Source: Patescibacteria group bacterium (GTDB taxonomy: Bacteria; Patescibacteriota; Patescibacteriia; PEXW01). Taken from it: 64,000 bases of DNA. The position numbers and the translations under genes were made by a program. The DNA is taken from positions 1,714 to 65,713 of the forward strand of contig JBBTVB010000003.1 of NCBI GenBank assembly GCA_038063455.1. The letters are read 5' to 3'. The first letter of the stretch is position 1. The number at the start of each line of letters is the position of its first letter. Shown in pieces: positions 1 to 64,000 of this stretch. The notes under the pieces are model-generated. The model was given only the letters and a program-made list of their open reading frames with translations, searched no databases and was not told where the DNA came from.

Positions 1-2
1 TA

Positions 3-236
3 CTCACGGGTATCGAGGCAAAGGAGCCTGTTCTGGAACCGAATGTTCGATCCCTCGAACAAGCCATCGCCGATATGGAGAAAATTGAGGATGAAGACGA
101 ACGCAACGCGACTCTAGCAGCATTGGCAGAGATTATTACAGAAAATGGCGGGTCTGGCGGCGGAGTTAAGCGCATCAACTTCAAAAAAGAACTGGATGCG
201 GCGCGAGCAAAAGCCTCACCGGAAAAGCCAGAGTAA
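3..236 (+). CDS. 3' end of an unidentified protein (partial, enters from the left edge)
   Basis: Frame 3 is open from the window edge to TAA 234-236 (hand translation ...AALAEIITENGGSGGGVKRINFKKELDAARAKASPEKPE*). Terminator 259-290 follows. No family recognised. Confidence 0.4.
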   Translation, partial: LTGIEAKEPVLEPNVRSLEQAIADMEKIEDEDERNATLAALAEIITENGGSGGGVKRINFKKELDAARAKASPEKPE

Positions 237-258
237 CCCAGGATTTTTTTCTACCGAC

Positions 259-290
259 AAAAGTGTCAGCCATACGGTTGACACTTTTTT
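259..290 (+). terminator. Rho-independent terminator
   Basis: Perfect 10-bp stem AAAAGTGTCA (259-268) / TGACACTTTT (279-288), 10-nt loop, T-run to 290. Confidence 0.8.
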
Positions 291-341
291 ATGTTCACGC
301 TTTCTCTAGCTAAAAGCCTTCCCTGCGCCTACACAGCTGCG

Positions 342-350
342 TGCTACAAT
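342..350 (+). promoter_or_regulatory. Extended -10 box TGcTACAAT, 6 nt before ATG 357 (leaderless-type)
   Basis: TG 342-343, TACAAT 345-350, ATG 357. No SD in between. Confidence 0.5.
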
Positions 351-356
351 CAGGCC

Positions 357-1643
357 ATGCGCTTGATTGCCGACCTCCACGTCCACTCGCGTTTTTCCCG
401 CGCCGTGTCCAAAGACATGACCCTGCCGGTAATGCACCGCTGGACCGACTACAAAGGCATTGGCCTGGTGGGTACGGGCGACTTTACCCACCCCACCTGG
501 TTTGCCGAGCTGCGCGACCAGCTGGTCCAGACGGACGGCGGCTTTCTGGAATTGAAAAAATTGTTGCGTGATCCGGCGACGCAAACGAATCCCCTGTTCG
601 TGCCCACCACGGAACTCTCGTGCATCTACAGCGAGCAGGATAAGACGCGGCGCATTCACATCGTGGTGGTCGCACCGAGCCTGCAAGCCGTGGACAAAAT
701 TAACAAGAACCTAGACAAAGAATTTAACCTCCGCAGCGACGGCCGGCCGATTCTTGGCTGCACGGCGCACGACCTGACGGCCCGCCTCCTCTCTATTGAG
801 CCGAATCTCCTGATAATTCCTGCGCACATCTGGACACCGTGGTTTGCCCTGTTCGGCTCCGCCTCCGGCTACGATAGCGCCGACGACTGCTTCCGCGAGC
901 TCATCAAGCACATCCCGGCCATTGAAACCGGCCTTTCCTCTAATCCGACGATGAACTGGCAGTGGAGTCACTTGGACCGCTTTAATATCGTGTCGTTCGG
1001 CGACGCCCACTCGCCGCGCAAGTTCGGGCGCGAGGGCACGGTGTTTGAACTGGAACGGCCAGGATATAAGGAGCTCTTGGCCGCGCTGTGGAACAATCCC
1101 GTCACGGGCACGGGCAAAAGCCCCAACCACATTGTGGAAACGCTGGAATTCTTCCCCGAAGAAGGCAAATACCATTTGGACGGCCACGCCAAGTGCAAGC
1201 AGCGCCTGACCCCGGCGCAGAGCAAGAAGGCCGGCGGCCTGTGCCCGGTATGCAAGAAGCCCCTGACTATTGGCGTGCTTAACCGTGTGGAAAAACTCGC
1301 CGACCGACCCGAGGGTTTTATTGACTCCAAGCGTCCCCCATTCCGCACGCTTATCCCTCTGGAAGAAACCATTGGCGAGGCTATGGATGTGGGGCCGGCC
1401 AGTAAAAAGGTGCAGGCAGTTTATATGACGTTGGTAAAAAAATTTGCCGGCGAGTTTAATGTGCTGCTGGAAACGCCGATCAAAGACATTGCTGCGGTAG
1501 CCGGGGAAACCGTGGCCGATGCCATCCAGCGCGTGCGTAACGGCAAAGTGCACATTGACGCTGGCTATGACGGCATCTTCGGCACCGTCAAAATCTTCTC
1601 CGCCGCCGACCGCAAGAAGCAGGAACAGGCCGCGCTGTTTTAA
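357..1643 (+). CDS. Endonuclease Q-like (EndoQ / TIGR00375-type) PHP-domain nuclease
   Basis: Track ORF 291-1643. MRLIADLHVHSRFSRAVSKDM, GTGDFTHP, GKYHLDGH, Zn-ribbon CPVCKKPLTIGV and C-terminal DAGYDGIFGTVKIF match my memory of archaeal EndoQ. Start moved to M23 (357) because a -10 box lies at 345-350; 291 remains possible. Confidence 0.8.
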   Translation: MRLIADLHVHSRFSRAVSKDMTLPVMHRWTDYKGIGLVGTGDFTHPTWFAELRDQLVQTDGGFLELKKLLRDPATQTNPLFVPTTELSCIYSEQDKTRRIHIVVVAPSLQAVDKINKNLDKEFNLRSDGRPILGCTAHDLTARLLSIEPNLLIIPAHIWTPWFALFGSASGYDSADDCFRELIKHIPAIETGLSSNPTMNWQWSHLDRFNIVSFGDAHSPRKFGREGTVFELERPGYKELLAALWNNPVTGTGKSPNHIVETLEFFPEEGKYHLDGHAKCKQRLTPAQSKKAGGLCPVCKKPLTIGVLNRVEKLADRPEGFIDSKRPPFRTLIPLEETIGEAMDVGPASKKVQAVYMTLVKKFAGEFNVLLETPIKDIAAVAGETVADAIQRVRNGKVHIDAGYDGIFGTVKIFSAADRKKQEQAALF

Positions 1644-1656
1644 GCTTTTTCTCGCC

Positions 1657-1707
1657 GCGTAGGCAGGGATCCCTATCCCTGCCGGGGTTGGGGAACCCCG
1701 GCTACGC
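1657..1707. other. Two abutting GC hairpins closed by an outer stem
   Basis: GGCAGGGAT (1662-1670) / ATCCCTGCC (1675-1683); GGGGTT (1684-1689) / AACCCC (1694-1699); outer GCGTA (1657-1661) / TACGC (1703-1707). No U-run, so not a classic terminator. Confidence 0.5.
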
Positions 1708-1715
1708 ATATGTTA

Positions 1716-1721
1716 TACAAT
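1716..1721 (+). promoter_or_regulatory. -10 box TACAAT, 6 nt before ATG 1728 (leaderless-type)
   Basis: TACAAT 1716-1721, ACTGCC, ATG 1728. The box lies inside the track start at 1710. Confidence 0.45.
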
Positions 1722-1727
1722 ACTGCC

Positions 1728-2279
1728 ATGCTTACCTCGCTCCTCATCATCCTTTACGTCATCATTGGCCTTCTCGGCCTGTTACTCTTGGCCTTGCTCA
1801 TGAGCTTTGTAGTGCTGCTCATTATCCGCGTGCCATTCGTGCGCACGCCCAAACGCGCTACCCAGGCGCTCATTGACGCCAAGCTCATCCAACCAACCGA
1901 CCTGGTCTACGACCTGGGTGCAGGCGACGGCAAATTCTTGCATGACATTGTGAAAGCCACGGGCTGCCGCGGCGAAGGTTTTGAAATCTCCCCTTTTGTC
2001 TGGCTACTCGGCGAGCTGCGCGCGGCCACGTCCAAAAGGTGGAAAATGCACCTACAAAATTTCCTCAACGTGGACTTGAGCGAACCGACGATAATTTTTA
2101 ATTTCCTGGCCCCTGCCGGCATCCCCGGCCTGGCCCAAAAACTCAACACCGAAGTCAAAACTGGCCAAACGGTGATTAGTTACGGCTTCGAGCTCCCTGG
2201 CTGGACACCGATGCAAACCATAGACCCTCAACCCGAGCGGCCTACGGGGTCAAAATTTTACGTGTATAAGAAAGCGTAA
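1728..2279 (+). CDS. Class I SAM-dependent methyltransferase with N-terminal TM helix
   Basis: Track ORF 1710-2279. Hydrophobic N-terminus, SAM motif VYDLGAGDGKFL. Start 1728 preferred over 1710 because of the -10 box. Confidence 0.75.
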   Translation: MLTSLLIILYVIIGLLGLLLLALLMSFVVLLIIRVPFVRTPKRATQALIDAKLIQPTDLVYDLGAGDGKFLHDIVKATGCRGEGFEISPFVWLLGELRAATSKRWKMHLQNFLNVDLSEPTIIFNFLAPAGIPGLAQKLNTEVKTGQTVISYGFELPGWTPMQTIDPQPERPTGSKFYVYKKA

Positions 2280-2311
2280 ACTGGAAAATACAACCGACGG
2301 AACGTCGCCTA

Positions 2312-2340
2312 TTGACGAATAAGGCGATCAATGTTAACAT
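2312..2340 (+). promoter_or_regulatory. Sigma70-type promoter TTGACG-17-TAACAT
   Basis: TTGACG 2312-2317, 17-nt spacer, TAACAT 2335-2340. Lies upstream of the 2404 gene. Confidence 0.5.
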
Positions 2341-2403
2341 CGACTGCAATACATTCGCACATTCCCAAACTAAATTAGAACCCTGAAAGGAGGGTCTGTA
2401 CAA

Positions 2404-2931
2404 ATGACTGGATGGAAACAGACAATTTTGACACTGAAGTACCTCATTAGTAAATCAAAGGATGGGGACGACATTGCCAAGCGCATCCTTTTCTTTCTCA
2501 TTGATAACTCAAATGGACTGACTGAGCAGGTATCAATGACACTCACGCAAGACCATGATGGATACACGAAAGACGAAATCCACACCGCTGCGCACAAGCT
2601 TGATTATATGCGTAGCTCGAATGGCACAACCCACCTGAGCGAAATAATGCTTATCATGGGCGCTGAACTCGGGTTCAGTACGCACTATGGCCACTACAAT
2701 GAGATGGGCAAGTTGGACACTGAAGGCATGTTTCCTGGTTGTGGAGAGCTTGCGCCTGGTCACGAAAATGACCGAGAAGATATGCCGCTTCGATACACCT
2801 TCTGGTTGGCTGAAAAGGACTACGGCCACTCAGGACAAGGAAGGTCATTAGTCACGCCGCCAAAGCAAGAACTCATGAAAATCGACATGTCGAATTCGGA
2901 ACTGTATCCCCACCTCCAAAGAGTCGCGTAA
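2404..2931 (+). CDS. Hypothetical protein (175 aa)
   Basis: Strong SD AAGGAGGG (2387-2394) before ATG 2404. Visibly AT-richer than flanks. No family recognised. Confidence 0.6.
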   Translation: MTGWKQTILTLKYLISKSKDGDDIAKRILFFLIDNSNGLTEQVSMTLTQDHDGYTKDEIHTAAHKLDYMRSSNGTTHLSEIMLIMGAELGFSTHYGHYNEMGKLDTEGMFPGCGELAPGHENDREDMPLRYTFWLAEKDYGHSGQGRSLVTPPKQELMKIDMSNSELYPHLQRVA

Positions 2932-3041
2932 ACAGCTAGGTCCCATATTCAGATAAGGTCTCACCCATATCTTCTTGTGTGGGGCCTTTTTCATTTTGTC
3001 GACTATCTAAATAGGCTAAAGCTTTGCTTCTATAAAAAGAC

Positions 3042-3070
3042 TTGATTTAAGGGTACAATCTGGCTAGAGT
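3042..3070 (+). promoter_or_regulatory. Promoter of tRNA-Ser: TTGATT-17-TAGAGT
   Basis: TTGATT 3042-3047, 17-nt spacer, TAGAGT 3065-3070. The tRNA 5' end is 10 nt downstream. Confidence 0.55.
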
Positions 3071-3080
3071 ACCCACTCAC

Positions 3081-3170
3081 GGAAGGGTGGCTGAGTGGTC
3101 GAAAGCGCCGCACTCGAAATGCGGTATACCCGTAAGGGTATCGAGGGTTCGAATCCTTCCCCTTCCGCCA
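3081..3170 (+). tRNA. tRNA-Ser (anticodon CGA), CCA encoded
   Basis: Acceptor GGAAGGG / CCCTTCC, anticodon stem CCGCA / TGCGG with loop CTCGAAA (anticodon CGA). Long variable arm TACCC-GTAA-GGGTA, T-loop GGTTCGAATCC, 3' GCCA. Confidence 0.95.
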
Positions 3171-3437
3171 TGCACCACTCGCTACGCTCGGATGCATGGC
3201 AAGCCAGCTCTTGGTGCATGCCCTGTACCCGAACGCAGTGAGTGGTTCAGGGCAGCTCGTTTCGCCTTTCGAGCTTCGCGTGACTCGCATTTGCGAATCC
3301 CGCTCCGCCCTCAAGGCGAAGCCTCACTTTACCCCACGCACGCGTGCTCACTGCGTTCCGCGCCACGCGCGTGGGGACCCCGTCGGGCGCAGGCGCAGTT
3401 CGGCGTGCTGGCCACTGAATTCCTGCTGGTGACGTAT
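3171..3437. other. GC-rich non-coding spacer with long-range inverted repeats
   Basis: No credible ORF; track ORFs here overlap the tRNA or each other. Perfect 12-bp inverted repeat GAACGCAGTGAG (3231-3242) / CTCACTGCGTTC (3347-3358). 8-bp CCCCACGC (3332-3339) / GCGTGGGG (3368-3375), plus several 5-6-bp local hairpins. Confidence 0.5.
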
Positions 3438-3438
3438 T

Positions 3439-3472
3439 AAAAAACTGGCTCAGGAATTTATTCCTGAGCCAG
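3439..3472 (-). terminator. Rho-independent terminator of the sigma-like gene
   Basis: 12-bp perfect stem CTGGCTCAGGAA (3445-3456) / TTCCTGAGCCAG (3461-3472), loop TTTA. A6 at 3439-3444 gives a U-run on the minus strand. Confidence 0.8.
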
Positions 3473-3486
3473 CGATAAAAACACAA

Positions 3487-4986
3487 TTACGCGGCAATAC
3501 GTAGCCGAGTAAGGGCTTTAACTTCAAGCTGCTGCACACGTTGACGGGTGACACTCATTTTGTCAGCAACTTGCTGCAAGGTACGGTACACACCAGCGTC
3601 GGACATGTCGAGACCGAAACGTAGGATCAGCACCTGCGAGAGACGCGGATCGCTTTGCTGCATCTTCTCGAGCTGCCCACGTCGTCTGGCCGAAAGGATC
3701 TTTCGGAAGGTACCGAGACGACAAATGGGAAACTTCTGGGGAAGAGCAGACACCTGTAGCGCACGGCTCAAGCGGGCGTGATTTTGAAGTTCGCGCTGAC
3801 GCATGGCCTTTTTACGTTCCTGCTTCTCATACGCTTTCACCTGCGAGTGAACTCTCTTGACGTATGCGTACACGCTAGGTGCGGGGTGAAAATCTCTAGC
3901 ACCATAGCGCAGGTACAAGAGCACGGCATTCACCTGAACAGAAACGTAGCTATTGCACCGTTCAGAAAACCCAAACTGCATGCCAACAGCTGACTGCGTT
4001 ATGAACTCCTCACCCTGCAGGCAGAAGTACCGCGCAGTCATCCGGGCACAATGGAGATTGTAGCGGAGCAATTTTTCGAACTGCTTGCGTCGCAAACCTT
4101 GTAACTGCAGGAGAAATGTCCGCTGCCCCGCATAGGCGCGTGAACGGTTCTCTCCTGCTGACCAGCAACTGTCGGGCTGCTCATAGCCGAAGACGATTGC
4201 CACGTCTCGTGCTGTGCACAGCGCACGATAGTGTCCACTGATGATGCGCTCGCTCCCTGGTGGAATCCGAACGATCTTCAGGTTAGGGGCTTTTCGAAGC
4301 ACGCGCTTGAGTGCCCACAAAAAAGGATGGCCGTCAAAGTGCACCATTGTGGTTTCCGAACTGAGCTGTTCAAAACCCCGATGGCCATGCGAATAGCTAA
4401 TACCTACTATCTGCTTGACGAAAATGTCTGGCAGCTCACCAATTCCGGGCACGTAGACGGGCCCTGCAGCTTCTTGATACGCCACCTTCGAATCCGCCAG
4501 TTCCTCGTGGAGCGTGCGACCATCTTCAAAGCGTTCAGCATCCAACGACCTGGGCAGACCGGCCATACGTACTGACTCCACGATCCGCTTAACAGACCGT
4601 TCGGTTACATCAAGGTATTCAGCGACTTCCTGTTCTGTTGGCTTCCTGTGAAGATTGCTAGTGAGCTCTGCTTCCGCCTTTCGAAACGACCGAACCCAGC
4701 GTGCCTGAGACTGAGAAAGAGCCCCCACTCGATCAGCTTCACTCTGAAGGATACCTCGAATGCAGACGCGAAGGTATGCGTCGAGGTTCAAAATGTTCAC
4801 CAACTCCTTTCCCTTGGCGTCGAGAATCTTTGCAATCTCGACCACGCAGGCATTGATGAGATCATCTGGATCGGCCAAACCATTGCATTGCTGCAACCAT
4901 GGTTGGCGCCTGAGGAAGGCCCTAACACACGAACGAATGAGCGGCAACTTTTCTTCCAGAATGCAATTGCGCCTGGCTATTGTCAT
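3487..4986 (-). CDS. Sigma-70 family protein with a ~270-aa insertion between region 3/4.1 and region 4.2
   Basis: Residues 1-167 look like sigma regions 2-3 plus the start of region 4 (PTEQEVAEYLDVTERSVKRIVE; RSLDAERFEDGRTLHEELADS). The region 4.2 HTH (VLILRFGLDMSDAGVYRTLQQVADKMSVTRQRVQQLEVKALTRLR) appears only in the last ~60 aa. SD GGGAGA lies 8 nt before the ATG. Confidence 0.7.
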   Translation of the reverse strand: MTIARRNCILEEKLPLIRSCVRAFLRRQPWLQQCNGLADPDDLINACVVEIAKILDAKGKELVNILNLDAYLRVCIRGILQSEADRVGALSQSQARWVRSFRKAEAELTSNLHRKPTEQEVAEYLDVTERSVKRIVESVRMAGLPRSLDAERFEDGRTLHEELADSKVAYQEAAGPVYVPGIGELPDIFVKQIVGISYSHGHRGFEQLSSETTMVHFDGHPFLWALKRVLRKAPNLKIVRIPPGSERIISGHYRALCTARDVAIVFGYEQPDSCWSAGENRSRAYAGQRTFLLQLQGLRRKQFEKLLRYNLHCARMTARYFCLQGEEFITQSAVGMQFGFSERCNSYVSVQVNAVLLYLRYGARDFHPAPSVYAYVKRVHSQVKAYEKQERKKAMRQRELQNHARLSRALQVSALPQKFPICRLGTFRKILSARRRGQLEKMQQSDPRLSQVLILRFGLDMSDAGVYRTLQQVADKMSVTRQRVQQLEVKALTRLRIAA

Positions 4987-5166
4987 AATCTACGTCTCCC
5001 AGATTTTCAATTTTTACGATTTTCATTTTCATAACAAACTACCACTAAAAACGCCGTTTGTCAAGCCCAAAGAAACAACTACGCTCTCTATACAAACAGC
5101 TCCTTCCCTAACCAACGAAAAGGCCTCGTCGTAACTTCCCGCTCATGACATACTAAAGACGAACGA

Positions 5167-5514
5167 ATGCCCAAACTCATCCTCAAACTCGAAGGCCTGG
5201 CCATACTCGTCACGGCCATATACATGTACCACCTAAGTGGCGCGAGCTGGGTACTTTTCGCCCTGCTTATTTTGGTACCGGACATTTCTATGATCGGCTA
5301 CCTTAAGGATACTAAACTAGGCGCAATTACCTACAACTTAATGCACAATTACGTCCTCGCCATTATCCTGCTTATGGCGGGGGTGGTTATGAAAAATGTC
5401 ACCCTCGTTTCCCTGGGTCTTATCCTGGCCGCACATATTGGCATGGATCGGTTCCTAGGATTTGGACTCAAATATCCAACCAATTTTAAAGACACACACT
5501 TACAGAAAGTGTAG
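5167..5514 (+). CDS. DUF4260-family small membrane protein
   Basis: 115 aa, 3-4 TM segments. LVPDISMIGYL and C-terminal MDRFLGFGLKYPTNFKDTHL match my memory of DUF4260. Confidence 0.7.
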   Translation: MPKLILKLEGLAILVTAIYMYHLSGASWVLFALLILVPDISMIGYLKDTKLGAITYNLMHNYVLAIILLMAGVVMKNVTLVSLGLILAAHIGMDRFLGFGLKYPTNFKDTHLQKV

Positions 5515-5744
5515 TGCCACCCTAGAACAACTGTAAAAATCGGTACTTATAAAGGCTCTGCCGAGGTGAATTATAGGGTATATAGAGGCCTGTCCAGACA
5601 TTGGACAGGTACCTGCTGATATGTACAGTATTTTTTAAAATTTGGACACATACGCATAGGCCCTAAATAATCCTACGACCAGTTGCCTTCTTAAAATACG
5701 TACGAATACAGCAACCCAGCAAAATACATAAACATTTTGGAGTG

Positions 5745-5753
5745 TGCTAGTCT
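5745..5753 (+). promoter_or_regulatory. Extended -10 TGcTAGTCT, 6 nt before ATG 5760 (leaderless-type)
   Basis: TG 5745-5746, TAGTCT 5748-5753, ATG 5760. Confidence 0.4.
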
Positions 5754-5759
5754 ACGCCC

Positions 5760-7481
5760 ATGACCCAAGCAACCGCCCTAGCAATTCTCCAAACCGGCGT
5801 GAATGTCTTTCTTACCGGTGAACCGGGCAGCGGCAAAACCCATACGGTAAACAGTTACGTGCGCTGGCTGCGCAGTCACGGCATACCACCCGCGATAACC
5901 GCCTCCACCGGCATTGCGGCCACCCACATTAGCGGGATGACTATCCATTCCTGGTGCGGCATTGGCATAAAAAAATCCCTTTCAACACACGACCTCAACG
6001 CCCTGGCGGCAAACGAACGCGTGGCCCGACGGGTTCGGAACACGAGCGTGCTGATTATTGACGAAGTGTCTATGCTCTCGGCACAGACGCTCGCCATGGC
6101 GGATGCGGTGTGCCGTAAAATCCGGCAGGATACTGCGCCTTTCGGCGGCCTGCAGGTTGTTGTGGTCGGTGACTTTTTCCAATTGCCGCCCGTGGTCCCC
6201 CAGGAAAACCGTGACAGTGCCCAACTCGGCTTTGGCGAAGACGCGGTGGACAGTGCGCCCTTCGCCTTCCGTTCCCCCGCGTGGGACTCCGCCCAGCCGG
6301 TGGTCTGCTATCTCACCGAACAGCACCGCCAGGAAGATGCCGAATTTCTTTCACTTCTTTCGGCTGTACGCTCGGGTACCGCCGATGAAGACACGCACAG
6401 TGCCCTGGCAGCGCGGCGCGCTGATGTAGAACGTACACCGCAAGATCTGCCTCGGCTCTACGCGCACAATGCCGACGTGGACCGCGTGAACGAAACACGC
6501 CTGGCCGCTATTCCTGGCATTGCAAAACACTATACGATGATTTCGCACGGCAAAGAAGGCTTGGTGGCTACGTTACAGCGCGGCTGCCTTTCGCCGGAAA
6601 CCCTCTCACTAAAAGTCGGTGCCCGCGTCATGTTTACCAAGAATAATCCTGACGGCAGTTTTGTAAATGGCACGGTGGGCGAAGTGCAAGGCTTTGGTGA
6701 TGAAGACCAACCGGTAGTACGAACCCTGCGCGGTCGGCGCATAGAAGTGGAGCCAATGGAATGGACGATTACTGACGGCACCCGCACGCTGGCACGCATT
6801 ACGCAGCTCCCCCTCCGGCTTGCCTGGGCAATAACTATTCACAAGAGCCAGGGCATGACCCTGGATGCAGCGGTTATGGACCTTTCGCAGGCCTTTGAGT
6901 ATGGCCAAGGCTACGTTGCGCTCTCGCGAGTGCGCTCGCTCACGGGGCTGCACCTGCTGGGCTGGAACGAGCGCTCACTGGAGGTGCATCCTGAAGTTAT
7001 TGCGCAGGATCAAAATTTTCAACAAAGCTCAATTACGGCGGAAACTACATGTGCCGCTAGGTCAAAAAAAGAACAGGCTGCGCTTGTCCACGCATTTATT
7101 GTAAGCTCCGGTGGCAAACCGGCAGGTGGGGTGGTGATGAGCACCCGGAAAAATACATCCCGCGGCTCAACCTACGATGTGACGCTCGAGCTGGTACACA
7201 GCGGCGCATCTATTCACAAAATTGCCAAAGCCCGTTCGCTCACCGAAGGGACAATTATCTCGCATATGCTCAAGCTCTTTACCGACGGCCGCCTGACCCG
7301 TGCCGAATTAGAACCGCTCATCTCCCCAGCGCTACAAAAGTCGTTACCAAAAATCCAGGCGGTATTTAAAACGCTTGACGTTGAGCACCTCTCACCAATC
7401 TTCGAAAAGTTGGGTGGCGCGTATTCCTATGATGATTTACGCATCGCCCGGGCACTGCTGGAAACAAGCACTCCTGAATAA
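5760..7481 (+). CDS. Pif1/RecD-like ATP-dependent DNA helicase with C-terminal HTH
   Basis: Walker A GEPGSGKTH, Walker B VLIIDEVSML, VVGDFFQLPPV, ITIHKSQG. The C-terminal ~90 aa resembles the helicase-associated HTH (HTH_40-like). Confidence 0.85.
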   Translation: MTQATALAILQTGVNVFLTGEPGSGKTHTVNSYVRWLRSHGIPPAITASTGIAATHISGMTIHSWCGIGIKKSLSTHDLNALAANERVARRVRNTSVLIIDEVSMLSAQTLAMADAVCRKIRQDTAPFGGLQVVVVGDFFQLPPVVPQENRDSAQLGFGEDAVDSAPFAFRSPAWDSAQPVVCYLTEQHRQEDAEFLSLLSAVRSGTADEDTHSALAARRADVERTPQDLPRLYAHNADVDRVNETRLAAIPGIAKHYTMISHGKEGLVATLQRGCLSPETLSLKVGARVMFTKNNPDGSFVNGTVGEVQGFGDEDQPVVRTLRGRRIEVEPMEWTITDGTRTLARITQLPLRLAWAITIHKSQGMTLDAAVMDLSQAFEYGQGYVALSRVRSLTGLHLLGWNERSLEVHPEVIAQDQNFQQSSITAETTCAARSKKEQAALVHAFIVSSGGKPAGGVVMSTRKNTSRGSTYDVTLELVHSGASIHKIAKARSLTEGTIISHMLKLFTDGRLTRAELEPLISPALQKSLPKIQAVFKTLDVEHLSPIFEKLGGAYSYDDLRIARALLETSTPE

Positions 7482-7503
7482 AAATAGTGCAGACTAATCC
7501 CCT

Positions 7504-8130
7504 ATGGCCATCACCGAATCCATCATCCACATTGCGACGACGTTTATTGAGACTGCCGGCTACCCGGGCATTGGGGTGCTCATGATTATGGAAAGCATGA
7601 TTCTGCCGGTGCCGAGCGAAGCGGTGATGCCGTTTGCTGGTTTCCTCATTTTCGACGGCACGCTTACCTGGGCGGGCGTGATTATTGTCAGCACCATTGG
7701 CAGCATTCTCGGCTCCCTGCTCTCGTACTGGATTGGCGCCAAGGGCGGCCGACCACTGGTGGAACGCTGGGGCAAGTACGTGCTGGTAAGCCACCATGAC
7801 TTGGATATTACGGACCGCTTCTTTGCGCGGCGCGGAAGTTGGGCGGTGCTTATCAGCCGCTTTATTCCGGTTATCCGGCATATCATTTCTATCCCTGCGG
7901 GGGTGGCAAAAATGCCGCTGAAAAAATTTCTGGTCATGACCATTCTCGGTGCCACCCTGTGGAACACCTTCTTAACCTGGGTGGGCTTTAAGCTGGGCGA
8001 GAACTGGGAGAATCTGCACAAGTACAGTGAAAAAATTGATATCGTTATCGTAGCGATCCTCATCCTGCTGGTGGCAGCCTTTGTCTATCGTCACTGGCGC
8101 ACGCGAGACCGCGGGGTGGCCACCGGCTGA
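7504..8130 (+). CDS. DedA/SNARE-associated family membrane protein
   Basis: GYPGIGVLMIMESMILPVPSEAVMPFAGFL and FIPVIRHIISIPAGVAKMPLKKF are typical DedA motifs. Confidence 0.85.
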   Translation: MAITESIIHIATTFIETAGYPGIGVLMIMESMILPVPSEAVMPFAGFLIFDGTLTWAGVIIVSTIGSILGSLLSYWIGAKGGRPLVERWGKYVLVSHHDLDITDRFFARRGSWAVLISRFIPVIRHIISIPAGVAKMPLKKFLVMTILGATLWNTFLTWVGFKLGENWENLHKYSEKIDIVIVAILILLVAAFVYRHWRTRDRGVATG

Positions 8131-8146
8131 CCATTTTTAAAGCCTG

Positions 8147-8155
8147 TGGTATCAT
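8147..8155 (+). promoter_or_regulatory. Extended -10 TGgTATCAT
   Basis: TG 8147-8148, TATCAT 8150-8155. It contains the track start ATG 8154, which argues for the downstream start at 8190. Confidence 0.45.
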
Positions 8156-8189
8156 GTACCACGTCCTTTCTCGTCTTAGAAAAAAATGT

Positions 8190-8555
8190 ATGGCGAAAAA
8201 AATTCACAAAAAAGCATCGGCAAAGCCAGTGGTTGCCACACCAATGAATTGGGGAACGAAGGCATTCTTCCATTCGCTTGGCGTGGTGGCGTACATTAGT
8301 TTTGTTTCTTTCTTGATGTTCAATGCGGAGAGACTCTTTGGGGGAAAACCAGATACCGTCCTGGCACCTGTGGCCTTCTTACTGCTCCTTACCCTCTCGG
8401 CGGCCGTTGTGGGATTGCTGGTCTTGGGCCGACCGATAATGTTGTACCTGGATGGTAAGAAAAAAGAAGCAGTCCATTTTGCGGCAACCACGATTGGATT
8501 TCTATTCGTGGAAGCAGTTTTCATTATAATCATCTTGGCGCTCGCCAACTTGTAG
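8190..8555 (+). CDS. Hypothetical membrane protein
   Basis: Track ORF 8154-8555. Basic N-terminus MAKKIHKKASAK followed by 3 hydrophobic segments. Start 8190 preferred (see -10 box). Confidence 0.6.
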   Translation: MAKKIHKKASAKPVVATPMNWGTKAFFHSLGVVAYISFVSFLMFNAERLFGGKPDTVLAPVAFLLLLTLSAAVVGLLVLGRPIMLYLDGKKKEAVHFAATTIGFLFVEAVFIIIILALANL

Positions 8556-8827
8556 CATGCCAACAGCAACTTTCGATTTAAGTTAGCTCTACTATATAGG
8601 GTCGAAGAACACCCGCGGACGCAAGAATAATGAATTATTACTACTTAGAGAAGCGGCGCGACTAATAAGAGTGCTGGGGAACCTTAGCGCACTATAAAAA
8701 TATGCCTAAGAATAACCTTGACTAAATTTGCTTAATAGTCTAGGCTCACTCAAAATGTGCTTACAATAAAAAACTTACGGAGGTGAATATTGAATAGTAA
8801 AAAACAGCAGAAAATCACGATGGCAAC

Positions 8828-9094
8828 TTGGAAGTACCTAGTGACTCAAGCAGGTATACTCGTTACCATAAGCAATGGCGCAAAAGGAACCCGGAACTGT
8901 GGATTGCATGCAAAAAACGCAACTATGCTAAAAATCGATCGGATCCAAGGGCGGTTCGAAACACTGGTGAAGCCTGGAGCCAATCGGAAGACCGCGCAAT
9001 CCTTGCAGCTAACCGTCCAACTGACAGACAGCTTAGTATTCAATTAGGCAGGTCGGTACAAGCAATACAAATACGGCGCAGCCGTATTAGATAA
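8828..9094 (+). CDS. Small basic protein with Myb/SANT-like HTH (start unresolved)
   Basis: Frame with YHKQWRKRNPE..KKRNYAKNR and WSQSEDRAILAANRPTDRQLSIQLGRSVQAIQIRRSRI looks like a DNA-binding protein. It has only a TTG start without SD. The fully overlapping ORF 8790-9047 in another frame owns the SD (see finding). Confidence 0.45.
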   Translation: MEVPSDSSRYTRYHKQWRKRNPELWIACKKRNYAKNRSDPRAVRNTGEAWSQSEDRAILAANRPTDRQLSIQLGRSVQAIQIRRSRIR

Positions 9095-9117
9095 AAACAT
9101 TTGATGGTAATTGCCTG

Positions 9118-9151
9118 TATGGGTCCTCTTAAAGGATCCATATTCTTTTTT
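9118..9151 (+). terminator. Rho-independent terminator
   Basis: TATGGGTCC (9118-9126) / GGATCCATA (9134-9142), 9 bp with one G-U, then TTCTTTTTT. Confidence 0.75.
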
Positions 9152-9207
9152 GGATGGACTGGGCGTACCGAGTACATTCACGCCTTGCGACATTCGTTTA
9201 ATCGCCG

Positions 9208-9213
9208 TAGGAT
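9208..9213 (+). promoter_or_regulatory. -10 box TAGGAT, 6 nt before ATG 9220 (leaderless-type)
   Basis: TAGGAT 9208-9213, CAGCCT, ATG 9220. Confidence 0.4.
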
Positions 9214-9219
9214 CAGCCT

Positions 9220-9765
9220 ATGGGTAAAATAGGAGCGAACAATGCAACTTTCGGTTCTGGTTGTTTCTGGTGCACAGAAACAATTTTTTTGAGTCTCAAG
9301 GGCGTTACCAGTGTCATGCCGGGATATTCCGGCGGTAGAACCAAAAACCCCACCGACATGCAAGTGTACACGGGGAGAACCGGTCATGTTGAGGTTGCTA
9401 GGATTGAATTCGATCCAAGTATTATCACCTACGAACAACTAATCGAAGTGTTTTTTGGCTCGCATAACCCCACCACCCTCAACCGCCAAGGGAATGACGT
9501 GGGCGAGCAGTATCGATCCGTCATCTTTTTTCACGACGATGAGCAGAAGCAGGTTGCGGAAAAAGTAAAAGCAAAAATAGAGGCGGAAAAAACCTTTGAC
9601 GCCCCAATTGTGACGACCATTGAACCGCTGACGAGTTTCTACCCGGCCGAAGACTACCACCGCAACTACTACGCCAACAACCAAGACCAGCCCTATTGCC
9701 AGGCTGTGATTAGCCCCAAGCTGGCGAAGTTCCGGCAGCATTACAAAGCCCTACTCAAAGAATAA
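9220..9765 (+). CDS. msrA: Peptide-methionine (S)-S-oxide reductase
   Basis: GSGCFWCTE active site, GYSGG, GHVEVARIEFDP, QGNDVGEQYRS. Confidence 0.95.
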   Translation: MGKIGANNATFGSGCFWCTETIFLSLKGVTSVMPGYSGGRTKNPTDMQVYTGRTGHVEVARIEFDPSIITYEQLIEVFFGSHNPTTLNRQGNDVGEQYRSVIFFHDDEQKQVAEKVKAKIEAEKTFDAPIVTTIEPLTSFYPAEDYHRNYYANNQDQPYCQAVISPKLAKFRQHYKALLKE

Positions 9766-9771
9766 AGCCAC

Positions 9772-10185
9772 ATGGCCCGCCCAACAACGGCATTAGAAAA
9801 AGTCAGCGCGTCAGGAGTCAATGCGACGGCCGTCTTTGCGCTAACTACACCGGTTCTCCTCATGCAGGGCCCCAGCACATCCTGGCGAATACTAACAATT
9901 GGGCTCTTCTTTGTGTATACAATAGCCTGCCTACTGCTGCCTGAACGACGTGACCTAGGTATGTTCGTGGTTCGGTCAAAATATGCGCACGACTATCCTC
10001 TCTGGCAGCTAACCATATACAATCTGCTCTACACTGCCAGTTTTGCTACACTGTTCATACACCTGTGGTTCCCATTTGATGTCTTCCTCATCAACATCTT
10101 CATCATCCAACTACCAGTGGTCATATGGAAACAGACCACACTTCATGGCTATCTTGCTGGAAATATTCTCACCATAAAAAAATAG
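9772..10185 (+). CDS. Hypothetical membrane protein (137 aa)
   Basis: 4 hydrophobic segments. Starts 6 nt after the msrA stop. No family recognised. Confidence 0.55.
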   Translation: MARPTTALEKVSASGVNATAVFALTTPVLLMQGPSTSWRILTIGLFFVYTIACLLLPERRDLGMFVVRSKYAHDYPLWQLTIYNLLYTASFATLFIHLWFPFDVFLINIFIIQLPVVIWKQTTLHGYLAGNILTIKK

Positions 10186-10243
10186 AGGGGAGACCGCGCC
10201 GTACGAGCATGCCGAGATGTCTAGCATTTCTGCCCTGTTTTAA

Positions 10244-10252
10244 TGGTATACT
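10244..10252 (+). promoter_or_regulatory. Extended -10 TGgTATACT
   Basis: TG 10244-10245, TATACT 10247-10252. It overlaps the track start ATG 10243, favouring the start at 10282. Confidence 0.45.
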
Positions 10253-10281
10253 CAGGCTATCTCATTTCTCACTCTAGCCAT

Positions 10282-11040
10282 ATGGACCAGCCCACAAGTG
10301 CGCCAGCCACCGTGTACCTCACCCAGCCAAAACTGCTTGGGGAACTTTTTCAAGATGCCTGGAAAATCTTTCGCAAGCACTGGAAAAACATTGTGCTACT
10401 GACTCTCGCCATTACCCTGCCACTAAATCTACTTTCGGCAATACTGTCGACCATGAGCCCAGAAAGCGCATCTGGCGTATTCAGCGCAGGCTACGTGCTT
10501 AGTGCTGGAGTTGGCATCATCCTGTTGGTGCTTGTGGGCTTCCTCGTCCCCCTGGGTATTGTCGCAATCGTGCAAGCTGACGCAAAAAACCAAACCCTAG
10601 ACGTGCATGGCGCGCTTAAGGCCGCGACCTCCCGCTGGGCTGCAGGCGTTAGCACGTCGGTGCTCATGGGCATCCTGCTGTTGGGGCTTACCATCTTGCT
10701 GGTGGTACCGGCCATCTACTTCGGCATTTTTTGGTCGTTTGCCTTGTATGCGGTGATGCACGACAAACTGCAAGGCAAGGCTGCGCTCAATGAGAGCAAA
10801 CGCGTGGTTACCGGATTCTGGTGGAAAGTGTTAGGCAATCTATTTGTCTTCAGCTTGGTGACGAGCATCATCGGCGGCATTATCAGCGGCCTCTTCTCCG
10901 TCCTGCCAGACGGCATCGTCGAGTCCACAGTAAAAGCATGCATCTCGAGCGCGATTGGCTCATTTGCCTATGTTGCCGGCTACCTGCTCTACCGCAACCT
11001 CAAAGCCGTGCACGACCCCAAGACCGAAAGCGCTGCATAA
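10282..11040 (+). CDS. Hypothetical polytopic membrane protein
   Basis: Track ORF 10243-11040. About 6 TM segments. No family recognised. Confidence 0.55.
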   Translation: MDQPTSAPATVYLTQPKLLGELFQDAWKIFRKHWKNIVLLTLAITLPLNLLSAILSTMSPESASGVFSAGYVLSAGVGIILLVLVGFLVPLGIVAIVQADAKNQTLDVHGALKAATSRWAAGVSTSVLMGILLLGLTILLVVPAIYFGIFWSFALYAVMHDKLQGKAALNESKRVVTGFWWKVLGNLFVFSLVTSIIGGIISGLFSVLPDGIVESTVKACISSAIGSFAYVAGYLLYRNLKAVHDPKTESAA

Positions 11041-11162
11041 TGGCCGAGACGCCACAGAACCCAAACCTCACCCCCGAGCAGTACAACGTTTGCCCCGCAT
11101 CAGTCACACGGCTCCGGTGCGGGACTACACTCATTGGTGTAGAAGTCATGTATGGAAGATAA
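11040..11162 (+). pseudogene. Decayed 5' fragment of a second msrB copy
   Basis: MAETPQNPNLTPEQYNVC aligns with the MsrB N-terminus MEDNQQRNPNLTDEQMNVC (11 of 15 aligned residues). After VC the similarity continues only in the +1 frame (HGSGAGLHS vs PGSGKFLHN). Confidence 0.55.
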
Positions 11163-11535
11163 CCAACAGCGCAATCCGAACCTCACGGACGAACAGATGA
11201 ATGTTTGCTTCCGCAAAGGCACCGAGCCGCCAGGCAGCGGAAAATTCCTGCACAACGATGCGGCGGGTATGTACGTCTGCGTCAACTGCGGGCAGGAGCT
11301 GTTCAAATCTGACACGAAGTTTGACAGCGGCACCGGCTGGCCCAGTTTTTGGGACCCGACAGCTGGGGCAAATGTAAAGACGCAGGATGACATGGAAATG
11401 GGCGTGCGGCGCGTGGAAGTGCTGTGCAGCCGGTGCGATGCACACCTCGGACATGTGTTTGACGACGGGCCAGAACCGACGGGGAAGCGTTACTGCATAA
11501 ATTCGTTAGCCTTAGACTTTAAACCAAAGAACTAA
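11152..11535 (+). CDS. msrB: Peptide-methionine (R)-S-oxide reductase
   Basis: GxYxCxxCG, SGTGWPSF, CSRCDAHLGHVFDDGP, RYCINS. Confidence 0.95.
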   Translation: MEDNQQRNPNLTDEQMNVCFRKGTEPPGSGKFLHNDAAGMYVCVNCGQELFKSDTKFDSGTGWPSFWDPTAGANVKTQDDMEMGVRRVEVLCSRCDAHLGHVFDDGPEPTGKRYCINSLALDFKPKN

Positions 11536-11540
11536 AAGCG

Positions 11541-11546
11541 TATACT
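11541..11546 (+). promoter_or_regulatory. -10 box TATACT, 9 nt before ATG 11556
   Basis: TATACT 11541-11546, AAGGGTCCT, ATG 11556. Confidence 0.4.
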
Positions 11547-11555
11547 AAGGGTCCT

Positions 11556-12569
11556 ATGCAAGCACTCGTCTTTGAGGGGAAAGGCAAGCTTAACCTGCGC
11601 CACCTGCCGCGGCCAGAAATTGGGCCCAACGAAATATTGATGCGGGTGCGCGCCGTTGGCATTTGCGGTACCGACCTGCACATCTACAATGGCGGCACGC
11701 GAACCAAACCGGGTACGGTTATTGGCCATGAATTTTCTGGCGAGGTGGCTGCCGTTGGCAAAGCGGTAGACAACCTTACCGTTGGTGACCACATAGTGGG
11801 CGAACACGTGGTGGCCTGCAAGCAGTGCCTGTATTGCCGCACAGGGCGGCCCAACCTGTGCAACCGCGCCAGCGTGCTTGGTATAGATCGCAACGGCGCG
11901 CTCGCAGAGTATGTAGCGATTCCGGCGGACTTGGTCTACATCGTCCCCAAAAAAATACCTTTTGAAGAAGCCGCGCTCATTGAACCGCTGTCTATTGCCG
12001 TGTACGCCGCTCGCGAGGTGGGCTTCCTGTTGGAAAAACGGGTCGGCGTCATTGGCCAGGGGCCCATTGGCTTATTCCTGGACCAGGTGATGCATGCGGC
12101 TGGCGCGCAAGTAATCGGCATCGACACGCTCGACCACCGACTACGCTTTGCCAAAAAGCAGGGCTGGGTTGACTACACAATCAATCCAAAAACGGATGAC
12201 GTGCAGCGCTCGGTCGATGCTATTACCAAGCACGGCTTGGATATTGCCTTTGAAGCAGTGGGGAAGGAGCAAACCATGGACCTGGCGCTCCAAGTAGTGC
12301 GGCGCGGCGCGAAGGTGCTGGTATTGGGGGTGTTCGAGACGCCTGCCAAAATTGACATGATGCAAGTGGTGAAGAAGGAACTCTCGCTCGTGGGTTCGTG
12401 GACCTGCGCGCACGCCTTCCCAGCCAGTATCCGCCTAGTGGAAGAAGAGAAAGTGGAGCTGGGCAAACTCATTACACACCGATACCTCTTTACAGAGGCG
12501 GCTCGAGCATTTGCCGAAGCGTCCACCTACAACGAGAACCGCATCAAAAGCGTGATCACGTTTGAGTAA
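11556..12569 (+). CDS. Zn-dependent medium-chain dehydrogenase (sorbitol/threonine dehydrogenase-like)
   Basis: GICGTDLHIY, GHEFSGEV, CxxCxxCxxG structural-Zn motif (CKQCLYCRTGRPNLC), Rossmann GVIGQGPIG. Confidence 0.9.
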   Translation: MQALVFEGKGKLNLRHLPRPEIGPNEILMRVRAVGICGTDLHIYNGGTRTKPGTVIGHEFSGEVAAVGKAVDNLTVGDHIVGEHVVACKQCLYCRTGRPNLCNRASVLGIDRNGALAEYVAIPADLVYIVPKKIPFEEAALIEPLSIAVYAAREVGFLLEKRVGVIGQGPIGLFLDQVMHAAGAQVIGIDTLDHRLRFAKKQGWVDYTINPKTDDVQRSVDAITKHGLDIAFEAVGKEQTMDLALQVVRRGAKVLVLGVFETPAKIDMMQVVKKELSLVGSWTCAHAFPASIRLVEEEKVELGKLITHRYLFTEAARAFAEASTYNENRIKSVITFE

Positions 12570-12624
12570 GCGGATTTCTCGGTAACCCCTCACCTGCCTT
12601 TCGACTCACCCTACTCGCTCAAGG

Positions 12625-12655
12625 CATCCTCTCCCAGTGGAGAGGATGGGTTTTA
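12625..12655 (+). terminator. Rho-independent terminator
   Basis: CATCCTCTCC (12625-12634) / GGAGAGGATG (12639-12648), loop CAGT, then GGTTTT. Confidence 0.8.
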
Positions 12656-12722
12656 TGCGATAAGAGTTTCTCCAAGAGCCCTGCGCAGTCCCGTCATCAG
12701 ACGGGACGGAGCAGTCGTGGCC

Positions 12723-12879
12723 GGGGTAGGGGGTGTCGGGGGCATAGGGGGCGGCCTTCGAAACTCTGAGCCCCCTGGCCCCTGACAAAGAAACGTGATT
12801 GACCAGCAGCAACTGAACAAACACAAGTTCGTCGTTTCGAACACATGCAGGATTGCCACGCCCCTCGCCGAGCTCGGGG
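12723..12879 (+). repeat. Structured intergenic element, copy A (paralogue of 28692-28902)
   Basis: G-tract block. Stem AGGGGGC (12746-12752) / GCCCCCT (12770-12776). Conserved core 12791-12850 including the 12-mer TTCGTCGTTTCG (12828-12839). CCCC(12861-12864)...GGGG(12876-12879) hairpin. Confidence 0.6.
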
Positions 12880-12902
12880 CTCGCAATGACAGAAGGCTCA
12901 GG

Positions 12903-12931
12903 ATGACAATACAGATGAAACTTAGTATAAT
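12903..12931 (+). promoter_or_regulatory. galU promoter ATGACA-17-TATAAT
   Basis: ATGACA 12903-12908, 17-nt spacer, TATAAT 12926-12931. ATG is 27 nt downstream. Confidence 0.65.
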
Positions 12932-12958
12932 CACTACACTCACGTTGAACTTTTTGGT

Positions 12959-13834
12959 ATGCAAAAAATCCGCAAAGCCGTTATTCCCGCCGCAGGATTA
13001 GGCACGCGCTTCCTGCCCGCCACCAAGGCGATGCCCAAAGAAATGCTCCCCATCGTGGACAAGCCCATTATTCAGTACGTGGTAGAAGAGGCCGTGGCCA
13101 GCGGCATTGAAGATATCATCATTGTAACCAGCAGCAACAAGCGCTCGCTGGAAGACCACTTTGATTACCCATACGAACTCGAAAAAAAATTGGAAGAAGC
13201 TGGTAAACATGAACTCTTGCAGGAAATCCGTCGCATTGCCGGGCTAGCCAACTTCATTTACGTGCGCCAACGCGGGCCCTACGGCAACGCCTCCCCCGTC
13301 CTGACCGCCAAGCACATCGTGGGCGACGAACCCTTTGCCGTGCTGTGGGGCGACGAATTCATTCATGCCGAGCCACCACGACTCAAACAAATGGTGGACG
13401 TGTACAACGAATACGGAAAATCCGTGATTAGTGCGGTACGCATTCCTAACCCCCAAGATGTGAGCAAGTACGGCATTGCCGATGTCGAAACCGTGAAAGG
13501 CACGGTCCATCGGATTAAACAGATTGTCGAAAAGCCCAAGCCCGAAGAAGCACCCAGTAACCTGGCGGCGCATGGGGCGTATATCCTGACGCCAAAAATC
13601 TTCGAGCACCTCAAAGCACTTAAGCCCGGCAAAGGTGGGGAGCTGTGGCTGGTGGATGCCATTAATGCCCTGGCCAAAGCGGACGACGTGTACGCCAAGG
13701 AAATTGAAAATGGCGACTACTATGACACGGGCAACAAATTTGACTACTTGCGCGCGAACATTGAGTTTGCCTTGCAACGGGATGACCTGCGCGACAAACT
13801 GCTGGCCTACCTGCGCACCAAACTCCAAGACTAA
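12959..13834 (+). CDS. galU: UTP--glucose-1-phosphate uridylyltransferase
   Basis: KAVIPAAGLGTRFLPATKAMPKEMLPIVDKP, VLWGDEF and the overall GalU pattern. Confidence 0.95.
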   Translation: MQKIRKAVIPAAGLGTRFLPATKAMPKEMLPIVDKPIIQYVVEEAVASGIEDIIIVTSSNKRSLEDHFDYPYELEKKLEEAGKHELLQEIRRIAGLANFIYVRQRGPYGNASPVLTAKHIVGDEPFAVLWGDEFIHAEPPRLKQMVDVYNEYGKSVISAVRIPNPQDVSKYGIADVETVKGTVHRIKQIVEKPKPEEAPSNLAAHGAYILTPKIFEHLKALKPGKGGELWLVDAINALAKADDVYAKEIENGDYYDTGNKFDYLRANIEFALQRDDLRDKLLAYLRTKLQD

Positions 13835-13837
13835 CGT

Positions 13838-15235
13838 ATGGACCCATTTAAGAAGCGACTCATCATCCTCGGCGGCGTACTTATACTAACGGTCGCCGGC
13901 ATTATTGCGTACCGACTGCTTACTGGCGGCGGCGGCACGGCGGATTCCACCATCGTGAAAACTCCACCCAAAGCCGTGAAGTTAGCCTGGTGGGGTGATT
14001 TACCGACCGCACAAGCTCAGCCGATTATTTCAGCTTATACGGCGACCCGACCGTACGTAACTATTACCTACACCCAACTCGATGCAGCAACCGGCGAGCA
14101 GCAACTCATCGAGGCCTGGGCGCGCGATGCTGGGCCGGATATTTACGCGCTCCGCAACGAGGAGCTGCGCCATTTTGCCAGCTCCGGGCTGGTCACGCCC
14201 ATGCCCGCCACGACGGTAAGCTACACCTACACCAAAAAAAAGTCGTTGGGCATTAAAGAAACTATCGAAATCCGCAAAGCCGAACGCGCGGCACCATCAC
14301 GGGAAACCCTGCAAAGCAGTTTCGTGGCCGGGGCATTTAAAGACCTGTACCAAAACGGCCAAATTCTTGGGTTCCCCTTGCAATTCGACAGCGTGGCCAT
14401 GTTCTACAACCAGCAGCTCCTCGATGAGGCGGGCATCCTGACCCCCATGCAAAACTGGGACAGCTTCGTGCAACTGATTCCAAAACTTACCTTGGAAGAT
14501 GACAAAGGCGACCTGGTGCGGGCGGGCGTGGCGCTGGGACGGAGCACCAACGTGCTGCGGACCCCAGAAATTTTTACCGCGCTGTTCCGCAGCTACGGCA
14601 TTGAGCTCACGGATGCGACCAACACCCAGGTCACTTTTGCCAGCGATAAGAATGCAGCCGGCGCGCTGGCACTGCTGACGAGCTTTGCCACCCCGACAAA
14701 AAAGACCTACACCTGGAACGAAACGTTCCCCGCTGCACTAGATGCGCTGGCACAAGGGAAGGTTGCGATTGCCTTTGGTACAGCCGCAGATTATGCCGAT
14801 GTCACCAACCGCACCACCGGGGCGGACATTCGCGTGGCGGCATTCCCCCAAGGCTTCCAGAAGAGCTACGTGGCAGACTACAAGGTGCAGACGGTGGCAA
14901 AAAAAGTGAAGGATGCCAACGTCGCTTGGGACTTCTTGCGCTTTGCCGCCGACCCAGCCCAAGCCAAGACACTGGCCACCACCAGCGGCCGCACCCCGGC
15001 AATTCGCACGCTCGTAGACGAAATTGTTGCCAGCGAAACTGACGTCGCGGGGGCCAAGGTGTTTGCCCAGCAGGCCGCCACGGCCAGCGGCTGGTTTAGC
15101 GGCATCGACCCCGAGCAAGGCCGCAAAGCCCTAAATGAGCTCGTGGATGATGTGGCGAGCGGCAAAGCCACAGCCGCTGATGCCTTCACCCGCGCCGCAC
15201 AGCTCTTCACCCTCGCGCTGGGCAGCAAGAAATAA
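13838..15235 (+). CDS. TM-anchored extracellular solute-binding protein (ABC SBP family 1-like), orphan
   Basis: N-terminal TM helix, then an SBP_bac_1-like pattern (LAWWGD..., GPDIYAL, FPLQFDSVAMFYN). No permease or ATPase gene in the window. Confidence 0.65.
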   Translation: MDPFKKRLIILGGVLILTVAGIIAYRLLTGGGGTADSTIVKTPPKAVKLAWWGDLPTAQAQPIISAYTATRPYVTITYTQLDAATGEQQLIEAWARDAGPDIYALRNEELRHFASSGLVTPMPATTVSYTYTKKKSLGIKETIEIRKAERAAPSRETLQSSFVAGAFKDLYQNGQILGFPLQFDSVAMFYNQQLLDEAGILTPMQNWDSFVQLIPKLTLEDDKGDLVRAGVALGRSTNVLRTPEIFTALFRSYGIELTDATNTQVTFASDKNAAGALALLTSFATPTKKTYTWNETFPAALDALAQGKVAIAFGTAADYADVTNRTTGADIRVAAFPQGFQKSYVADYKVQTVAKKVKDANVAWDFLRFAADPAQAKTLATTSGRTPAIRTLVDEIVASETDVAGAKVFAQQAATASGWFSGIDPEQGRKALNELVDDVASGKATAADAFTRAAQLFTLALGSKK

Positions 15236-15238
15236 ATT

Positions 15239-16096
15239 ATGCGCAAGTCTTTCCTGGTCACGCTACTTATACTCGGCGCATGTGCAGCCTTCCCGCGGCC
15301 CACGCACGCGCTGGCAAATTTGCCGCCGATTATCCCCGACTGCGACCAGACTCGATACATTGTACAAGCCAAAGATGGCGTGGTGAGCAGCCCAAGTGGT
15401 CCAATCCCACCCAGGTTCAAAGAAACTATTTCACCTGACGTTTACGGTGAGGATAAGCCCTATCCAGATTCACAATGGAACCTGGTCGGCTACACCACCA
15501 GTGGCAACTGCACGCTTAACGACTTCCTGCAGCTGTTCATCAACTTGTTTGGCTGGATGCTGTACATCATCTCCATCCTGGCTGTTGTTATGTTCTTTAT
15601 CGGTGGGGGCACGCTGCTTACCTCTGCGGGCAGCGAAGAGCGGGTGCGCACCGGCAAGGCTATTCTCACCAATACCGTTATTGGCATTGCCATTGCCTTG
15701 GGCAGCTGGCTGATTATTAACACGGTGTACATTGCACTGCTGCCCGACGACAATACAAAAAATGGAATTGCATACATCATAAAAAACCAGCAACCGTGGT
15801 TTCGGACATCAGCTTCCAAGACCACGGCCGCGTGTTCTGAGCCACCCCAGTACCCATGTAAGGGCGGGGCTGGTGCCGGGGCCGTTCGGCAGGCGCAGGA
15901 CCTACTGTATACCAATGGCTGCTACGTCAGTGCCGGAACCCGTGAGCAAGAAGTGGACGGGAGTTTTGGTCAGAAGACCTTGGCCGCCTGGAAACTCTGG
16001 CAGCAAATAAATGGGCGTCCCACAACTGAAACTCTAACGGGCTATGAGGAGTTCGCTATAAGTTGCAGCACATTTTTTAACAACCTCACCCCATGA
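15239..16096 (+). CDS. TrbC/VirB2-like pilin domain fused to a C-terminal peptidoglycan-binding domain
   Basis: Signal peptide. Two-TM core LFGWMLYIISILAVVMFFIGGGTLLTSAGSEERVRTGKAIL..IGIAIALGSWLIIN resembles the two downstream paralogues. C-terminus VRQAQDLL..NGCY...VDGSFGQKTLAAWKLWQ resembles PG_binding_1. Confidence 0.6.
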   Translation: MRKSFLVTLLILGACAAFPRPTHALANLPPIIPDCDQTRYIVQAKDGVVSSPSGPIPPRFKETISPDVYGEDKPYPDSQWNLVGYTTSGNCTLNDFLQLFINLFGWMLYIISILAVVMFFIGGGTLLTSAGSEERVRTGKAILTNTVIGIAIALGSWLIINTVYIALLPDDNTKNGIAYIIKNQQPWFRTSASKTTAACSEPPQYPCKGGAGAGAVRQAQDLLYTNGCYVSAGTREQEVDGSFGQKTLAAWKLWQQINGRPTTETLTGYEEFAISCSTFFNNLTP

Positions 16097-16467
16097 AGCC
16101 ACAAAACTCCCCCGTGCACACCCAACATCGCATTGGTCTTGCGCTTACCACCGTCGGTCTCTGGCTTATGCCCCTGGCGGCGTTTGCCGATGGTACCGAT
16201 ACGCAACTCACGAATCCCCTTGGCGTCGATGACCCGAAGCTCTTCATTATCCGCATCCTGCGGTACGCCCTGGGTTTTCTGGGTATTGTTGCCCTGATTA
16301 TGATTATCTACGGAGGTTTCCTCATGCTCACGTCGGGCGGGAATGCGGATACGGTCAAACGTGCAAAATCCACACTTATCTGGGCAGCAGCGGGCATGGC
16401 GGTTATATTGGGTAGCTGGTCGATTATTAGCTTTATCTTCAATACTGCAAACGAAGTGGCTAAATAG
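16093..16467 (+). CDS. TrbC/VirB2-like (T4SS-pilin-like) small membrane protein
   Basis: Signal peptide, NPLG, LGFLGIVALIMIIYGGFLMLTSGGNADTVKRAKS, AAAGMAVILGSWSII. This family is common in CPR genomes (from memory). ATGA overlap with the upstream gene. Confidence 0.65.
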   Translation: MKPQNSPVHTQHRIGLALTTVGLWLMPLAAFADGTDTQLTNPLGVDDPKLFIIRILRYALGFLGIVALIMIIYGGFLMLTSGGNADTVKRAKSTLIWAAAGMAVILGSWSIISFIFNTANEVAK

Positions 16468-16469
16468 CG

Positions 16470-16499
16470 TTGACAGTGAGACGAAAATAGTGGTATAGT
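16470..16499 (+). promoter_or_regulatory. Promoter TTGACA-18-TGgTATAGT
   Basis: TTGACA 16470-16475, TG 16491-16492, TATAGT 16494-16499. About 85-nt leader with SD AAGGGGGTG before ATG 16592. Confidence 0.65.
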
Positions 16500-16591
16500 C
16501 TTGGTGTTCCGCAAGGGACAAAATATATACAATCTTGCGCTCGCTCACCTTCGGTGGGCACTGCACAACATTCGAAAGGGGGTGAAACAAC

Positions 16592-16951
16592 ATGAAATTA
16601 AACCGCAAATTGGTCGCTGGTCTCATTTCGGTAGGTGCGTTGGCACTGCCGTTTGCCGCATCGGCACTTAGTTTTGAGGATCCAAGCCTGACGATAGGCG
16701 TCGGTTCTGCTGACCTCAAAGAGACCGTTCTTAATATCATCACTTTCGTGCTCGGCCTGTTAGGCCTCATCGCTGTCATCATGATCCTCTACGGTGGATT
16801 CATCTGGCTGACAGCCGGTGGCAACGAAGACAAGGTTGGTTCTGCCAAGAAGATCATCTCGGCCGCTATCGTGGGCCTCATCGTGATCCTCCTGTCATGG
16901 GCAATCGTCAACTTCGTGGTCAAGAGCACCGTCAACGTGACGGGTGGCTAG
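16592..16951 (+). CDS. TrbC/VirB2-like (T4SS-pilin-like) small membrane protein, third paralogue
   Basis: Signal peptide, LGLLGLIAVIMILYGGFIWLTAGGNEDKVGSAKK, IVGLIVILLSWAIVNF. Confidence 0.65.
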   Translation: MKLNRKLVAGLISVGALALPFAASALSFEDPSLTIGVGSADLKETVLNIITFVLGLLGLIAVIMILYGGFIWLTAGGNEDKVGSAKKIISAAIVGLIVILLSWAIVNFVVKSTVNVTGG

Positions 16952-16975
16952 TTTTACTGACTTTCGAAACCAATG

Positions 16976-17005
16976 AGTCCTGCCATATGGCGGGACTTTT
17001 GGTTT
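16976..17005 (+). terminator. Rho-independent terminator
   Basis: AGTCCTGCC (16976-16984) / GGCGGGACT (16989-16997) with one G-U, loop ATAT, then TTTGGTTT. Confidence 0.65.
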
Positions 17006-17011
17006 ATCCAG

Positions 17012-17017
17012 TACACT
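17012..17017 (+). promoter_or_regulatory. -10 box TACACT, 7 nt before ATG 17025 (leaderless-type)
   Basis: TACACT 17012-17017, TAGCTCC, ATG 17025. Confidence 0.45.
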
Positions 17018-17024
17018 TAGCTCC

Positions 17025-18935
17025 ATGAACCGACGTACTGCTTACCTGACCATTAGTGCCCTTGGTCTAGTCGTCACCGGCTGGACGCTAACACTGGCAA
17101 TCGCAAAAATGCATGCGGGGGCAATGTCCGCGCTCGACCTAGGCATTTACACGCAGGTGGCCTGGCTTACCGCGCATGGCCACTGGTTTGGGCTCACTAT
17201 CCACCCCCACCTCTACCTGGGCGACCATGTGGAGCTCCTGTATGCGGTTGCCGCAATCCCCTTTCGGTTTGGCGCTGGGTCGTTGACGCTCATTGGCCTG
17301 CAGTGCCTTGCTGCCGTTGGCGCAGCGTTTGCGCTTTTTGGTTTTGCACGGCGTTGCCTTTCCGCTGCGATGGCCTGTGGCGTAGCCGCGCTCTTCTTGC
17401 TCAACCCGTTCACGCTTAATGCGCTCAACTTTGAATTCCATGCTGTCTGGTTTGGACTACCCTTTGCCTTCCTCGCTGCCACCGCGTTCGCGGACAAGCG
17501 CATGGGTAAATTCTGGCTCTGGGCGGGTATCATGTTGTTGGCGCGAGAAGACCTGACGCTGCTCTTGGCTGGCTTTGCGCTGCTTGCACTTTTAGAAAAA
17601 CGCGGTCGGGCCTGGTGGCTGTGGCCCGGGCTGGCAGCCATCATTTGGTATGTGGGTGCGGGCTTACTTGCAGGAGCAATGAACGGCGAAGGTTATAAGT
17701 TCCTCAGCTTCTTCCATCCCAGCACGCTCGGTGCTGGTACGGTGTCGAGTGGCCTACTGGGTATCCTCCAGCTTGGTAACCTCCTCGTGCTGGTAGCGCT
17801 CCTACTTTCTGTCCTCCTGCTGCCGCTGCTCGCCTGGCGCTGGCTCGTCTTGCTCGTCCTGCCACTTATTGGCATTGGTCTTGCTGGTATTAGCTCTGGC
17901 GATCTCATTTTGCAAACCCACTACGCCACTTTTTTCTTACCCGGATTATTCTGCGGCGCAGTGGTAGGGTGGCAAACATTATGGCAGCGTCCGCCACAGT
18001 GGCTTGCCAGCCTAGGTAACCACAGCCTGCCCCTTACGCTTGCGCTGATCGGTGTAGTAAGCCTCTACAGCGCGTTAACCTTTGGCCCCACCATTGGGGC
18101 AGTGCGCGCGTGGCAACAGGTTAGCCCTGCCGAAAAATACAAGGCGCGCGAAGCGGTGCGGAATATCTGGGAATACTCACCGCGTGACGCCTCGGTGCTA
18201 GCCGGTTATGCTACTCTGCCCTACTTTGCTGCACGACCGCAGGTGTATGCAGCGCACTATGCTTTCTTGGGCAAGCGCCAATTTAGTGAAAAACCATATC
18301 CTGTGCCTGAAAACTTAGACATGGTAGTTATGGACGCGCAAGATTTTGTAACCTATCAACTACAGTATAGCGACGGCAAGCACCAAGCCGCCTACCAAAG
18401 CGGCGCCGAGCGGTTTCGCGAACTCCTAGCAGCACGAAATTTACGCTTAACAAGTACTTTCGACACGCTGCTGCACTTCACGCGCTTTACAGGTGAAGAC
18501 AAACTCTTACAACTGGTTACCAGCACAACCGGCTCACCATTGAGCGGCGTAGAATTTTCTTTACAGAGCGTTTCGACAACGCTAGTGGTAGACCCAGACA
18601 CGCAACTTGCCACACTCCAACTCCGCGGCCAGGTTGGCAACCCAGCACTTCCAAACGTGCAGGCCCGGCTTCGCTGGCTAGATGCAAAAGGCAGAACGCT
18701 GGAAACGCGGCTGCTACCGCTTGGCTACGGACTCATGCCGACAACAAGCTGGAAAACGGATGAGGTGGTAACGACCATCTTCACCCTCATGACGCCAAAA
18801 AATGCGGCGAGTGCTAAGGTGGAGGCAATTGTGCCACACGGCCACCTGCAGCTTAACGGCTGGCGCGTACCGATGATGGTGCTTGATGAAGAGACGCGGG
18901 TGGTAAGCCAGCGTTTGAGCTTACCGCTGCAGTAG
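17025..18935 (+). CDS. DUF2079-family polytopic membrane protein (GT-C-like)
   Basis: N-terminal SALDLGIYTQVAWLTAHGHWFGLTIHPHLYLGDHVEL resembles the DUF2079 signature. About 12 TM segments plus a soluble C-terminal domain. Confidence 0.65.
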   Translation: MNRRTAYLTISALGLVVTGWTLTLAIAKMHAGAMSALDLGIYTQVAWLTAHGHWFGLTIHPHLYLGDHVELLYAVAAIPFRFGAGSLTLIGLQCLAAVGAAFALFGFARRCLSAAMACGVAALFLLNPFTLNALNFEFHAVWFGLPFAFLAATAFADKRMGKFWLWAGIMLLAREDLTLLLAGFALLALLEKRGRAWWLWPGLAAIIWYVGAGLLAGAMNGEGYKFLSFFHPSTLGAGTVSSGLLGILQLGNLLVLVALLLSVLLLPLLAWRWLVLLVLPLIGIGLAGISSGDLILQTHYATFFLPGLFCGAVVGWQTLWQRPPQWLASLGNHSLPLTLALIGVVSLYSALTFGPTIGAVRAWQQVSPAEKYKAREAVRNIWEYSPRDASVLAGYATLPYFAARPQVYAAHYAFLGKRQFSEKPYPVPENLDMVVMDAQDFVTYQLQYSDGKHQAAYQSGAERFRELLAARNLRLTSTFDTLLHFTRFTGEDKLLQLVTSTTGSPLSGVEFSLQSVSTTLVVDPDTQLATLQLRGQVGNPALPNVQARLRWLDAKGRTLETRLLPLGYGLMPTTSWKTDEVVTTIFTLMTPKNAASAKVEAIVPHGHLQLNGWRVPMMVLDEETRVVSQRLSLPLQ

Positions 18936-18936
18936 C

Positions 18937-20571
18937 CTACTGGCCGGACCCTGCCACTACGTATACCAGCGCATCAGTATTTTTGTAGGCTACGCGGAGC
19001 GGGAGAGAAAATGTTTGTAGCATTGCAAATGCGGCAACATCATCCTGCCGAATGACAACATGGGTAATGCGACTTTCACGTAAGAATGCTAGTCGATCGA
19101 TAGCAGCATTTGGGGTAAAAAATGCTTGTACCGAAACGGTTTTCGCCTTGCTCTTCGCCGTAAGATCAGCGTGGCCGAGAAAAACAGTCCGGCCAGCCCA
19201 ACCTGGGAGCAGGTTGCTGTCGTTGGGGCGCGCAAGCACTACCGCCTCGACATCGGAAGTATCGCGCACCCACTGGAATGCTTGTACAACGCCAGTGGGC
19301 ATGGAAACTGGTTCGCGGCCAAAGGCTGCATAGTACGCATCTTTTACCAGATGTGTCAGGCTTGTGATGCCCATGAGAATAATGACGAGTGTTATGCCGG
19401 TTGCAATTACTGCGCCTTCAACCAGCGCGCCGCGCTTTCGTGCCCGCTGCCAAAAAGCTTGCACGGCAACCGCACCCAGTACCACCAGGGCAATGAACCA
19501 ACCTTCCATCATCCGGCGCTGGTATGGAAAATAGGGCAAGTACAGCAGGAGTGGCACTACTCCCGCCCACGTAACCACTACAAAAGTGCGAGTGGTTCCG
19601 GTGCGGAGAGCTCGTGGAAAAGCCATAAAGGCCAAAACGCAAGGAATGAGATACGCTGGCAAGTACCACCACACGGCCGGGGATAATGTTACATTTTGCG
19701 CGGCCCAGCCAGCCAGGCCAGGCTGTATCGCAAAAATCGTTCGGAGGGTTCCCAAGGCCAAAACCGCAGGTAGCAACACCAGTACGAGTAGCCTGAGGTA
19801 GGAGCGAGCCCGTTGTACAGACCACGTGCGATCTCCCAGCACGCGGACAAAAAAATGCCCCGCGAGTACCGCGGCAATAAGGAACACATCATACGGATGG
19901 ATGATAGCAAGGATAAGCAGCAGGCCGCTGGCAAACCATGCCGCCACAGTATCTTGCTGGTCATAGGCGCGCTCAACGAGCATGAAAACCGCAAGAATAC
20001 CGCACAAACCCATGAGAAACAGCGGATTATGATACAACGATAAGAATGGAAATGCCTCGGGTACCCACAAGTCAATGGGGATAGCCAGGGTACGTACCGC
20101 ATGCGCTATATCCCCTATTGGCACAAATGCACCAAAACCCGTACCAAAACTTAGCACGGTCATGGCCACCATACGCACACGGTGGGCGGGGAGCATCCCG
20201 GCAATAAAATGGTACGCCAAGATTAAAAAAAGGATGCTAAAACCAACGCGCGTAAGTTGATACGCAACAATATTGGATACATGAAAAAGCTTTGCGAATT
20301 GACCAACCGCATACCATTGTGGGGTAAGCACTGCGGCAACCGGTTGGGCTTCGCTAGAAAATAGATTACGGCTAAAAACCTGCCCTTGACGGCCCTGTTC
20401 AATGAAAGAGTAGTACACAGAAATATCACCAGGCGTGAGCCGGTGAATGCCGGTGTACGTTCGATGCGCCGGGGTTGCAAGCCAGCCAAAAACGTAGGGC
20501 GCACTGGTAACCAAAACTACTGCGGTTATAAGCCAAATCAAAAACCTGACCTCCGCGCGCTGCAACTTCAT
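18937..20571 (-). CDS. Polytopic membrane protein, GT-C-fold glycosyltransferase-like
   Basis: 544 aa, more than 10 TM segments plus a C-terminal soluble domain. 4-nt start/stop overlap with the upstream GT2. Family not recognised precisely. Confidence 0.5.
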   Translation of the reverse strand: MKLQRAEVRFLIWLITAVVLVTSAPYVFGWLATPAHRTYTGIHRLTPGDISVYYSFIEQGRQGQVFSRNLFSSEAQPVAAVLTPQWYAVGQFAKLFHVSNIVAYQLTRVGFSILFLILAYHFIAGMLPAHRVRMVAMTVLSFGTGFGAFVPIGDIAHAVRTLAIPIDLWVPEAFPFLSLYHNPLFLMGLCGILAVFMLVERAYDQQDTVAAWFASGLLLILAIIHPYDVFLIAAVLAGHFFVRVLGDRTWSVQRARSYLRLLVLVLLPAVLALGTLRTIFAIQPGLAGWAAQNVTLSPAVWWYLPAYLIPCVLAFMAFPRALRTGTTRTFVVVTWAGVVPLLLYLPYFPYQRRMMEGWFIALVVLGAVAVQAFWQRARKRGALVEGAVIATGITLVIILMGITSLTHLVKDAYYAAFGREPVSMPTGVVQAFQWVRDTSDVEAVVLARPNDSNLLPGWAGRTVFLGHADLTAKSKAKTVSVQAFFTPNAAIDRLAFLRESRITHVVIRQDDVAAFAMLQTFSLPLRVAYKNTDALVYVVAGSGQ

Positions 20572-21299
20572 AAACGACCTCGCAGCATTGCTACCCGCAA
20601 ACGAAAAAGCTGGATAAGGTAATGCGTAATGGTCCGCAACACATGCACTTTACTTTTTCGCAATGCTGGCCGCGTTTCTACCCACGAAACAGGCAGCGCA
20701 CGTACCCGGAAACCCCGTCGTTCAGCCTGCAGCAGTAGCTCGGTATCGAAAAACCAGCCGTCGTCACGGACGGACGGCAACAATTGTACGGCGACTGCTT
20801 TTCGAATCGCCTTAAAACCACACTGTGCATCGCGCGTTTTCAATTGTATGCAAAGCCTAGTAAGAAAATTATAGCCCACCGACGTCACGCTGCGCATGAA
20901 TGAGCGTTGAATCTTTGCGCCAGTAGCATACCGCGAGCCTACCGCGATGTCCGCCGCCCCACTGGCAATCATGTCAACCAATGGGGCAACGGCATCAAGC
21001 GCAACCGCCAAATCTACATCCATGTACAAGCTAATATCAAAATCCATTGTATTCCAAGCAGTACGCAAAGCTATGCCGCGACCTTTCTGAGGAATCCGCA
21101 GGTACTGCAAGCCGGGCAGCTCTTGCTGGAGAGCCACGACCACGGCAGAAGTATTATCTGTTGAAGCATTATCAACAACCACTAACGACCAATCAAATGC
21201 CTGCAGAGCTGCCGATGCATAGCCCATTACCGTGCGCACGCTCCAGGGTAAGATGGTCGCTTCGTTGTATGCGGGAAGTATAAGCGTGAGTTTGGTCAT
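20568..21299 (-). CDS. GT2 glycosyltransferase (polyprenyl-phosphate sugar synthase-like)
   Basis: LILPAYNEA, VVVDNASTDNT, DVDLA (DxD), CGFKA, FFDTELL. Confidence 0.85.
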   Translation of the reverse strand: MTKLTLILPAYNEATILPWSVRTVMGYASAALQAFDWSLVVVDNASTDNTSAVVVALQQELPGLQYLRIPQKGRGIALRTAWNTMDFDISLYMDVDLAVALDAVAPLVDMIASGAADIAVGSRYATGAKIQRSFMRSVTSVGYNFLTRLCIQLKTRDAQCGFKAIRKAVAVQLLPSVRDDGWFFDTELLLQAERRGFRVRALPVSWVETRPALRKSKVHVLRTITHYLIQLFRLRVAMLRGRL

Positions 21300-22564
21300 G
21301 TAACAGCGCGTCGACGAGCCATCCGAGTGTACCAGAAAACTGTGGCAGCAAAAATGGCTACGTTAAGCATAGCGACTATGAGTGACCCGCCCCAAAAGTT
21401 ATCCAGGCGCGTACCCTCATGTTGCGTGAGAATAATAAACACCACCACAAGATTCCAAAGAAATGTACATGAAAGTGCTACGTACAGCCAGCGGGCGGGA
21501 CGAAAAGCCGGCAGCGCAGGGATGAGTAGTGCAAAAAATGGAAAGAGGTAGCGCTCGTGCATCTGGGTTGGAAGCATAAAAAATGCAAAGGCGAGAAATG
21601 CCGCGGCTAGCCACAGCCCTTCAGTGGCCTTTGCTCGTGATCGAAACCAAACTGCAAAAGCCACGGCACTAAAAAATAGCCCTGCCCCAATAAGCACCAT
21701 GGGCATACCGAAGAGTGAGGCAACATCGGTACGGTACGTCCAATACCCGCCAGAAAAAAACCACCAAAGATTAAATGCGTTCGCCGACGGCACAGGGTTG
21801 GTATCTTTTGCCTGAGCAATAACCTGGAATACTTGGTTGGTCTTACCAGTTAAAACAAAAGGCAAACATAACATGAACGCCGTCCCTAGCCCGGCTCCAA
21901 GACTCCGTATGAGGGTTCGCCAATATGGCCAACGATGAAATATGGCATACGCCAAAAGTGGAGCGAGTGCTAGGCTTTGTAATTTAATAAAAAATGCAGC
22001 TGTAAATGCCACCACCGCCCATGTTAACTTACGTTGCGTCAGCAGCCAGACACATAACACCATGAAGAAGGTATTAATGGCATCTACTTGGCCCCAAGCC
22101 GCAGTCGTAAACAACATTGCGGGGTTGGCTGCATACAGTACCGCGGCCCCCAGTGCCCAACTTTCGCCCCAGCGCCTTCGAACAATGTGGGCTAGGAGAA
22201 GTATTGTTGCCAGCTCAAAGAGTATTGCGGGTGTTTTAAAAATAATTGAGGATAAAGGGGTGCCTACCGCGGTTGCTGGTTCAAACAACGCATGTACTTG
22301 TGCAAGGACGTGCAACGTCATCAAGTAAGGCGGAAGGTAGTTAGGGAGCGCAATAATTCTATAGTCAGGATGTTCAATCGGGTGCTCGTATACCTTGGTT
22401 AGGCCGTACGTGCTTGCGCTATAGCCCCATAACTGGAAAAGTAATGTGTCGCCACGCGACTCGATGGATGTTTGTGGGGCGATGACAAAACGAATTGCGG
22501 CCGCCCCAAAAATAATGAAGGTGAGAATGCGGCGGTAGTTTAGCACTACTGAGGGTTTAGTCAT
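21296..22564 (-). CDS. GT-C-like membrane mannosyltransferase-type protein (DUF2029/PMT_2-like)
   Basis: 422 aa, about 11 TM segments. The first loop contains D/E residues and NYLPPYLM. Translationally coupled within the operon. Confidence 0.5.
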   Translation of the reverse strand: MTKPSVVLNYRRILTFIIFGAAAIRFVIAPQTSIESRGDTLLFQLWGYSASTYGLTKVYEHPIEHPDYRIIALPNYLPPYLMTLHVLAQVHALFEPATAVGTPLSSIIFKTPAILFELATILLLAHIVRRRWGESWALGAAVLYAANPAMLFTTAAWGQVDAINTFFMVLCVWLLTQRKLTWAVVAFTAAFFIKLQSLALAPLLAYAIFHRWPYWRTLIRSLGAGLGTAFMLCLPFVLTGKTNQVFQVIAQAKDTNPVPSANAFNLWWFFSGGYWTYRTDVASLFGMPMVLIGAGLFFSAVAFAVWFRSRAKATEGLWLAAAFLAFAFFMLPTQMHERYLFPFFALLIPALPAFRPARWLYVALSCTFLWNLVVVFIILTQHEGTRLDNFWGGSLIVAMLNVAIFAATVFWYTRMARRRAVT

Positions 22565-24116
22565 TGCGAGAGATTACCCAAGCCTTATGGGGATTTGAAA
22601 AGCCGCGAAGAGGTATGCGGCCCAATACATTGGTCCCAATATACTGGCCTGTAGATACTTCGGCGAAGACGGCGCCCGCCCGCGACGAGGGACACTGGGC
22701 TCGCTTGCAAAAGTGGTAACGGCCAAGACGCGTAGTACGGTACCAATTGATGCTCGTAATTTCGAAATCATGATCTTTCGCAAGTGTGGTTGGATTCCAT
22801 GGGCGCAAAAGCATGAAGAATATTTGCGGCTGATTCAAACCGTCGTCAACAATCCACACCTCATTTGCGGGCGTACGCTCTAGCCGCGCAACCAATGTGT
22901 GAATCTCCGGGGCAAAAAAAATATTTGCCTGCCCAAAACCTAAGCCAAAAAAATTCGATGGCTGAACAAATACTACCAAGCCAGCGGCTCCAAGGGCAAG
23001 CCCTACCGCAGCAGCACTAATTTGCTGCCACCGGAAACGCAACCACGTAGTCACTAGCGATTTGCTGCTGCGCACAATGCTCCAGGTACCTACGATAAAT
23101 AGTACGCTTAAAAGCCCACTTGGTCGTATTTGGTGAGGATTTGCATCGGTAAGCATGGCGGGTAAAAGCGCCGCCACCAACCAACTCAGAAGCATGACGT
23201 GAAACCAGCGCTCCGTGCCAGCTGGGCGGGCGGAGAAAAAGAAAAGGGGTATGCCAAAAAAGAAGAGCAAAAAATCAATGGGTCCAACGGAAATTTGTCC
23301 TAGGCCCCAATGCAAAAGATTGAAGTAGGCTAAAAAATTATTGCCAAGCTGACGCAGGCCCGGCACAACGCCGTTTTGAAAAATTGAAATCTCCTGAAAA
23401 TGTCCTGCCCCCAATTGGTTGGCAGAAAGTGAAAGCAGTGGAATAAGTAACACGGCAACAACCCCAAGCGCAACCCAAGTTGAGGGGTGGCGCCAGTGGA
23501 TGCGTCGAAAAGTGAGGCTAACTGTCAGAATCGATGCGAGTGGAAAAAACAACCTGCCTGCGCCGTAGCCAAAAAAACCCGCGCCCCAGGCCAGCACCGC
23601 CAGCGGCATAAGCCACGGGCGTCGGTCCACTGCAGAAAAGTATGCCACGGCACCTAGGCTAAACAGCGTTGGGAGCCACACCGCTTCGTGGCCCAGACGG
23701 CTTAGTGTAAGGTGCCAAGGCGAAACTGCAAGTGCAGCGCCCGCAAGTAAGCCAATATTCCAACTGCCACAAAGTCGCTTGCCCAAAAGAATCGTTGCCC
23801 AGACCAGCAGCACCCCGGCGAGGGCGGAAGGCAAACGAGTTGCAACTAGCCCGGGGCCAAAAATTGCCGTTGTTGGTATTGCGGCATATGCAGAAATAGC
23901 CGAAGCGTTATCATTTTCATGGCTAAATGCTTCTAGGGTAAGTGGCCACGGGTGGCCATGCTGGTCACGCCCGGTGGTAAGCAAACTATACGCTTCGTAG
24001 CCGCGCTCGGCTTCGTCTTGATTTATGCCGTACGGCACGCGCTCTAGGGCAACAATGCGCAACAGGCTTGCAATAAAGAGTACCGCAATAAAAAAAATAC
24101 GCTGGCGCGGTGTCAT
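22557..24116 (-). CDS. ArnT/PMT-like (GT39/GT83-type) membrane glycosyltransferase
   Basis: Track ORF 22557-24191. LLRIVALERVPYGINQDEAERGYEAYSLLTTGRDQHGHPWPL is the typical first-loop motif. Start set at ATG 24116, which forms an ATGA overlap with the upstream GT2 stop. Confidence 0.7.
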   Translation of the reverse strand: MTPRQRIFFIAVLFIASLLRIVALERVPYGINQDEAERGYEAYSLLTTGRDQHGHPWPLTLEAFSHENDNASAISAYAAIPTTAIFGPGLVATRLPSALAGVLLVWATILLGKRLCGSWNIGLLAGAALAVSPWHLTLSRLGHEAVWLPTLFSLGAVAYFSAVDRRPWLMPLAVLAWGAGFFGYGAGRLFFPLASILTVSLTFRRIHWRHPSTWVALGVVAVLLIPLLSLSANQLGAGHFQEISIFQNGVVPGLRQLGNNFLAYFNLLHWGLGQISVGPIDFLLFFFGIPLFFFSARPAGTERWFHVMLLSWLVAALLPAMLTDANPHQIRPSGLLSVLFIVGTWSIVRSSKSLVTTWLRFRWQQISAAAVGLALGAAGLVVFVQPSNFFGLGFGQANIFFAPEIHTLVARLERTPANEVWIVDDGLNQPQIFFMLLRPWNPTTLAKDHDFEITSINWYRTTRLGRYHFCKRAQCPSSRAGAVFAEVSTGQYIGTNVLGRIPLRGFSNPHKAWVISRND

Positions 24117-24910
24117 ACTGTCGCCGAAACAGTCGAACGTGAGAACTTTTGACTCTTGCGTAGCTTTACCCGCGACATAAGGTATTCGCACAATGCAAAA
24201 ATGATACTTATACCGTAGCGTACGCCAGCCCGAAAACCAACAGTATGCGCGTCTTTAAAGTACCGCGTGGGTATAGGAATTTCACGTATGCGGAAGCCGT
24301 GGACTTTACATTGGATAATAAACTCCGTGTCAAAAACAAAACTATTGCTATTGTGCTGAAATGGTAAAGTTTGTAGCACCTGGCGGCTGTAGGCGCGGAA
24401 GCCTGAATGGTACTCACTCAAGCGCAGCCCGAGAACGCTGTTCTCTAGTAACGTAAGTCCAATATTTGCAACCTGCTTCCACCACGGCATGCCGCCGCGG
24501 CGCGCACCACCTTTCCATAACATGCGTGAGCCAAAAACTACATCGGCCTCACCACGTAAAATCGGTAAAACCATTTCTGGCACCAGGACGGGGTCGTACT
24601 GGTGGTCGGGGTGAATCATGATGACCACATCGGCCTCTCGCCGCAACGCCTCGGTGTAGCACGTTTTTTGGTTGCCACCATAGCCGGTATTGTGTGCGTG
24701 GACGATAGGCGTTAGTCCCAAGCGTCGAGCCTCTGCGACAGTACCGTCGGGGCTCGCATCGTCCACCAAAACCACTTCGTCTACCCAGTCGCTCGGAATG
24801 TCATTTAAGGTTTTCTCAAGTGTGCGCTCTGCCTCGTATGCAGGTAAAACCGCAATGATTCGGTACTTTTTTCGGACTTCTTGAAGGTTCCACATGTTCT
24901 TAGGGTACAC
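24113..24910 (-). CDS. GT2 glycosyltransferase (polyprenyl-phosphate sugar synthase-like)
   Basis: AVLPAYEAE, VLVDDASPDGT, HPDHQYDP, SGFRAY, FDTEFI. GTG at 24910 is preceded by TACAAT (minus, 24919-24924) 8 nt upstream. ATG 24895 is an alternative start. Confidence 0.85.
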   Translation of the reverse strand: MYPKNMWNLQEVRKKYRIIAVLPAYEAERTLEKTLNDIPSDWVDEVVLVDDASPDGTVAEARRLGLTPIVHAHNTGYGGNQKTCYTEALRREADVVIMIHPDHQYDPVLVPEMVLPILRGEADVVFGSRMLWKGGARRGGMPWWKQVANIGLTLLENSVLGLRLSEYHSGFRAYSRQVLQTLPFQHNSNSFVFDTEFIIQCKVHGFRIREIPIPTRYFKDAHTVGFRAGVRYGISIIFALCEYLMSRVKLRKSQKFSRSTVSATV

Positions 24911-25071
24911 TACTCAACATTGTATGGGCAACGCGTTTGGCAACATTACTGCGAGCATCGCTGCCAGGCGGCCTCAACACTTTTTTGATCTAACGTACTA
25001 AAAAAATACAAATATTCTGTACCTGATTTTTTTAGCTACCAGTATCGAGCATCGAGAAGGTGCGGAACGCA

Positions 25072-25707
25072 TTATTGAATATTGACAGTTTTCAATTGTG
25101 TCTTTTCCAGCAGCAGCATGGTCCACGGGATTGGCTGCTTACCCGTCTGCACCACAAATGCCTGGCTTACAAACCGCCGAAAGCCCCAGGGCGTCCAGTG
25201 GTTAATGTGGCCTGGTGTATTGCCCCAGCCCCGCACGTACGTGCCCCGCGCCAGGTTCATAACCCGCCAGAGCGGCTCGTTGGGCACGCTAATTATGGCC
25301 CATTTCTTCGTGACGCGTGCCAATTCTTTCAGGGCGTCCAACGGGCGGTCCAAGTGCTCCAGCACTTCCAGAGCAAAAACAAGATCCACACTCGCGGCTT
25401 TGCGCTGCAAATCATAAATGGACTCGACGCTGCACTGCACCGTGGGGTTGCCCTGCTTCGTAAGTTCAACCAATGCCGGGGTGACATCGGAGGCGTGGAG
25501 CTGCGCGCTTGGCAAAAATGTTCGCAGTTTCTGGGTGGAATAGCCTTCACCACACCCAACTTCTAAGGCGCTCGTGACGTCGGCGGGAATCAGGTGGTGC
25601 AAGGTCGCAAAAAAATTCCGCAAGAACATTTGCATAATTGGGTTCTTCGATTCGTACTTGCCGCGGAAGTCTTCTTCCGGTTTGGTTATGTGGGGCGCGT
25701 GCATCAT
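25072..25707 (-). CDS. Class I SAM-dependent methyltransferase
   Basis: ALEVGCGEGYST, DLVFALEVLEHL. 4-nt overlap with the upstream membrane-protein gene. Confidence 0.85.
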   Translation of the reverse strand: MMHAPHITKPEEDFRGKYESKNPIMQMFLRNFFATLHHLIPADVTSALEVGCGEGYSTQKLRTFLPSAQLHASDVTPALVELTKQGNPTVQCSVESIYDLQRKAASVDLVFALEVLEHLDRPLDALKELARVTKKWAIISVPNEPLWRVMNLARGTYVRGWGNTPGHINHWTPWGFRRFVSQAFVVQTGKQPIPWTMLLLEKTQLKTVNIQ

Positions 25708-27308
25708 TGGGCAGCGGGGTTATGCCACGAGTAAATCCAAACTTCGGTGTCTTCGTAGGCCAGCATGACGCCAGGGACGGTGCGGACATTCACGTTCATG
25801 GCCGTGTGATCTTTCTCAACCAGAATCCACTTTGTTTTGAAGAGGTCAAAGGCTTCGGCCAGATTTTCCCGCCGCTCGCCCAGGGTGGTCTTGGCCCAAG
25901 CCCAGTAGCGCTCTTGGTCTTGGCGGTAGAGGAACGTGGGGTCCAAGCCGGCAATGTAGGCGTTGGTCGTGTCGTAGTAGAAGAGTACCGGAAAGTCGTC
26001 CCAGTCGCTATGGAACACCACGTCACCTTTTTGCGAGTGCTCGGCCAGCCACGTCGCGGAGGCCTGGAAGTGCGTGGCATTCACGCCCGACGTTAAGTTG
26101 CGGTAATTGGTCCGCTGGTCGCGGGCGATAATGTACGGCACGCTCACGATGACGTAGAGCGCAACCAACACCGTGACGCTGCGTCGACGCTGCCAAGCTT
26201 CCCGCAGAAAACTCTTGATGGTTTGCCAGTCGTGCCGGTCAAGCACGTCGGCCAGGAGCGTTGCGGCTGCCAGGGCAATGAACGGCACGGCGTACTCCAC
26301 GTAGCGTCGTGACTTCAGGGTGAAGGCGGTAAAAAATGCTGCCAGCACAACCATGGTCCAGCTGCGGCTGGTGGTCCGCCGCACGCGCACCAACGCCAGG
26401 ACAAAAGCGATAACAAACGGCACAATAACCACAACATTATTCCCAATAAACTCCGCGACTTTATACGGGTACCACTCCCCGCCCACGCCAATGACGTTAC
26501 GGTAATTGACCACGCCAATCTGGATGGCCTGCTCCCACAAAAAATTGAAGGTGTTGGGGAAGAATGGATTGGCAACCGTGCCCACGCCCACGCCAGCCAG
26601 CACGCACAAGAACATCTGAAGCGGTCGGTACTTTTTTAAACCTCGCCATTTCCACCATGGCGCGTGCAGGGCGTCGGTCATCCGAGTGCGCCAATTCCAC
26701 CAGTGCTGGATGAGATCAAAAGCCATGCTCACGGCCAGGTAGATGCCGGCGGCGGCAACCAGCACGAAAAAACCACCGTAGAGCAACACGAAAAACCAGG
26801 CGAGAAAGAAGCTGGCGATACGCTTCCCGTTGAAAATCAAAAATATGCCAAGAATAAGTGTGGCCAAGGAAAGGCTGGGCGCTTTAGCCAAACTCATCCG
26901 AAAGGTAAACGGCGTGGCTGCCAGCAAGACCAGGCCCCACGCCCAGGCATGTTTGACGCCATACCGTATGAGGAACCACACCGCGGTAGTAATAAGCAAG
27001 GCGGCAAAAAAGACGGTGGCGAGCTTGATACCCACCAAGGGATCCATGAGGGTCACAAATGGCACGAGCAGAGCATGATACAGCCAGTGCTGATCAATGT
27101 AGTGTTGGCCGAGCGTCGTATAGGGTAGCCAGGGAAATTCCCGCACTGCGCCCTGTTCCGCCGTCAGCACGCCGAGCCGCGCATGGTAGAACGAGTCGGG
27201 ATCGGCAAAAATCGGATTTGACTGCAAGGCAAAAAACACGCCGAAAGCAACGATGAAGGTGGCAAACAACGTAAGGACGGTGGCGTGCTCACGCCAGGGG
27301 TTGGTCAT
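25704..27308 (-). CDS. Polytopic membrane protein, GT-C-fold glycosyltransferase-like
   Basis: 534 aa, more than 10 TM segments. First-loop motif ADPDSFYHARL resembles the acidic loop of GT-C enzymes. C-terminal soluble domain. Confidence 0.5.
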   Translation of the reverse strand: MTNPWREHATVLTLFATFIVAFGVFFALQSNPIFADPDSFYHARLGVLTAEQGAVREFPWLPYTTLGQHYIDQHWLYHALLVPFVTLMDPLVGIKLATVFFAALLITTAVWFLIRYGVKHAWAWGLVLLAATPFTFRMSLAKAPSLSLATLILGIFLIFNGKRIASFFLAWFFVLLYGGFFVLVAAAGIYLAVSMAFDLIQHWWNWRTRMTDALHAPWWKWRGLKKYRPLQMFLCVLAGVGVGTVANPFFPNTFNFLWEQAIQIGVVNYRNVIGVGGEWYPYKVAEFIGNNVVVIVPFVIAFVLALVRVRRTTSRSWTMVVLAAFFTAFTLKSRRYVEYAVPFIALAAATLLADVLDRHDWQTIKSFLREAWQRRRSVTVLVALYVIVSVPYIIARDQRTNYRNLTSGVNATHFQASATWLAEHSQKGDVVFHSDWDDFPVLFYYDTTNAYIAGLDPTFLYRQDQERYWAWAKTTLGERRENLAEAFDLFKTKWILVEKDHTAMNVNVRTVPGVMLAYEDTEVWIYSWHNPAAQ

Positions 27309-27314
27309 GTAGGT

Positions 27315-27320
27315 AGTATA
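27315..27320 (-). promoter_or_regulatory. -10 box TATACT, 6 nt before ATG 27308 (leaderless-type)
   Basis: Forward AGTATA 27315-27320 reads TATACT on the minus strand. ACCTAC, then ATG (A at 27308). Confidence 0.45.
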
Positions 27321-27334
27321 GCGGTTTTCATGCG

Positions 27335-27500
27335 ACTCCTCCTCTCCTGCGAGAGGAGAGGAGAGGACGTTCTAAAATCCCCCTCTCCCCTTGCGGGAGA
27401 GGGTCTCGGGGAGAGGGGTTAAAAAACTGTTCCCCCTCTCGGAGCGAGAAACGAGAACGAAGCACCTCCGGACCAAGCATGGGCATCCGGAGGCGCATTC
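27335..27500. repeat. Cluster of four polypyrimidine/polypurine (CTCC/GGAG) hairpins
   Basis: TCCTCTCCT/AGGAGAGGA (27339-27361 region); CCCTCTCCC (27381-27389) / GGGAGAGGG (27395-27403); CCCCTCTC/GAGAGGGG alternatives around 27411-27440; GCACCTCCGGA/TCCGGAGGCGC (27461-27495 region). Confidence 0.6.
27373..27403 (-). terminator. Probable terminator of the PGI/PMI gene
   Basis: On the minus strand CCCTCTCCC-GCAA-GGGAGAGGG is followed by GGATTTT (forward AAAA 27374-27377). Confidence 0.55.
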
Positions 27501-27517
27501 GTTTTTGTATTGTGAGG

Positions 27518-28579
27518 TTATGTTCCGAGCTTCTGCTTGAAGTAGTTTACCCAGTGAATCTCGGAGGGGTTTACATGATGGCGTAAGCCTACACCCAGCG
27601 TCAGCGCGCCGCCAAGCACCAACGCTTCAATGGCTTGCGCTAAGGCTGTGCGGCCAGTGAGCCGGATCGAGATGACCTTAGCGCCATTCTTCTGGACCAC
27701 ATCCGCAGTGAGACGGAAACGTTTTTGAATGCGCGGACTGTAGAGCGCGGATTGCAACATGAGGAAGGTTGTCTGCTTAACGTTCGCTTTGGGGTTACCC
27801 AAACCTTCCATCAGGTGGTGGTTGAGTTCGGGAATGGCAAAAAATATTGCAACTGATTTCGCAGTTTCGTTAAACTGGTTGGCCATCGCATGCGCGGCGC
27901 CCACCAAGTGCTCGGCCGCAGTGACATAGACTGCGCGGCCTTGCAGTGCAGCACTCAAACCGACAATTGGACTTGTAGCTGACCGCAAGTCGGTGCGGCG
28001 GATAGTCCGCTCAGCAACTTTCAGGGCGTCATCCAAAATTGTTGGTGATATATCGAGTAGGCCCATCTTGCGGAGCATGCCCAGCAACCCAAACACCGCG
28101 TACCCTAAGCCAAGGCGCGGCTGCTTGGAGGGGTTTTCAATAGGGTTAAAGATATAGGCCGGGAGCTTATTCGTCTTTGCAATGCGTCCCAGCTGCCCAC
28201 CCGCAGCAATCACTGCCACGCGCGCACCAGATTTCTTGGCCGGCTGCCAGGCGGCAATGGTCTCTTCTGTGGTGCCAGAATAGCTAGCTAAAATAACCAG
28301 GGTCCGCTTGCCGACCCAGGCTGGCAATTGATAGTCGTTGATAATAACCAAGGGTACACGAAGTTCCTGACTGCAGGCCGCTTGAATAATGTGCGCGCCC
28401 AAAGCGCTCCCGCCCATGCCGGCCAGGAGAATCGTATCTACTTTGCCGCGCAATGCTGGGAACTTCAACGCGCGAATGTCACTAACCGCCTGGTGCCCTT
28501 GGCGCGCAAAACGCTCCACCGACCCGAACACATCTTGCGGGTCGAGCTGTTTGAGTAACGCAGGGAAGGGTGTAGGCAT
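27518..28579 (-). CDS. Bifunctional phosphoglucose/phosphomannose isomerase (SIS-domain, archaeal-type PGI/PMI)
   Basis: LLAGMGGSALGA, ILASYSGTTEET, second SIS half, C-terminal LGVGLRHHVNP. Confidence 0.75.
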   Translation of the reverse strand: MPTPFPALLKQLDPQDVFGSVERFARQGHQAVSDIRALKFPALRGKVDTILLAGMGGSALGAHIIQAACSQELRVPLVIINDYQLPAWVGKRTLVILASYSGTTEETIAAWQPAKKSGARVAVIAAGGQLGRIAKTNKLPAYIFNPIENPSKQPRLGLGYAVFGLLGMLRKMGLLDISPTILDDALKVAERTIRRTDLRSATSPIVGLSAALQGRAVYVTAAEHLVGAAHAMANQFNETAKSVAIFFAIPELNHHLMEGLGNPKANVKQTTFLMLQSALYSPRIQKRFRLTADVVQKNGAKVISIRLTGRTALAQAIEALVLGGALTLGVGLRHHVNPSEIHWVNYFKQKLGT

Positions 28580-28691
28580 TTCGGTTAGATTTTTTGTCTG
28601 CTCCCACCCTAGCGCGGGTTAAAAAATTATGCAAGTAGATAAGTTGTTTATTTTTTAAAATATTACAGAGTCCATATCCTATAAACAGATT

Positions 28692-28902
28692 TTGGGGGTC
28701 TGGGGGTTCGAAAAGCGGACCTTTGGTAGACGAAGTTTAGCCTACCTACTCTGGGCACGCGTTTGAGAACCCCCAGCGGTCTTTAGGCGCCACCCTTTCT
28801 GACGGCAGAAAGGGTGGCATAAACGTGACCGACCGATAGAAACAGAACAAAAATCCCTTCGTCGTTTCGTACAAACATGTAAATCCCCAAACGAGTTCGG
28901 GG
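28692..28902 (+). repeat. Structured intergenic element, copy B (paralogue of 12723-12879)
   Basis: Stem CTGGGGGTTC (28700-28709) / GAACCCCCAG (28767-28776). Copy-specific perfect 13-bp hairpin 28789-28818. Conserved core 28821-28885 with TTCGTCGTTTCG (28858-28869). CCCC(28885-28888)...GGGG(28899-28902). Confidence 0.6.
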
Positions 28903-28919
28903 TAACAGCGCAGAATGCA

Positions 28920-28948
28920 TTGACCAATGCGCCTTCATATTTTATAAT
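28920..28948 (+). promoter_or_regulatory. yebC promoter TTGACC-17-TATAAT
   Basis: TTGACC 28920-28925, 17-nt spacer, TATAAT 28943-28948. SD GGGAGGA at 28960-28966. Confidence 0.65.
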
Positions 28949-28981
28949 TCATGCACTTTGGGAGGAATTTTTGCTGTTGTT

Positions 28982-29704
28982 ATGTCCGGACATTCCAAGT
29001 GGTCAGTTATCAAACGCGCGAAAGGGGTTACGGATGCGCGGCGCAGCCAGGTCTTTACCAAACTCGGCCACGCCATTACGGTCGCCGCGCGCTTAGGTGG
29101 GGCCGACCCCACCATGAACTTCCGTTTGCGCTTGGCCATTGAAAAAGCCAAAGCCGCCAGCCTGCCCAAAGACAATATTGACCGGGCCATTGCCAAAGGC
29201 TCGGGTACGGATGGCAAACAAATTGAGGAAGTAACGTACGAAGGCTTTGGCCCGGGCGGCGCCAGCCTGGTTATCCAAACCATGACCGATAACCGCAATC
29301 GGACCGTAACCGAATTGCGGACGTTACTCGGCAAAAAAGGCGGGAACCTCGGCAATGAAAACAGTGTCGCCTGGCAGTTCAGCAGCAAAGGTGTTCTCCG
29401 CATCTCGGCTGACCAACTGACGGGCAAAGATAAAGACGCGTTGGAACTCGGCTGCATTGATGCCGGCGCGGATGACGTGCAAGACGATCCGGAAGGCATA
29501 ACGACTCTGTGCCCACCAACCGACCTCCCGAAACTGCAAACCTATATTGAAACGCAAAAGTTGACCCCTGCCTCGGCCGATGTTGAACTCGTACCGAACA
29601 CTCCCCTCGCTCTTGCTGAAGACGAAAATACAAAACTTCACAACCTCATCGAAGCCCTTGAAGAACACGACGATGTCACCGCAGTCTGGACGAACGCGAA
29701 GTAA
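28982..29704 (+). CDS. yebC: YebC/PmpR-family transcriptional regulator
   Basis: MSGHSKWSVIKRAKGVTDARRSQVFTKL is the canonical N-terminus. The track ORF starts at TTG 28958; ATG 28982 preferred. Confidence 0.9.
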   Translation: MSGHSKWSVIKRAKGVTDARRSQVFTKLGHAITVAARLGGADPTMNFRLRLAIEKAKAASLPKDNIDRAIAKGSGTDGKQIEEVTYEGFGPGGASLVIQTMTDNRNRTVTELRTLLGKKGGNLGNENSVAWQFSSKGVLRISADQLTGKDKDALELGCIDAGADDVQDDPEGITTLCPPTDLPKLQTYIETQKLTPASADVELVPNTPLALAEDENTKLHNLIEALEEHDDVTAVWTNAK

Positions 29705-30224
29705 ATCCCGCCCGGCATCGCCTGCGGCTTCAGCCGTTGGCGGACGGGCGCGAACGATCCTGGGTATTGACCCGGGCTTTGGTCGGGTTGGCTGGGGCGT
29801 TATCCGTGAGACCAATGGGAAGCTGTCGGCCGTAGACTACGGCATCATCGAAACCCCAGCCGGCACGCCGTTTGCAGAGCGGATTCAGAAAATTTTCACA
29901 AAAATCTGCCAACTTATAGCGCGGCACCAGCCAGACCTGGGCGGCGTGGAGCGGCTCTTCTTCTCTAGCAACACCACCACAGCCATGAAAGTGAGCGAGG
30001 CCCGCGGGGTTATCCTGCTTGCACTGGCTCAGGCAAAAATTCCCGTGCACGAATGCACCCCGCAAGCCGTCAAACAAACCCTCTCCAGTTACGGCCGCGC
30101 CGACAAAGCCCAAGTCCAACGTATGGTTAAAGTCCTACTCAACCTCAAAGACATTCCCAAGCCCGACGACATTGCGGATGCGCTGGCGATTGCAGTGACT
30201 GCCGCGGTAAGCGAAAAACTATGA
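29673..30224 (+). CDS. ruvC: Crossover junction endodeoxyribonuclease RuvC (start uncertain)
   Basis: ILGIDPGFGRVGWGVI, VERLFF, ADALAIA. The nearest canonical start is ATG 29673, 32 nt inside yebC. There is no ATG/GTG/TTG between it and the ILGIDPG motif. Confidence 0.85.
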   Translation: MSPQSGRTRSKSRPASPAASAVGGRARTILGIDPGFGRVGWGVIRETNGKLSAVDYGIIETPAGTPFAERIQKIFTKICQLIARHQPDLGGVERLFFSSNTTTAMKVSEARGVILLALAQAKIPVHECTPQAVKQTLSSYGRADKAQVQRMVKVLLNLKDIPKPDDIADALAIAVTAAVSEKL

Positions 30225-31498
30225 AACGTATTGCTTTAGTGAACGTCCACTGCGACCCCCTGGAACAGCTCGGCTCGGCCGAAGCGGGTGGCCAGAATGT
30301 CTACGTCTTCCACCTGGCCAAAGCACTCGGCAAACTTGGCTACCAAGTCGATGTTTTTTCCCGTTTAAACTCCCGGCTCAAAAAAGAACGCGTACGGCTT
30401 ACCAAGCAAGTCCAATTTATCCGCTTGCGCGCTGGGCACCGCCAATTTATTCCCAAGAACCAGCTCGGCCCCCTGCTGCCAGAATTCATTAGCAACTTTT
30501 TAGCTTGGCAGAAAAAAGAACATGCCCACTACGACGTGCTGCACTCGCACTACTGGGAAGCCGGCTGGGTTACCACGCAGCTCAAGTACATTCTCAAGGT
30601 GCCGCAGCTCCACACCTTCCACTCCCTGGGCATCATGCGCTACAACGCGCTCAAGGGTTTTCGCGAGCAAAGCATGAACACCAAAGAGATGAAGCACCGC
30701 ATTGCCATTGAACGGGACATTGTGAAAAAAGCGGACTGCATTGTTAGCACCAGCACGTACGAACGGGAATATTTGGAGAAACACTACGATGCTCGGCCGG
30801 ATAAAATTCGCGTCGTGCCCGCCGGCGTAGACCTGCTGCGCTTCCGCCCGGTGGACCGCCAGCTTGCCCGCAAGAAAATTGGCGCGCCAGTGAATGACAA
30901 AATCATTCTCTACACTGGCCGCATTGAATGGCGCAAAGGCGTGGGCACGCTAGCCATTGCCGTGGCCAAACTATTCAAGCACCATCCAGAACTCCGAGAA
31001 AAGACCTGGCTCTACATCGTGGGCGGCAACCTGGGCCGCCGCGCCGAGCCCGAAGTGCGGGATGAAATCCGACGCCTAAAGGATGTGTGTCGCGAGTACG
31101 GCATTCGGGACCGGGCCATTTTCACCGGCGCCGTGCAGCAAGAACAGCTGCACTACTACTACTCGGCCGCCAACGCCTGCGTTATTCCCAGCTATTACGA
31201 GCCCTTTGGCATGGTGCCGCTCGAGGCCATGGCCAGCAAAGTCCCGGTTATTGCCAGCAACACCGGCGGACTGCCGTACAGCGTACGGGATGGGAAGAGC
31301 GGCACCTTGGTGCCAGTGCGCAACCCGGCCGCCATCGCTAACCAACTCTATGACATCTTGACGAACCATGAGCTCGCCGACAAGCTCATCCGCGGTGGGC
31401 GGGAGCTAGTGAAATCAACCTTTAGCTGGAAGATTATTGCCAAGCAAGTGGCCCACGCCTACGAGCGGACGATTGAGAAGACGACGGGGAAAAAATAA
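30221..31498 (+). CDS. GT4 glycosyltransferase, sucrose-phosphate-synthase-like
   Basis: VHCDPLEQLGSAEAGGQNVYVFHLAKALGKLGYQVDVFSR resembles the SPS/MshA-type N-terminus. C-terminal EPFGMVPLEAMASKVPVIASNTGG. ATGA overlap with ruvC. Confidence 0.7.
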   Translation: MKRIALVNVHCDPLEQLGSAEAGGQNVYVFHLAKALGKLGYQVDVFSRLNSRLKKERVRLTKQVQFIRLRAGHRQFIPKNQLGPLLPEFISNFLAWQKKEHAHYDVLHSHYWEAGWVTTQLKYILKVPQLHTFHSLGIMRYNALKGFREQSMNTKEMKHRIAIERDIVKKADCIVSTSTYEREYLEKHYDARPDKIRVVPAGVDLLRFRPVDRQLARKKIGAPVNDKIILYTGRIEWRKGVGTLAIAVAKLFKHHPELREKTWLYIVGGNLGRRAEPEVRDEIRRLKDVCREYGIRDRAIFTGAVQQEQLHYYYSAANACVIPSYYEPFGMVPLEAMASKVPVIASNTGGLPYSVRDGKSGTLVPVRNPAAIANQLYDILTNHELADKLIRGGRELVKSTFSWKIIAKQVAHAYERTIEKTTGKK

Positions 31499-32596
31499 CT
31501 ACGCCGCCTTATCCCGTTCCTCGCGAATCTTCTTGATGTTGTCCGCGCGTTGCAAAACTTCCCCGGCATAGTTAATGCTCTCGGGCCCTTTGCGGTCGCC
31601 GCGCTCCACGTACATTGCTTTGAGCGTTCCATCTTCGCCCACTACTCGGCGGAAGCTGCTCTTGCCGGGTTTTTCTACTGCCGTAGCATCAACCGCAGAC
31701 GTAAGCTCTGACTTTGCGCCGCCGACAATAACTGCCTGCAGCTTGCCAGATTTCATGAGCATGTCCGTATCGTTGCCGCTGTCTCCAGCGACCAGGCCTT
31801 TTTTCACTTCGGTACGTTTGACGACGTACTCTACAGCTCCAGCTTTGGTTATTGGTACTACATCCAAACAGTACTTCTTCCGTTGCGCTTCTGGTGATAA
31901 TTGGTTGTTGTAATTGATCTCTTCACAAATAACCAGCTCTTGGCCAGGAAACCGCTGTTCGGCTTCACGCGCAATGGTCTCCACGCCTTCGGGTGAATCG
32001 GCGAAGAAGTGGAAGCTGACCTTGAACTCTTGCACGCTCTCTTTGTTCGCTTCGGGATCTTTCACGTATGCCTCTTCGGCCTGACGGTACGGCGACAGCT
32101 CGGTGCCTTGGTAATTAAGTTCGGCTTCGGGAATGTGCTCGGCAAGGTCGGCAATTAACTCGGCAGCAGCACGCGCTATGGTCGGCCGGTCAAAGTGCTT
32201 TTCTTTAAGGAGCATTTCTCGAAATTCTTCATCCCGATGGTACGTACCATCGGGTTGCAGGACATGAATTTCCGTACCCACAGAACCTATGAGTACGGGA
32301 AACTTTGGCAACTCATTAGTGGCCTGCCGCTTTTCGATGCCAGCCAGATCGTTACCGGTTACGGCCACTAGTGGTATCTGCTCGCGTTCGGCTTGCTCGG
32401 CGAGCGCATCAGACGCTGTCTGCCGGTCTTTGCGATGGAAGGTATTATCAACATCTGTAAAAGCTGCCGTAAAATCCTGCCCCCGCTCGGCCTGGGCGGC
32501 ACGCATTTGAGCAAAGGGAGAATGCGCGTAGACGTCCTCAGCCTGTTGCTCCCGCAGTTCTGGGTTGGTGCGTGGACCCTCAAGATTCTCTGTCAT
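31499..32596 (-). CDS. HAD-IIB phosphatase, sucrose-phosphate-phosphatase-like
   Basis: Motif I FTDVDNTF, motif II VAVTGN, motif IV VAGDSGNDTDML (GDSGND is typical of the SPP family). The ~45-aa N-terminal extension leaves the start uncertain. Confidence 0.7.
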   Translation of the reverse strand: MTENLEGPRTNPELREQQAEDVYAHSPFAQMRAAQAERGQDFTAAFTDVDNTFHRKDRQTASDALAEQAEREQIPLVAVTGNDLAGIEKRQATNELPKFPVLIGSVGTEIHVLQPDGTYHRDEEFREMLLKEKHFDRPTIARAAAELIADLAEHIPEAELNYQGTELSPYRQAEEAYVKDPEANKESVQEFKVSFHFFADSPEGVETIAREAEQRFPGQELVICEEINYNNQLSPEAQRKKYCLDVVPITKAGAVEYVVKRTEVKKGLVAGDSGNDTDMLMKSGKLQAVIVGGAKSELTSAVDATAVEKPGKSSFRRVVGEDGTLKAMYVERGDRKGPESINYAGEVLQRADNIKKIREERDKAA

Positions 32597-32637
32597 ATAC
32601 GTAAGTGATTACGAAAAAATATAGCGGGCGCGCTTTC

Positions 32638-33912
32638 TTATTTTTTATTTGCGTTAACCGCACGCAATGCATACAAGTACATCCCGGCAGACCACGCTTG
32701 GCGTGGCATACCCAAGGGCTTTTTCGTTTTGCCGTGGAACCATTCATTAAATTCCCAAGCTTCTTTTTTACCCAGGCGATTGGCTTTGGCTAAGGCGAGG
32801 AGCGCAGTCTTTGCATCGGCACGACGGCCGACTTTCACCAGTGCCGCAACGTATAACCCGCCCAAGTACGGCCAGTAGCCGCCGTTGTGGTACTGGTCAG
32901 GTAAATTGAGTTTATTGAGCGTGTAGTAATGCTGCCAGTCTTTCATCCCCGGCTTGCGTGCTGGCCAAGTGGCTTTGATGGCAAACGGCTGAGCAAGTTT
33001 ATGCTTCTCAATAAATGTAACGATCGTCTGGGCTTGAGCCGAAGTAGCGGCGCCGGTAATGATGGCCAGTAAATTTCCCAAGCTATCAAACCACTCACCG
33101 AAGTTAAGGAAAGTAATATAGGGCAGGAAAAAGGAATTGGCGCTCATGAACTTTGCGTCCTGGATAAACTGCTTGCGACCATGGCCCCGGATCTGCCTGC
33201 GCCGCTCCGGGCCCTTGCTGCCAAAGCTATCTTGGATTATTTGGAATACGTCGCGGCTGGGCGTGTACCAAAAGCGGTCGCGGATCATCGCCTGCAACTG
33301 CCGCGCTTGCGCTGTCCACTCCTTAGCGAGACTGGGTTTGCTGAATTTCTTCGCCAAGCCACCGGCGGTGCGGAGCGCGTGGGCATATAAAACATTGACG
33401 GTCAGGCCTTTGCCGCGGACGCCAAAAATATCTTCCCAGTCTGCAGCTTCATCCATAGTTATGAACCCGCTTCGGTCCGGCGACTGGGTTGCGTACCAGG
33501 CCAACACGCGCTGGAGGTTCGGGAAGATTTTCCGGACAAAGGCCCAGTCTTTGGTCTGCCGGCCGTAGGCGGCGGCACCGATAACAAACCACAGGCCACC
33601 GTCGGCATACGCGCGGAACGTGGCCTTGCCCGTCACCGTATCCACGTAATTCGGAATTTGGCCCAGCGGTGCCTGGAAACGGACAAGGGTGTGCAGGCTT
33701 TGGCGGAATGCGCGGCGCAGTTTGGCATCGGCAAATGGCAAAGTGCCGAGCAGCGTGATCATGCTATCCCGCGCCCACACCTTCTTATACAACGCGGAAC
33801 TGGCCGAGGCCTGGATACCGAGCGGGTGGATGCAGCGCCGAAGCACCTCGAGCGCGTGACGTTTGGCTTCGGCAAGAAATTGGTCAGCGGCAGGAAGAGT
33901 GGAATGAGACAT
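32638..33912 (-). CDS. (alpha/alpha)6 glycoside hydrolase, GDE_C / GH100 neutral-invertase-like
   Basis: Track ORF 32638-34068 overlaps the divergent GT4 by 110 nt. Start moved to ATG 33912 (MSHSTLPAADQF). VWARDSMITLLG, GQIPNYVD, DGGLWFVIGAAAY, ADWEDIFGVRGKGLTVNVLYAHAL. Confidence 0.65.
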   Translation of the reverse strand: MSHSTLPAADQFLAEAKRHALEVLRRCIHPLGIQASASSALYKKVWARDSMITLLGTLPFADAKLRRAFRQSLHTLVRFQAPLGQIPNYVDTVTGKATFRAYADGGLWFVIGAAAYGRQTKDWAFVRKIFPNLQRVLAWYATQSPDRSGFITMDEAADWEDIFGVRGKGLTVNVLYAHALRTAGGLAKKFSKPSLAKEWTAQARQLQAMIRDRFWYTPSRDVFQIIQDSFGSKGPERRRQIRGHGRKQFIQDAKFMSANSFFLPYITFLNFGEWFDSLGNLLAIITGAATSAQAQTIVTFIEKHKLAQPFAIKATWPARKPGMKDWQHYYTLNKLNLPDQYHNGGYWPYLGGLYVAALVKVGRRADAKTALLALAKANRLGKKEAWEFNEWFHGKTKKPLGMPRQAWSAGMYLYALRAVNANKK

Positions 33913-33920
33913 GTGAGTAC

Positions 33921-33928
33921 AGTATACT
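33921..33928. promoter_or_regulatory. Palindromic AGTATACT giving a TATACT -10 box on both strands
   Basis: Plus-strand TATACT 33923-33928 (ATG 33959, 30 nt downstream). Minus-strand TATACT from 33921-33926 (ATG 33912, 8 nt downstream). Confidence 0.45.
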
Positions 33929-33958
33929 ACCAGCATCTCACCTTGGGACACCAACTGT

Positions 33959-35008
33959 ATGAAGAAGCTCCGCATTGCCCAACTCGTGCCGTTTGAAGAA
34001 ACCGTGCCGCCCACCAAGTACGGCGGGACGGAACTCGTCGCCTCCAACTTGTCCGACGGCTTGGTCAAGCAAGGCTACGATGTCACGCTCTTCTCCGTGG
34101 GCGGCTCCAAAACCACGGCCAAGCTGGTCAAAGTCTTTCCTGGTCCCCTACGCGCCCATACCGGTTCGGAACTCAAAGCGCGAGAAGCTCTTAAATTTAT
34201 GGGCGTGGGCAAGGTGCTGACCGCGGTGGTGAAAGGCAAATTTGACGTCGTACACAACCACATTGGCTGGCGCGTGCTACCGTTCTTAGAAATTATCCCG
34301 GCCCCGACGGTAACCACCTTGCACGGCCCGCTCGACATTGCGTACCAGCGCATGGTGTACAAACCGTTTGCCCGCACGCCGTTTGTTTCGATCTCCAACA
34401 ACCAACGCAAGCCGCTCAAGCTCAACTATGCGGCCACGGTGTACAACGGCATCCGCGTGGACCGCTTCGACTACTTAGAAAAGAAAGATGATTACCTGGC
34501 CTTCCTCGGCCGGATGAGCCCGGAGAAGGGGCCGGTGCAGGCAATCCAGGTGGCAAAAAAAACCAAGCGCCGTTTAATTATGGCCGCCAAGGTCGACCAA
34601 GTCGACATAAAATTTTTTAACGAGAAGGTGAAGCCGCTCATCGATGGCAAGCAAATCAAATTTCTTGGCGAAGTCGGCCACGAAGGGAAATCGAAGCTGC
34701 TGGCCCATGCGGCCGGGCTGCTGGCGCTTATCCAGTGGGAAGAGCCGTTTGGCTTGTTCATGGCCGAAGCCAACGCTTGCGGCACGCCGGTTATCGCCAT
34801 GGCTCGCGGTGCTGCGCCAGAAGTCATTGCGCACAAGAAGACTGGCTACCTGGTGCATTCCACTGCGGAAGCTGCCAGCATGGTGAGTAAACTCGGCATG
34901 ATCAAACCCAAGGACTGCCGGACGCGCGCCCAAGCGCACTTCTCGGTGGAAGCCATGGTGGCGGGCTACGTGAAGGTGTACGAAAGACTCATCCGCCAGT
35001 GGCGCTGA
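33959..35008 (+). CDS. GT4 glycosyltransferase, paralogue 1 of 3
   Basis: VPPTKYGGTELV, YLAFLGRMSPEKGPVQAIQ, WEEPFGLFMAEANACGTPVIA. Confidence 0.8.
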   Translation: MKKLRIAQLVPFEETVPPTKYGGTELVASNLSDGLVKQGYDVTLFSVGGSKTTAKLVKVFPGPLRAHTGSELKAREALKFMGVGKVLTAVVKGKFDVVHNHIGWRVLPFLEIIPAPTVTTLHGPLDIAYQRMVYKPFARTPFVSISNNQRKPLKLNYAATVYNGIRVDRFDYLEKKDDYLAFLGRMSPEKGPVQAIQVAKKTKRRLIMAAKVDQVDIKFFNEKVKPLIDGKQIKFLGEVGHEGKSKLLAHAAGLLALIQWEEPFGLFMAEANACGTPVIAMARGAAPEVIAHKKTGYLVHSTAEAASMVSKLGMIKPKDCRTRAQAHFSVEAMVAGYVKVYERLIRQWR

Positions 35009-35121
35009 GTCCCGCTTAAACTCGTCATGTCACACGCGTTGCAATTATCTTGTGGGACGAAACCCCGCACCGGAGCCACACAGCAGTGTGACGACTGGTG
35101 CGCGGGTAACCACCTAAAACT

Positions 35122-36105
35122 ATGACCCGAGCGGCCTTGCTCAAACACGTCCGCTCCCTCCTAGCCAAGCGCGGACTCACGCCGGACGCTGACGTCAAAG
35201 AAATCCTCAACCACCAGCGGCGGTTTTTCCGCACGCGCTGCATCGATGCGAAAGGCAAGCAGTACACCTTTAAAGTGTACCTCCTTACCGTCCCCACCAC
35301 GCGCCACGACTTCCAGCACGAAATTGCCTTCTACCATTTTGCCGCCCAAGGCCGACTAACGCAATTTCCCCGCTGGATAGCGGGTGAACGCAATCGCGCC
35401 CATCCCTGGATTCTCTACACCTACATCCCCGGCGTACCGTTTACTACCTACCTCCGCCGCAAACGGAACCATGTGCCGCCACGGCTGCTGAACACGCTCG
35501 CGCGCGTGCTCGCGCACTACACCCACCTCCGCATTCCCGAGCCCACCCGACGCCTGCTCCACCTCCACGCCCATCGAGCCAGCGATTTTAGCAAACGTTT
35601 CACCCAGTACACGCGCGGCCGCAACCGCAAAATGATCCTGCAGCACCTGACGGAAACCGAGCTGGAGGCTGCCGCCCGGATTATTGCTTTCCACCAAACC
35701 GAGAAGCGCTTGCCACGCCAGCTGGGGCTGAGCCACGGCGACTTGAGTACGGCCAACTTGCTGGTGGATGGCGAGAGCTTTGCAGTGCTGGACTGGGAGC
35801 ACATTCAAATTGCCTCCCCCGCCTACGACATTGCCGAACTGTGGGTCAAAGAATTCAGCCGCGCGCCCTGGCGCAACAAGCTGGCGCTGCAGGTGGGCGC
35901 GCTGCAACCGCAGCCGGAACTCTTCGGCGCCCTCTTTAGTATCGAAGTCCTACTCTTCTGCCTGCGGGATATTCTTTTGCACGACCGGATCGTGCACGAA
36001 CTCAAGCATCGCCGGAGCAAAGCAATTATTCGGCGAGTGCTCAGCTACTACAGCCGCACCTTCCGCGCCGCGCTCCGCGGTTTTCCAGTTCTGCTAAAAA
36101 CCTAA
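35122..36105 (+). CDS. APH-fold (aminoglycoside phosphotransferase/choline-kinase family) small-molecule kinase
   Basis: Catalytic loop LSHGDLSTANLLVD and DWEHIQIASPAYDIAELW (HGDxxxxN ... DWE). Confidence 0.7.
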   Translation: MTRAALLKHVRSLLAKRGLTPDADVKEILNHQRRFFRTRCIDAKGKQYTFKVYLLTVPTTRHDFQHEIAFYHFAAQGRLTQFPRWIAGERNRAHPWILYTYIPGVPFTTYLRRKRNHVPPRLLNTLARVLAHYTHLRIPEPTRRLLHLHAHRASDFSKRFTQYTRGRNRKMILQHLTETELEAAARIIAFHQTEKRLPRQLGLSHGDLSTANLLVDGESFAVLDWEHIQIASPAYDIAELWVKEFSRAPWRNKLALQVGALQPQPELFGALFSIEVLLFCLRDILLHDRIVHELKHRRSKAIIRRVLSYYSRTFRAALRGFPVLLKT

Positions 36106-36108
36106 CCT

Positions 36109-37161
36109 ATGAAAAGACTCCGCATTGCCCTGGTTGCGCCGCTGGCCGAGCGCGTCCCGCCCCGCAAGTACGGTGGCACCGAACTGGTCATTGGCAACTT
36201 GGCCAACGGTCTAGTAGCGCGCGGCCACAAGGTAACGCTGCTGGCCCGCTCGGATTCCAAAACCAAAGCCAAGCTCGTCTCCTTCTACCATCCCGACCCG
36301 CGGGCCCGCTCCCGCTACGCTTCTCGTGGCTACATGGTGCCCAACTACTGGCAGACCTTGGAGTTGGGTTGGGCTTTTGAACGGGCTAGGCAATTTGACG
36401 TGATGCACTTTCACATTGGCTCGACCTTCTTCCCCTACACCCGGCTAGTACAAACGCCGTGCGTACTCACGCTGCACGGCCGCTTGAATACCACAGAAGC
36501 AAAAAAGGTGCACACGGCGTACAAAGAGGTGCCCCTGGTTTCCATCTCGAACAACCAGCGCACGCCCATCCCGAAACTCAACTTCATTCGGACAGTGTAC
36601 AACGGCATTGATATGGCGGCGCATCGCATGGGTACGGGCAAGGGGAATTACCTCGCTTTCCTGGGCCGCATGAGCCCGGAGAAAGGGCCGGTGCAGGCTA
36701 TCCAGGCCGCCAAGCGCGCTGGGATGAAACTCGTGATGGCTGCCAAGGTAGATACCGTTGACGCTGGCTACTTTACCAAAAAGGTGAAGCCGTTCATCGA
36801 TGGCAAGCAAATTCGATTTATCGGCGAAGTTGACCACGCGGGCAAAGTAAAACTCCTCCAGGGTGCCGTTGGTCTGCTTGCGCTCATCCAGTGGGAAGAG
36901 CCCTTCGGCTTGTTCATGACCGAGGCCATGGCCAGCGGCACACCGGTTATTGCCACCCATCGCGGCTCGGTGCCAGAAATTGTCGCGGATGGCAAAACCG
37001 GCTTTGTGGTGGGTGACGTGACCGACGCCGTTCGGGCCATTAAAAGTCTGCACACCATCAACCGCCAAGCCTGCCGTGCGCGCGTGGAAAAATACTTTTC
37101 CATCGAGGCAATGGTCAACGGGTACGAAGCTGTGTACGCTAAGCTTACGCACAAAAGATGA
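36109..37161 (+). CDS. GT4 glycosyltransferase, paralogue 2 of 3
   Basis: VPPRKYGGTELV, YLAFLGRMSPEKGPVQAIQ, WEEPFGLFMTEAMASGTPVIA. Confidence 0.8.
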   Translation: MKRLRIALVAPLAERVPPRKYGGTELVIGNLANGLVARGHKVTLLARSDSKTKAKLVSFYHPDPRARSRYASRGYMVPNYWQTLELGWAFERARQFDVMHFHIGSTFFPYTRLVQTPCVLTLHGRLNTTEAKKVHTAYKEVPLVSISNNQRTPIPKLNFIRTVYNGIDMAAHRMGTGKGNYLAFLGRMSPEKGPVQAIQAAKRAGMKLVMAAKVDTVDAGYFTKKVKPFIDGKQIRFIGEVDHAGKVKLLQGAVGLLALIQWEEPFGLFMTEAMASGTPVIATHRGSVPEIVADGKTGFVVGDVTDAVRAIKSLHTINRQACRARVEKYFSIEAMVNGYEAVYAKLTHKR

Positions 37162-38186
37162 AACCCAAAATCGCCATTCTCGCCTCCAACCTCTACCCCA
37201 TCCCGCCGCAGCGTACGTCGGCGGCCGAACTTATTGTGTCAGAAATTACCGAGGGGTTAGTAAGGCGCGGTTTCCCGGTGACGCTCTACGCCGCAGGGGA
37301 CACCAAAACTCGCGCACGCTTGGTAAGCGTGACAAAACGCGCATCCATTCGCGATCCCAAAATCGGCCAGCCAAACCACAAAGCCTACGAATTTATGCTG
37401 GCTAGCCGAGCCTACAAAGATGCCCAAACCTGGGGCGCAAAAATTATACTCTCGCATATTCCCATGGTGAGCGCACACTTTGCCGCGTTTGCAAAGTTCC
37501 CCACCGTTGCCCTGCTGCACAGCCCGCCCACGCCGACGGATGCCGCAGTCATGGCCAGCGCGCCGAACCAAAAGTACATCTCCATCTCTAACAACCAACG
37601 CAAAACCGCAGCCGGTTCAAAGTTTGTTACTACCATCTACCACGGCGTCAACACGAAACAGCTAAAATTCCAAGCGCAACCAGGCAACTACCTAGCCTTC
37701 CTGGGGCGCATCCGCGAGTACAAAGGGGTAAAGGAAGCAATTGCGGTTTCCGGCGCAACGAAAATCCCGCTGCGCATTGCCGGCCCCATCGGCGACCCGG
37801 CGTACTTTGCAAAATTCGTGAAGCCAGCGCTGTCAAAAACCATTCGCTACGTCGGTGAAATTACCCATAGCCAAAAGTCTGCATTCCTCGGCGGCGCGCT
37901 GGCCACACTCTTCCCCATTGGTTGGGAAGAGCCGTTTGGTTTGGTTATCCCCGAATCCCTGGCCTGCGGCACGCCGGTGATTGCCTTCAAGCGCGGCTCG
38001 GTGCCTGAACTGCTGCGGGACAAAAAGACGGGCTACATTGTAAAAACCGTCCCACAGATGATTACCGCGGTACAAAAAATTGAACACATCAAACGTTCTG
38101 CCTGCCGCGCGGAAGCCGTGCGCCGCTTCTCGCTCGACCGGATGGTGGATGACTACGCAACGCTACTGACCAAACTCGCGAGGTAA
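37158..38186 (+). CDS. GT4 glycosyltransferase, paralogue 3 of 3 (more divergent)
   Basis: YLAFLGRIREYKG, WEEPFGLVIPESLACGTPVIA. ATGA overlap with paralogue 2. Confidence 0.8.
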   Translation: MKPKIAILASNLYPIPPQRTSAAELIVSEITEGLVRRGFPVTLYAAGDTKTRARLVSVTKRASIRDPKIGQPNHKAYEFMLASRAYKDAQTWGAKIILSHIPMVSAHFAAFAKFPTVALLHSPPTPTDAAVMASAPNQKYISISNNQRKTAAGSKFVTTIYHGVNTKQLKFQAQPGNYLAFLGRIREYKGVKEAIAVSGATKIPLRIAGPIGDPAYFAKFVKPALSKTIRYVGEITHSQKSAFLGGALATLFPIGWEEPFGLVIPESLACGTPVIAFKRGSVPELLRDKKTGYIVKTVPQMITAVQKIEHIKRSACRAEAVRRFSLDRMVDDYATLLTKLAR

Positions 38187-38188
38187 CT

Positions 38189-39103
38189 ATGCAAGGCTCC
38201 GAACTCCGCATTGACCCCATCCACGACCGCGCGGTTATTGTGGCGCCCAAACGCGGCGCTCGTCCGCACGACATTCCAGAAGAAACCCTCAGTGTGGTCC
38301 CGCGCGATTGCCCATTTTGCCTAGAGGCACTCAAGAAGAAGGGCATTGTCCATACCAGCGGCAAAGGCGCCACTGCCATTCGGGTTATTAAGAATGGGTT
38401 CCCTGCCGTGTCGCTGGATAACCCCAAAGCCCACGGCTACCAAGAAGTGCTTATCGAGACGCCCGCCCACAGCGTGGAGCTGGCCGAGCTCCCGGTACAA
38501 AAAATTGACCACTTGCTGCACGTCTACCAGCACCGCACCCGAGCCATAGCCAAGAAACGCGGCATCGAGTACATTCTCATTTTTAAGAACCACGGCGGCA
38601 AAGCCGGGGCCAGCCTGGTGCACGCCCACTCGCAAATTTTTGCAACCGGGTTTGTGCCGCCGCATATCATTCAAAAGCTCACCAATGTCCGCGCGTACAG
38701 CATTGCAAAGGGCCACTGCTACTACTGCGACACGCTGGCCAAAGAACAGCGCGGCCCGCGGCGCATTCTGGCCAACAAACATGTCGTGGCCTTTGCCCCC
38801 TACGTCTCGGCCTACCCATACGAGGCGTGGATCTTCCCGCGTCGCCACGTCGACAACCTGACGCGCCTTTCGCATGCAGAACGACGCGCCTTTGCCGTGG
38901 CCATGCGCACCATCTTGGGCAAGCTCAATGGCATTAACGTGCCGTACAACTACTACCTGCACCAAACCCTTACGGACAAAGACGAACACTTCTACCTGCG
39001 CATTGCCCCCCGCCAATCAACCTGGGGTGGGCTGGAAGTCGGCTCGCGGCTAATTATCAACCAAGTCGCGCCCGAGGATGCGGCAAAGTTTTATCGGAAG
39101 TAA
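38189..39103 (+). CDS. GalT-type hexose-1-phosphate nucleotidyltransferase (HIT superfamily)
   Basis: CPFC Zn motif, FKNHGGKAGASLVHAHSQIFA (HxHxQ). A second half-domain follows. Confidence 0.75.
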   Translation: MQGSELRIDPIHDRAVIVAPKRGARPHDIPEETLSVVPRDCPFCLEALKKKGIVHTSGKGATAIRVIKNGFPAVSLDNPKAHGYQEVLIETPAHSVELAELPVQKIDHLLHVYQHRTRAIAKKRGIEYILIFKNHGGKAGASLVHAHSQIFATGFVPPHIIQKLTNVRAYSIAKGHCYYCDTLAKEQRGPRRILANKHVVAFAPYVSAYPYEAWIFPRRHVDNLTRLSHAERRAFAVAMRTILGKLNGINVPYNYYLHQTLTDKDEHFYLRIAPRQSTWGGLEVGSRLIINQVAPEDAAKFYRK

Positions 39104-39119
39104 CTGCTACCTAAGTGAA

Positions 39120-40184
39120 CTATATGAGGATACGTCCCTGCTTACCTGTCGGGCGCGCTCTTTGAATCATAAACTCAACGTTCTCGTTCATATTAGTCGG
39201 GTCGATTCTAATGTCTGTATGATGGTTTTGCCATACTCGAAAAATCTCATCGGCAAAAGCTTGGCCAATGGTGTCTACTCCCGAAAAGTCCAACTCAACA
39301 ACTTTAAAATTCTCCAAATTCATGGTTACTCGTTTTGCCTCAGATCGAGAAGGTAAGTCGCGGCCAAATTGAAAGAGCTTTACAGTCACGCGCGTCTTGT
39401 CAAACAAATATTCATCCTCTCCGTTCCCCGTAAAAGCATTAAATATACCTCTAAGATCTCGCTGGGATGTGAGATGAATACTAAAACTTACGCGCGTACC
39501 CCTAAGCGATTTTCGATCAGAAATGAATATGTCAGGCAATAAGTTATTCACCGTCAACCGTTTCTCATAACTATCAATAACGAACACATCGCCCATTTTT
39601 GAAGTAAAAAATACTCCTTCGCCTGTGTGCTGTTTTGGGTCCGTAGTCGCTTTACCTTTTAAAATTTCCTGAATGGCAGCAAGTGTCCCCGGTAAACGAA
39701 ATTTGTCACGAACATTATTAAAAATACCGATACCAAAATCACGAACGACAAAAGTTATGGCTGTATCTGTTTTGCGGCAATCAATCTCAATACGCCCCGA
39801 TTGTGAATGATCAATGGCGTTATTAACCATTTCGGTAAAACCATGACGAATAATTTTATGAATATTTTCTTTCGCATCCAAAAAGATGCCCGTTTCTTGC
39901 TCGATTCTTTTAAATACTGTGTCTTCATCAAGATTAGCATTTTTTAGACGAAAAAATATATGACGAATTGCCCGTTTTACGTTACGAACGGCTGTCGTGT
40001 CTGAGGCTAAAACGTACCTAGCTTGATTGGACTTCCCAATGAGAAGTACCGTTCCCTCTTCGCGGAGCTCTTGTAAAAGAAGGTGTGCGTAGTTCCTACT
40101 GACGCTTAAGTCATCACCAATTTGGCGGGTGGTAACCGACCCCTTCTTATGTAGTACAGATAAAATATGGTCTTTTGATTGCAT
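39120..40184 (-). CDS. wHTH - GHKL ATPase (HATPase_c) - STAS-like (DUF4325) protein, low-GC
   Basis: N-terminal winged-helix-like ILSVLHKKGSVTTRQIGDDLSVSRNYAHLLLQEL. N-box MVNNAIDHS, G1 VRDFGIGI, GEGVFF. C-terminal VELDFSGVDTIGQAFADEIFRVW. Visibly AT-richer than both neighbours. Confidence 0.6.
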   Translation of the reverse strand: MQSKDHILSVLHKKGSVTTRQIGDDLSVSRNYAHLLLQELREEGTVLLIGKSNQARYVLASDTTAVRNVKRAIRHIFFRLKNANLDEDTVFKRIEQETGIFLDAKENIHKIIRHGFTEMVNNAIDHSQSGRIEIDCRKTDTAITFVVRDFGIGIFNNVRDKFRLPGTLAAIQEILKGKATTDPKQHTGEGVFFTSKMGDVFVIDSYEKRLTVNNLLPDIFISDRKSLRGTRVSFSIHLTSQRDLRGIFNAFTGNGEDEYLFDKTRVTVKLFQFGRDLPSRSEAKRVTMNLENFKVVELDFSGVDTIGQAFADEIFRVWQNHHTDIRIDPTNMNENVEFMIQRARPTGKQGRILI

Positions 40185-40205
40185 AATAATTTACTTTACA
40201 ACTCT

Positions 40206-40234
40206 ATTATAGAGTAAAGTATAAAAGTTGTCAA
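40206..40234 (-). promoter_or_regulatory. Consensus promoter TTGACA-17-TATAAT with overlapping inverted repeat
   Basis: Minus strand: TTGACA from 40229-40234, TATAAT from 40206-40211. Imperfect inverted repeat TACTTTAC-AA-CTCTAT (40192-40207) / ATAGAG-TAAAGTA (40209-40221) spans the -10 box. Confidence 0.7.
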
Positions 40235-40295
40235 CTAGTCATACTATATATTCACCTTCGGGTTAAATACATACAAATAACTGAATACTTGTGAG

Positions 40296-40304
40296 TGCTA
40301 TCAT
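40296..40304 (+). promoter_or_regulatory. Extended -10 TGcTATCAT, 6 nt before ATG 40311 (leaderless-type)
   Basis: TG 40296-40297, TATCAT 40299-40304, GTACCT, ATG 40311. Confidence 0.5.
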
Positions 40305-40310
40305 GTACCT

Positions 40311-42173
40311 ATGCCCCAGTTGGAACCCAACCTCTGGATCGAAGGCGGCTATTACATCGACTTCGACCAGCTCGACCAGTTTCGCATCCTCGGCCCCAAC
40401 AACCACTTGTACTGTGGGTTTATTGACGCGCCGCGGCACCGGCTGGCCATTGATAAACTGGAAACCACGCCGGAGCAGAAGCTGGTGGTCACGGGCCGGT
40501 TCCTGAAGTCCACCTTCAACCTCTACAACCCGGTCATGGGCGATATGCGCACGATGCGCGGCTTAGTAGTGGAAGAGCAGACGAACAAGCTGGTTACCTT
40601 TTTAGAACTCCGCAAGCGCGAGACCAGCCAGTCCGTACCCATGTGGATCCACCGCAGCCAAGGCCGGGACGGCAAGGCGCTGCTTTTCCGGCGCTCGTAC
40701 GGCGACAAGTGGTACGGCACCACCTTCCACTTCCCTACCTGGGTCAACATCACGGCCATCCAGCGGCCGTTCGGCGGGTTCAAGCTGGAGGCGCGCGGCA
40801 AGAAGCACATTCCCTTCACTATTACCGCCGACACCAACGACCTCACCGAGCGCACGTACCGCAGCTCGGTAATGCCGGACGAAGCTATTGAGTGGAAAAC
40901 CTTTGGTAAAGAAGCGGCGGTCATAAAAAAGTTCTGGCAGCGGTCAAAGATTGAAGCCGACCACCTGATTACCTGGGGCAAAACCTCGGGCGACCGGTTT
41001 GGCACAGTCTTCCCGCGGGACTGGATGGAATCCGTACTCCTCGGCGCGGGCGACATCCCCTCCGAGACGATCGATGCCATGATTATCCAGTGCTTGGCAA
41101 ACGTGGATGGCCGTGGCCGCATGTGGCACGAGGACGTCGTGGGCGAGTACCGCTACCGCCACCAACTCTCTGGGCGGGATTTGTTCGACCGCAAAATGAT
41201 TGATATTGAGCCGCTGGTGATTCTGGCCTTGCGCTACACCTCGGCAAACTTTTGGACCAACACCGACGCGCTGACCAAGCTGCGCCGGATGGCAAAATAC
41301 GTAGTGGCCAACGCCCACAAGAAGCACTGGATTGCCTTCAAGCGCAAACCCAAATCTCATCAAACTGCCGATGAGCAATACTACCTGGTGGGCAACTGGC
41401 GGGACAGCACCTGGGCCTTTAAAAAAGTGCACCCCCACCTAGCGCCGTTTGACGTGAATGCTGTGCTTTACCCCGAAGCACTACGCGAGCTCCAGCTGCT
41501 GAGTAGTAAATTGCAATTGACCAATGCCGCCGCGCTGGCGACGCTCCGGAAACGTTGGGACAAGCAGAGCGAGCACTTTGCAATAACCAACCCGGATACA
41601 TTGCCTGCCTACGCCCTGGCCGTGTACGGCATGAACAGCAACGTGTACAGCGCGGGCCGCAAGGTAAAGTTCCAACAATATAAAGTGAACCACCTGGACG
41701 AGTGCTATCGCTACGCGCTCAGCGAAGGCACAGAAACCGAACTCGCCAGCTACTGCAAGCGCCTGGCCGACAAAAAGTACTTCTGGACCGCCAGCGGCCC
41801 TTTGCTGGTCGCGGCCAACAACAGCATGGGCTACACCTCGCAGGAGTACCATGGCCTGGTTATCTGGACCAAGCAGGTGGCCTTTGCGCTACTGGGCCTA
41901 ACGCGCCATTTGGAACAAGCCAAAAGCCGCACGTGGAGCCTGAGCACGCAAAAACTCTTGCGTGCCACGGCGCTCGACATCTGCCGCCGAATGGTTAGCA
42001 CGTTTGCCAAACTCAATGCGATTCCGGAGCTGCACTTTGACGACCGCAACACCCCACGGCTGTTCACCGACCAGCAAGCCACGGGCGAGCACATGAGCAA
42101 GGTACAGCTGTGGTCAGCAATCGGCGCGCGTCGGATTTTCCGCGAGTACTACAAGCTGCTGAAGCAAAAATAG
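40311..42173 (+). CDS. Large uncharacterised protein, C-terminal part GDE_C-like (alpha/alpha)6 glycosidase fold
   Basis: 620 aa. GTVFPRDWMESVLLG, GRGRMWHEDVVGEY and MIDIEPLVILALRY resemble the FGRD / G-IPHE / VDATPL pattern of amylo-alpha-1,6-glucosidase-type domains. The N-terminal ~200 aa are unrecognised. Confidence 0.4.
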   Translation: MPQLEPNLWIEGGYYIDFDQLDQFRILGPNNHLYCGFIDAPRHRLAIDKLETTPEQKLVVTGRFLKSTFNLYNPVMGDMRTMRGLVVEEQTNKLVTFLELRKRETSQSVPMWIHRSQGRDGKALLFRRSYGDKWYGTTFHFPTWVNITAIQRPFGGFKLEARGKKHIPFTITADTNDLTERTYRSSVMPDEAIEWKTFGKEAAVIKKFWQRSKIEADHLITWGKTSGDRFGTVFPRDWMESVLLGAGDIPSETIDAMIIQCLANVDGRGRMWHEDVVGEYRYRHQLSGRDLFDRKMIDIEPLVILALRYTSANFWTNTDALTKLRRMAKYVVANAHKKHWIAFKRKPKSHQTADEQYYLVGNWRDSTWAFKKVHPHLAPFDVNAVLYPEALRELQLLSSKLQLTNAAALATLRKRWDKQSEHFAITNPDTLPAYALAVYGMNSNVYSAGRKVKFQQYKVNHLDECYRYALSEGTETELASYCKRLADKKYFWTASGPLLVAANNSMGYTSQEYHGLVIWTKQVAFALLGLTRHLEQAKSRTWSLSTQKLLRATALDICRRMVSTFAKLNAIPELHFDDRNTPRLFTDQQATGEHMSKVQLWSAIGARRIFREYYKLLKQK

Positions 42174-42347
42174 TCCGCATCTCGACGAAAATGCCGGTCC
42201 CGTGTAAAGTATTGAACTGATTATAGGTAATGGGTGTTGAGGCTGGTTAGGATGTCGGCTAGTGGGAGTGGGGAATGTGAGCCCTCCTTCTATGCCCTTC
42301 GCACTACACTTGCTTCTACACCTTTACCCGCCCTCTACCCCACCCAC

Positions 42348-44885
42348 ATGCCCCTACCCATCCTGCACAAAGTCCACCGCCGGCCAGTCCGTGACGATGA
42401 GTCGCACGACCATAAACGCCGCTGGGATCGTCGACGCATCCTGCGCCTGGTTGGTATTATCGCCGGCTTTGGCATACTCGCGGGCATCATCTTGGCCATT
42501 GGTGCGTTTGCCTGGATCAGCCGGGACTTGCCCGACCCAAATCGGATTAAAGACCGCGTCGTGGCGCAGAGCACAAAAATTTACGCCCGCGACGGCACCA
42601 CGCTGCTCTACGACGTGCACGGCGACCAAAAACGCACGCTGGTAAAACTGCAGGATATCCCCGAGCACGTGCGCCAGGCCACTATTGCCCTGGAAGACCG
42701 CGACTTCTACAAGCACAACGGCGTGAGCATCCGCGGTCTGCTCCGCGGCGTCATTCTGGACACGCTGCGCGGCCGGGCCACGGGCGGCTCCACCATTACC
42801 CAGCAGTTTGTCAAAAATTCCATCCTCACCTCGGAGCGGAAAATTTCGCGCAAGCTCAAAGAGATAATTCTAGCGTACGAACTGGAGCGGAAATTTAGCA
42901 AGGACGACATTCTGCAACTCTACTTCAACGAAATTCCGTACGGCAGCACCATCTACGGCATCGAAGCGGCCAGCCAGAGCTTCTTCGGCAAATCGGTAAA
43001 AGATTTGAGCATTGCCGAGGGCGCACTGCTGGCTTCCATCCCCCAGCGGCCAACCTACTTGAGCCCGTACGGCAACCACACCGAAGACTTGGTCGGCCGC
43101 CAACGCTACGCGCTGGAGCAAATGCACGCCCAGAACTACATTACCCAGCAGCAACTCGACGATGCGCTCAAGATAGACATTCTCAAAAAGGTCCAGACCA
43201 AGCGCGAAGAAATCAAAGCCCCCCACTTTGTGCTCATGGTCAAAGAGCAGCTGGCCGACCGCTATGGCGAGAACGTCCTGGAGCGCGGCGGCTTGAAGGT
43301 GATTACGACGCTGGACTGGCACGTGCAGGGCATTGCGGAAAAAGCCATTACCGACGGCGTGAAAAAGAATGAGAAAAAGTACAAGGCCGAAAACATGGCC
43401 ATGTCCGCTATCGACCCCAAAACCGGCCAGGTGGTGGCCTTGGTTGGCTCGCGGGACTACTTTGACACGGCCCACGACGGCAACGTCAACGTTACCATCC
43501 GCGAACGCAACCCGGGTTCCTCATTCAAGCCCATTATCTACCTTACGGCTTTCACCAAAGGCTACTCGCCAGACACGCTCATGTTCGACCTGCGCACCAA
43601 CTTCGGCGGGCGGCCAGCGTACGTGCCCAACAACTACGACGGTAAAGACCATGGCCCGCTGACCATGCGGCAGACGTTGGCTGGTTCGCTCAATATTCCC
43701 GCGGTCAAAACGCTGTACCTGGCCGGTATTCCTAGCGCCATCGATATGGCGCGCAAGCTTGGCTACACCACCCTCACCGAGCCAGACAAGTATGGCCTGG
43801 CCCTGGCGCTCGGCGCGGGCGGCACCAAACTCATCGAGCACACCAATGCCTTTGCGACCATTGCTGCAAACGGCCAACACCGACCGATTGTTACCATCTT
43901 GAAAGTGCAGGATAAAAATGGCAAAACCTTGGAGCAATTCCGCGATCAACCCGAACAGGTGGTGGACAAAGACGCCGTGGCAAAACTCCTCAGCATCCTG
44001 ACGGACAACCAAGCACGGAGTTTCGTGTTCGGCTCCCGCTCGCCACTGATTCTGCCCGACCGCACGCTCTTTGCCAAAACCGGCACCACCAACGACTGGC
44101 GCGACGGCTGGACTATGGGCGGCACGCCCTCACTCGTGGCCGGTTTCTGGGCGGGCAACAATGACAACTCCACCATGGCCAAAGGCGCAGACGGCGTGCT
44201 GGTGGCCGCCCCGGCCTGGAACCAATTCCTGAAAGAAGCCTTAAAGGGCAGCAAGCGGGAAAACTATCCGGCGCTGCCCAAGAATACCGCCACCAAGCCT
44301 GTGCTGCTCGGACAGTTAACGGCCGACACACCTATTCCCGTCGACCGCGTCACCGGCAAGCGCATTCCTGACGCGTGCGTCGCCACCTACCCTGCGGCCT
44401 ACGTGAGCTCGGTCACGGTAAAAACCGTGCACGACATTTTATTCTACGTGCAGAAAGAAGACCCCCAAGGCGACGCGCCGACAAACCCTGCCGCCGACCC
44501 ACAGTACACGCGCTGGGAAGAACCGGTGCAAAAATGGGCAAAGTCTAAAGGTTACCTAGCGCAGGAGCCTGAACTGGGAGATTGTAATCTGCGCGACCCC
44601 GGGGCTGCGCCGACCGTGAGTATTACCAACCCGACGCTCAACCAAACCATTAGCTCAACCTCGCTGGCCGTAAGCACAGCCACCGGTGGTCCCCGGCCAA
44701 TTGTAAAAGTAGTCTACACCGTGGACGACAAGATTGTCGGTGAGTCTGCGGTGGGCCCAGACTTTGCTGCCATGCTGGGTCTCACTGGCTTTGAGAGCGG
44801 CTTCCACACCCTAGCCGCCCAAGTGGTGGACGCCGTGGAAAACACCAGCAGCACGAACATTACGTTTAACTACTTAGTACCCTAA
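42348..44885 (+). CDS. Class A penicillin-binding protein (PBP1A: GT51 transglycosylase + transpeptidase)
   Basis: EDRDFYKHNGV, GGSTITQQFVKN, RKLKEIILAYELE, SSFKP, KTGTT. The track ORF starts at GTG 42234; ATG 42348 (MPLPILHK...) just precedes the TM anchor. Start uncertain. Confidence 0.9.
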   Translation: MPLPILHKVHRRPVRDDESHDHKRRWDRRRILRLVGIIAGFGILAGIILAIGAFAWISRDLPDPNRIKDRVVAQSTKIYARDGTTLLYDVHGDQKRTLVKLQDIPEHVRQATIALEDRDFYKHNGVSIRGLLRGVILDTLRGRATGGSTITQQFVKNSILTSERKISRKLKEIILAYELERKFSKDDILQLYFNEIPYGSTIYGIEAASQSFFGKSVKDLSIAEGALLASIPQRPTYLSPYGNHTEDLVGRQRYALEQMHAQNYITQQQLDDALKIDILKKVQTKREEIKAPHFVLMVKEQLADRYGENVLERGGLKVITTLDWHVQGIAEKAITDGVKKNEKKYKAENMAMSAIDPKTGQVVALVGSRDYFDTAHDGNVNVTIRERNPGSSFKPIIYLTAFTKGYSPDTLMFDLRTNFGGRPAYVPNNYDGKDHGPLTMRQTLAGSLNIPAVKTLYLAGIPSAIDMARKLGYTTLTEPDKYGLALALGAGGTKLIEHTNAFATIAANGQHRPIVTILKVQDKNGKTLEQFRDQPEQVVDKDAVAKLLSILTDNQARSFVFGSRSPLILPDRTLFAKTGTTNDWRDGWTMGGTPSLVAGFWAGNNDNSTMAKGADGVLVAAPAWNQFLKEALKGSKRENYPALPKNTATKPVLLGQLTADTPIPVDRVTGKRIPDACVATYPAAYVSSVTVKTVHDILFYVQKEDPQGDAPTNPAADPQYTRWEEPVQKWAKSKGYLAQEPELGDCNLRDPGAAPTVSITNPTLNQTISSTSLAVSTATGGPRPIVKVVYTVDDKIVGESAVGPDFAAMLGLTGFESGFHTLAAQVVDAVENTSSTNITFNYLVP

Positions 44886-44978
44886 GTCTTGGGGCCTTGG
44901 TCGTCACTGTTGACGGGTACGTAGGTTTTGTCGTAGGGTAAGCCAAAATAACAACTCAAGCTTTCCAAGGAGGAAAAA

Positions 44979-45347
44979 GTGTACGTTTGTATTATTATTG
45001 TACAAAAGGAATTGCGCGAGCAACTGCACCAGGTCGTGAAAAAGAATTTTCCAAACAGCACTCACCCTGCGTTTGCTAACTTGACTGCCCTTGAGGATGT
45101 TCGTTTCAAGAAACAGCTGCTGCAAGTAGACCTAGCCATCGTCCACACCGCCGATGCCTCTAGAAATCTTGGTATCTACATAAGTAGAATTCAATCAACG
45201 ACGGGCTGCGGCAAGGTACTGCTCATGCGCCGGCCAAATGAATCAATGGAGCTGCACGAGTCTAGCTGCGGCGTTGTTACTTTGGTCGAGCCACTCAATG
45301 AGAGCTTGCTTGCTGTTAAGGTGGGGTATGTGTTAGCACTTCCGTAA
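44979..45347 (+). CDS. Hypothetical protein (122 aa), possibly a degenerate receiver-like fold
   Basis: SD AAGGAGG (44967-44973) before GTG 44979. AT-richer. No confident family. Confidence 0.5.
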   Translation: MYVCIIIVQKELREQLHQVVKKNFPNSTHPAFANLTALEDVRFKKQLLQVDLAIVHTADASRNLGIYISRIQSTTGCGKVLLMRRPNESMELHESSCGVVTLVEPLNESLLAVKVGYVLALP

Positions 45348-45363
45348 ACACCCAAATATGCTT

Positions 45364-45391
45364 ATCTCGAGACCACTCTCGGGATTTTTTT
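45364..45391 (+). terminator. Rho-independent terminator
   Basis: ATCTCGAGA (45364-45372) / TCTCGGGAT (45377-45385) with one G-U, loop CCAC, T6 at 45386-45391 (overlaps the dnaN stop codon). Confidence 0.75.
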
Positions 45392-46499
45392 ATTGCCGAA
45401 TGGGCATGACCAAGTAGCGGAACATGGGCTGCAGCTTGTCTGGCGCTTTGGGCACGAGCAGGCCCGGCCCTTTTTCGTCGTTGAGCCGCAGCTCCACCTC
45501 GTCGCTACCCATAGCTTGCAGGCCATCCAATAAGAAGCGCCAGTTAAATACAATGCGCACCTCACCCCCGGTCACGCTCGCCGGAAAATGTGCCTCACCA
45601 GTACCAACCTGGGCATTAGCGGCGTTCACGGTCACTGCATCTGCGCTCGCCGCAGCGCTCAACGTCACGTCGTTGACGCCCGAGCGGCAGAACAAACTCA
45701 CCTGCCGCACCGTCTTGGCAAAGCTCTCAACCCCGGCGGTTACCTGGGTGGTAAAGGCCACTGGAATAATTTGCTCGTAGTCGGGGAACTGGCCTTCGAT
45801 GAGGCGTGAAACAATGTCGAGCTCGTCCGTGGTAAAACCCACCTGATTCTCACCCACCACCACACCCACCTCGCCACTCTCGGGCAGAATGCGGATAAGC
45901 TCCAGCAAGCTGCGGCTCGGCACAATTACCCGCTGCTCGTCTTTTGCTGTGGCGAGGGGCACTTGGGCCTCAGCCAAGCGGTAACTATCTGTGGCGGCAA
46001 ACGTAAGATGTTGGTTGTGGAGGTGGAGCAGCACGCCGCTGATTTCTGGGCGCGACTCGTCCGTAGCCACCGCAAACACCGTTTTACTCAAAGCGGCCTT
46101 TAGTGTTGCTACGGGCAGGCTAAAACGCGTGCCGTCTTGGACCTTCGGGATAACTGGAAAATCCTCTGCCGCCAAGCCTTTCAGGCTCGTCCTTGCGCCG
46201 CCGCCGGCTACCCGCAGCTCATTATTCTCCAGCTCAACAGTCACATTTCCAGTGGGCAGCAAGCTAGCGTAGTCCAGCAGCACCCGCGCCTGCACCGTAA
46301 AGCTACCAGTGGTATCAACCTTACCCCGAACTTTAGCGGTAATCCCAAGCTCTAAATTCGTCGAGATGAGGGTGATACCATCCTTCTCGGCGACCATAAG
46401 AATATTTTTCAAAATCGGCAGCGTGCTCGTGCGGCCAGTGATGTGACTCACACTCTGCAACCCTCGAACGAAGTTTTCTTGCGTGCAAGTGAATTTCAT
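45390..46499 (-). CDS. dnaN: DNA polymerase III beta sliding clamp
   Basis: MKFTCTQENFVRGLQSVSHITGRTSTLPILKNILM. Three-domain length. Immediately downstream of dnaA. Confidence 0.95.
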   Translation of the reverse strand: MKFTCTQENFVRGLQSVSHITGRTSTLPILKNILMVAEKDGITLISTNLELGITAKVRGKVDTTGSFTVQARVLLDYASLLPTGNVTVELENNELRVAGGGARTSLKGLAAEDFPVIPKVQDGTRFSLPVATLKAALSKTVFAVATDESRPEISGVLLHLHNQHLTFAATDSYRLAEAQVPLATAKDEQRVIVPSRSLLELIRILPESGEVGVVVGENQVGFTTDELDIVSRLIEGQFPDYEQIIPVAFTTQVTAGVESFAKTVRQVSLFCRSGVNDVTLSAAASADAVTVNAANAQVGTGEAHFPASVTGGEVRIVFNWRFLLDGLQAMGSDEVELRLNDEKGPGLLVPKAPDKLQPMFRYLVMPIRQ

Positions 46500-46500
46500 A

Positions 46501-46727
46501 TTTTATATAGATAGAGTTAGAAGTAGTTAGTAGGGGATGTGGACGGTGGGGAAAAATATTTTTGTGCTAGTAGGTATTGGTGTTTAGATGCTTTTTTGGC
46601 GCGCAACCTGCGGAGAGAATTGTGTGTAGGGTGGTGGTGAAATTTTGGGTTTTTACGTAGTGTGTTTTACGCGCAGTTTGTACACACTTCTTCCTAATAC
46701 TTTCCCACAACATAACCCACACGTTGC
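46501..46727. other. dnaA-dnaN intergenic region: AT-rich tract, TAG-rich run, weak DnaA-box-like sites
   Basis: TTTTATATAG (46501-46510). Six TAG triplets between 46508 and 46533, followed by GGGG and ATGTGGAC (46535-46543). TTTCCCACA (46701-46709) and TAACCCACA (46713-46721) each have 2 mismatches to TTATCCACA. Confidence 0.4.
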
Positions 46728-48098
46728 TCACATGTAGAGCCGCTGCTTGATGAGGGTGAGGTCTTGCTGGAGTTTAAGATCTTCTTTAAGTTGCCTCGTC
46801 ATTTTTTCGATTGCGTGCATAGCGGTGGAGTGGTCCCGGCCACCGAGCTCTTCGCCGATGGTTGGGAACGACGCTTGAATCTCTTCCCGCATGAGGTACA
46901 TAACTATTTGCCGCGGTTTTACCAGCTCTTGGCGGCGGCTCTGGCCCAGCACCTCAGAGACTTTTACGTCGTAGTACTGGCACACCGCCCCAATAATTTG
47001 CTTCGGCGTGACCGCGTGTTGCCGTTTGGTGTGCGTGGCTTGTGTAATGGAAGAGAGAATGTCTTTAATAGAGTCTACGGTGGGCGCGGTGTGGCTTAGG
47101 TTGTGTACCGCGACAATCCGGTTGAGCGCGCCTTCCAGCTCCCGGACGCTATTCTGGATGACGTTGGCAATGTATACCAGCGCGTCGTCACTCATGTGGA
47201 GTTTACGCTCGCTGCATTTGGCCCGCAGGATAGCAATGCGCGTTTCCAGGTCGGGTTCCTGCACGTCGGCGATCATCCCCCACTCAAAACGAGTAAGCAG
47301 CCGAGCTTCCAGCGCCGCAATGGCCTTGGGCGGCCGATCGGACGACAAGATGATTTGCTTATTTTCTTGGTGGAGCGTGTTGAAGGTGTGGAAGAACTCT
47401 TCTTGCGTTCCTTCTTTGCCAGTGAGGAACTGCACGTCGTCCACGAGCAGCACGTCGACCGACCGCCAGCGTTCGCGGAATTTTGCCATTGTCCCTTTGT
47501 AAATAGCCTGTACGAATTCGTTGGTGAATTGCTCGCAACTCACGTACAGGACACGAGCTTTTGGGCTGTGCGCCAGAATGCCGTGGCCAATGGCCTGCAT
47601 CAGGTGGGTCTTGCCCAAGCCCGCACCGCCGTAGATGAAGAGTGGATTGTAGATGTCGCCCGGCTTCTCGGCGCAAGCTTTGGCCGCGGCCTGGGCCAGC
47701 TCGTTGCCCTTACCAACGATAAAGGTGCCAAAGGTGTAGCGCGGGTTGAGGCCGCCCTTGCCCCCCATGGCCTTCAGCAAAGGGGCGGCTTCCTCGACCA
47801 CCTCGGGTGGGGCACTGGTTACCGCATCCACCGAGGCTTTTGGGCTTTCTACTCGGTAGGCAACGCTTGCTATCTCTTTCTCGGTTAGGTGTTGCAGGGC
47901 GTTGAGGATGTGAGAGTGGTATTTGGTCTCCAGCCAGGACTTTACGAAGTCCGTGGGCACGCCAATAACCGCCTGGTCGCCCTCAATGGTGCTGATGAAG
48001 GTGTTTTTGAACCAGGTCGTGAAGTTGGCTTTGCTCAAATGCAGCTCTAATTCGCCTAGTGTGGCTTCCCAGAGCTTATCATTTGGTAATTTCGGCAT
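46728..48098 (-). CDS. dnaA: Chromosomal replication initiator DnaA
   Basis: YTFGTFIVGKGNELA, NPLFIYGGAGLGKTHL, LLVDDVQFL, C-terminal DNA-binding domain HSTAMHAIEK. Confidence 0.97.
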   Translation of the reverse strand: MPKLPNDKLWEATLGELELHLSKANFTTWFKNTFISTIEGDQAVIGVPTDFVKSWLETKYHSHILNALQHLTEKEIASVAYRVESPKASVDAVTSAPPEVVEEAAPLLKAMGGKGGLNPRYTFGTFIVGKGNELAQAAAKACAEKPGDIYNPLFIYGGAGLGKTHLMQAIGHGILAHSPKARVLYVSCEQFTNEFVQAIYKGTMAKFRERWRSVDVLLVDDVQFLTGKEGTQEEFFHTFNTLHQENKQIILSSDRPPKAIAALEARLLTRFEWGMIADVQEPDLETRIAILRAKCSERKLHMSDDALVYIANVIQNSVRELEGALNRIVAVHNLSHTAPTVDSIKDILSSITQATHTKRQHAVTPKQIIGAVCQYYDVKVSEVLGQSRRQELVKPRQIVMYLMREEIQASFPTIGEELGGRDHSTAMHAIEKMTRQLKEDLKLQQDLTLIKQRLYM

Positions 48099-48150
48099 GG
48101 TCGAAATTTGGCTAACCTAAGCGATTTTCTGATAATACCACAGAACCCAC

Positions 48151-48221
48151 TGTGGAAAAATACCTCAAAAGTGTATAGCTGGGGAATAACCTGTGGATAG
48201 TGTATGGATAACTGTGGCGCA
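48151..48221. promoter_or_regulatory. Cluster of DnaA boxes (probable oriC core)
   Basis: TGTGGAAAA (48151-48159), TGTGGATAG (48192-48200) and TATGGATAA (48203-48211) each differ by 1 nt from TGTGGATAA. Weaker TGTGGCGCA at 48213-48221. Lies between divergent dnaA and rpmH. Confidence 0.6.
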
Positions 48222-48237
48222 TGCACCAAGCACACCT

Positions 48238-48266
48238 TTGACGTGAGCGATTATGATTGGTACACT
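48238..48266 (+). promoter_or_regulatory. rpmH promoter TTGACG-17-TACACT
   Basis: TTGACG 48238-48243, 17-nt spacer, TACACT 48261-48266, ATG 13 nt downstream. Confidence 0.5.
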
Positions 48267-48279
48267 CCCCCTACTCTTT

Positions 48280-48420
48280 ATGCCAAAGCGAACCTACCAA
48301 CCCAAGAAACGTCGCCGCGCCCGCGTGCACGGTTTTCGTGCGCGTAAAGCCCACCCCAACGGTCGGGCCGTGCTCACGCGCCGCCGCCGCAAGGGCCGCA
48401 AGCGCGTTACTGTCCAGTAG
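48280..48420 (+). CDS. rpmH: 50S ribosomal protein L34
   Basis: Hand translation [46 protein letters not shown]. Below the 60-aa track cutoff. Confidence 0.95.
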
Positions 48421-48421
48421 C

Positions 48422-48787
48422 ATGCTGCCCCGGAGTGCCCGCTTGCATGCCGACCGGGACATTGCCCGCGTGCTGAAGCACGGCTACCGTAGCAGGCATG
48501 CGCTACTCCAAGTGCTGCTCGCCGCCGGGACAGGCATGCGTAGTCGGGCCACCGTTGTGGTGTCTAAGCAAGTGTCCAAGCACGCGACCGATCGTAACCG
48601 CCTTCGCCGTCAGGTGCAGGCGGTGCTGCCCAAGGCGCTGGCCCTACTCCCCGGGCCCGTGGACGCGCTCGTTCGGCTCTTCCCGCCTGCGGCTCGCGCC
48701 ACGCGCAACGAGCTCATCGCGGCGCTTCGCACTACCTGGCCGACCCATGTCCCCACTTACACTTCGCGCTCGCCACACCGTCGTTAG
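48422..48787 (+). CDS. rnpA: Ribonuclease P protein component
   Basis: In frame within track ORF 48257-48787. [42 protein letters not shown]. Starts 1 nt after the rpmH stop. Confidence 0.85.
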
Positions 48788-49088
48788 CCTCATTCGGCTC
48801 TACCAGCTCACGCTTTCGCCAGACCACAGCTGGGTGCGGCATCGGCGGGGTATTGGTGCCTGCCGGTTCTCCCCTACCTGCTCCGAGTATGGCATCGAGG
48901 CAGTTGAGCGCCACGGCGTGCTGCGCGGCGGCTGGCTCACCATCAAACGCATCCTGCGCTGCAACCCCTTTCACGCCATCGGCGTTGATCCCTGCCCGCC
49001 AGTGCCCCCGCCCGTTTCGACAAGCGAAGCGCGTCGGGCGGGTACTGCAGCAGGCGTTGGCAGGCGGGCTGTCCCTCCCTCAAACTAA
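48747..49088 (+). CDS. yidD: Membrane protein insertion efficiency factor YidD (with Pro/Ala-rich C-terminal extension)
   Basis: [38 protein letters not shown]. Start ATG 48747 is inside track ORF 48498-49088 and overlaps rnpA by 41 nt. Confidence 0.85.
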
Positions 49089-49091
49089 TTT

Positions 49092-49883
49092 ATGAATATC
49101 TTCACCATCGTTCTCTACGAGCCGCTCTACAACGCCCTCATGTTCCTGTACAAGAATGTGCCCGGGCAGGATTTAGGCGTGGCTATCATCCTCCTTACCC
49201 TACTTATTAAGGGTCTGCTCTTCTGGCCGTCACTCTCGGCTATTCATAGCCAGCAGAAGATGCAGGAAATCCAACCGAAGCTGAAAGAGCTGCAGGAGAA
49301 GTATAAAGATAAGAAGGAAGAGCTCTCCCGCCAGCTCATGGGTTTTTACAAACAGCACAAGGTCAATCCATTTTCCTCTTGCCTGCCGCTGCTGCTGCAA
49401 TTGCCCATTCTTATTGCGCTGTACCGCGTGTTTTTTACGGGGTTGGCGATCGACCCAGCCACCCACCTGCTCAATGCCACCCAGCTCGGGCACTTGTACA
49501 CCCCCCTGCGCGTCGCTTTTGAAACCCTGCAGGTCGACACCTTAAGCTTTAACTTCATCAACCTGGGTGCCAAGCATAACGTCATCCTGGCTTTGCTGGC
49601 TGGTGCCGCCCAATTTTGGCAGTCCAAGATGATGATGAGCCAGCGCCCACCCAAAGTACCCGGAGCGAAAGACGAGGACACCGCCGCACTGGTGAGCAAG
49701 CAAATGACCTACCTCTTGCCAGTCATGACCATTATTTTCGGCTACCAGTTCCCAGCCGGCCTCGCCTTGTACTGGCTGGTGTCCACCCTTTTTCAAGTCT
49801 TGCAGCAGTACTACTACTTCCGTTGGCACAAACCCAGGCAGACCCCGCCAGGCACGCCCGAGGTATTGCCAAAAGCTGCCTAA
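49092..49883 (+). CDS. yidC: YidC/Oxa1-family membrane protein insertase (short form)
   Basis: GVAIILLTLLIKGLLFWP, KMQEIQPKLKELQEKYKDK, KVNPFSSCLPLLLQLPILIALY. Confidence 0.9.
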   Translation: MNIFTIVLYEPLYNALMFLYKNVPGQDLGVAIILLTLLIKGLLFWPSLSAIHSQQKMQEIQPKLKELQEKYKDKKEELSRQLMGFYKQHKVNPFSSCLPLLLQLPILIALYRVFFTGLAIDPATHLLNATQLGHLYTPLRVAFETLQVDTLSFNFINLGAKHNVILALLAGAAQFWQSKMMMSQRPPKVPGAKDEDTAALVSKQMTYLLPVMTIIFGYQFPAGLALYWLVSTLFQVLQQYYYFRWHKPRQTPPGTPEVLPKAA

Positions 49884-49886
49884 CAT

Positions 49887-50192
49887 ATGCGCATGGCCTG
49901 GAGCCAACTCAAGAATCTTCCGGTCATTACCCGTGGCGGGCAGTCGTTGGGACAGGTCGAGGGTCTGCTTTTTGACCCCGAAACCCATGCGATTGTGCAG
50001 TATGAAGTCCGCCAAGGTCTGCCGCTCGCCCGTCGAACATTGTTGGTTGCCGCCAGTCAGGTGGTTAGCATCACTGCCGAGCAGATGATTGTGGAAGATC
50101 TGGTTGGTAAAACGGCCGACGAGCGAACCAGCGCGTTGCCGATAGCCGAAACGACCGCGAGCGGTTTGGCCACGACGCGGAAGATTGGCTGA
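49887..50192 (+). CDS. PRC-barrel-like small protein
   Basis: LKNLPVITRGGQSLGQVEGLLFDPETHAIVQYEV resembles a PRC-barrel/YlmC-like fold. It occupies the position usually held by jag after yidC. Confidence 0.45.
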   Translation: MRMAWSQLKNLPVITRGGQSLGQVEGLLFDPETHAIVQYEVRQGLPLARRTLLVAASQVVSITAEQMIVEDLVGKTADERTSALPIAETTASGLATTRKIG

Positions 50193-50209
50193 CTATTTTT
50201 GCACGGTGG

Positions 50210-50632
50210 TTACCGTACGGTTATCCGCCGGTTTTGATCCCCCACTACACTCAGTGTCACCCACATTACCTTTTTGTCCGAGAGGAAATTTTTTATACGT
50301 TCCGCCCATTCAATAACAATGAGCGCCTTTGGTTGTTGCAACCAGTGCGCCAGGTCCAGGGCGGGTAGTTCCCGGTCAGGGTTTTCTAGCCGGTAACAAT
50401 CCACATGCACCAGCGTGTCGTACGCCGCATGATGTGCTGGATAAATATGCTGCAAGCCAAAGCTGGGCGAGGTTATGCGTTCCCGCACCCCCAGATGCTT
50501 CCCCAGTTCTTGGGTAAGCGTCGTTTTGCCCGCCCCCAGCGGGCCGGTAAGGGCAACAATGCGCGGCTGGTCGCCGAGGATCTGCTTAGCTAGTGCGGGT
50601 AGCTCCGCCTGATTGTGGAGCGCGATCTGCAT
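50210..50632 (-). CDS. tsaE: tRNA t6A37 biosynthesis ATPase TsaE
   Basis: Track ORF 50210-50752. Start set at MQIALHN (50632). LTGPLGAGKTTLTQ, ITSPSFGL, HVDCYRL. Confidence 0.85.
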   Translation of the reverse strand: MQIALHNQAELPALAKQILGDQPRIVALTGPLGAGKTTLTQELGKHLGVRERITSPSFGLQHIYPAHHAAYDTLVHVDCYRLENPDRELPALDLAHWLQQPKALIVIEWAERIKNFLSDKKVMWVTLSVVGDQNRRITVR

Positions 50633-50747
50633 GTTTCCGAGTGTAGCATGAGTGACCCCGCCCAACCCTTGACGTGGGTGCCAGCACAAGGTATCTTCAC
50701 CAACTACCCGTCTCGCCGTGCGAGTCGAGGCAGGCCCTGGAGGGCGG

Positions 50748-50753
50748 TACACT
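50748..50753 (+). promoter_or_regulatory. -10 box TACACT, 7 nt before ATG 50761 (leaderless-type)
   Basis: TACACT 50748-50753, ATTACTT, ATG 50761. Confidence 0.45.
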
Positions 50754-50760
50754 ATTACTT

Positions 50761-51891
50761 ATGGACATGACCACTCTCCAGCAAGCCACCGAGCTGCTCA
50801 AAAAATCTAATTCCGTCCTCATCTGCCTGCCGCATATCCTTTCTACGGACGCGGTGGCAAGTGGCGTGGCGCTCAGCCTGGCTCTTAGCCAGCAGGGCAA
50901 GCAGGTTAAAGTTGTCGGTGCAAATTTTGCCCTGCCGCCGACCCACGCCTTCCTGCCCAAGACCGACGAAATCGGTAAGGACTTGCAGCACCTCAAGAAA
51001 TTTGTGATTAGCCTGGACACGCGCAACGCGCCGTTGGCCGAGTTGTCGTACGACACCACGGATGGCAAACTCAACATCCTCATCACCCCCAAGTCCGGCG
51101 GCTACGCGCCTGCAGATGTGAGCACGCGGACTACCGAACCAACTTTTGACTGCGTCATTACGTTGGATTGCCAAGACCTCGACCACCTGGGGCCGCTCTT
51201 CGCGCACAATGCCGAGTTTTTTTACGCCACGCCCATTATCAACATTGACCACAGCGCAGCTAACGAACACTTTGGCCAGGTGAATGTGGTAGACATGGTG
51301 GCGACATCCGTGGCCGAAATTGTTACCGAGCTGGTGCGCGGACTTGATCCCGCCCTGCTCACGGGCGAGCTTGCCACTGCCTTGCTGACCGGCATGATTG
51401 CCAAGACGAAGAGTTTCCAGACCTCGACGGTAACACCCAAGGTGCTCAGCATGGCCTCGGAGCTCGTGACAGCAGGCGCGCGCCGTGAGGATATTATTCG
51501 CAACCTTTTCCAAACCAAGTCTCTCTCAGTCCTCAAGTTGTGGGGTCGGGCTTTGGCCCGCCTACGCGCCACCGACGACGGCAAGTTGGTATGGGCGGTG
51601 CTCAACCGAGCAGACTTTGAACGGGCTGGCGCCTCGCCGATTTCGTTGCCCGGGGTGTTGGACGAGCTTATTGTGAACACGCCCGACGCGCTGGTGATGG
51701 CAGTGCTCTACGAAGACCCGGCCGGGGGCGTGCGCGCTTTGGTGCAGACGCATCGTTCGGTTAACGGGCTCAAGCTTTTTACTAGCTACAAGCCTGAGGG
51801 CACGGCGCATACTTTTTCGTGGCGTTTGCCCGCCGGCAGCACTACTGACCTGGAAACCCAGCTTCGAGCTGTCGTCGAACAACTGCCATAG
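50761..51891 (+). CDS. DHH-family phosphoesterase (NrnA-like)
   Basis: Track ORF 50674-51891. Start at MDMTT (50761). DHH-type layout with INIDHSAANEHFG and a DHHA1-like C-terminal domain. Confidence 0.75.
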   Translation: MDMTTLQQATELLKKSNSVLICLPHILSTDAVASGVALSLALSQQGKQVKVVGANFALPPTHAFLPKTDEIGKDLQHLKKFVISLDTRNAPLAELSYDTTDGKLNILITPKSGGYAPADVSTRTTEPTFDCVITLDCQDLDHLGPLFAHNAEFFYATPIINIDHSAANEHFGQVNVVDMVATSVAEIVTELVRGLDPALLTGELATALLTGMIAKTKSFQTSTVTPKVLSMASELVTAGARREDIIRNLFQTKSLSVLKLWGRALARLRATDDGKLVWAVLNRADFERAGASPISLPGVLDELIVNTPDALVMAVLYEDPAGGVRALVQTHRSVNGLKLFTSYKPEGTAHTFSWRLPAGSTTDLETQLRAVVEQLP

Positions 51892-52052
51892 GTGCAAGTG
51901 CTTTTATTAATCTAGTGCGGGCGGCTCTGCCCGCAGGCACAGCGGCCTGCGCTTGGATTTGTGGTGTCCCATATCCTTCCAGACCCCCGAAGACGCACTC
52001 ATTGTGCGCCACGCTTTATTTTGGGATGCTCGCTGCGCAGTCGGCACTCCGC

Positions 52053-52058
52053 TATACT
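52053..52058 (+). promoter_or_regulatory. -10 box TATACT, 8 nt before ATG 52067 (leaderless-type)
   Basis: TATACT 52053-52058, GTGTGCAT, ATG 52067. Confidence 0.45.
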
Positions 52059-52066
52059 GTGTGCAT

Positions 52067-53743
52067 ATGGCAGACGCCCACCTTCAAGTTGCACCCGAAG
52101 AAGCGCAGGAAAAATTTCGGGACAAGATGACGGAGATCACACTCAAAGAACAAGAGCAATCGGTGCAACGCCGGGCGCAGGAACTCGGTATTGGGTACAT
52201 TAACCTGAAGGGCTTTCCTATTGGCCCCGAAGTGCTTACCTTAGTACCAGAGAACGTGGCCCGCGACCTGCAGGCGCTCTGTTTTTTCCACCAAGACGGC
52301 CAAGCGCGCGTTGGTGCCACCGACCCGGCGAACGAGCATGTTCTGACGCTCATGGAGAACCTTACGGCTGACCTGCACGCGAATGTGGAGCCCTACATTA
52401 TTTCCCAGCACAGCTTTGACCAGGCCGCCAAACTCTACGCGGCCGTGCCAAAAATTAAAAAGTTTACGGCCGGCGTGCAAATTCGGCCCGAAGACATTAC
52501 CGACTTTCAAAAAGGCCTCACCTCTATCCGCGACCTGGACGCCAAGTTGAAGACGATCTCGCTGACCCAGGTTATTACCGCGCTCATTGCTGGGGCCATT
52601 GTTGGCCGGGCGTCGGACATCCACATCGAGGCCGAGGAGCACGATGTGAAAGTCCGCTACCGTATTGACGGTGTGCTGCACGAAGTGGCTCGCTTGCCCG
52701 CCGAGAGCTGGAAGAAAATTATTTCCCGCATCAAGCTGCTGGCGCACCTCAAGCTGAATATCACCACCAAGCCACAGGACGGCCGTTTTACCATCTACCT
52801 CGATAAAGAGACCGTAGAGGTCCGCGTCTCGGCATTGCCCACGGCCTATGGCGAGAGCGTGGTCATGCGGCTGCTCATGTCATCTTCGGTCGGGCTCAAG
52901 CTGGATGACCTGGGCATGCGTGGCAATGCGCTGGCCCTCATTAAGAAGCAGGTGCTGCGCCCCAACGGCATGATTCTAACCACTGGCCCCACCGGCTCCG
53001 GAAAAACGACCACACTCTACGCGTTCATGACCCAGCTCAATACGCCAGACACGAATATCATTACGTTAGAAAATCCGGTGGAATACCACCTAGCGGGCGT
53101 GAACCAGAGCCAGGTAGATGACGTGGGTGGCTACACTTTTGCCAAAGGCCTGCGCTCCGTGCTGCGCCAAGACCCCGACGTAGTTATGGTCGGCGAAATC
53201 CGCGACGGCGAGACTGCCGAGATTGCCACGAATGCCGCACTCACCGGCCACGTCGTGCTTTCCACCCTACATACGAATGATGCTGCCGGGGCGATCCCCC
53301 GCTTGCTCGCGCTGGGCGTTAAACCCTTTCTACTCGCCCCGGCCATGAATGCAATTATTGCCCAACGGCTGGTGCGTCGCATTTGCCAAGACTGCAAAGC
53401 GCCAACCGAGCTGGATGATGAAACGCGTGATCGGGTGGTCACGGCGCTGCGCGAGATTGCCCCAGCCAGCGGCGAGAATGTTGACCTGGAAAAGCTGACC
53501 TTCTACAAAGGCCAAGGTTGCGAGCAGTGCCAGCACATTGGTTACAAGGGTCGGATTGGGATTTACGAAGTGCTGACCATGAACGAAGAAATTGAAAAAA
53601 TCGTCTTATCGAATCAGGTGTCGGAGTACGACATTCGGGCCATTGCCAAAAAAGCCGGCATGGTGACCATGGTGCAAGATGGGTTGCTCAAGGCGCTCGA
53701 AGGCATTACGACGGTAAACGAGGTGTTTGAGGTGGCGGAATAA
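52067..53743 (+). CDS. pilB: PilB/GspE-family type IV pilus / type II secretion assembly ATPase
   Basis: Track ORF 51953-53743. Start at MADAHLQV (52067). T2SSE N-domain, ASDIHIE, GPTGSGKTTTLYA, VMVGEIRD, tetracysteine CQDC...CEQC. Confidence 0.9.
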   Translation: MADAHLQVAPEEAQEKFRDKMTEITLKEQEQSVQRRAQELGIGYINLKGFPIGPEVLTLVPENVARDLQALCFFHQDGQARVGATDPANEHVLTLMENLTADLHANVEPYIISQHSFDQAAKLYAAVPKIKKFTAGVQIRPEDITDFQKGLTSIRDLDAKLKTISLTQVITALIAGAIVGRASDIHIEAEEHDVKVRYRIDGVLHEVARLPAESWKKIISRIKLLAHLKLNITTKPQDGRFTIYLDKETVEVRVSALPTAYGESVVMRLLMSSSVGLKLDDLGMRGNALALIKKQVLRPNGMILTTGPTGSGKTTTLYAFMTQLNTPDTNIITLENPVEYHLAGVNQSQVDDVGGYTFAKGLRSVLRQDPDVVMVGEIRDGETAEIATNAALTGHVVLSTLHTNDAAGAIPRLLALGVKPFLLAPAMNAIIAQRLVRRICQDCKAPTELDDETRDRVVTALREIAPASGENVDLEKLTFYKGQGCEQCQHIGYKGRIGIYEVLTMNEEIEKIVLSNQVSEYDIRAIAKKAGMVTMVQDGLLKALEGITTVNEVFEVAE

Positions 53744-53748
53744 AAAGA

Positions 53749-53780
53749 GGCAGGCGCTATGATATACGCCTGCTTGTCTT
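53749..53780. terminator. Shared hairpin between the convergent pilB-type gene and the 76-aa gene
   Basis: GCAGGCG (53750-53756) / CGCCTGC (53767-53773). The T-run is better on the minus strand (forward AAAAA at 53742-53746). Confidence 0.55.
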
Positions 53781-54010
53781 TAGTTCGCTTCCGGCTTGAA
53801 GTTAACATCGAGCATGAAGCAAACGTTTTCCTTCGTGTTGCTTAGCATCTCGATTTCGACGCCTGGAATGTTCAGCTTCTGTTTTTGGCCCGTACGGAGG
53901 GCGAGGACGAATGGCAGCGAAAGCTCGAATGCTTGTCGCAAAAGCGCTGCGCGTGGGTCTGGCGCGACGGCTTCGGTTTCGGTTGCCTGAGGAGCGATTT
54001 GAGGCTGCAT
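53780..54010 (-). CDS. Hypothetical small protein (76 aa)
   Basis: SD AAAGGGGG (forward 54018-54025) 7 nt before the ATG. Upstream promoter-like TTGACA (54084-54089) and TATACT (54063-54068) on the minus strand, with only a 15-nt spacer. Confidence 0.55.
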   Translation of the reverse strand: MQPQIAPQATETEAVAPDPRAALLRQAFELSLPFVLALRTGQKQKLNIPGVEIEMLSNTKENVCFMLDVNFKPEAN

Positions 54011-54097
54011 TCGCTAACCCCCTTTGGTTTTCCGGGGGCGGCATGCCCCCAGGTTTGCCCCTAGTATAGCGCGTCTGTGGTGGTGTCAAGGCTTGAT

Positions 54098-54131
54098 CCC
54101 GCACCACTTTTACTCTGAAAAGTGGTGCGGG
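54098..54131. promoter_or_regulatory. Perfect 14-bp-arm palindrome between two divergent promoters
   Basis: CCCGCACCACTTTT (54098-54111) / AAAAGTGGTGCGGG (54118-54131), 6-nt spacer. Flanked by the minus-strand -35 (54084-54089) and the plus-strand promoter TTGACA (54133-54138)-17-TATGAT (54156-54161). Confidence 0.55.
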
Positions 54132-54196
54132 GTTGACATGCGGCGACAGCAATGATATGATGCACGGCCATAAACACACAACAAAAGAGGCGCCCG

Positions 54197-54358
54197 ATGC
54201 AGGATAAGAACCGCAAGGACGCGGGCGCTAAAAAAACGCCCGCAAAAATAGTGCCCGTACAAACCCCCACGGGCTCAAAAGTAAATTTTCACTCCACGGA
54301 TGCGCCCCGCCGTCGTCGGAAGCAACGAAAGACTATGCTGCCCGTCGATGATGACTAA
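54197..54358 (+). CDS. Candidate small basic protein (53 aa), not in the ORF track
   Basis: Hand translation MQDKNRKDAGAKKTPAKIVPVQTPTGSKVNFHSTDAPRRRRKQRKTMLPVDDD*. SD AAGAGG (54185-54190) 6 nt before the ATG, with its own TTGACA-17-TATGAT promoter. The 3' end overlaps the convergent 349-aa gene by 26 nt. Confidence 0.35.
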   Translation: MQDKNRKDAGAKKTPAKIVPVQTPTGSKVNFHSTDAPRRRRKQRKTMLPVDDD

Positions 54359-55382
54359 GTGTCTGGACTGTGCGATCAGCTATCAAGGTGTCTGGATTTT
54401 CCCCGGCACCTTTTTCATTGCGGACCGAAACAATTTGGGCTAGCGTTTCGTTTAGCACTTCTACATTTTTCCCCCAGTCACCATCTACCTGCTCCAGGCG
54501 CGCGTGGTCTTGCTGCAACACCTCTTGGAGCGCAGCAATGTGCTCACGGGATAGTCCGGTATCTTCGCTTTCGTTGGGCAAGCGCTGTTCCCAATCAGCA
54601 AAAGCCTCGAGAATTTTTGGCGGATCGTGTCGAACGTCAAAACGTTTCCCCAGCGCTTCAACAGCAGCCGCAAGTTGCTCGCGCAGTTGCCCCTCAATTT
54701 CAGTCAGGAGTGCGTGCTGCAAGTGGTGCTCCCCTAAACCGCGTTTGCCACCCTTTTCAAAGACGGTAGCAAAGGCTTCGGTGAGTTGCTTTGCGTTTTC
54801 CGCATTAGCCCCAATGACCACGCGCGGCATGCTGGTCATGCCACGCTTTTGTACTTGCCCATCCAATTTGCCTGGGGTGTCGAAATACTTCAGCGTTGCA
54901 AGCTTCCCGTGCTTTATGTCCTGGCGCGAGCGTTCAGTTTTATGGTCCAGCGCCGCCGCGTCTTCCGTGGTAGTCGCATCTACAGCTAGGATAATTGACT
55001 CGGCATCTTCCCGTGTGAACACCACCACAAAGTCAACGCCATGTCGGATATCATCGTAGCGAGATGCAGGGATAACCTCTGCATCAGGGCCTAGCCAGTC
55101 GTATGCGACAATACCTTCCATGGTGCCGTAGTACATGCCGGTCGCCGCTTCGCCTTCTCGGGCGCTATCAAACTGTTGTTCTTCTTTTTCGCGGACGTAG
55201 GCAAGATCAGCTTCCACTTCTTCCGTGCTGTAGGGTTTGCGGTTACCAAAGCTTGCTTCACGGATGCGCGCCTTTCGCCAGGGCGCTACAATTTCTCGAT
55301 CAAAGGTTTCGTTACCACTCGTCTCGCGGTGTTTGAGCAACATGGTCTCGGGCGTGGCACCGCGTTGGTAGAAGTCCCGCAT
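54333..55382 (-). CDS. Hypothetical protein (349 aa), co-transcribed with valS
   Basis: Starts 2 nt after the valS stop. Acidic, helical C-terminal half. No family recognised. Confidence 0.6.
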   Translation of the reverse strand: MRDFYQRGATPETMLLKHRETSGNETFDREIVAPWRKARIREASFGNRKPYSTEEVEADLAYVREKEEQQFDSAREGEAATGMYYGTMEGIVAYDWLGPDAEVIPASRYDDIRHGVDFVVVFTREDAESIILAVDATTTEDAAALDHKTERSRQDIKHGKLATLKYFDTPGKLDGQVQKRGMTSMPRVVIGANAENAKQLTEAFATVFEKGGKRGLGEHHLQHALLTEIEGQLREQLAAAVEALGKRFDVRHDPPKILEAFADWEQRLPNESEDTGLSREHIAALQEVLQQDHARLEQVDGDWGKNVEVLNETLAQIVSVRNEKGAGENPDTLIADRTVQTLSHHRRAA

Positions 55383-55384
55383 AG

Positions 55385-57970
55385 CTAGCTGGTTAGTTGC
55401 CGAAGCTTCGCTTTTGCCTCATCCAGTTTTTTTTGCTCCCCCGCCACGACGCTCGTTGGCGCGTTTTTGGCGAACGCTTGGTTAGCGAGCTTACGCTCTA
55501 AAGCCTGGATGTACTGTTGCAGGCTGGCAGCCCCTTTTTGAACTTCCGCGGTATCTCTTTTCACTGCAAGGAAGAAGAAGTTGACTCCACTAATGTGACC
55601 ATCCGGTTTACTTGATGTTTGCCGCTCCGCTTCAATTTTTTCAGGAAAGATTACTCTTGCGAGCGCCTGGAAAGTCCCTGCGTGCTGCACGAACAAGGAC
55701 TTTATCTTCATTGAACCCTTAAGGACAACCGGTTCAATAATATGAGGTGGAATTTTTTTGATTGCCCGAATATTGCGCATTTGCGTAACTGCATCCTGAA
55801 TAATCTGAAATTCCTTCGTAGCTATGGTTTTTTGAGTTTTGGCTTTGGGCCAAGCCTGAATCATCAGCATATCCTCGTTGGCTTTTCCATGGCGTTTCTC
55901 CCACAAGGCTTCGGTCACGAACGGGGCAAAGGGGTGCAGCAGCTTGAGCACGGTTTCGTACGCCTCAATAAGCAGTACAGTATTTGGCTGGATTTTCTGG
56001 ATTTCCACGTACCAGTCGGCCAGTTCGTGCCACACAAAGTCATAGAGTGCTTGGCCAGCTTCGGAGAGTTTGTTGCGCTGGAGGTTTTTTGTTACCTCGG
56101 TAATCAGCCAGTTCGTCCGCTCCCTTATCCACTTGTCCGCGAGGGAAATTCGACTACCCCCCTGCCCCCCTCCTCGGACAGGAGGGGGTGTGCGCTGTAG
56201 ACTCTCCTGTCGCTCCACAAAGTTCCCAATGTTCCACAGCTTATTGATGAAGTTGCGGTAGCCGGCAATCTTTTCCTCGCTCAAGCGGAAGTCCTGGCCC
56301 GGCGTGGTGCCCAGAATCAACGACAAGCGGATAGCATCCGTACCGTACTTCTCGGCCATGGGCAGCGGATCAATGCCCGTGCCTTTGCTCTTGGACATTT
56401 TCTTGCCGTGCTTATCCAGCACCAAGCCGTGAATGTACACTGTCTTAAATGGTACCTGCTTGGTGAATTTAAGGGAGAGCATGATCATTCGTGCCACCCA
56501 GAAGAACAGAATATCCCAGCCGGTTTCCATGACATTCGTTGGGTGGAAGGTTTGTAGGTCCTTGGTGTTTTTTGGCCAGCCCAGTGTGGAGAAGGTCCAC
56601 AAGCCGGAACTGAACCACGTGTCGAGCGTGTCTTGGTCTTGCACGAAGTGGACGCCTTTGCAGGTGGCGCACTTCTTTGGTTCGGTTACCGAGGCAACGG
56701 GCTTGCAGTCCTTGTCCATTTCATTGCGGCAGTACCACACCGGAATCTGGTGGCCCCACCACAGCTGACGCGAGATGCACCAGTCGCGGATGTTATGCAT
56801 CCAGTGGAAGTACACTTTGTCGAAGCGCTTGGGAATAAGCTGGATTTTCCCAGACTTTACAGCTGTAATAGCCGGCTTGGCCAAGGGCTGCATGGACATA
56901 AACCACTGCTTGCTCAACAGCGGTTGCACCACGGAGTTGCAGCGCTCGCAGTGCGGCACGTTGGCGGTATGGGGTTCGGTCTTTACCAGCAGGCCTTTGG
57001 CTTGGAGGTCGGCTACAATACTATCCCGCGCCTCGGTCACCAGCATGCCGGCATACTTGCCCGCGAGTTTGGTCATGCGGTTGTCCTCACCAATCACCTG
57101 CTTGATTTCCAGGTGGTGGCGCTCACCCATTTCCCAATCGGCCGGGTCGTGCGCCGGCGTAACTTTCACCACACCCGTCCCAAATTTCGGGTCAACCAGT
57201 TTATCGGCAACTACGGGTAAGGTCAGCTCGCCAGTCTCGGTGGCAAAGGTTATTTTTTTGCCAATGTACTTGGCGTAGCGTTTATCCGTTGGGTGCACAG
57301 CAAGTGCTGTATCGCCCACCTTGGTTTCGGGGCGGGTGGTGGCCACGGTGAATGGGCCGTAGGTAAGGTAGTAGAGGTGGCCGGCTTCTTGCACGTGTTT
57401 CACTTCCAAATCCGAGAGGGCGGTTTGGCAGCGGCTGCACCAGTGAATCAGGCGTTCACCACGATAAATGAGTCCCTCATCAAAAAGTTGGATGAAGGCT
57501 TTTTGCACGGCCAAGGTTAGGGCCGGGTCCATGGTAAAGTGCTCGCGGCTCCAGTCGCAGCTGGCGCCCAGCGCGCGCACCTGGTCGGTAATGCGGTCAC
57601 CATGCTTTTGCTTCCAGGCCCAGACATGTTTCAAAAACGTTTCCCGGCCAATTTCATGGCGGCTTATCCCCTCCTTCTGCAGCAAACGTTCCACCATAAT
57701 TTGCGTGGCAATGCCGGCGTGGTCCGTGCCCGGCACCCACAAGGCCTTTTCGCCGAGCATGCGATGGAAGCGCGTGAGAATATCTTGCACGCTCACACCC
57801 ACGGCATGGCCCAGGTGCAGCTCGCCGGTCACGTTGGGCGGAGGCATGGCAATGCTAAAGGCGTTCGTTCTTTTTCCGGGCAGGTTATCCGGATTGAAAT
57901 AGCCGGACGCCTCCCACCGTTTGTAGATGGGCTGTTCAACGCCGAGTGGATTGTACGCTTCGGATGCCAT
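55385..57970 (-). CDS. valS: Valine--tRNA ligase
   Basis: PPPNVTGELHLGHA (HIGH), KMSKSKGT (KMSKS), editing-domain signature TRPETKVGDTA, C-terminal coiled coil. Confidence 0.97.
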   Translation of the reverse strand: MASEAYNPLGVEQPIYKRWEASGYFNPDNLPGKRTNAFSIAMPPPNVTGELHLGHAVGVSVQDILTRFHRMLGEKALWVPGTDHAGIATQIMVERLLQKEGISRHEIGRETFLKHVWAWKQKHGDRITDQVRALGASCDWSREHFTMDPALTLAVQKAFIQLFDEGLIYRGERLIHWCSRCQTALSDLEVKHVQEAGHLYYLTYGPFTVATTRPETKVGDTALAVHPTDKRYAKYIGKKITFATETGELTLPVVADKLVDPKFGTGVVKVTPAHDPADWEMGERHHLEIKQVIGEDNRMTKLAGKYAGMLVTEARDSIVADLQAKGLLVKTEPHTANVPHCERCNSVVQPLLSKQWFMSMQPLAKPAITAVKSGKIQLIPKRFDKVYFHWMHNIRDWCISRQLWWGHQIPVWYCRNEMDKDCKPVASVTEPKKCATCKGVHFVQDQDTLDTWFSSGLWTFSTLGWPKNTKDLQTFHPTNVMETGWDILFFWVARMIMLSLKFTKQVPFKTVYIHGLVLDKHGKKMSKSKGTGIDPLPMAEKYGTDAIRLSLILGTTPGQDFRLSEEKIAGYRNFINKLWNIGNFVERQESLQRTPPPVRGGGQGGSRISLADKWIRERTNWLITEVTKNLQRNKLSEAGQALYDFVWHELADWYVEIQKIQPNTVLLIEAYETVLKLLHPFAPFVTEALWEKRHGKANEDMLMIQAWPKAKTQKTIATKEFQIIQDAVTQMRNIRAIKKIPPHIIEPVVLKGSMKIKSLFVQHAGTFQALARVIFPEKIEAERQTSSKPDGHISGVNFFFLAVKRDTAEVQKGAASLQQYIQALERKLANQAFAKNAPTSVVAGEQKKLDEAKAKLRQLTS

Positions 57971-57979
57971 AGTGCACTC

Positions 57980-57985
57980 ATCCTA
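57980..57985 (-). promoter_or_regulatory. -10-like TAGGAT, 9 nt before valS ATG
   Basis: Forward ATCCTA 57980-57985. ATG A at 57970. Confidence 0.35.
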
Positions 57986-57996
57986 GCAGCGTCTGG

Positions 57997-58025
57997 TTGA
58001 CATTTCCAGTGGTTTTTCGTACAAT
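57997..58025 (+). promoter_or_regulatory. Near-consensus promoter TTGACA-17-TACAAT
   Basis: TTGACA 57997-58002, 17-nt spacer, TACAAT 58020-58025. About 80-nt leader to the SD-led gene at 58112. Confidence 0.7.
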
Positions 58026-58111
58026 AATCCATTCTTTGAAAAATGCCCAAACATGGGACCGACCCTTACCGGATGTGAGGAAAAAAACAAAGCGAAAGGA
58101 GGGTGATAACA

Positions 58112-58729
58112 ATGGGCGCATTGATTACACCCGGACAGGAAAAACAACTGCGACGAATGCTAGTGGATGCAGTGGAAAATGGCGTAACGGAAGCCATTGA
58201 AAGTATCCCATTGGACCACTACATGGCGCAGACATTTCTGGAACAAGGAGACATGCTAACGAAAGCGTTGCTGAGCGATCTGCTAAAGCACGCCAAGCTG
58301 CTTGCGATGACGAGCAAGCATCGTGTCGATCTGAATGTTGATCCCATTGTGCCTGAGGGGTATACAGTAAAAGTACATCGCAAAGGTGGTATTTTTTACT
58401 ACGACAAGGAAAGGGTTGCGATCTACTATGCACCTGTACAAGCAATAGGCCGATCGGTTGGCGGCGCGGTATTTCTTGAAGCGTTCGCTGGTAAGGAGCC
58501 ATTTAATGCATGCCTCTTCGACTATTTGCTCTTGCATCCTGAGTTACCACGACCTATTGGACTCAACCTAGTGTTCTTGGGGACAGTGTTTCTAGACAAA
58601 TGGCGGAAAGAACATGTTCGTTTTTTACGCGTTGACCAATATGCATACGTGCATTATGGGATGCTACCATTCGATTTCAATTTTTTACATGATTGCCCAG
58701 CACTCATAAAAAAAGCATCGCCACATTGA
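58112..58729 (+). CDS. Hypothetical protein (205 aa)
   Basis: SD AAAGGAGGG (58095-58103) before ATG 58112 (the track starts at GTG 58103). AT-richer. No family recognised. Confidence 0.55.
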   Translation: MGALITPGQEKQLRRMLVDAVENGVTEAIESIPLDHYMAQTFLEQGDMLTKALLSDLLKHAKLLAMTSKHRVDLNVDPIVPEGYTVKVHRKGGIFYYDKERVAIYYAPVQAIGRSVGGAVFLEAFAGKEPFNACLFDYLLLHPELPRPIGLNLVFLGTVFLDKWRKEHVRFLRVDQYAYVHYGMLPFDFNFLHDCPALIKKASPH

Positions 58730-58741
58730 CATTGCTCGTTT

Positions 58742-58775
58742 ACCCAGCATTTCATCTGAGATGCTGGGTTTTTAT
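58742..58775 (+). terminator. Rho-independent terminator
   Basis: ACCCAGCAT (58742-58750) / ATGCTGGGT (58761-58769), then TTTTT. Confidence 0.8.
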
Positions 58776-58830
58776 TATCTTCCCATTTCCCACACCGGGT
58801 TCACGTCGAGCTTTTTACTTGGGCTAGATG
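58775..58830 (-). pseudogene. Remnant copy of the tsaD 3' end
   Basis: The minus-strand translation SPSKKLDVNPVWEMGR* matches the TsaD C-terminus TPWQKLDVNPVWEVGR*. About 32 of 39 nt are identical to 59565-59603 by hand alignment. Confidence 0.6.
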
Positions 58831-58841
58831 CCGCGCGTCTC

Positions 58842-59366
58842 CTATTCAACTCTGTCGACGTACTTGCTCAGATCTTTTGTCAGTGCCCACCAAAGCGATG
58901 TCTTGGTCGTGCTGGGTAGAGGTGCTGCGGGTATGGTCAACGTGTCGTCCTGCAACTCCGCATAGGTAAATTTTCCCGGGGCGAAAAGGTATACGTACGC
59001 TGGGTAGTCTGGATTCGGGTGTTTGAGGAAGTTAATGGCACCATCCTTGTTTACAACCTCTCGTAGAAACAGCGCTTGTCGGTAGTCATTGTTTGGCGTC
59101 TGGAATGGGTCGCTAGCCGGCGCGAGTGCGCTGTAGGCGTAGAAGCGGAACGTGCCCGCGAATGTCGGGCTGGCCTTGTAGTAGACGCACAGGGTGGCTC
59201 CGTAGAAACCCAGAAGTGCGAAGAGCCCAGCAATCGCAAGACCAGTTTTTTTCCAGGCGGTCACGCGCACCTTCACAATCATCCAAACAACACCCGCAAA
59301 CGCAAGAATGAATATTGGGAGGAGGACGTATAGGAAGAAGGTGTTCGTGCCGAGATTTGGGTCCAT
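58842..59366 (-). CDS. Hypothetical membrane protein (174 aa)
   Basis: Two N-terminal TM segments, then a soluble domain. No family recognised. Confidence 0.55.
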   Translation of the reverse strand: MDPNLGTNTFFLYVLLPIFILAFAGVVWMIVKVRVTAWKKTGLAIAGLFALLGFYGATLCVYYKASPTFAGTFRFYAYSALAPASDPFQTPNNDYRQALFLREVVNKDGAINFLKHPNPDYPAYVYLFAPGKFTYAELQDDTLTIPAAPLPSTTKTSLWWALTKDLSKYVDRVE

Positions 59367-59456
59367 ATGTTTTGGTGATTAGTGATGAATGACGTAGTAG
59401 TGCGGCTGTGTATAGTATACGTCTCTGCTTCCCTATCTCCCACTTTGGTTATTTAT

Positions 59457-59560
59457 TTGTCATCCCGAGCCCCGCACATGCGGGACGAGGGATCTCGCAT
59501 TTTGGAGAGTCATAAATTCGAGATTCCTCCCCCTCGATAAACTCGGGGTCGGAATGACAA
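59457..59560. repeat. 104-nt inverted-repeat / nested-stem element
   Basis: Terminal arms TTGTCAT+CCCGAG (59457-59469) vs CTCGGG...ATGACAA (59542-59560). Inner 11-bp stem GAGGGATCTCG (59487-59497) / CGAGATTCCTC (59519-59529) with one G-U. Small hairpin CCCGC-ACAT-GCGGG (59471-59484). Confidence 0.5.
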
Positions 59561-59564
59561 GAGG

Positions 59565-60590
59565 CTACCTTCCCACTTCCCACACTGGGTTCACATCCAG
59601 TTTCTGCCAAGGCGTCGAATGTCCACGTGCAAGCTCCATTGCGCCAGCCACAGCGATCATGGCGCCGTTGTCTGTGGTGTACTGCAGTGGAGCGACGCTG
59701 AAGTGAAAGCCGGCAGCTTGTGACTCTTTCGCCAGGCGCTCACGCAGTACGCTATTTGCCGCGACGCCACCCCCAAGGAGAATGCACTTGGGTTTTTTTG
59801 TTTGTGCGGCGCGGAGTGTTTTACCCACCAGCACATCCACAATTGCGGTTTGTACCGAGGCGGCCAAGTCGGCTTTGCCTTGCGGGTTCAGGCGCGGGTG
59901 TTTTTGCACAAATGTTGCGACGGCAGTTTTGAGGCCGGCAAAGCTAAACTCAAAGTTTTGTTCTTTCAGCATTGGCCGTGGCAGTGGGATAATTGCCCTG
60001 CCCTTGAGTGCCAGTTGCCCAATAGCTGGGCCGCCAGGGTAGGGCAAGCCCATGAGCTTGGCGGCTTTATCAAAACATTCGCCTGCTGCGTCGTCGCGGG
60101 TTTTGCCGATGAGTTTCACTTTGTCTTTTTCCAGCCACAACAGTTCTGTGTGGCCGCCAGAAACAACCAGCGCCAGCGCGGGGAGTTGCGGTTGCGTATC
60201 GTTGAGCCAGCAACTCGCCAAATGGCCGGCAATATGGTTTACGCCGATGAGCGGCTTGTTGAGCGCAAAGCTCAGCGTGCGTGCGGTTTCGACGCCCACC
60301 AGTAGCGCGGTGCTTAAGCCCGGGCCACTCGTCACGGCAATCGCATCAATGCCCGCCAGCTTGGTGTGGGCTTTTCGGAGCGCGGCTTCCAACGTCGGCA
60401 TGATAGTGGCCGCGTGTTCCCGCGCCGCAACCTCCGGCACCACGCCGCCGGTCTTGCGGTGGGCCAGGACTTGCGATGCTGTGACCATACTGATCACGCG
60501 ATAGCACCCGCGGTGCGTTTCCACCACGGCAATAGACGTGTCGTCGCAGGATGTCTCGATGCCGAGGATGGTGTGGTATGGGGCTGACAT
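59565..60590 (-). CDS. tsaD: tRNA N6-adenosine threonylcarbamoyltransferase TsaD
   Basis: ILGIETSCDDTS, GVVPEVAAREH, VTSGPGLSTALLVG, VNHIAGH, GGGVAAN. Confidence 0.95.
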   Translation of the reverse strand: MSAPYHTILGIETSCDDTSIAVVETHRGCYRVISMVTASQVLAHRKTGGVVPEVAAREHAATIMPTLEAALRKAHTKLAGIDAIAVTSGPGLSTALLVGVETARTLSFALNKPLIGVNHIAGHLASCWLNDTQPQLPALALVVSGGHTELLWLEKDKVKLIGKTRDDAAGECFDKAAKLMGLPYPGGPAIGQLALKGRAIIPLPRPMLKEQNFEFSFAGLKTAVATFVQKHPRLNPQGKADLAASVQTAIVDVLVGKTLRAAQTKKPKCILLGGGVAANSVLRERLAKESQAAGFHFSVAPLQYTTDNGAMIAVAGAMELARGHSTPWQKLDVNPVWEVGR

Positions 60591-60848
60591 GTGGGCTAGT
60601 GAAGAGTAGTATTATGTAGTTGAAAAGGAAAATATACAAACCCCAAAAGGAGTATTGTCGTGAATAAGGTCGGCAGTGATCGTGTAAAAGAAATTGTACG
60701 CAGCGTCATTGTGCACTAACGGAGTGACGGTGAGCTTGAGTATTTGCTATTTCCAAAGAACAAAGCATGTCAGGCGTTACGCGCGAAAGTTTGAATGCGT
60801 AAGAGGCACAGTTTTTCCCGGAGAAGGAAAAAACCGGTAGGAGGAATT

Positions 60849-61169
60849 GTGCGTGAAACTGCAGAAGAATATGGCATCACTGTGATCCGTGTGGGTCGAG
60901 TCATCTACGAGGAAGAACGAGAATGGATTGCGTTTCCGGATGATACGGAATTTTACGATCTATATCGTGCGCGCTACTATGAAGTGGAAACTGAACCAAT
61001 TACGAATGTTCGCTTGAGTTGTGAGCATAGTGGTTCAATCTGGCTGACAATACCAGAAATTGCACGGATTTCTGCTTGCATTCGGCCTAGATGCTTTGCG
61101 GCTCTTCAGCAATTCCACATTAGCGTTAAAAGCGCAGAGATTACAGTTGTACAAGAGTGTTTAGTTTAG
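60849..61169 (+). CDS. Hypothetical protein (106 aa from GTG 60849; 124 aa if ATG 60795)
   Basis: Track ORF 60795-61169. The strong SD TAGGAGGA (60838-60845) precedes the in-frame GTG 60849. No family recognised. Confidence 0.45.
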   Translation: MRETAEEYGITVIRVGRVIYEEEREWIAFPDDTEFYDLYRARYYEVETEPITNVRLSCEHSGSIWLTIPEIARISACIRPRCFAALQQFHISVKSAEITVVQECLV

Positions 61170-61210
61170 CGCGTTTAGTTGCGACCCCTACGGGTGCGAT
61201 TTTTATGTAT

Positions 61211-61250
61211 GTCAAGTTAACTTGACACGCTCATCCCCATCCCTTATGCT
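61211..61250 (+). promoter_or_regulatory. Promoter TTGACA-17-TATGCT with a perfect 16-bp palindrome over the -35
   Basis: GTCAAGTTAACTTGAC (61211-61226). TTGACA 61222-61227, TATGCT 61245-61250, ATG 61257 only 6 nt downstream. Confidence 0.6.
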
Positions 61251-61256
61251 TTGTTT

Positions 61257-61460
61257 ATGCCCAAGCAGCTCATGAACCATGTACGGGACTGTCGGGAAAA
61301 AATTGGTTTGACCCAGCAGGATGTGGCCGGCCGCGTACGCGTCAGTCGTCAAACCATTGTGGCCATTGAGAAAGGCAATTACACCCCCTCAGTTGCACTA
61401 GCGCTTGAGCTTGCCCGCCTGTTACGCTGTTCGGTAGAGCAACTCTTTTTTTGGCAGTGA
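61257..61460 (+). CDS. XRE/Cro-family HTH transcriptional regulator
   Basis: IGLTQQDVAGRVRVSRQTIVAIEKGNYTPSVALALELARLL. The track starts at TTG 61251; ATG 61257 preferred. Confidence 0.85.
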   Translation: MPKQLMNHVRDCREKIGLTQQDVAGRVRVSRQTIVAIEKGNYTPSVALALELARLLRCSVEQLFFWQ

Positions 61461-61467
61461 AGGCTTT

Positions 61468-61812
61468 ATGAAAAAACTTCTCATCATCACCGTTGCCGCA
61501 GTTATTCTGGAGCTTATTGCTATGGAAGCAGAGCTGATGCAGTTGCCCGCGGGGCTAGGCATGGGCTTGGGTATAACGGGTATTCTTGGTTTGGTGCTGG
61601 CACTCTTCGATAAAGCGCGCCCAGACGAACGTGAGCAAGTGCTTACATACGAGTCGAGCCATGTTGCCTTCTTGACGGTGGCGGCGGTATTGCTGGGCAT
61701 ATTACTGTACCAAACGTTGCAGCGCAGCGTTGAGGCGTGGCTTGTGGTTACCATTTTGGCGCTGGTTATCGGCAAAGTAGGCGGCCGCTGGTATATTCAA
61801 CGTAAGAAATAA
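61468..61812 (+). CDS. Small membrane protein partnered with the XRE regulator
   Basis: 114 aa, 4 TM segments. Starts 7 nt after the regulator stop. Confidence 0.55.
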   Translation: MKKLLIITVAAVILELIAMEAELMQLPAGLGMGLGITGILGLVLALFDKARPDEREQVLTYESSHVAFLTVAAVLLGILLYQTLQRSVEAWLVVTILALVIGKVGGRWYIQRKK

Positions 61813-61840
61813 TTTTTCTCTTTTTTCATCATACACACGT

Positions 61841-62512
61841 ATGCAGAAGAAATTTCTCCTCATTGCCCTAGCGGTGATTATCGTTGTCGGCGGCGGTATA
61901 GCTCTGTACATGGCAGACACCGATGATGTAGTGAACACTAATGGTGCGACGCAGAACGTGAATGCGAGCACGACCACCACCGACCGGGTGGAAGCCGATG
62001 GAACGGTAATTAAGCCTGACGGTACTATGGTTAAGCCTGATGGCACTATGATTGGGCCGGACGGCAAGGAAATAGTCGAAACCAATACCAATACGAATAG
62101 CGCAAACGCCAATTCCTCGAGCAGCAATACGAATGCGGCAACAGCAAATACGAACAGCGTCAAGAATAGCAACACGAATGCCACCGCAGCCGCGGCTCCT
62201 GCTGCGCTTGTGGACTACTCAGCGGCTGCACTAGCAGCAGCACAGGCCGGGACAGGTGCAACCGTGCTGTACTTCCATGCGGACTGGTGCCCCACCTGCC
62301 GCGTGCTGGAGCCCGATATTCAGAAGAACTTGAGCAACCTGCCGAAGAACCTAACCATCTTAAAAGTAAACTACGATAAAGAAACCATGCTCAAGAAACA
62401 GCATGGCGTAACGTACCAGCACACCTTCGTGCAGGTAGATGATAGCGGCAACAAGCTAAAACTTTGGAGCGGCAGCACGAACGCCTTGGATATTTCTGCT
62501 GAGCTGATTTAG
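61841..62512 (+). CDS. Membrane-anchored thioredoxin-family protein
   Basis: N-terminal TM. Low-complexity Thr/Asn-rich linker with KPDGTM repeats. WCPTC active site in the C-terminal thioredoxin fold. Confidence 0.75.
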   Translation: MQKKFLLIALAVIIVVGGGIALYMADTDDVVNTNGATQNVNASTTTTDRVEADGTVIKPDGTMVKPDGTMIGPDGKEIVETNTNTNSANANSSSSNTNAATANTNSVKNSNTNATAAAAPAALVDYSAAALAAAQAGTGATVLYFHADWCPTCRVLEPDIQKNLSNLPKNLTILKVNYDKETMLKKQHGVTYQHTFVQVDDSGNKLKLWSGSTNALDISAELI

Positions 62513-62520
62513 CCATACCG

Positions 62521-64000
62521 ATGCTTACCCTTCTTCTCGCCTTTGCTGCGGGCTTGGTCACGGTGCTGGCACCGTGCATCCTACCAATTTTGCCTATAGT
62601 GCTATCGGGCGGGTCAGCCAAGGGGCGGTTGCGCCCGTGGGGTATTATTGTCGGCGTAGTTATTTCATTCTCGGTGTTCACCCTCGCCCTTTCGTGGGCA
62701 GTGCAGCGCCTGGGGCTCTCGCCGAACTTTTCGCGCAACTTGGGCATCTTTATGCTAGCTGCTCTGGGCGCCTTATTTTTGGTGCCGCGCATGCTAGAAC
62801 GATTGGAAGCGTGGGTAAGCAGTCGTGTGGGTGGCAGCGTGAATGGCGAGCGGCATGGTTTTGGCGGCGGTTTGCTTATTGGCATTAGCCTGGGTGCAGT
62901 GTGGACGCCTTGCGCCGGCCCGATTTTGGCCAGCGTTGTGGCCGCGGCCCAGACCGGCACCGTTACGGGCGAGACCATTGGGGTGACCATTGCCTACGCC
63001 ATTGGGGCTGCGCTGCCCATGGGCCTTATTGCCGCACTCGGCCAGCGGATTACTACCCGGGTTCGGTGGCTTAGCCAGCGGGCCGGTACGGTCCAGAAAG
63101 TGTTTGGCATTGTGCTTATTCTGGTTGCCTCGCTCATGTTCACCGGGCTGGATCGGCGCGTGCAAAGCTGGATTATTACGGTTACACCCAACTGGCTGCC
63201 TCAGTTACAAAAATTTGAAGAACGCACCATGGATTCACCAACACCTATCCCAACTTCTGATACGTTGCCAAATTTGGGCCAAGCCGCAGAGCTTATAGAC
63301 ATTACCGGTTGGATCAACAGTGAGCCGAAAACTCTTGCCGAACTTCGCGGCAAGGTTGTTTTGGTAAAGTTTTGGACATATACATGCATTAACTGCATTC
63401 GTACCCTGCCATATGTTCAAGCTTGGTACGATAAGTACCAGGACAAAGGGTTTACTATTCTGGCAGTGCACACACCAGAGTTCGCTTTTGAAAAAATTCC
63501 GGCGAACGTCGAGGACGCGGTGAAAGATTTTAACATTACCTATCCGGTGGCGCTCGACCCGGCTTACGCAACCTGGACTGCCTATCGAAATCGCTACTGG
63601 CCGGCCGCGTACTTAGTGGATGCCCAAGGCCGACTACGCTACACCCATTTTGGTGAGGGTGACTACGATATCACCGAAGGCGCAATTCAAACTTTGCTGG
63701 CAGAGGCCGGTCAGGATGTAGCTGACATGCAAAAATCGCTACCCACCGCGAAGCTAGCATTCAACCAAACCCCGGAGACATATTTTGGTACCGCCCGAGC
63801 CGAACGCATGGGTCACACGCCGGAGTTGGCACGCGGCACGCAGACGTACACCCCGATTGCAAGCCTGCCGTTGCATGCGTGGGCGTTTGGCGGCAGCTGG
63901 ATTGTGGGCGAAGAAGATACGCAAGCGACGAAAGGCAGCACGTTGGATTTTCGTGTTCGGGCCAAAGAAGTGTACCTGGTGCTTGGCAACCAGCGTGGTG
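62521..64000 (+). CDS. dipZ: DipZ-like protein: CcdA/DsbD membrane domain + thioredoxin-like (redoxin) domain (partial, runs off the right edge)
   Basis: Absent from the ORF track because no stop occurs in the window. Hand translation MLTLLLAFAAGLVTVLAPCILPILP..., second TM Cys motif WTPCAGPIL, then KFWTYTCINCIRTLPYV and YWPAAYLVDAQG. Confidence 0.8.
   Translation, partial: MLTLLLAFAAGLVTVLAPCILPILPIVLSGGSAKGRLRPWGIIVGVVISFSVFTLALSWAVQRLGLSPNFSRNLGIFMLAALGALFLVPRMLERLEAWVSSRVGGSVNGERHGFGGGLLIGISLGAVWTPCAGPILASVVAAAQTGTVTGETIGVTIAYAIGAALPMGLIAALGQRITTRVRWLSQRAGTVQKVFGIVLILVASLMFTGLDRRVQSWIITVTPNWLPQLQKFEERTMDSPTPIPTSDTLPNLGQAAELIDITGWINSEPKTLAELRGKVVLVKFWTYTCINCIRTLPYVQAWYDKYQDKGFTILAVHTPEFAFEKIPANVEDAVKDFNITYPVALDPAYATWTAYRNRYWPAAYLVDAQGRLRYTHFGEGDYDITEGAIQTLLAEAGQDVADMQKSLPTAKLAFNQTPETYFGTARAERMGHTPELARGTQTYTPIASLPLHAWAFGGSWIVGEEDTQATKGSTLDFRVRAKEVYLVLGNQRG

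Follow-up and report, generated by a model that had tools for sequence, protein, structure and literature searches.

What is made by a cluster of three GT4 glycosyltransferase genes, an APH-fold kinase gene and a GalT-like gene in the tiny genome of a Patescibacteria (CPR) bacterium? The window analysed here is a 64,000-nt stretch of that genome, in which the cluster adjoins the replication origin. The initial annotation read the kinase and GalT-like protein as a possible salvage pair that supplies the glycosyltransferases. We conclude, with moderate confidence, that the locus from ~30.2 to 42.2 kb serves sucrose and sucrose-primed α-glucoside metabolism in the cytoplasm, and that a kinase/GalT-like module belongs to it.

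Organisation of the locus

The coordinates in the initial annotation were confirmed throughout, for the open reading frames and their order as well as for the ATGA overlap, the gap of 2 nt, the islet of low GC and the 35/37-nt tract discussed below (Table 1). Read in the sequence, the TAA of the kinase gene is followed after 3 nt by the ATG of GT4b, GT4b and GT4c overlap by ATGA, and only CT separates the TAA of GT4c from the ATG of the GalT-like gene. The evidence supports a single, tightly packed operon of five genes, from GT4a to the GalT-like gene, that co-occur across genomes. The arrangement is not due to chance; it recurs in related genomes at protein identities down to ~50%. No transmembrane segment or signal peptide was found in any cluster protein.

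Table 1. Positions of the cluster genes, associated features and sugar-supply genes in the window
Feature	Position	Strand	Description
SPS-like GT4	30221..31498	+	425 aa; homologue of TeSPS (tll1590, Thermosynechococcus)
HAD-IIB phosphatase, sucrose-6F-phosphate phosphohydrolase type	31499..32596	-	365 aa; Pfam S6PP
GH100 (alkaline/neutral invertase)-like six-hairpin hydrolase	32638..33936	-	Pfam Glyco_hydro_100, GDE_C
GT4 paralogue a, GSS homologue	33959..35008	+	45% identity to TeGSS
Structured spacer GT4a/kinase, 113 nt	35009..35121	+	two predicted hairpins
APH-fold kinase	35122..36105	+	327 aa; PF01636 2.5e-20
GT4 paralogue b, GSS homologue	36109..37161	+	51% identity to TeGSS
GT4 paralogue c, divergent GSS homologue	37158..38186	+	37% identity to TeGSS
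Class I GalT-like HIT-family nucleotidyltransferase/phosphorylase ('DUF4931')	38189..39103	+	304 aa
Low-GC islet	39104..40310	-	between GalT-like and GH63-like genes; GC 0.396
Islet gene, HATPase_c + DUF4325 (STAS-like)	39120-40184	-	Pfam
GH63-like protein	40311..42173	+	620 aa; predicted fold
GalU (UTP-glucose-1-phosphate uridylyltransferase)	12959..13834	+	TIGR01099
Bifunctional phosphoglucose/phosphomannose isomerase	27518..28579	-	bact-PGI_C

The GT4 paralogues resemble glucosylsucrose synthase

Each of the three GT4 proteins matches Glycos_transf_1 at ~1e-21. The three tandem paralogues of the initial annotation are indeed present, but they are not anonymous: by sequence they are homologues of the cyanobacterial glucosylsucrose synthase TeGSS, and SPS-, SPP- and invertase-like genes, which fell outside the span first described, lie beside them on the upstream side. 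TeGSS builds α-1,2-glucosyl-sucrose oligomers from UDP-glucose and sucrose, and its gene adjoins that of TeSPS in Thermosynechococcus elongatus (PMC9909042); the evidence for its activity is TLC-based and comes from a single laboratory. GT4a, GT4b and GT4c align with TeGSS over the full length at E = 5e-101, 3e-113 and 3e-77, respectively, with GT4b the closest of the three. The best PDB match of GT4b is 7fg9/8x3q (E = 2.6e-97), and the next solved structure reaches only 95 bits. Orthologues of GT4a elsewhere are ~80% identical to it. The donor-binding residues R179, K184, W254 and E256 (TeGSS numbering) are common to all three paralogues, and Y18 is kept in GT4a and GT4b and replaced by T in GT4c. 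On the acceptor side, W10, the tryptophan stacked on the fructose moiety of sucrose in TeGSS, is lost throughout, giving way to E in GT4a, A in GT4b and L in GT4c. An acceptor other than sucrose is therefore possible.

Over positions 34514-34550 and 36670-36706, GT4a and GT4b are identical at 35/37 nt, whereas the whole genes share 60% of their nucleotides and the proteins 51% of their residues. Gene conversion or very strong constraint had been proposed as the cause. The residues encoded by the tract, LGRMSPEKGPVQAIQ, do not vary in paralogues a and b across four genomes and include R179 and K184 of the donor site. A simple column shuffle singles out the tract (p = 0.0085), and at synonymous sites the a and b tracts of the window and of L003 are closer to each other than a tracts are between genomes, both of which would fit a recent conversion. 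However, given amino-acid conservation the identity is unremarkable (p = 0.38), and codon bias already brings the synonymous codon identity of conserved residues to 0.58 over the whole a–b pair. Orthologues also cluster by paralogue, at ~80% identity for a–a and ~70% for b–b against 51-55% for a–b in every genome. Since the tract encodes an invariant donor-binding loop, gene conversion is not needed, and we consider it extremely unlikely.

Sucrose genes and sugar supply

By phmmer, the SPS-like GT4 aligns over its full length with TeSPS (PDB 6kih, E = 1.1e-83; ~43% identity, by eye). Manual mapping on the alignment indicates that H158, E331, P332, E339, R249, R253 and R178 of TeSPS are kept and that R105 is replaced by K; in terms of the residue roles described for TeSPS (PMC7264703), the catalytic histidine and glutamate and three of the four phosphate-binding arginines are retained. 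The protein scores higher with the MshA model than with the SPS model (sucr_P_syn_N), both scores being below the NCBIfam cut-offs. The HAD phosphatase matches Pfam S6PP (5.5e-20) and, weakly, the NCBIfam SPP subfamily, and its gene is conserved upstream, in divergent orientation, in L001, L004, L010 and L011. The third gene of this group matches Glyco_hydro_100 (2.7e-24) and GDE_C (8e-23), and the best PDB matches of its product are the cyanobacterial invertases 5z73 (5e-13) and 5goo (2.6e-12). Its reading frame was called mechanically to 34068 from a TTG; the real start is likely the ATG at 33936 or 33912, and the L001 orthologue measures 429 residues. More distant GSS-type loci have no SPS, SPP or GH100 genes, which restricts the sucrose link to the present lineage.

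Two further genes bear on sugar supply. GalU (TIGR01099, 347.2 bits against a cut-off of 326.8) is the canonical source of UDP-glucose, which can thus be made without the GalT-like protein. The PGI/PMI isomerase (bact-PGI_C, 2.3e-25; NF006425, 1.3e-64, below cut-off) is a source of fructose-6-phosphate and, found at the same position in L001, L007, L008 and others, forms the left border of a conserved chromosomal slot.

A predicted GH63-like glycosidase

The initial annotation gave the 620-aa protein a GDE_C-like domain. The six-hairpin glycosidase fold holds, but the protein appears GH63-like and has no GDE_C or other sequence match in Pfam, NCBIfam or the PDB; the GDE_C match belongs to the minus-strand reading frame 32638-34068, just outside the span then described. 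The AF2 model (pLDDT 88.8) comprises an N-terminal β-sandwich and an (α/α)6 barrel. By Foldseek, it superposes best with ER α-glucosidase I (5mhf) and YgjK (E = 3e-11 to 1e-10, TM ~0.5), followed by GH94 and GH65 phosphorylases. Judged from this model, the protein is six-hairpin glycosidase-like and nearest to GH63 α-glucosidases, which makes it a candidate α-1,2-glucosidase for the cluster product. It has >249 CPR homologues and lies beside GSS homologues in nine type-A loci and in three loci anchored on the protein itself, and in 0/34 glycogen-type loci. A ROK kinase gene often follows.

The kinase and the GalT-like protein

The assignment of the kinase to the APH fold is borne out by the match to PF01636 and by intact catalytic motifs, with K51, E67, H205-G-D207-x4-N212 and D224 invariant. 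Its AF2 model (pLDDT 84.8) has as top Foldseek neighbours APH(3'), corramycin, amicoumacin and choline kinases (TM 0.45-0.6). Neither profile matches nor Foldseek tie it specifically to NahK, Mak or MtnK, and the structural neighbours are generic small-molecule kinases of the APH type. A profile of the protein matches 302 proteins at E <= 1e-3 among 1.84 billion, a small, fast-evolving family of ~300 that is almost confined here to CPR genomes. The kinase diverges far more quickly than the neighbouring genes: its identity is 21-30% where that of the GalT-like protein is 50-54%, a rate of divergence that is unexpected for an enzyme of an invariant small sugar.

The GalT-like protein matches GalP_UDP_transf (2.3e-14) and NF008724 (8e-34). 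Its best PDB match is the Arabidopsis ADP-glucose phosphorylase At5g18200 (1z84, E = 4.9e-44), which scores 154 bits, as compared to 103 for 6k5z and 81 for E. coli GalT; by sequence, it is a class I protein closest to ADP-glucose phosphorylase. The HxHxQ motif is present in the alignment as H145-x-H147-x-Q149 and, together with the zinc ligands C41, C44 and H94, is invariant in 25/25 homologues. The likeness to the GNB/LNB pathway drawn in the initial annotation is functional only: LnpC, the partner of NahK, is 515 aa long, belongs to the class II GalTs and shares <15% identity with class I. By our estimate from standard hydrolysis energies, breakdown is favoured in the ADP-glucose phosphorylase reaction, by ~10 kJ/mol.

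In most of 80 loci the GalT-like gene closes the glucan operon. It is downstream of a GT5 gene in 34 loci, usually as the next annotated gene in the 80-locus listing, and L008 has two GT5 genes above the cut-off of TIGR02095 (ADP-glucose-type glgA). Sister CPR lineages have, in this same slot, ADP-glucose glycogen synthases together with GH57 and GH15-like genes, an APH kinase and the GalT-like gene, the last two being common to GSS-type and glycogen-type clusters. Of the GSS-type loci with enough flank, 8/9 carry the kinase; kinase and GalT-like genes are nevertheless each found in loci that lack the other. The two genes are thus separable, a true GalU is present in the window, and an obligatory kinase-to-GalT salvage pair is not borne out.

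Low-GC islet and structured spacer

The islet departs sharply in composition from the flanking genes (GC 0.396 vs 0.58) and carries on the minus strand a perfect TTGACA-17-TATAAT promoter (40234->40206). Its site is empty in L003, L006 and L007 and occupied by unrelated reading frames in L001 and L004, and PADLOC returned no match for the islet. The spacer between GT4a and the kinase gene is predicted to fold with a minimum free energy of -42.6 kcal/mol (z = -3.96), and 0/200 shuffles were as stable. It is kept in L010 with a U-A to C-G change on both sides of the first stem (read by eye), and is absent in L001 and L004.

Proposed pathway and alternatives

Homologies, residue conservation, operon structure, synteny and gene fusions are direct observations. 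From homology to characterised cyanobacterial enzymes we infer the pathway steps; substrates and linkage, which way the GalT-like reaction runs and what the kinase phosphorylates are likewise inferences. The TeSPS-like GT4 would join NDP-glucose and fructose-6-phosphate, possibly supplied by the neighbouring PGI, into sucrose-6-phosphate, from which the S6PP-type phosphatase would release sucrose. The GSS-like GT4a, GT4b and GT4c, probably distinct in acceptor or chain length, would then extend sucrose or the growing oligosaccharide with α-glucose donated by NDP-glucose. On the TeGSS model, the products may be α-1,2-glucosyl-sucroses ('sucroglucans'). The GH63-like protein could trim α-glucosyl units and the GH100-like enzyme split sucrose. 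The kinase and GalT-like protein would form a sugar-phosphate/nucleotide-sugar module, which sister CPR lineages attach to an ADP-glucose glycogen-synthase cluster in the same slot. Within it, the GalT-like protein most likely converts glucose-1-phosphate and NDP-glucose into each other, with chemistry of the ADP-glucose-phosphorylase type and a nucleotidyl-His147 intermediate; for the kinase, the most likely substrate is a sugar that the glucan enzymes release or use, with phosphorylation of glucose at C1 as the leading guess.

The initial annotation instead had an anomeric kinase make a sugar-1-phosphate that the GalT-like enzyme converts to an NDP-sugar for the three GT4s, like NahK with LnpC. 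The single operon with its 0-3 nt junctions speaks for this, as do L046 and L051, where the kinase gene immediately precedes the GalT-like one, the presence of both genes in GSS-type and glycogen-type clusters alike, and the lack of a phosphoglucomutase seen within the cluster. The known APH-fold sugar kinases, MtnK, Mak and NahK, each place the phosphate on C1. TreS-maltokinase fusions occur in actinobacteria, and the kinase is similarly fused to GH57 in L013 and L057 (66% identical to each other, no gaps). Nonetheless, the kinase has no specific similarity to those C1 kinases and diverges very rapidly, LnpC is unrelated in sequence to the class I protein here, and the window has GalU. Moreover, the GalT-like gene stands without a kinase in 14 loci, and in L089, L090 and L091 no GalT-like gene lies within 9 kb of the kinase. 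We regard such a pathway as rather unlikely. The GH57 fusions, and one to a glucan synthase (Glyco_transf_5 + Glycos_transf_1) in L089, all with HGDxxxxN intact, would equally suit a kinase that targets a glucan or oligosaccharide, primer or acceptor, or that controls synthases or hydrolases, with no feed to the GalT-like enzyme. The kinase follows glucan synthases rather than the GalT-like gene, occurring in 38/43 glucan-type loci vs 0/14 loci without a glucan synthase; its fast divergence would be expected if the substrate differs between α-1,2 and α-1,4 clusters; and a PHP-domain phosphoesterase gene, often found after the kinase in glycogen-type loci, would complete a kinase-phosphatase pair. 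Yet the fusions fit channelling of a free sugar just as well, the Foldseek neighbours are small-molecule kinases, and no phospho-glucan-binding or carbohydrate-binding domain was detected. This role remains a tentative and rather unlikely one.

In the LPS core (waa) operon, the kinases WaaP and WaaY are encoded among GT4 genes, and the arrangement here could likewise reflect synthesis of a cell-surface or lipid-linked glycan with a kinase that decorates a sugar of the chain. A PBP1A gene adjoins the cluster and GT2 genes occur elsewhere in the window. Against this, the cluster proteins carry neither transmembrane helix nor signal peptide; the operon lacks genes for a polyprenyl-phosphate transferase, a flippase or a polymerase; the enzyme to which the GT4s are 37-51% identical is soluble and glucosylates sucrose, and their neighbours are sucrose enzymes; and a glycogen cluster is the syntenic alternative in other lineages. 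We judge a surface glycan very unlikely.

Cytoplasmic sucrose and α-glucoside metabolism thus remains our preferred reading. A system for sucrose and sucrose-primed α-glucose oligosaccharides, described so far in cyanobacteria only, is most likely present here in a CPR bacterium.

Gene content and layout of the cluster

The reading frames and families proposed in the initial annotation were borne out, with three GT4 glycosyltransferases, here called paralogues a, b and c (Glycos_transf_1, ~1e-21 each), an APH-fold kinase (PF01636, 2.5e-20) and a GalT-like ('DUF4931') protein. The tight junctions were also found in the sequence: the kinase stop codon is followed after 3 nt by GT4b, GT4b and GT4c overlap by ATGA, and 2 nt separate the GT4c stop codon from the GalT-like gene. 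No transmembrane segment was predicted in any cluster protein, and a surface-glycan or LPS-like pathway was rejected for this reason. The genes dnaN and dnaA lie only a few kilobases away. A match to the Rfam family AsdA sits within dnaA, antisense to it, and may simply reflect conserved dnaA coding sequence. Some 20 kb 5′ of the cluster, a GalU gene occurs amid genes for glycosyltransferases and solute-binding proteins.

Features of the cluster and its surroundings (positions in the window)
Feature	Position	Strand	Details
GalU	12959-13834	+	TIGR01099, 347 bits, above cut-off
SPS-like GT4	30221-31498		425 aa; TeSPS (6kih), E 1.1e-83
GH100-like hydrolase	32638-34068	-	PF12899, 86.1 bits, cut-off 23.6
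GT4a	33959-35008	+	
GT4a-kinase spacer	35009-35121		113 nt; two strong hairpins, -42.6 kcal/mol, z -3.96
APH-fold kinase	35122-36105	+	
GT4b	36109-37161	+	
GT4c	37158-38186	+	
GalT-like protein	38189-39103	+	304 aa
Low-GC islet	39104-40310		GC 0.396; single gene
Islet gene	39120-40184	-	FaeA-like HTH, HATPase_c and DUF4325 (STAS-like)
Islet gene promoter	40234->40206		perfect TTGACA-17-TATAAT
GH63-like protein	40311-42173	+	620 aa
AsdA (antisense RNA of dnaA mRNA)	47553-47633	+	Rfam, 57.7 bits, gathering score 52

The three GT4 proteins are homologues of a glucosylsucrose synthase

Among solved structures, the best match of GT4b is PDB 7fg9/8x3q (full length, E 2.6e-97, 329 bits), with the next GT4 at 95 bits. 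Structure 7fg9 is TeGSS, the glucosylsucrose synthase (GSS) of Thermosynechococcus elongatus, whose gene, tll1591, adjoins the sucrose-phosphate synthase gene tll1590 (PMC9909042). Compared over their full length with the TeGSS sequence, taken from the printed alignment, paralogues a, b and c are 45%, 51% and 37% identical. The donor-side residues R179, K184, W254 and E256 are present in all three, and Y18 is found in a and b and is a threonine in c; in TeGSS, Y18, R179, K184 and E256 are UDP-diphosphate-binding and catalytic residues (PMC9909042). On the acceptor side, none of the paralogues has W10, against which the fructose of sucrose stacks in TeGSS (E in a, A in b, L in c); because TeGSS, according to its authors, binds sucrose loosely, the weight of this replacement is uncertain (PMC9909042). 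In a rough neighbour-joining tree without bootstraps, TeGSS falls within the CPR radiation, beside the a+b clade. By homology, a, b and c belong to the TeGSS/alr1000 GT4 family, with alpha-1,2 transfer to sucrose as their putative activity. Similarity to actinobacterial GlgM, itself a GT4, is weak (NCBIfam TIGR02149 glgA_Coryne, 7e-18; PDB 6tvp, 1e-9), the proteins being much nearer to TeGSS (329 bits versus 41 bits). In the literature searched, glucosyl-sucroses and their synthase were confined to cyanobacteria, and nothing relevant was found on GSS in other organisms.

The paralogues are old: orthologues from different genomes are more alike (~80% identity for a, 70% for b and 70% for c) than a and b are within every genome (51-55%). 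A 37-nt tract shared by a and b, identical at 35 positions as first reported, had been taken to hint at gene conversion or very strong constraint. It encodes LGRMSPEKGPVQAIQ, the loop bearing R179 and K184, and this peptide is invariant in a and b across four genomes. The tract is significant when alignment columns are shuffled (p = 0.0085); when the amino-acid conservation pattern is held in the shuffle, p rises to 0.38. Gene conversion was rejected as unnecessary on the latter result: purifying selection on the catalytic loop, together with codon bias, suffices to explain the near-identity.

Probable sucrose genes adjoin the cluster

Upstream of the span first described lies a further GT4 gene, whose predicted product retains residues H158, E331, P332, E339, R178, R249 and R253 of TeSPS, the T. 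elongatus sucrose-phosphate synthase (SPS), with K in place of R105. In TeSPS, H158 and E331 are catalytic and the basic residues bind the sugar phosphate (PMC7264703). The protein is a homologue of TeSPS, its naming at the family level being provisional, as it scores under the cut-off of the NCBIfam model for SPS and of that for MshA. The gene is adjoined by genes for an S6PP-type HAD-IIB phosphatase and a GH100-like hydrolase, the latter with cyanobacterial alkaline invertases as its closest solved relatives (5z73, 5goo and 6ttj; E 5e-13 to 6e-12). As called mechanically, the GH100-like frame starts at TTG and overlaps the GT4a start by 110 nt; the true start is likely the ATG at 33936 or 33912, which would leave a divergent gap of just ~22-46 nt between the two genes. 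A phosphoglucose/phosphomannose isomerase gene borders the slot. Between them, the SPS-like, S6PP-type, GH100-like and isomerase genes would supply the steps for making and splitting sucrose. Among the loci compared, the SPS, SPP and GH100 genes are confined to the close lineage of the window.

In cyanobacteria, sucrose-phosphate synthase and glucosylsucrose synthase form a pair that leads to alpha-1,2-glucosyl-sucroses (PMC9909042, PMC7264703). As in that pair (tll1590/tll1591; Nostoc alr1000), SPS-like and GSS-like GT4s occur here in one locus as soluble cytoplasmic proteins with conserved catalytic and nucleotide-binding residues, at 43% (SPS) and 37-51% (GSS) identity to the solved enzymes. 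Unlike in the cyanobacterial pair, there are three ancient GSS paralogues rather than one, none of them has the fructose-stacking W10, the host, a CPR bacterium, is not photosynthetic, and the operon adds the kinase, the GalT-like enzyme and the GH63-like protein, partners of which we found no mention in the cyanobacterial SPS/GSS literature searched. The locus is a variant of the SPS-GSS pair in a lineage where it was not expected, accompanied by three protein families that are still uncharacterised, and the best-supported reading of the cluster is one of cytoplasmic, sucrose and glucosyl-sucrose type.

One chromosomal slot carries two types of glucan cluster

Homologous loci in other genomes (L numbers) came from look-ups of kinase, GalT-like and GH63-like homologues and from a scan with the GalT-like alignment that took one genome for each species (595 relatives, 80 loci kept); all were annotated by BLAST and HMM searches. 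In these CPR genomes, the slot between ruvC and PBP1A-dnaN-dnaA holds one of three arrangements.

Arrangements of the slot, counted where the upstream flank is at least 5.5 kb long
Type	Genes	Loci	With kinase	With GH63-like
A	GSS homologues, kinase, GalT-like, GH63-like	9	8	9 (from the locus listing; the automated count missed L053)
B	ADP-glucose-type glgA, GH57, GH15-like, kinase(s), GalT-like, then ROK	34	30 (including 8 weak HMM matches chosen by hand)	0
Neither	GalT-like without glucan genes	14	0	0

The comparison across ~80 genomes shows that this slot near the origin is occupied by a GSS-type cluster (alpha-1,2) in some genomes and by a glycogen-type one (alpha-1,4) in others; the kinase family and the GalT-like gene tend to be common to both. 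The glgA pair of one type B locus, L008, scores above the TIGR02095 cut-off. In many type B loci, a PHP-domain phosphoesterase of ~295 aa lies 3′ of the kinase, with similarity to nucleoside-bisphosphate phosphatase and the RNase RNM at scores under the cut-offs. Three loci anchored on the GH63-like gene have GSS homologues and kinases, but the GalT-like gene is absent within 9 kb. Co-occurrence of the genes in related genomes, on which the initial proposal depended, is seen in that the kinase is present in 8 of the 9 type A loci. Kinase and GalT-like gene are each also found without the other. Many of the loci L009-L088 with typical CPR synteny are titled 'uncultured Gammaproteobacteria', Pirellulales, Vicinamibacterales, Omnitrophota or Thermoplasmata, probably through mis-binning or generic labelling.

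The low-GC islet between the GalT-like and GH63-like genes is genuine, standing out from flanks with a GC content of 0.58. Its site is vacant in L003, L006 and L007 and holds unrelated, unannotated frames of 299 and 640 aa in L001 and L004; being empty or differently filled from locus to locus, it looks like an insertion hot spot. PADLOC returned no match for the islet gene or for the L001 and L004 frames. The GT4a-kinase spacer, which has no match in Rfam, is kept in L010, where both arms of the first stem are read as changed, turning U-A into C-G, and is missing from L001 and L004.

The 620-aa protein resembles GH63 enzymes in predicted fold

The 620-aa protein had been described as GDE_C-like. 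Its six-hairpin fold stands, but the family does not: PF06202 finds no match in it and instead matches the upstream GH100-like frame (8e-23). Sequence searches of Pfam, NCBIfam and PDB, and a profile search of PDB, returned nothing for this protein, which has more than 249 homologues in CPR bacteria. A model based on 31 homologues (pLDDT 88.8) comprises an N-terminal β-sandwich and an (α/α)6 barrel. The best Foldseek matches are to GH63, namely ER α-glucosidase I and YgjK (5mhf, 5ca3 and 3w7w; E 3e-11 to 1e-10, TM ~0.5). GH94 and GH65 phosphorylases rank next, for which reason the modelled protein may instead act by phosphorolysis. Acidic residues including D365, D463/E464 and E573 are invariant, and MGH1-like_GH is weakly matched by 7 of the 31 members. 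The predicted fold resembles that of GH63, the family of ER glucosidase I, E. coli YgjK and the bacterial glucosyl-/mannosylglycerate hydrolases, although no GH63 model or structure is matched at the sequence level. GH63 enzymes cleave alpha-1,2-glucosides, and the GH63-like protein is a likely candidate for a glucosidase that trims the cluster product.

The GalT-like protein is of class I

The best solved match of the GalT-like protein is At5g18200 (PDB 1z84; E 4.9e-44, full length), an Arabidopsis GalT homologue of the HIT superfamily (class I GalT branch) that, according to secondary citations, acts as an ADP-glucose phosphorylase. The catalytic HxHxQ motif (H145, H147 and Q149), whose geometry had been raised as a check, is intact and, like the zinc ligands (C41, C44 and H94), invariant in 25 homologues. 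The protein shares both sites with At5g18200 but is shorter (304 versus 351 aa), and its TIGR00209 galT_1 score, 98.7, is slightly below the cut-off of 102.1. All its solved matches are class I enzymes or At5g18200, and it has neither the length (~515 aa) nor the auxiliary domain (IPR000766) of class II. In sister loci it is associated with glycogen synthases of the ADP-glucose type, which agrees with ADP-glucose as its substrate. The protein is most likely an enzyme that interconverts NDP-glucose and glucose-1-P; a true UDP-hexose:hexose-1-P transferase would fit equally well. A search of the literature for links of CPR bacteria to glycogen or GalT returned nothing relevant.

The kinase and GalT-like pair had been likened to the kinase and uridylyltransferase of the bifidobacterial GNB/LNB pathway, NahK and LnpC. 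The two systems share their logic, in that one cluster combines glycoside cleavage with a kinase of the APH fold and an enzyme of the GalT type. However, LnpC, with which NahK is paired, belongs to GalT class II; it has 515 aa and shares <15% identity with class I enzymes, so that the analogy is one of logic and not of family, and membership of the pathway was rejected. In addition, the kinase is not specifically NahK-like, and the cluster lacks the GH112 phosphorylase and GalE but contains synthases.

The kinase forms a small family associated with glucan enzymes

The kinase retains its catalytic residues (K51, E67, HGDxxxxN and D224) and is modelled as a normal APH fold (pLDDT 84.8); its closest database copy is attributed by name to a Patescibacteria-group MAG. 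Its placement with sugar anomeric kinases was not upheld. By single sequence and by profile, matches to solved kinases are marginal (hygromycin and APH(3′) kinases, E 0.002-0.3). The Foldseek top 50 (TM 0.45-0.6) contains APH(3′), corramycin, amicoumacin, APH(2′′) and choline kinases and one fructosamine-3-kinase, and singles out no sugar-kinase subgroup; NahK, Mak and MtnK are absent both from these 50 and from the PDB sequence matches. Of 1.84 billion representative proteins, only 302 match the kinase profile at E <= 0.001, and a single one does so at E <= 1e-30; the kinase thus forms a small, separate family. No other protein of the cluster evolves as fast: the kinase is 21-30% identical where the GalT-like and GH63-like proteins are 50-54% and 46-48% identical.

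In some of the other loci the kinase is fused to glucan enzymes. Two different MAGs encode GH57-kinase fusions (L013:6749-8992, 748 aa; L057:6754-8982, 743 aa) that are 66% identical without gaps and keep HGDxxxxN intact. A third fusion, of 821 aa (L089:2997-5462), joins a glycogen-synthase-like domain (Glyco_transf_5 and Glycos_transf_1) to a C-terminal kinase that matches the kinase family HMM, built from domain envelopes only, at E 8e-39; its neighbours are two GSS homologues, a GH57 4-alpha-glucanotransferase-like protein, a GH63-like protein and a ROK kinase. The kinase is doubled in four loci, and tandem APH pairs occur in single frames of ~680-710 aa 5′ of GT5 in L019, L023, L027 and L048. 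Several single-domain kinases of the L008 type depart from the canonical HGDxxxxN (HGN in L008 itself).

These associations recall the actinobacterial GlgE pathway, with its TreS-Pep2 maltokinase fusions, in that both link a kinase of the APH fold, by fusion or by clustering, to alpha-glucan enzymes, here as GH57-kinase fusions in the sister loci. The cluster differs from that pathway in having neither GlgE (GH13_3) nor TreS, and no similarity of the kinase to Mak is detectable at the sequence level.

Possible roles of the kinase and the GalT-like protein

The kinase belongs to the glucan machinery, with a sugar or a glucan among the readings of its putative substrate. That it is a sugar-1-kinase is argued for by the glycoside hydrolase-kinase fusions, which are reminiscent of TreS-maltokinase fusions, and by L046 and L051, where its gene stands directly beside the GalT-like gene; C1 is also, to our knowledge, where the known APH-fold sugar kinases phosphorylate their substrates. 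A stricter version, in which kinase and GalT-like protein act as a dedicated salvage pair, is argued against because each gene occurs without the other, a true GalU is encoded in the window, and the kinase diverges fast. The initial account is sound as observation and in part as interpretation.

A nucleotide-sugar route free of pyrophosphorylase, with the kinase making glucose-1-P and the GalT-like protein turning it into NDP-glucose, seems to us improbable for these CPR bacteria, though worth setting out. In such a route, the kinase, as a new APH-fold family, may phosphorylate C1 of glucose freed by the GH63-like, GH15-like or GH57 enzyme of the cluster. The DUF4931 protein may run the chemistry of ADP-glucose phosphorylase backwards (glucose-1-P + NDP -> NDP-glucose + Pi), and may thereby recycle the NDP left by the glucosyltransferases. 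If this were true, a storage or compatible glucan would need one ATP per glycosidic bond, and the glucan in this lineage would be alpha-1,2-glucosyl-sucrose, a class of compound so far cyanobacterial only.

The locus draws attention to three enzyme families: the kinase, with ~300 members, in places fused to GH57 or a glucan synthase; the DUF4931 GalT-like protein, linked to ADP-glucose glycogen synthases; and the GH63-like protein, for which Pfam has no model. All three are small soluble proteins fit for recombinant assays. The occurrence of three GSS paralogues, together with genes for making and breaking down sucrose, in an ultra-small bacterium that is not photosynthetic would bring sucrose-based solutes or storage sugars into the Candidate Phyla Radiation.

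Follow-up and report, generated by a model that had tools for sequence, protein, structure and literature searches.

In the window, as we call the whole 64-kb stretch of DNA analysed here, a gene at 39120-40184 on the minus strand lies between a GalT-like gene, on which it converges, and a conserved gene for a 620-aa protein, adjoining three GT4 genes. The divergent 620-aa gene had been labelled GDE-like in a first-pass annotation of the sequence; this label found no Pfam, NCBIfam or PDB sequence match, and the GDE_C match belongs to another gene (32638-34068). The AT-richness noted at the same time for 39120-40184 is borne out by a check of GC and GC3, in which the gene is an extreme low outlier. 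GC of the ORF is 0.41 versus 0.57-0.60 in its flanks, the minimum of all 1065-nt stretches in the 64 kb and ~4 SD below the mean, and its GC3 of 0.373, compared with 0.66-0.78 in neighbours, is the lowest among the 44 ORFs that reach 150 aa or more (z = -3.45). The gene and its encoded domains are as follows.

39120..40184, minus strand: coding sequence of a 354-aa wHTH–GHKL ATP-binding–STAS-like (DUF4325) protein (ORF list, Pfam, homologues, AF2)
40005..40184, minus strand: winged helix-turn-helix DNA-binding domain, residues 1-60 (Pfam, AF2 model, Foldseek)
39465..39869, minus strand: GHKL (Bergerat) ATP-binding domain of the anti-sigma-kinase type, residues 106-240 (Pfam, invariant columns, fold match)
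39150..39401, minus strand: STAS-like domain (DUF4325), residues 262-345 (Pfam, domain-only AF2 model)
39261..39263, minus strand: codon of Gln308, first residue of helix α2 (LDF+8 spacing, family alignment, models)

Pfam, an AF2 model of the 354-aa protein (pLDDT 81.5) and Foldseek agree on the three-domain architecture that had been read from the sequence, with HATPase_c and DUF4325 both above threshold, and the N-box, G1 and other motifs quoted for it are all found in the translation. The N-terminal domain is modelled as H-H-H-β-β and matches MarR and S25e winged helices in Foldseek; its Pfam match to FaeA is borderline (20.5 bits, threshold 20.7), and the same region of homologues matches HTH_24, HTH_11 and MarR. 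Every ATP-binding motif is intact in the SpoIIAB-like GHKL domain, comprising the N-box (E118/N122), G1 (D149-G151-G153) and the lid/G2 region (K176-G-K...H186-G188-G190). This domain matches HATPase_c_2 (1.6e-7, 31.9 bits, cut-off 27.4) and HATPase_c (3e-7, 31.3 bits, cut-off 26.4), and residues E118, N121, N122, D149, G151, G153, G188 and G190 vary little or not at all among 24 aligned sequences. Its best PDB folds are those of SpoIIAB (1til, 1l0o, 1th8; TM about 0.7), the first six Foldseek matches all being SpoIIAB chains (E 2e-5 to 6e-4). The C-terminal domain matches DUF4325 (3e-16, 59.2 bits, cut-off 23), and its domain-only AF2 model (pLDDT 81.8) is nearest to RsbS, stressosome, prestin/SULTR STAS and SpoIIAA structures, at TM values of 0.5-0.6 and Foldseek E values of only about 1e-2. 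PDB sequence searches with the whole protein and with the C-terminal profile yielded no significant match; VapS (PDB 9z7o) is the only STAS protein matched weakly by this profile, at a non-significant E of 0.58.

By LDF+8 spacing, Gln308 occupies the position of the phospho-acceptor serine in SpoIIAA (S58), CapS (S54) and VapS (S48). Helix α2 begins at residue 308 in both the full-length and the domain-only AF2 model, and the position holds Gln in 123 of 124 family members and Arg in the remaining one. Classical partner-switching phosphorylation is therefore unsupported, and the STAS-like domain is barred as a canonical substrate by this Gln. Thr305 was considered as an acceptor and rejected: the spacing in SpoIIAA, CapS and VapS leads to Gln308, and Thr305 is not conserved.

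Junction alignments with syntenic relatives, in which the site is either empty (L012, L013) or filled with alternative cargo (L009, L011), delimit the variable region and its border.

39104..40293, no strand: variable cargo, from the stop codon of the GalT-like gene to the core promoter of the 620-aa gene (junction alignments)
40294..40310, plus strand: conserved core AGTGCTATCATGTACCT, directly upstream of the ATG of the 620-aa gene (host backbone, not cargo)

The core AGTGCTATCATGTACCT is retained in 5/5 syntenic genomes irrespective of cargo. Within it, TATCAT at 40299-40304 lies 6 nt before the ATG of the 620-aa gene, a position that would fit a leaderless mRNA. In L012 and L013 the flanking genes are adjacent, 63-96 nt apart, and the gene is absent, while L009 and L011 carry AbiEi/AbiEii at the site, and a Bro-N gene is found at the same chromosomal site in relatives as well. 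Sites that are empty or hold other cargo, together with the extreme GC3 contrast, support the separate acquisition proposed in the first-pass annotation: at a variable chromosomal site the gene forms accessory cargo, with a low-GC composition foreign to its host. A single recent insertion was rejected as the entire history of the site. In another genome (L021) the gene is present at the same site, though the flanks (69-72% aa) are as diverged as in empty-site genomes, and gene and flank are similar in nucleotide identity. The history may be one of ancient presence with losses or of exchange via homologous recombination. At this locus, a small chromosomal hotspot near the replication origin swaps regulatory and toxin–antitoxin cargo between uncultured bacteria.

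Upstream of the gene, a promoter is combined with two predicted operator half-sites and with the inverted repeat that had been marked at first reading.

40206..40234, minus strand: sigma-70-type promoter TTGACA-17-TATAAT, -35 at 40229-40234 and -10 at 40206-40211 (12/12 match; layout in homologues)
40225..40235, minus strand: predicted upstream operator half-site GTTGACAACTT, which holds the -35 (family consensus site)
40194..40204, minus strand: predicted downstream operator half-site, inverted, between -10 and start codon (conserved in homologues)
40192..40221, minus strand: inverted repeat TACTTTAC / GTAAAGTA, arms at 40192-40199 and 40214-40221 (repeat search)

The promoter holds up as described before, matching the consensus at 12/12 positions as the sole such site in the region, and the same layout recurs upstream of homologues in unrelated contexts. 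A conserved site with the consensus GTT(G/T)ACAAsTT overlaps the -35 and recurs inverted past the -10. The upstream half-site GTTGACAACTT is its only exact match in the 64-kb window. The downstream half-site reads GAGTTGTAAAG on the gene strand (complement CTTTACAACTC) and is kept as AAGTTGTCAAC in L020, L021, L004 and most metagenome loci, whose start codons were assigned by a purpose-written script. The repeat at 40192-40221, earlier described as operator-like, does exist, with 8-nt arms of 100% complementarity, but it is specific to the window, being weak in or missing from L020 and L021, and its promoter-distal arm shares positions with the downstream (right) half-site only; conserved in homologues is instead the wider pair 40225-40235/40194-40204. 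Autoregulation via a promoter-embedded repeat, as suggested in the first-pass annotation, accordingly has strong comparative support, but for a wider repeat than the one marked.

Among 82 distinct upstream regions, an inverted repeat matching at least 10/11 positions occurs in 51%, compared with 2.4% of shuffles, and a perfect one in 20%, compared with 0.1%. Within 120 nt before the gene, operator sites are enriched ~140-fold, at 12.1 per kb versus 0.084 per kb elsewhere (572 kb). In a core-anchored test, within-locus tail complementarity exceeds all 5000 permutations, and 7/8 minority bases in the left arm recur in mirrored form on the right. Operator sites number two to four, at a fixed spacing (35 nt in 29/38 loci), ACAACT/AGTTGT and ACAAGT/ACTTGT are natural specificity variants of the operator, and the promoter-operator architecture is preserved across unrelated genomic contexts. 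TTGACA is also the -35 consensus, and part of the site conservation could stem from promoter strength. Promoter strength is insufficient as the sole cause, because it leaves the inverted copy past the -10 and the covarying tail unexplained. Co-occurrence of sites and gene suggests that the operator is the target of the encoded protein. With a modelled wHTH fold and conserved putative cognate DNA sites upstream, the protein is a predicted winged-helix transcription factor. A search for additional operator sites elsewhere in the 64-kb window, as expected of a regulon, revealed none above chance.

More than 7300 homologues share the architecture; the family comprises 648 clusters at 50% identity, is 45-50% identical across CPR classes and is uniform in length. 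Across about 85 loci there is no conserved neighbour gene, the largest neighbour cluster in CPR-type loci comprising 3 loci, and sigma factor or PP2C phosphatase partner genes are neither conserved across these loci nor present in the window. The neighbourhoods of homologues, whose inspection had been advised at the outset, are unrelated to one another. Proximity to the origin or to trigger factor was rejected as a family trait, being confined to L015, L017 and the window (3/85 loci). In some Uhrbacteria-type genomes the gene is stable among housekeeping genes, adjoining tig. In viral or prophage contigs of IMG/VR, in which prophage boundaries can take in host DNA, 47 distant homologues adjoin integrase, CI-like repressor, terminase or tail genes; prophages carry such distant members in accessory positions, each with a promoter and terminator of its own. 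Among the prophage-borne homologues, L026, L028 and L035-L038 stem from IMG isolate genomes with cultivable hosts. Control of the terminase genes by one prophage homologue (L039) was considered and rejected, as the two share no operator words and a terminator follows the gene. A tblastn search of the GenBank phage collection gave no match, and PADLOC-DB v2 no defence-system match, with only two chance-level matches of the wHTH region (E 0.02-0.03). DUF4325 has only incidental mentions in the literature, and HATPase is mentioned in the defence-discovery literature in unrelated systems. The statement that the function of this architecture is not established still holds for the family; CapK/CapS, a system that is analogous but built from two proteins, was characterised only recently, in 2026 (PMC13373217).

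CapK and CapS, which regulate immune operons (Chambers et al., EMBO J 2026, PMC13373217), are the closest known system, with the same domain types in two proteins. In CapK, its own non-phosphorylatable STAS and the GHKL domain form an ssDNA-binding groove, and phosphorylation of the STAS serine of CapS splits the dimer and frees DNA (PMC13373217). Shared with the window protein are the domain vocabulary of HTH/wHTH, anti-sigma-type GHKL kinase fold and STAS, the mobile or immune contexts, and a STAS domain devoid of the acceptor Ser (Asn at equivalent spacing in CapK, Gln here). The DNA-binding component of CapK/CapS represses its own promoter via palindromic sites bracketing promoter elements, and a strong comparative signature predicts autoregulation of this kind for the window protein. 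In contrast to the two adjacent genes of that system (HTH–STAS–GHKL, then STAS–wHTH), a single polypeptide in the order wHTH–GHKL–STAS is found here, with no second STAS or wHTH gene near 39120-40184 in the window and no phosphorylatable STAS joined to a DNA-binding domain. The operator differs as well, with 11-nt GTTkACAAsTT arms about 23 nt apart compared with TTAA half-sites, and the window contains no immune operon downstream of the gene. CapK and CapS lack a Pfam DUF4325 match. Profile comparison by hhalign was not significant against CapK and CapS (probability <=3%, only 34 HTH columns covered), nor was it against SpoIIAA.

Relative to the SpoIIAB–SpoIIAA and RsbW–RsbV pairs, the GHKL core is structurally nearest SpoIIAB, and the C-terminal domain shares its STAS fold with SpoIIAA and RsbS. 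Unlike in these pairs, both domains are joined in cis to a wHTH, a near-invariant Gln stands in for the acceptor Ser, a sigma factor target and a PP2C phosphatase are absent, and the protein is predicted to act by binding DNA directly instead of sequestering a sigma factor. In the VapKSC toxin–antitoxin, a kinase with GHKL and STAS parts is accompanied by a small STAS protein (PMC13373217). GHKL+STAS parts are common to it and the window protein, and VapS and the C-terminal domain share the motif hxLDFsxV....[S/Q]xF, but the window protein lacks both a PIN toxin and a distinct STAS antitoxin. Stand-alone proteins of the DUF4325 family, in which the C-terminal domain is also placed by Pfam, are found paired with HTH proteins, as at 11210-11500 of L007 beside an HTH_17 gene; this separate, small and uncharacterised form differs from the window protein in keeping a VapS-like Ser-Pro at the acceptor region.

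On balance, the gene probably encodes an autoregulated one-component repressor or switch with an ATP-dependent sensor module, moving as a promoter-operator-gene cassette. The wHTH, presumably as a dimer, would bind the two GTT(G/T)ACAAsTT half-sites predicted from the comparative data, one over the -35 and the other inverted between -10 and start codon. Because the bound half-sites overlap the -35 and sit past the -10, the gene's own strong promoter would be repressed. The GHKL domain and the in-cis STAS-like domain may together form an ATP-dependent sensor, in which a signal alters oligomerisation or DNA affinity and leads to de-repression. The signal could be ssDNA, DNA damage or nucleotide state by analogy with CapK, an analogy only, since no sequence homology to CapK or CapS is detectable. 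Within the window, self-regulation appears to be its sole role. No output past self-regulation is visible there, and this counts against the reading, which offers no account of the selective benefit.

An alternative is a stand-alone anti-phage or superinfection-immunity factor that senses infection and is itself the effector, phosphorylating host or phage proteins or binding TTGACA promoters of incoming DNA, with autoregulation keeping its level poised. AbiEi/AbiEii and the Bro-N gene at the same site in relatives, the accessory prophage positions of distant homologues with own promoter and terminator, the patchy distribution and foreign composition, and the immune association of the related GHKL+STAS modules CapKS and VapKSC would all agree with such a role. 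We nevertheless judge it unlikely: the protein has no recognisable effector domain and no PADLOC or GenBank phage match, its very high conservation and uniform length across CPR classes are unusual for arms-race genes, it is stable among housekeeping genes beside tig in some Uhrbacteria-type genomes, and the prophage contexts may reflect host DNA taken in by IMG/VR boundaries. A native regulator of the flanking sugar/glycosyltransferase cluster, as the position between the GalT-like and 620-aa genes near three GT4 genes might suggest, is effectively refuted by the relatives that keep the whole cluster without the gene or with other cargo, by homologues in unrelated contexts, by the lack of an operator site elsewhere in the window and by conservation of the neighbour's core promoter regardless of cargo.

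Two further explanations concern the chemistry of the switch. The first-pass annotation had raised partner switching, and in a cis-fused version DNA binding would be toggled by phosphorylation of the STAS-like domain, with the SpoIIAB-like kinase acting either within its own chain or on the other subunit of a dimer. The resemblance to SpoIIAB, the STAS fold and the release of DNA upon CapS phosphorylation lend this some appeal, yet it is improbable with Gln at the canonical acceptor (LDF+8, first α2 residue) in 123/124 members, an unconserved Thr305 three residues upstream that is Glu in many prophage members, and no PP2C-type phosphatase, sigma factor or partner conserved nearby. GHKL ATPases commonly dimerise upon ATP binding, and an ATP-driven DNA clamp or looping protein (cf. 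MORC, MutL, GyrB) could use this dimerisation to join two wHTH-bound sites and act on DNA topology or silencing. Two to four sites at fixed spacing would suit this, as would the presence of MutL and Hsp90 among the weaker fold matches. It is hardly to be expected, given that the best folds, those of SpoIIAB and DesK, are small catalytic domains of the kinase type and not the MORC, MutL or GyrB ATPases, that no S5-fold transducer domain follows the GHKL domain, and that the sites are confined to the gene's own promoter.

Returning to the autoregulated repressor, we tentatively extend it to the family, although this broader proposal is rather doubtful: a widespread single-chain, domain-permuted counterpart of CapK/CapS in Patescibacteria, other bacteria and prophages, in which a pseudo-substrate STAS and a GHKL domain would sense stress (ssDNA, nucleotide state) and gate a fused wHTH repressor within a portable inducible promoter cassette. 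Not until 2026 were GHKL-kinase and STAS modules tied to the control of transcription in bacterial immune operons (PMC13373217); if the proposal is correct, the same parts have collapsed into one protein without a phospho-acceptor, and the chemistry of switching must then differ. The family, with its hundreds of 50%-identity clusters, is entirely uncharacterised and is one of the few recognisable regulators in small Patescibacteria genomes. Its sharply defined operator, with 11-nt half-sites, fixed spacing and specificity variants, offers an immediate experimental handle and could serve as a compact regulatory part.

Mobile elements could, if this holds, use the cassette to control themselves or an adjacent cargo gene. 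None of the genes at downstream operator units, which only some homologues have, is a known immune gene (EcsC, bPH, PEMT-like). In L088, L095, L096, L098 and L116 the stop codon is followed by a second operator unit, and in some lineages such a copy may drive the adjacent gene.

The regulator ORF (39120-40184, minus strand, 354 aa in the ORF list of the window) encodes a wHTH–GHKL–STAS-like protein with intact ATP-binding motifs. The motifs quoted in the first-pass annotation are all present in this frame, and Pfam supports the domains it had named, with DUF4325 at 3e-16, HATPase_c_2 and HATPase_c both above gathering scores, and a borderline N-terminal wHTH match. The N-box (E118/N122), G1 (D149-G-G153) and lid (K176-G-K…H186-G188-G190) are invariant or nearly so. 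The full-length AF2 model (pLDDT 81.5, pTM 0.67) yields SpoIIAB chains as top Foldseek matches (TM ~0.7, E 2e-5), followed by DesK, Hsp90 and MutL. Modelled alone (pLDDT 81.8), the C-terminal domain matches RsbS, stressosome STAS, prestin/SULTR STAS and SpoIIAA (TM 0.5-0.6, weak E-values), giving moderate Foldseek support for a predicted STAS fold.

The main new result of the analysis is a predicted operator, conserved and covarying, that travels with the gene. The promoter, annotated at first pass as a perfect TTGACA-17-TATAAT, indeed matches at 12/12 positions (40234-40206, minus strand). Homologues from unrelated contexts share an upstream layout of one or two direct GTT(G/T)ACAAsTT copies, the last holding the -35, then the -10, an inverted copy, and 10-25 nt to the start codon (assigned by an in-house script for fetched loci); a remoter subgroup carries four direct GTTkACAAT copies in place of the inverted layout. 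The arms in the window are:

40225-40235, left operator arm, GTTGACAACTT
40194-40204, right operator arm, complement CTTTACAACTC

Within the 64 kb, the exact operator site occurs only at the regulator's own promoter. The inverted repeat initially proposed at 40192-40221 exists, with perfect 8-nt arms (40192-40199 and 40214-40221), but is window-specific and not the shared operator; of its two arms, the promoter-distal one overlaps the true right half-site. Inverted repeats matching at ≥10/11 positions were found in 51% of 82 distinct upstream regions compared with 2.4% of shuffles, and perfect ones in 20% compared with 0.1%. Site density reaches 12.1 per kb over the 120 nt preceding the gene vs 0.084 per kb elsewhere (572 kb), and half-sites are spaced by 35 nt in 29/38 loci. 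With half-sites anchored on the invariant core only, within-locus complementarity of the variable tails exceeds all 5000 permutations, and at the lone truly variable position 7/8 left-arm minority bases are mirrored on the right arm.

In five of the compared loci from other genomes or contigs (L088, L095, L096, L098, L116), a second full promoter-operator unit directly follows the regulator stop codon and faces, depending on the locus, an EcsC-family, bPH or PEMT-like gene:

L098:7021-8629 (also L088, L095, L096), second unit; L098 targets are a small ORF, an EcsC-family protein and a bPH_2 membrane protein
L116:4641-5371, second unit; target a PEMT/ICMT-like methyltransferase

This arrangement suggests that the protein would also control the adjacent gene in some lineages. 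L098 encodes a sigma-54 activator, and its host is therefore probably not a Patescibacterium.

Base composition sets the regulator apart from its surroundings, as noted at first pass. Its GC content of 0.41, compared with 0.57-0.60 in the flanks, makes it the lowest-GC 1065-nt stretch in the 64-kb window (~4 SD under the mean), and its GC3 of 0.373 (neighbours 0.66-0.78) ranks lowest among the 44 window ORFs with 150 aa or more (z = -3.45). The GC3 of the gene stays at 0.37-0.42 in the window and in two syntenic loci, L020 and L021, against 0.58-0.84 in the hosts themselves. dnaN and dnaA lie ~5 kb away.

The backbone GT-GT-GalT-like / 620-aa gene - PBP1A - dnaN recurs in six syntenic relatives; within it, the interval that separates the GalT-like gene from the 620-aa gene (40311-42173, plus strand) is variable. 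This gap measures just 63 and 96 nt in L012 and L013, which lack the regulator; in L009 (5698-7974) it is occupied by 2.5 kb that encode a Bro-N protein together with an AbiEi/AbiEii pair, and in L011 (251-1541) an AbiEi-like/AbiEii pair lies directly upstream of the 620-aa gene. The core AGTGCTATCATGTACCyATG upstream of this gene is retained in all syntenic relatives, which delimits the window cargo to 39104 to ~40293. The intergenic site is a small cargo hotspot in this Patescibacteria clade. A single recent insertion does not account for its history, since the regulator occupies the same right-hand junction in L020 (94% aa identical) and L021 (80%; flanks only 69-72% identical to those of the window), and nucleotide identities of gene and flank are alike (77.3 vs 76.6% for L021, 87.3 vs 89.6% for L020). 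Either the gene is old at the site and some lineages have lost or replaced it, or it is exchanged by recombination through conserved flanks; under both histories the regulator is accessory cargo and not a native sugar-cluster member. At the left junction in L020 (1424-2450), the closest relative, homology to the window stops ~30 nt before the regulator stop codon, and a high-GC 200-aa ORF without Pfam match replaces the GalT-like gene, a further rearrangement or further cargo.

More than 7300 relatives match the regulator in length and architecture, mostly Patescibacteria entries annotated as 'DUF4325 domain-containing protein'; an exhaustive search yielded 648 clusters at 50% identity (E <= 1e-30). 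Homologue neighbourhoods are mutually unrelated: no conserved neighbour gene was found among ~85 loci, the biggest shared-neighbour cluster comprising 3 loci. L015 and L017 place the gene near tig and the origin, but such proximity was rejected as a family trait, as it applies to 3/85 loci overall. A further 47 members, remoter at 30-45% identity, come from IMG/VR viral or prophage contigs, whose prophage boundaries may take in host DNA; these members adjoin an integrase or a CI/S24-type repressor, follow tail genes, or directly precede terS/terL, and the one in L039 has its own terminator. The GenBank phage collection gave no regulator match, and the three papers that mention DUF4325 do so incidentally. 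The regulator is accessory and mobile, and the proposal that it natively serves the adjacent sugar cluster is effectively refuted, its homologues not being tied to one sugar operon. That conserved cluster (32638-39103) comprises a GH100/GDE_C-like hydrolase, three paralogous GT4 glycosyltransferases, an APH-type kinase and a GalT/HIT-like uridylyltransferase, with a sucrose-phosphate-phosphatase-like gene (annotated in L001) just past it, and may serve a pathway for compatible solutes or storage sugars.

Among characterised systems, CapK/CapS (PMC13373217) comes closest. CapK (HTH–STAS–GHKL) is a kinase activated by ssDNA, and CapS (STAS–wHTH) acts as a dimer to repress both its own promoter and a downstream immune operon. 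Phosphorylation of CapS at S54 breaks the dimer; a 'wide palindrome' flanks the -10 of the target promoter on both sides (PMC13373217). The regulator combines these same three domain types, and its predicted operator brackets promoter elements in a similar way. However, it is a single polypeptide of permuted domain order with no immune operon downstream, hhalign similarity to CapK or CapS is not significant, and neither matches the DUF4325 profile. We therefore treat it as a new variant among GHKL+STAS+HTH proteins and do not assign it to the CapK or CapS family.

We propose that the wHTH would bind the conserved sites and repress its own promoter, and that the GHKL and STAS-like domains would act as an ATP-dependent sensor relieving repression; by analogy only, the signal might be ssDNA or DNA damage. 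A partner switch in cis with phosphorylation, in line with the partner-switching regulator suggested at first pass, is contradicted by Gln308. The acceptors of SpoIIAA (S58), CapS (S54) and VapS (S48, of the related VapKSC system) lie 8 residues past the LDF/LNL strand, in the first turn of α2; the equivalent regulator position is Q308, where α2 begins in both models, and this column is Gln in 123/124 family members. The fused STAS-like domain is thus predicted not to be a canonical kinase substrate, and CapK's own STAS likewise lacks the acceptor Ser (Asn at equivalent spacing). Thr305 was discarded as acceptor, being off the spacing and not conserved. A stand-alone defence or superinfection-immunity factor would fit the hotspot location and prophage positions, but the missing effector domain, the absence of PADLOC defence-system matches and high sequence conservation count against it. 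The modelled fold, which is of kinase type, makes an ATP-driven DNA clamp less likely. In L007 (11210-12242, minus strand), ~2 kb from the regulator homologue, a HTH_17/MerR-like gene is paired with a stand-alone 96-aa DUF4325 gene, whose product has a VapS-like Ser-Pro at the acceptor region and may be a separate CapS/VapS-like substrate.

Relatives conserve the divergently encoded 620-aa protein (70-86% aa), in synteny with PBP1A and dnaN. It matches nothing in Pfam, NCBIfam or the PDB sequences, which leaves its earlier 'GDE-like' label unsupported. A conserved TATCAT 6 nt before its ATG suggests a leaderless mRNA, as first proposed. Between PBP1A and dnaN, a 122-aa ORF (44979-45347, plus strand) in a lower-GC patch (~0.47-0.49) has no Pfam match and, among relatives, only a weak 29% match in L010; this gap differs among relatives and may be a second variable spot. 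Further features of the window are:

3081-3170, tRNA-Ser(CGA)
3487-4986, minus strand, lower-GC patch
5760-7481, plus strand, lower-GC patch
7504-8555, plus strand, lower-GC patch
58103-58729, plus strand, lower-GC patch

Two lower-GC ORFs, 8154-8555 and 58103-58729 (GC3 0.447), lack a Pfam match. The patches also encode a PIF1-type helicase with a C-terminal HTH_40, a VTT-domain membrane protein, and a 499-aa protein in which sigma-70 regions 3 and 4 are split by an unusually long insert.

Follow-up and report, generated by a model that had tools for sequence, protein, structure and literature searches.

Why does the last stretch of tsaD, an essential tRNA-modification gene, occur twice on the same contig, with other sequences lodged between the copies? 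The question was raised by a sequence-only reading of the window (the whole 64-kb stretch of Patescibacteria DNA analysed here), in which the last ~42 nt of tsaD were seen to recur 790 bp downstream, at 58775-58816. The recurrence is real. A repeat search aligned 58776-58813 with 59566-59603 over 38 nt, with 32/38 nt identical (84%) and a spacing of 790, and an nhmmer profile made from the tsaD ends of ten relatives detected the displaced copy with E = 4e-10. A 26-nt degenerate pattern matched only these two places in the 64 kb and none of 100 shuffles contained two matches, so that the repeat is better than chance, as that reading had supposed.

Organisation of the repeated tsaD ends

The functional end of tsaD is called att1 here and the displaced copy att3. 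From tsaD downwards, the array is composed of tsaD (with att1), an inverted-repeat element, a decayed tsaD end (att2), the membrane-protein gene memb, the pristine att3, a terminator, orf208 and valS, as follows:

59565..60590, minus strand: tsaD, intact, 341 aa (Pfam TsaD E = 2e-90; relatives 65-90% identical)
59565..59606, minus strand: att1, functional last 13 codons and stop of tsaD, gene-proximal copy
59457..59560, minus strand: 104-nt nested inverted-repeat element, the only cargo between att1 and att2
59423..59450, minus strand: att2, decayed tsaD-end remnant AACCAAAGTGGGAGATAGGGAAGCAGAG, stop codon lost
59367..59422, minus strand: membrane-gene leader, homologous to the sequence after the tsaD stop in the related lineages L007, L013, L022 and L043
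58842..59366, minus strand: membrane-protein gene memb, 174 aa, 21 homologues
58817..58841, minus strand: 25-nt tail from the memb stop to att3, perhaps a weak continuation of the remnant on its upstream side
58775..58816, minus strand: att3, displaced tsaD 3' end, still in frame and closed by a TAA stop of its own
58742..58769, no strand: hairpin terminator between att3 and the convergent orf208
58103..58729, plus strand: orf208, an orphan convergent on the old tsaD end, without Pfam match
55385..57970, minus strand: valS, conserved right-hand boundary of the variable spacer

As had been claimed, the displaced copy has a stop of its own on the minus strand, where att3 is in frame and ends in TAA. 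Codon by codon, att3 reads KKLDVNPVWEMGR* and att1 reads QKLDVNPVWEVGR* (the asterisk is the stop). Over the 13 codons after the first one (39 nt), six of the seven differences are silent, being third-position or stop-to-stop changes, and the chance that at least six of seven random substitutions would be silent is P = 2.3e-4; both copies therefore evolved as coding tsaD ends. The mismatches (A/G, G/C, T/C, A/G, G/A, G/A, G/A) are not adenine-specific. In their last 15 nt the two copies have the lineage-specific states GGA AGR in common; the glycine codon of the relatives is GGG, except for GGA in L007 and L015, and their arginine codon is mostly CGN. Other groundwater samples from Hainich gave three independent assemblies that match the locus at 99.9-100% identity; the structure being the same in four assemblies, it is not an assembly artefact. 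The strain-level assemblies compared at the locus showed no polymorphism.

On the valS side of att3, the hairpin at 58742-58769 has 13-nt arms and was called terminator-like, with its T-tract on the plus strand. It resembles the native terminator found 3' of tsaD in other lineages, and remnant plus hairpin resemble the native tsaD stop and terminator of L017 and L025, in agreement with the proposal that the ancestral tsaD terminated there. On the other side, a gapped alignment of the 25-nt tail region to the L017 tsaD end reaches -63, weakly. The sole match of orf208 among 5.8 billion proteins is orf208 itself, so that the donor allele of att3 is not traceable through its homologues; the L006 counterpart at this position is 29% identical. 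ARAGORN found no tRNA or tmRNA near the locus, and neither the inverted-repeat element nor the remnants had a match in Rfam, whether with all families on 58000-61000 at E <= 10 or on the whole window at the gathering score. The window also encodes a type IV pilus/T2SS ATPase.

The nested inverted-repeat element described earlier at 59457-59560 was confirmed: its 104 nt fold as a closed four-way junction (-55.8 kcal/mol, z = -5.2), begin 4 nt past the tsaD stop and carry terminal inverted repeats of ~12-16 nt. The element is single-copy in the 64-kb window (<=3 mismatches), and no further copy was found in the relatives' loci compared, in plasmids or in phages. Three IMG/VR matches were all chance coding matches, and the element is absent from viral contigs. 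The repeat that flanks it is a 27-nt decayed tsaD end and not the short target duplication that serves as a MITE/IS criterion; the element may be a MITE or what is left of attP arms. This third tsaD end, att2 (59423-59450), lies between the element and memb and is an addition to the first reading; it aligns gap-free with the L006 remnant and memb leader, and with the L007 and L013 tsaD end and leader, while on its own it is not significant (E = 52 in the profile search). The inverted-repeat element, which att2 splits from memb, is an insert in its own right and specific to this lineage.

The small membrane-protein gene at 58842-59366 proved to be a real conserved gene. None of its 21 homologues has a Pfam domain on record; the protein is predicted to combine N-terminal helices with a beta-rich C-terminal domain. 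Pfam and PADLOC gave no match that would indicate a function, Foldseek found no fold match in the PDB for an AlphaFold model with a pLDDT of 82, and memb was not found in viral contigs. Homologues of 43-54% identity occur in unrelated contexts. In L022, L007 and L013, memb directly follows an intact tsaD, and no downstream repeat is present. Its divergence roughly tracks that of TsaD, which makes memb an old resident of the locus. The identities are incongruent in one comparison: for memb, the window shares 82% with L006 and 80% with L022, and for TsaD 84% and 90%, respectively, which indicates spacer exchange between lineages. The earlier view that a single cassette between two repeats makes up the 0.8 kb is thus not supported; the segment is composite, with memb as an old resident and the inverted-repeat element divided off by att2. 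The distal att3 is pristine and the proximal att2 decayed, the reverse of what simple serial insertion beside tsaD would give.

The tsaD-valS spacer in related lineages

The succession of tsaD and valS is kept in sixteen related lineages, and the spacer between them is hypervariable. An empty site, which the first reading had suggested looking for in relatives, exists in L010, where tsaD and valS are only 40 nt apart. In L022 the spacer contains memb only (tsaD-memb-valS), and L043 has a locus of the L022/L007 type to which a terminator, a reverse 80-aa ORF and a 30-nt duplicate are added. Cargo differs by lineage (inverted-repeat element, coiled-coil ORF, transmembrane ORF, two mini-ORFs, ORF151, radical-SAM gene), is unrelated in L006, L043, L008 and L015, and has mixed orientation and its own promoters and terminators. 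Much of it resembles the ordinary spacer content of other lineages, i.e. a terminator and a small reverse gene. Gains free of remnants are also seen at the same spacer: memb in L022 relative to L010, and ORF151 in L009 relative to L040.

Six extra copies of the tsaD end were counted over 13 lineages (164 kb), three of them in L015 and a single one in each of the window, L006 and L008. The displaced end of L043 makes seven, in five lineages altogether; 11 of the 16 have none. The E values range from 4e-10 to 0.2, the two weakest ends (0.014 and 0.2) being counted by position and orientation only; a borderline candidate in L011 (score 13.5, rank 6/175) was left out. All displaced ends lie on the tsaD strand and within the tsaD-valS spacer (15.8 of the 164 kb), with up to three per array. 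End duplication is specific to tsaD among the 235 genes tested: tsaD alone among 60 window ORFs has a downstream copy of its own end (score 23 versus <=12 for the others), and the top three of 175 genes scored in relatives are all tsaD. No duplicate of the valS 5' end and promoter was found in the loci compared.

The right boundary of the displaced ends is sharp at the stop codon (identity 0.78 inside versus 0.25 beyond). The left boundary lies at -27 to -30 in four remnants and at -20 to -42 in the others; att2 and the L015 remnant r2 are clearly decayed. The idea that the right edge of the cargo is the valS promoter of a second, concatenated spacer allele was dropped, since the left flanks were within the null (P = 0.06-1.0). 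A search for a mosaic in tsaD by sliding identity against 8 relatives gave no clear breakpoint, at 69-79% nt identity, which is too diverged to resolve one. The functional tsaD end of L043 is ...ELGI*, compared with ...GR* in 14 of the 15 other lineages and ...GK* in L023. A replacement end supplied by an element is expected to look atypical, and this one fits that expectation.

The window's lack of an integrase or transposase, already remarked upon in the first reading, was borne out and extends to the relatives: the 16 spacers yielded none, nor did the Pfam-annotated flanks, which cover up to 10 kb on the window contig and less elsewhere. For L006-L011, L013, L015 and L017 the spacers were inspected by reading, or by Pfam on selected ORFs, and the relatives' loci were also compared by tblastn with six window proteins. 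Pfam found no recombinase domain in the window ORFs between tsaD and valS, and there is no XerD-like ORF among the window ORFs; nor was an integrase-bearing ICE/IME partner found in the spacers and Pfam-annotated flanks of the 16 lineages. Three degenerate tsaD-end patterns gave 0, 2 and 0 matches in IMG/VR, none of them judged to be an attP; the two matches, obtained with a looser pattern, are C-termini of unrelated proteins (...DPVWEFGW* and ...YPVWEFGG*) and were considered chance. Xer/dif-type and integron-type sites were rejected by eye, the repeat being coding sequence without convincing dyad symmetry.

Origin of the displaced ends

The loci show duplicated ends with codon-structured divergence, empty and partly filled sites, recurrence with unrelated cargo and restriction to tsaD. 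We propose, with a probability of about 0.5, that the remnants were left by Campbell-type insertions, site-specific for an attachment site in the tsaD end, and resemble integrase-less CIME/microCIME arrays. The last ~25-40 nt of tsaD, stop codon included, would act as the attachment sequence, and incoming DNA would bring its own copy of the tsaD end and enter in a Campbell-like way, repeatedly. After each insertion TsaD would be complete, the cargo would come next and the earlier end would be pushed downstream as a co-oriented remnant; the window would hold two such scars, stacked. Joining may have been due to a site-specific recombinase that is encoded elsewhere or was lost, and the present modules would be decayed, integrase-less relics like CIMEs and microCIMEs, the 116-nt inverted-repeat module being a putative member of microCIME size. 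The geometry that the sequence-only reading had put forward, integration into a 3' end with supply of a replacement end, is supported by the same type of scar in four other lineages with different cargo. A broader proposal, which we consider rather unlikely, would make the tsaD end the fixed entry point of a cassette-capture system, that is an integron-like hotspot on the terminus of a coding gene. Promoter-bearing mini-cassettes, down to ~116 nt, would then be inserted and perhaps excised by a recombinase acting in trans, or by an integrase-independent route using ~25-40 nt of homology, and the tsaD-end copy would be each cassette's sole recombination site.

The displaced ends might also be recombination scars made without a dedicated recombinase, when spacer alleles are exchanged by natural transformation between related Patescibacteria, an origin that we regard as possible but doubtful. 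In the usual case two homologous crossovers would occur, one in tsaD and one in valS. In the rare case one end would join illegitimately, at a microhomology near the tsaD stop codon, where homology stops (homology-facilitated illegitimate recombination, HFIR); in a variant, RecA would mediate a single crossover of a circle via about 30-40 nt of tsaD homology. Either route would concatenate two spacer alleles and leave a short tsaD-end duplicate behind. That HFIR can integrate DNA with homology on one side only is established (PMC3240628), and the process is known from laboratory selections. The tsaD locus resembles it in having foreign DNA beside a conserved anchor gene, no mobility genes and a junction near the end of homology. 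Each remnant with the sequence that follows it resembles the native tsaD end and downstream block of another lineage (att3 and its terminator resemble L017, and the L006 and L043 remnants with the memb leader resemble L007 and L013), and the tsaD-adjacent cargo is often a terminator and a small reverse gene, as in L023, L025 and L036. The silent-site pattern agrees with both ends coming from working tsaD alleles, the incongruence of memb and TsaD identities indicates spacer exchange, and the variable left boundaries, the lack of an integrase in every spacer and annotated flank examined and the pilus-type ATPase encoded in the window point the same way. However, an anchor-based process should use either flank and predicts no preference of tsaD over valS, whereas seven or eight tsaD-end duplicates are opposed to none at the valS 5' end and promoter. 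Four junctions lie close together, at -27 to -30; to the left of the junctions, similarity to valS upstream regions does not exceed the null, so that no donor junction partner is recognisable; and the functional end of L043 (GI*) is not a normal tsaD allele. To our knowledge, HFIR comes with deletions of recipient DNA and not with short duplications, which also counts against it.

The GGA AGR states common to att1 and att3 would suit a duplication in situ of the locus's own tsaD end, by a staggered break with fill-in or by slipped tandem duplication, with unrelated DNA gathered between the copies later. This origin is improbable: had att3 been non-coding since the duplication, most changes would be expected in it and without regard to codon position, yet six of seven are silent (P = 2e-4); the same scars arose independently, with different cargo, in L043, L008 and L015; and memb, enclosed by the copies, predates the pristine remnant. 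It is very improbable that the remnants are kept for a function, be it in regulation or in association with a terminator, as a spare C-terminus for tsaD or as a short peptide, for which a TTG-initiated 24-codon frame ending ...KKLDVNPVWEMGR* would be the candidate. The att3, L006 and L043 remnants are far better preserved in their last 24-30 nt than leftward, and att3 retains its open frame and stop; but no ORF reaches 30 aa here, most lineages (11/16) manage without a remnant, att2 and L015 r2 have decayed, and the contexts differ (before a terminator, before a forward gene, before reverse genes). Chance similarity, mis-assembly or a template/variable pair (TR/VR) of a diversity-generating retroelement (DGR) have only the small size of the repeat in their favour, and their likelihood is negligible. 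The profile E value and the shuffles speak against chance, and the identical structure in four assemblies against mis-assembly; a DGR is opposed by the lack of a reverse transcriptase domain (Pfam) at the locus, by mismatches that are of several kinds and silent, and by a repeat of 38-42 nt instead of about 100-150 nt.

Relation to known integrative elements

Insertion at a tsaD-end attachment site, as we propose, has its closest parallel in Streptococcus salivarius and S. thermophilus, where the 3' ends of the housekeeping genes fda, rpsI and rpmG carry tandem integrase-less CIMEs of 1.2-13 kb and microCIMEs of 130-220 bp that contain no genes (PMC7563491). As there, the tsaD locus contains arrays of small modules split by direct copies of the 3' end of a housekeeping gene, the target remains intact, and the modules are att-flanked and devoid of recombination and conjugation genes. 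Sizes agree too, the gene-free module of ~116 nt being close to a microCIME and those of 0.4-1.4 kb with 1-2 cargo genes to small CIMEs. The streptococcal CIMEs, however, adjoin an ICE/IME with an att-recognising integrase, a partner not found in the 16 lineages, and their most decayed module is the most distal one, whereas in the window no remnant is better preserved than the distal one. Further differences are the phylum (Patescibacteria) and the target (tsaD).

Islands and prophages at the ends of tRNA, tmRNA and protein genes share with the tsaD locus a regenerated target and a displaced, co-oriented fragment that marks their ends, a replacement end supplied by the element with mostly silent differences, and tandem arrays. 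The target site of SGI1, for instance, is the trmE 3' end. Comparison elements at gene ends include those with dusA-specific integrases (PMC4482086) and SGI1 in tandem arrays (PMC2297512), and a regenerated target with a displaced fragment defines the Islander tDNA islands (PMC4383910). In the window, as in L006, L008, L015 and L043, an intact target and a co-oriented displaced end are present, and an empty site and reuse of the site by unrelated cargo were found, but no integrase lies inside the element. Gene-end islands, in contrast, measure kb to tens of kb and carry their own integrase beside one att; as an Islander call needs an integrase gene, the tsaD locus would fail that filter. The pattern fits this well-known paradigm of a regenerated target gene and a displaced fragment, and is solid and not surprising.

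The microcin H47 island reportedly lacks an integrase of its own, and its excision is said to have been shown experimentally. It represents small integrase-less islands mobilised in trans (PMC3191183); the tsaD modules are 10-100 times smaller, and no helper was found for them. With integron arrays the likeness is one of logic only: one fixed chromosomal entry, serial unrelated small cassettes and a recombinase external to the cassette. Unlike integrons, the locus has neither intI nor attC hairpins. Its remnants do not form imperfect palindromes, R''/R' core sites are missing from the inverted-repeat element, and the cassettes point in both directions and bring promoters and terminators of their own.

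In Patescibacteria (CPR), whose genomes are tiny and contain few recognised mobile elements, the gain of accessory genes is poorly understood; we know of no genetics for them. The tsaD-valS locus is a concrete, sequence-defined hotspot on the last codons of an essential gene; it is empty in one lineage and partly filled in others, and as many as three scars follow one another in an array. It offers a test of site-specific capture against sloppy allele exchange after DNA uptake in small-genome bacteria, and a place to start looking for the recombinase involved or for a donor that carries attP. Should such an enzyme be identified, the ~30-nt site could be a landing pad for engineering these organisms.

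The tsaD-valS locus of the window

The sequence of the window lies within contig CAYIMS010000004.1 of a Patescibacteria MAG from Hainich groundwater (GCA_964364675.1). On the minus strand, tsaD is followed by an inverted-repeat (IR) element, the membrane-protein gene memb, a copy of the tsaD end, a hairpin, orf208 (plus strand) and valS.

Features of the tsaD-valS locus
59565-60590, minus: tsaD
59457-59560, minus: IR element, 104 nt
58842-59366, minus: memb, 174-aa membrane-protein gene
58775-58816, minus: copy of the tsaD end (att3)
58742-58769: hairpin
58103-58729, plus: orf208, orphan gene, convergent
55385-57970, minus: valS

The tsaD-end repeat (38 nt, 84% identity, spacing of 790 in the repeat search) is unique in the window, and no shuffle out of 100 produced two matches; att3 matches a profile of the relatives' tsaD ends with E = 4e-10. 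With the first codon left out, att3 and the functional end (att1) differ at seven positions over 13 codons, and six of these differences are silent (P = 2.3e-4 under random substitution), therefore both copies diverged while ending a working tsaD gene. The locus is 99.9-100% identical in three further assemblies of the same population, so the repeat is not an assembly artefact. The repeat described by the sequence-only reading is confirmed, and it is extended by further copies in relatives.

Two neighbouring genes deserve mention. orf208 has no match but itself in 5.8 billion proteins and shares 29% identity with its positional counterpart in L006, against 81-84% for the flanking TsaD, memb and ValS, indicating either extremely fast evolution or replacement. 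Divergently from tsaD, a 124-aa ORF (60795-61169, plus) shows faint NUDIX similarity that stays below threshold (E = 0.0024). Where genes were called in the relatives, most carry 170-197-aa ORFs here, about half of them with NUDIX annotation, and the window ORF looks truncated or decayed.

Spacers and displaced ends in related lineages

Relatives were gathered by TsaD-based genome and metagenome scans, with the closest TsaD and memb homologues added, and represent 16 distinct lineages (TsaD 65-90% identical to that of the window). In 16/16, tsaD is followed by valS, with a spacer that differs in almost every one. Briefly, L010 has an empty spacer of 40 nt, an empty site of the kind that the sequence-only reading proposed to look for; the closest lineage, L022 (90% TsaD identity), has tsaD-memb-valS and no other content; in L007 and L013, memb directly follows tsaD, with other genes beyond; L023, L025 (=L017), L036, L038 and L040 contain terminators and small reverse genes; L009 has the forward ORF151; and the 3.8-kb spacer of L015 includes a radical-SAM gene. 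The clade with 65-67% TsaD identity shows a conserved G/T-rich stretch of ~60 nt (TTGNGGGNTNGANGGTTTGGGTTTGGATNGAGGTNTAGATGG...) after the tsaD stop, with or without cargo beyond (L009 1113-1180, L015 6051-6115, L040 1885-1950). Just ahead of the valS start, ~25 nt (CGCTGGTAGGATGAGTGCACT-ATG; window 57971-58010) are nearly invariant in all loci, although the coding DNA of these lineages is only 70-80% identical, suggesting a promoter or leader under constraint.

A search profile made from ten tsaD ends was run against 164 kb from 13 lineages. At E <= 0.2, and leaving aside the true gene ends, it returned six copies: three in L015 and single ones in the window, L008 and L006. Two of the L015 copies had the poorest scores (E = 0.014 and 0.2) and were counted on position and orientation alone. 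All extra copies are on the tsaD strand and within the tsaD-valS spacer (15.8 kb of the sequence searched); L043, which lies outside this set, added a 30-nt copy (E = 1e-8). No additional copy of the valS 5' end and promoter was detected with an equivalent profile. When each ORF of at least 100 aa was checked for recurrence of its final 45 nt downstream, tsaD was the lone outlier among 60 window ORFs (score 23 versus at most 12) and held ranks 1-3 among 175 genes of the relatives.

Averaged over six remnants (displaced copies of the tsaD end), identity to the cognate gene end is 0.78 at -27 to -1 relative to the stop codon, 0.42 at -39 to -28, 0.23 further upstream (background) and 0.25 directly after the stop. 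Junctions fall at -27 to -30 in L006, L008, L043 and a second, decayed window remnant (att2), and between -20 and -42 in the remaining remnants. The functional tsaD of L043 ends in ...ELGI*, compared with ...GR* in 14 of the other 15 lineages and ...GK* in L023, as would be expected of an end supplied by an element.

Every remnant with its downstream DNA resembles a native block of tsaD end plus downstream sequence. Indeed, att3 and its hairpin align best with the tsaD end and terminator of L017/L025, and the memb leader follows the remnant in L006 and L043 just as it follows intact tsaD in L007, L013 and L022. The cargo between functional end and remnant is unrelated across cases: the IR element in the window (116 nt including flanks), a terminator and reverse coiled-coil ORF in L006, a terminator and reverse 80-aa membrane ORF in L043, two mini-ORFs in L008, and ORF151, a 196-aa ORF and the radical-SAM gene in L015, separated by three remnants. 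L043 and L006 fall in separate TsaD clades, and the insert is missing from L022 and L013, their closer relatives, therefore the insertion between tsaD and memb occurred more than once. The 456-aa radical-SAM protein of the L015 array (7426-8796, minus) is weakly similar to prokaryotic viperins (PADLOC pVip, E = 4e-9), in the radical-SAM core only.

Composite structure of the 0.8-kb stretch

The sequence-only reading had proposed that memb and the IR element form one 0.8-kb cassette; its insertion geometry was right, but the stretch is composite. att2 (59423-59450) aligns without gaps to the L006 remnant and memb leader, and both remnants share the loss of one base compared with tsaD (ATAACC), although att2 alone is not significant against the tsaD-end profile (E = 52). 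Since memb adjoins tsaD in six lineages with a divergence roughly parallel to that of TsaD, sequence comparison identifies it as an old resident of the locus; the IR element is restricted to the window lineage among the loci, viral contigs, plasmids and phages compared. The distal att3 is pristine and the proximal att2 decayed, therefore the latest event fused [tsaD end-IR-att2-memb] to [tsaD end-terminator-orf208], and an arrival of memb alone was rejected.

Distant memb homologues (43-54% identity) occur in unrelated genomic places, therefore the gene family moves. L020 (4902-7369), from a more remote Patescibacteria MAG, has a FabH-like gene whose N- and C-terminal parts are separated by a ~1.4-kb insert. 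This insert encodes a secreted protein, a memb homologue with 43% identity and a 45-aa product (...SRGLAAGWTFTHIAF...) that, by eye, might be HTH-like. In L021 (9779-11280), the 35-nt GCAAAACGCTTCGATTTGAAGCCCATTTGGGCTGG forms a perfect inverted pair around a 494-aa large serine recombinase gene, an arrangement resembling an invertible or IS-like unit; a memb homologue (6001-6387) lies ~3.5 kb upstream of it.

Candidate mechanisms

We consider that the best explanation, with a probability of about one half, is site-specific, Campbell-type insertion at the tsaD end by a recombinase that would be trans-acting or lost. Evidence for a site-directed process comes from the confinement of the scars to tsaD, their constant orientation and sharp right boundary, the partly clustered junctions and the contrast with valS. 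The locus also closely matches, in form, the CIME/microCIME arrays located at the 3' ends of fda, rpsI and rpmG (PMC7563491) and the island rule of "regenerated target + displaced fragment" (PMC4383910), which favours the same kind of process. The scar is of a known type, new in its phylum (Patescibacteria) and target gene (tsaD), with an unusually complete absence of integrase. As the sequence-only reading had stated for the window, no integrase or transposase domain was found in the window spacer ORFs, nor in any gene of the loci with precomputed Pfam families; for loci from genome and metagenome scans, spacers were read and searched by tblastn with six window proteins, and Pfam was run on selected ORFs only. 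No XerD-like ORF was found among 60 window ORFs, a weak test, and IMG/VR contained no attP-like copy of the site.

This lack of an integrase would also fit the main, less probable alternative, in which illegitimate joins would form next to the limit of tsaD homology during spacer-allele exchange between relatives after DNA uptake, as would the native-allele look of the cargo, the variable left boundaries and the incongruent memb and TsaD relationships; however, scars on the valS side are wholly absent. Duplication of the tsaD end in situ is very improbable given the silent differences, and functional retention of the remnants slightly more so. Chance similarity was rejected on the profile and shuffle results, a diversity-generating retroelement for lack of an RT domain in the window and for its mixed mismatch types, and an integron for lack of any recombinase hit among the window ORFs and because the cargo faces both ways. 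A transposon target duplication is judged improbable.

Elsewhere in the window, the Rfam antisense RNA of dnaA mRNA (AsdA) matches 47553-47633 (plus; 57.7 bits, gathering score 52), antisense within a 456-aa DnaA-like ORF (46728-48098, minus) adjoined by a DnaN-like ORF (45390-46499, minus); a replication origin probably lies around 48.1-48.5 kb.
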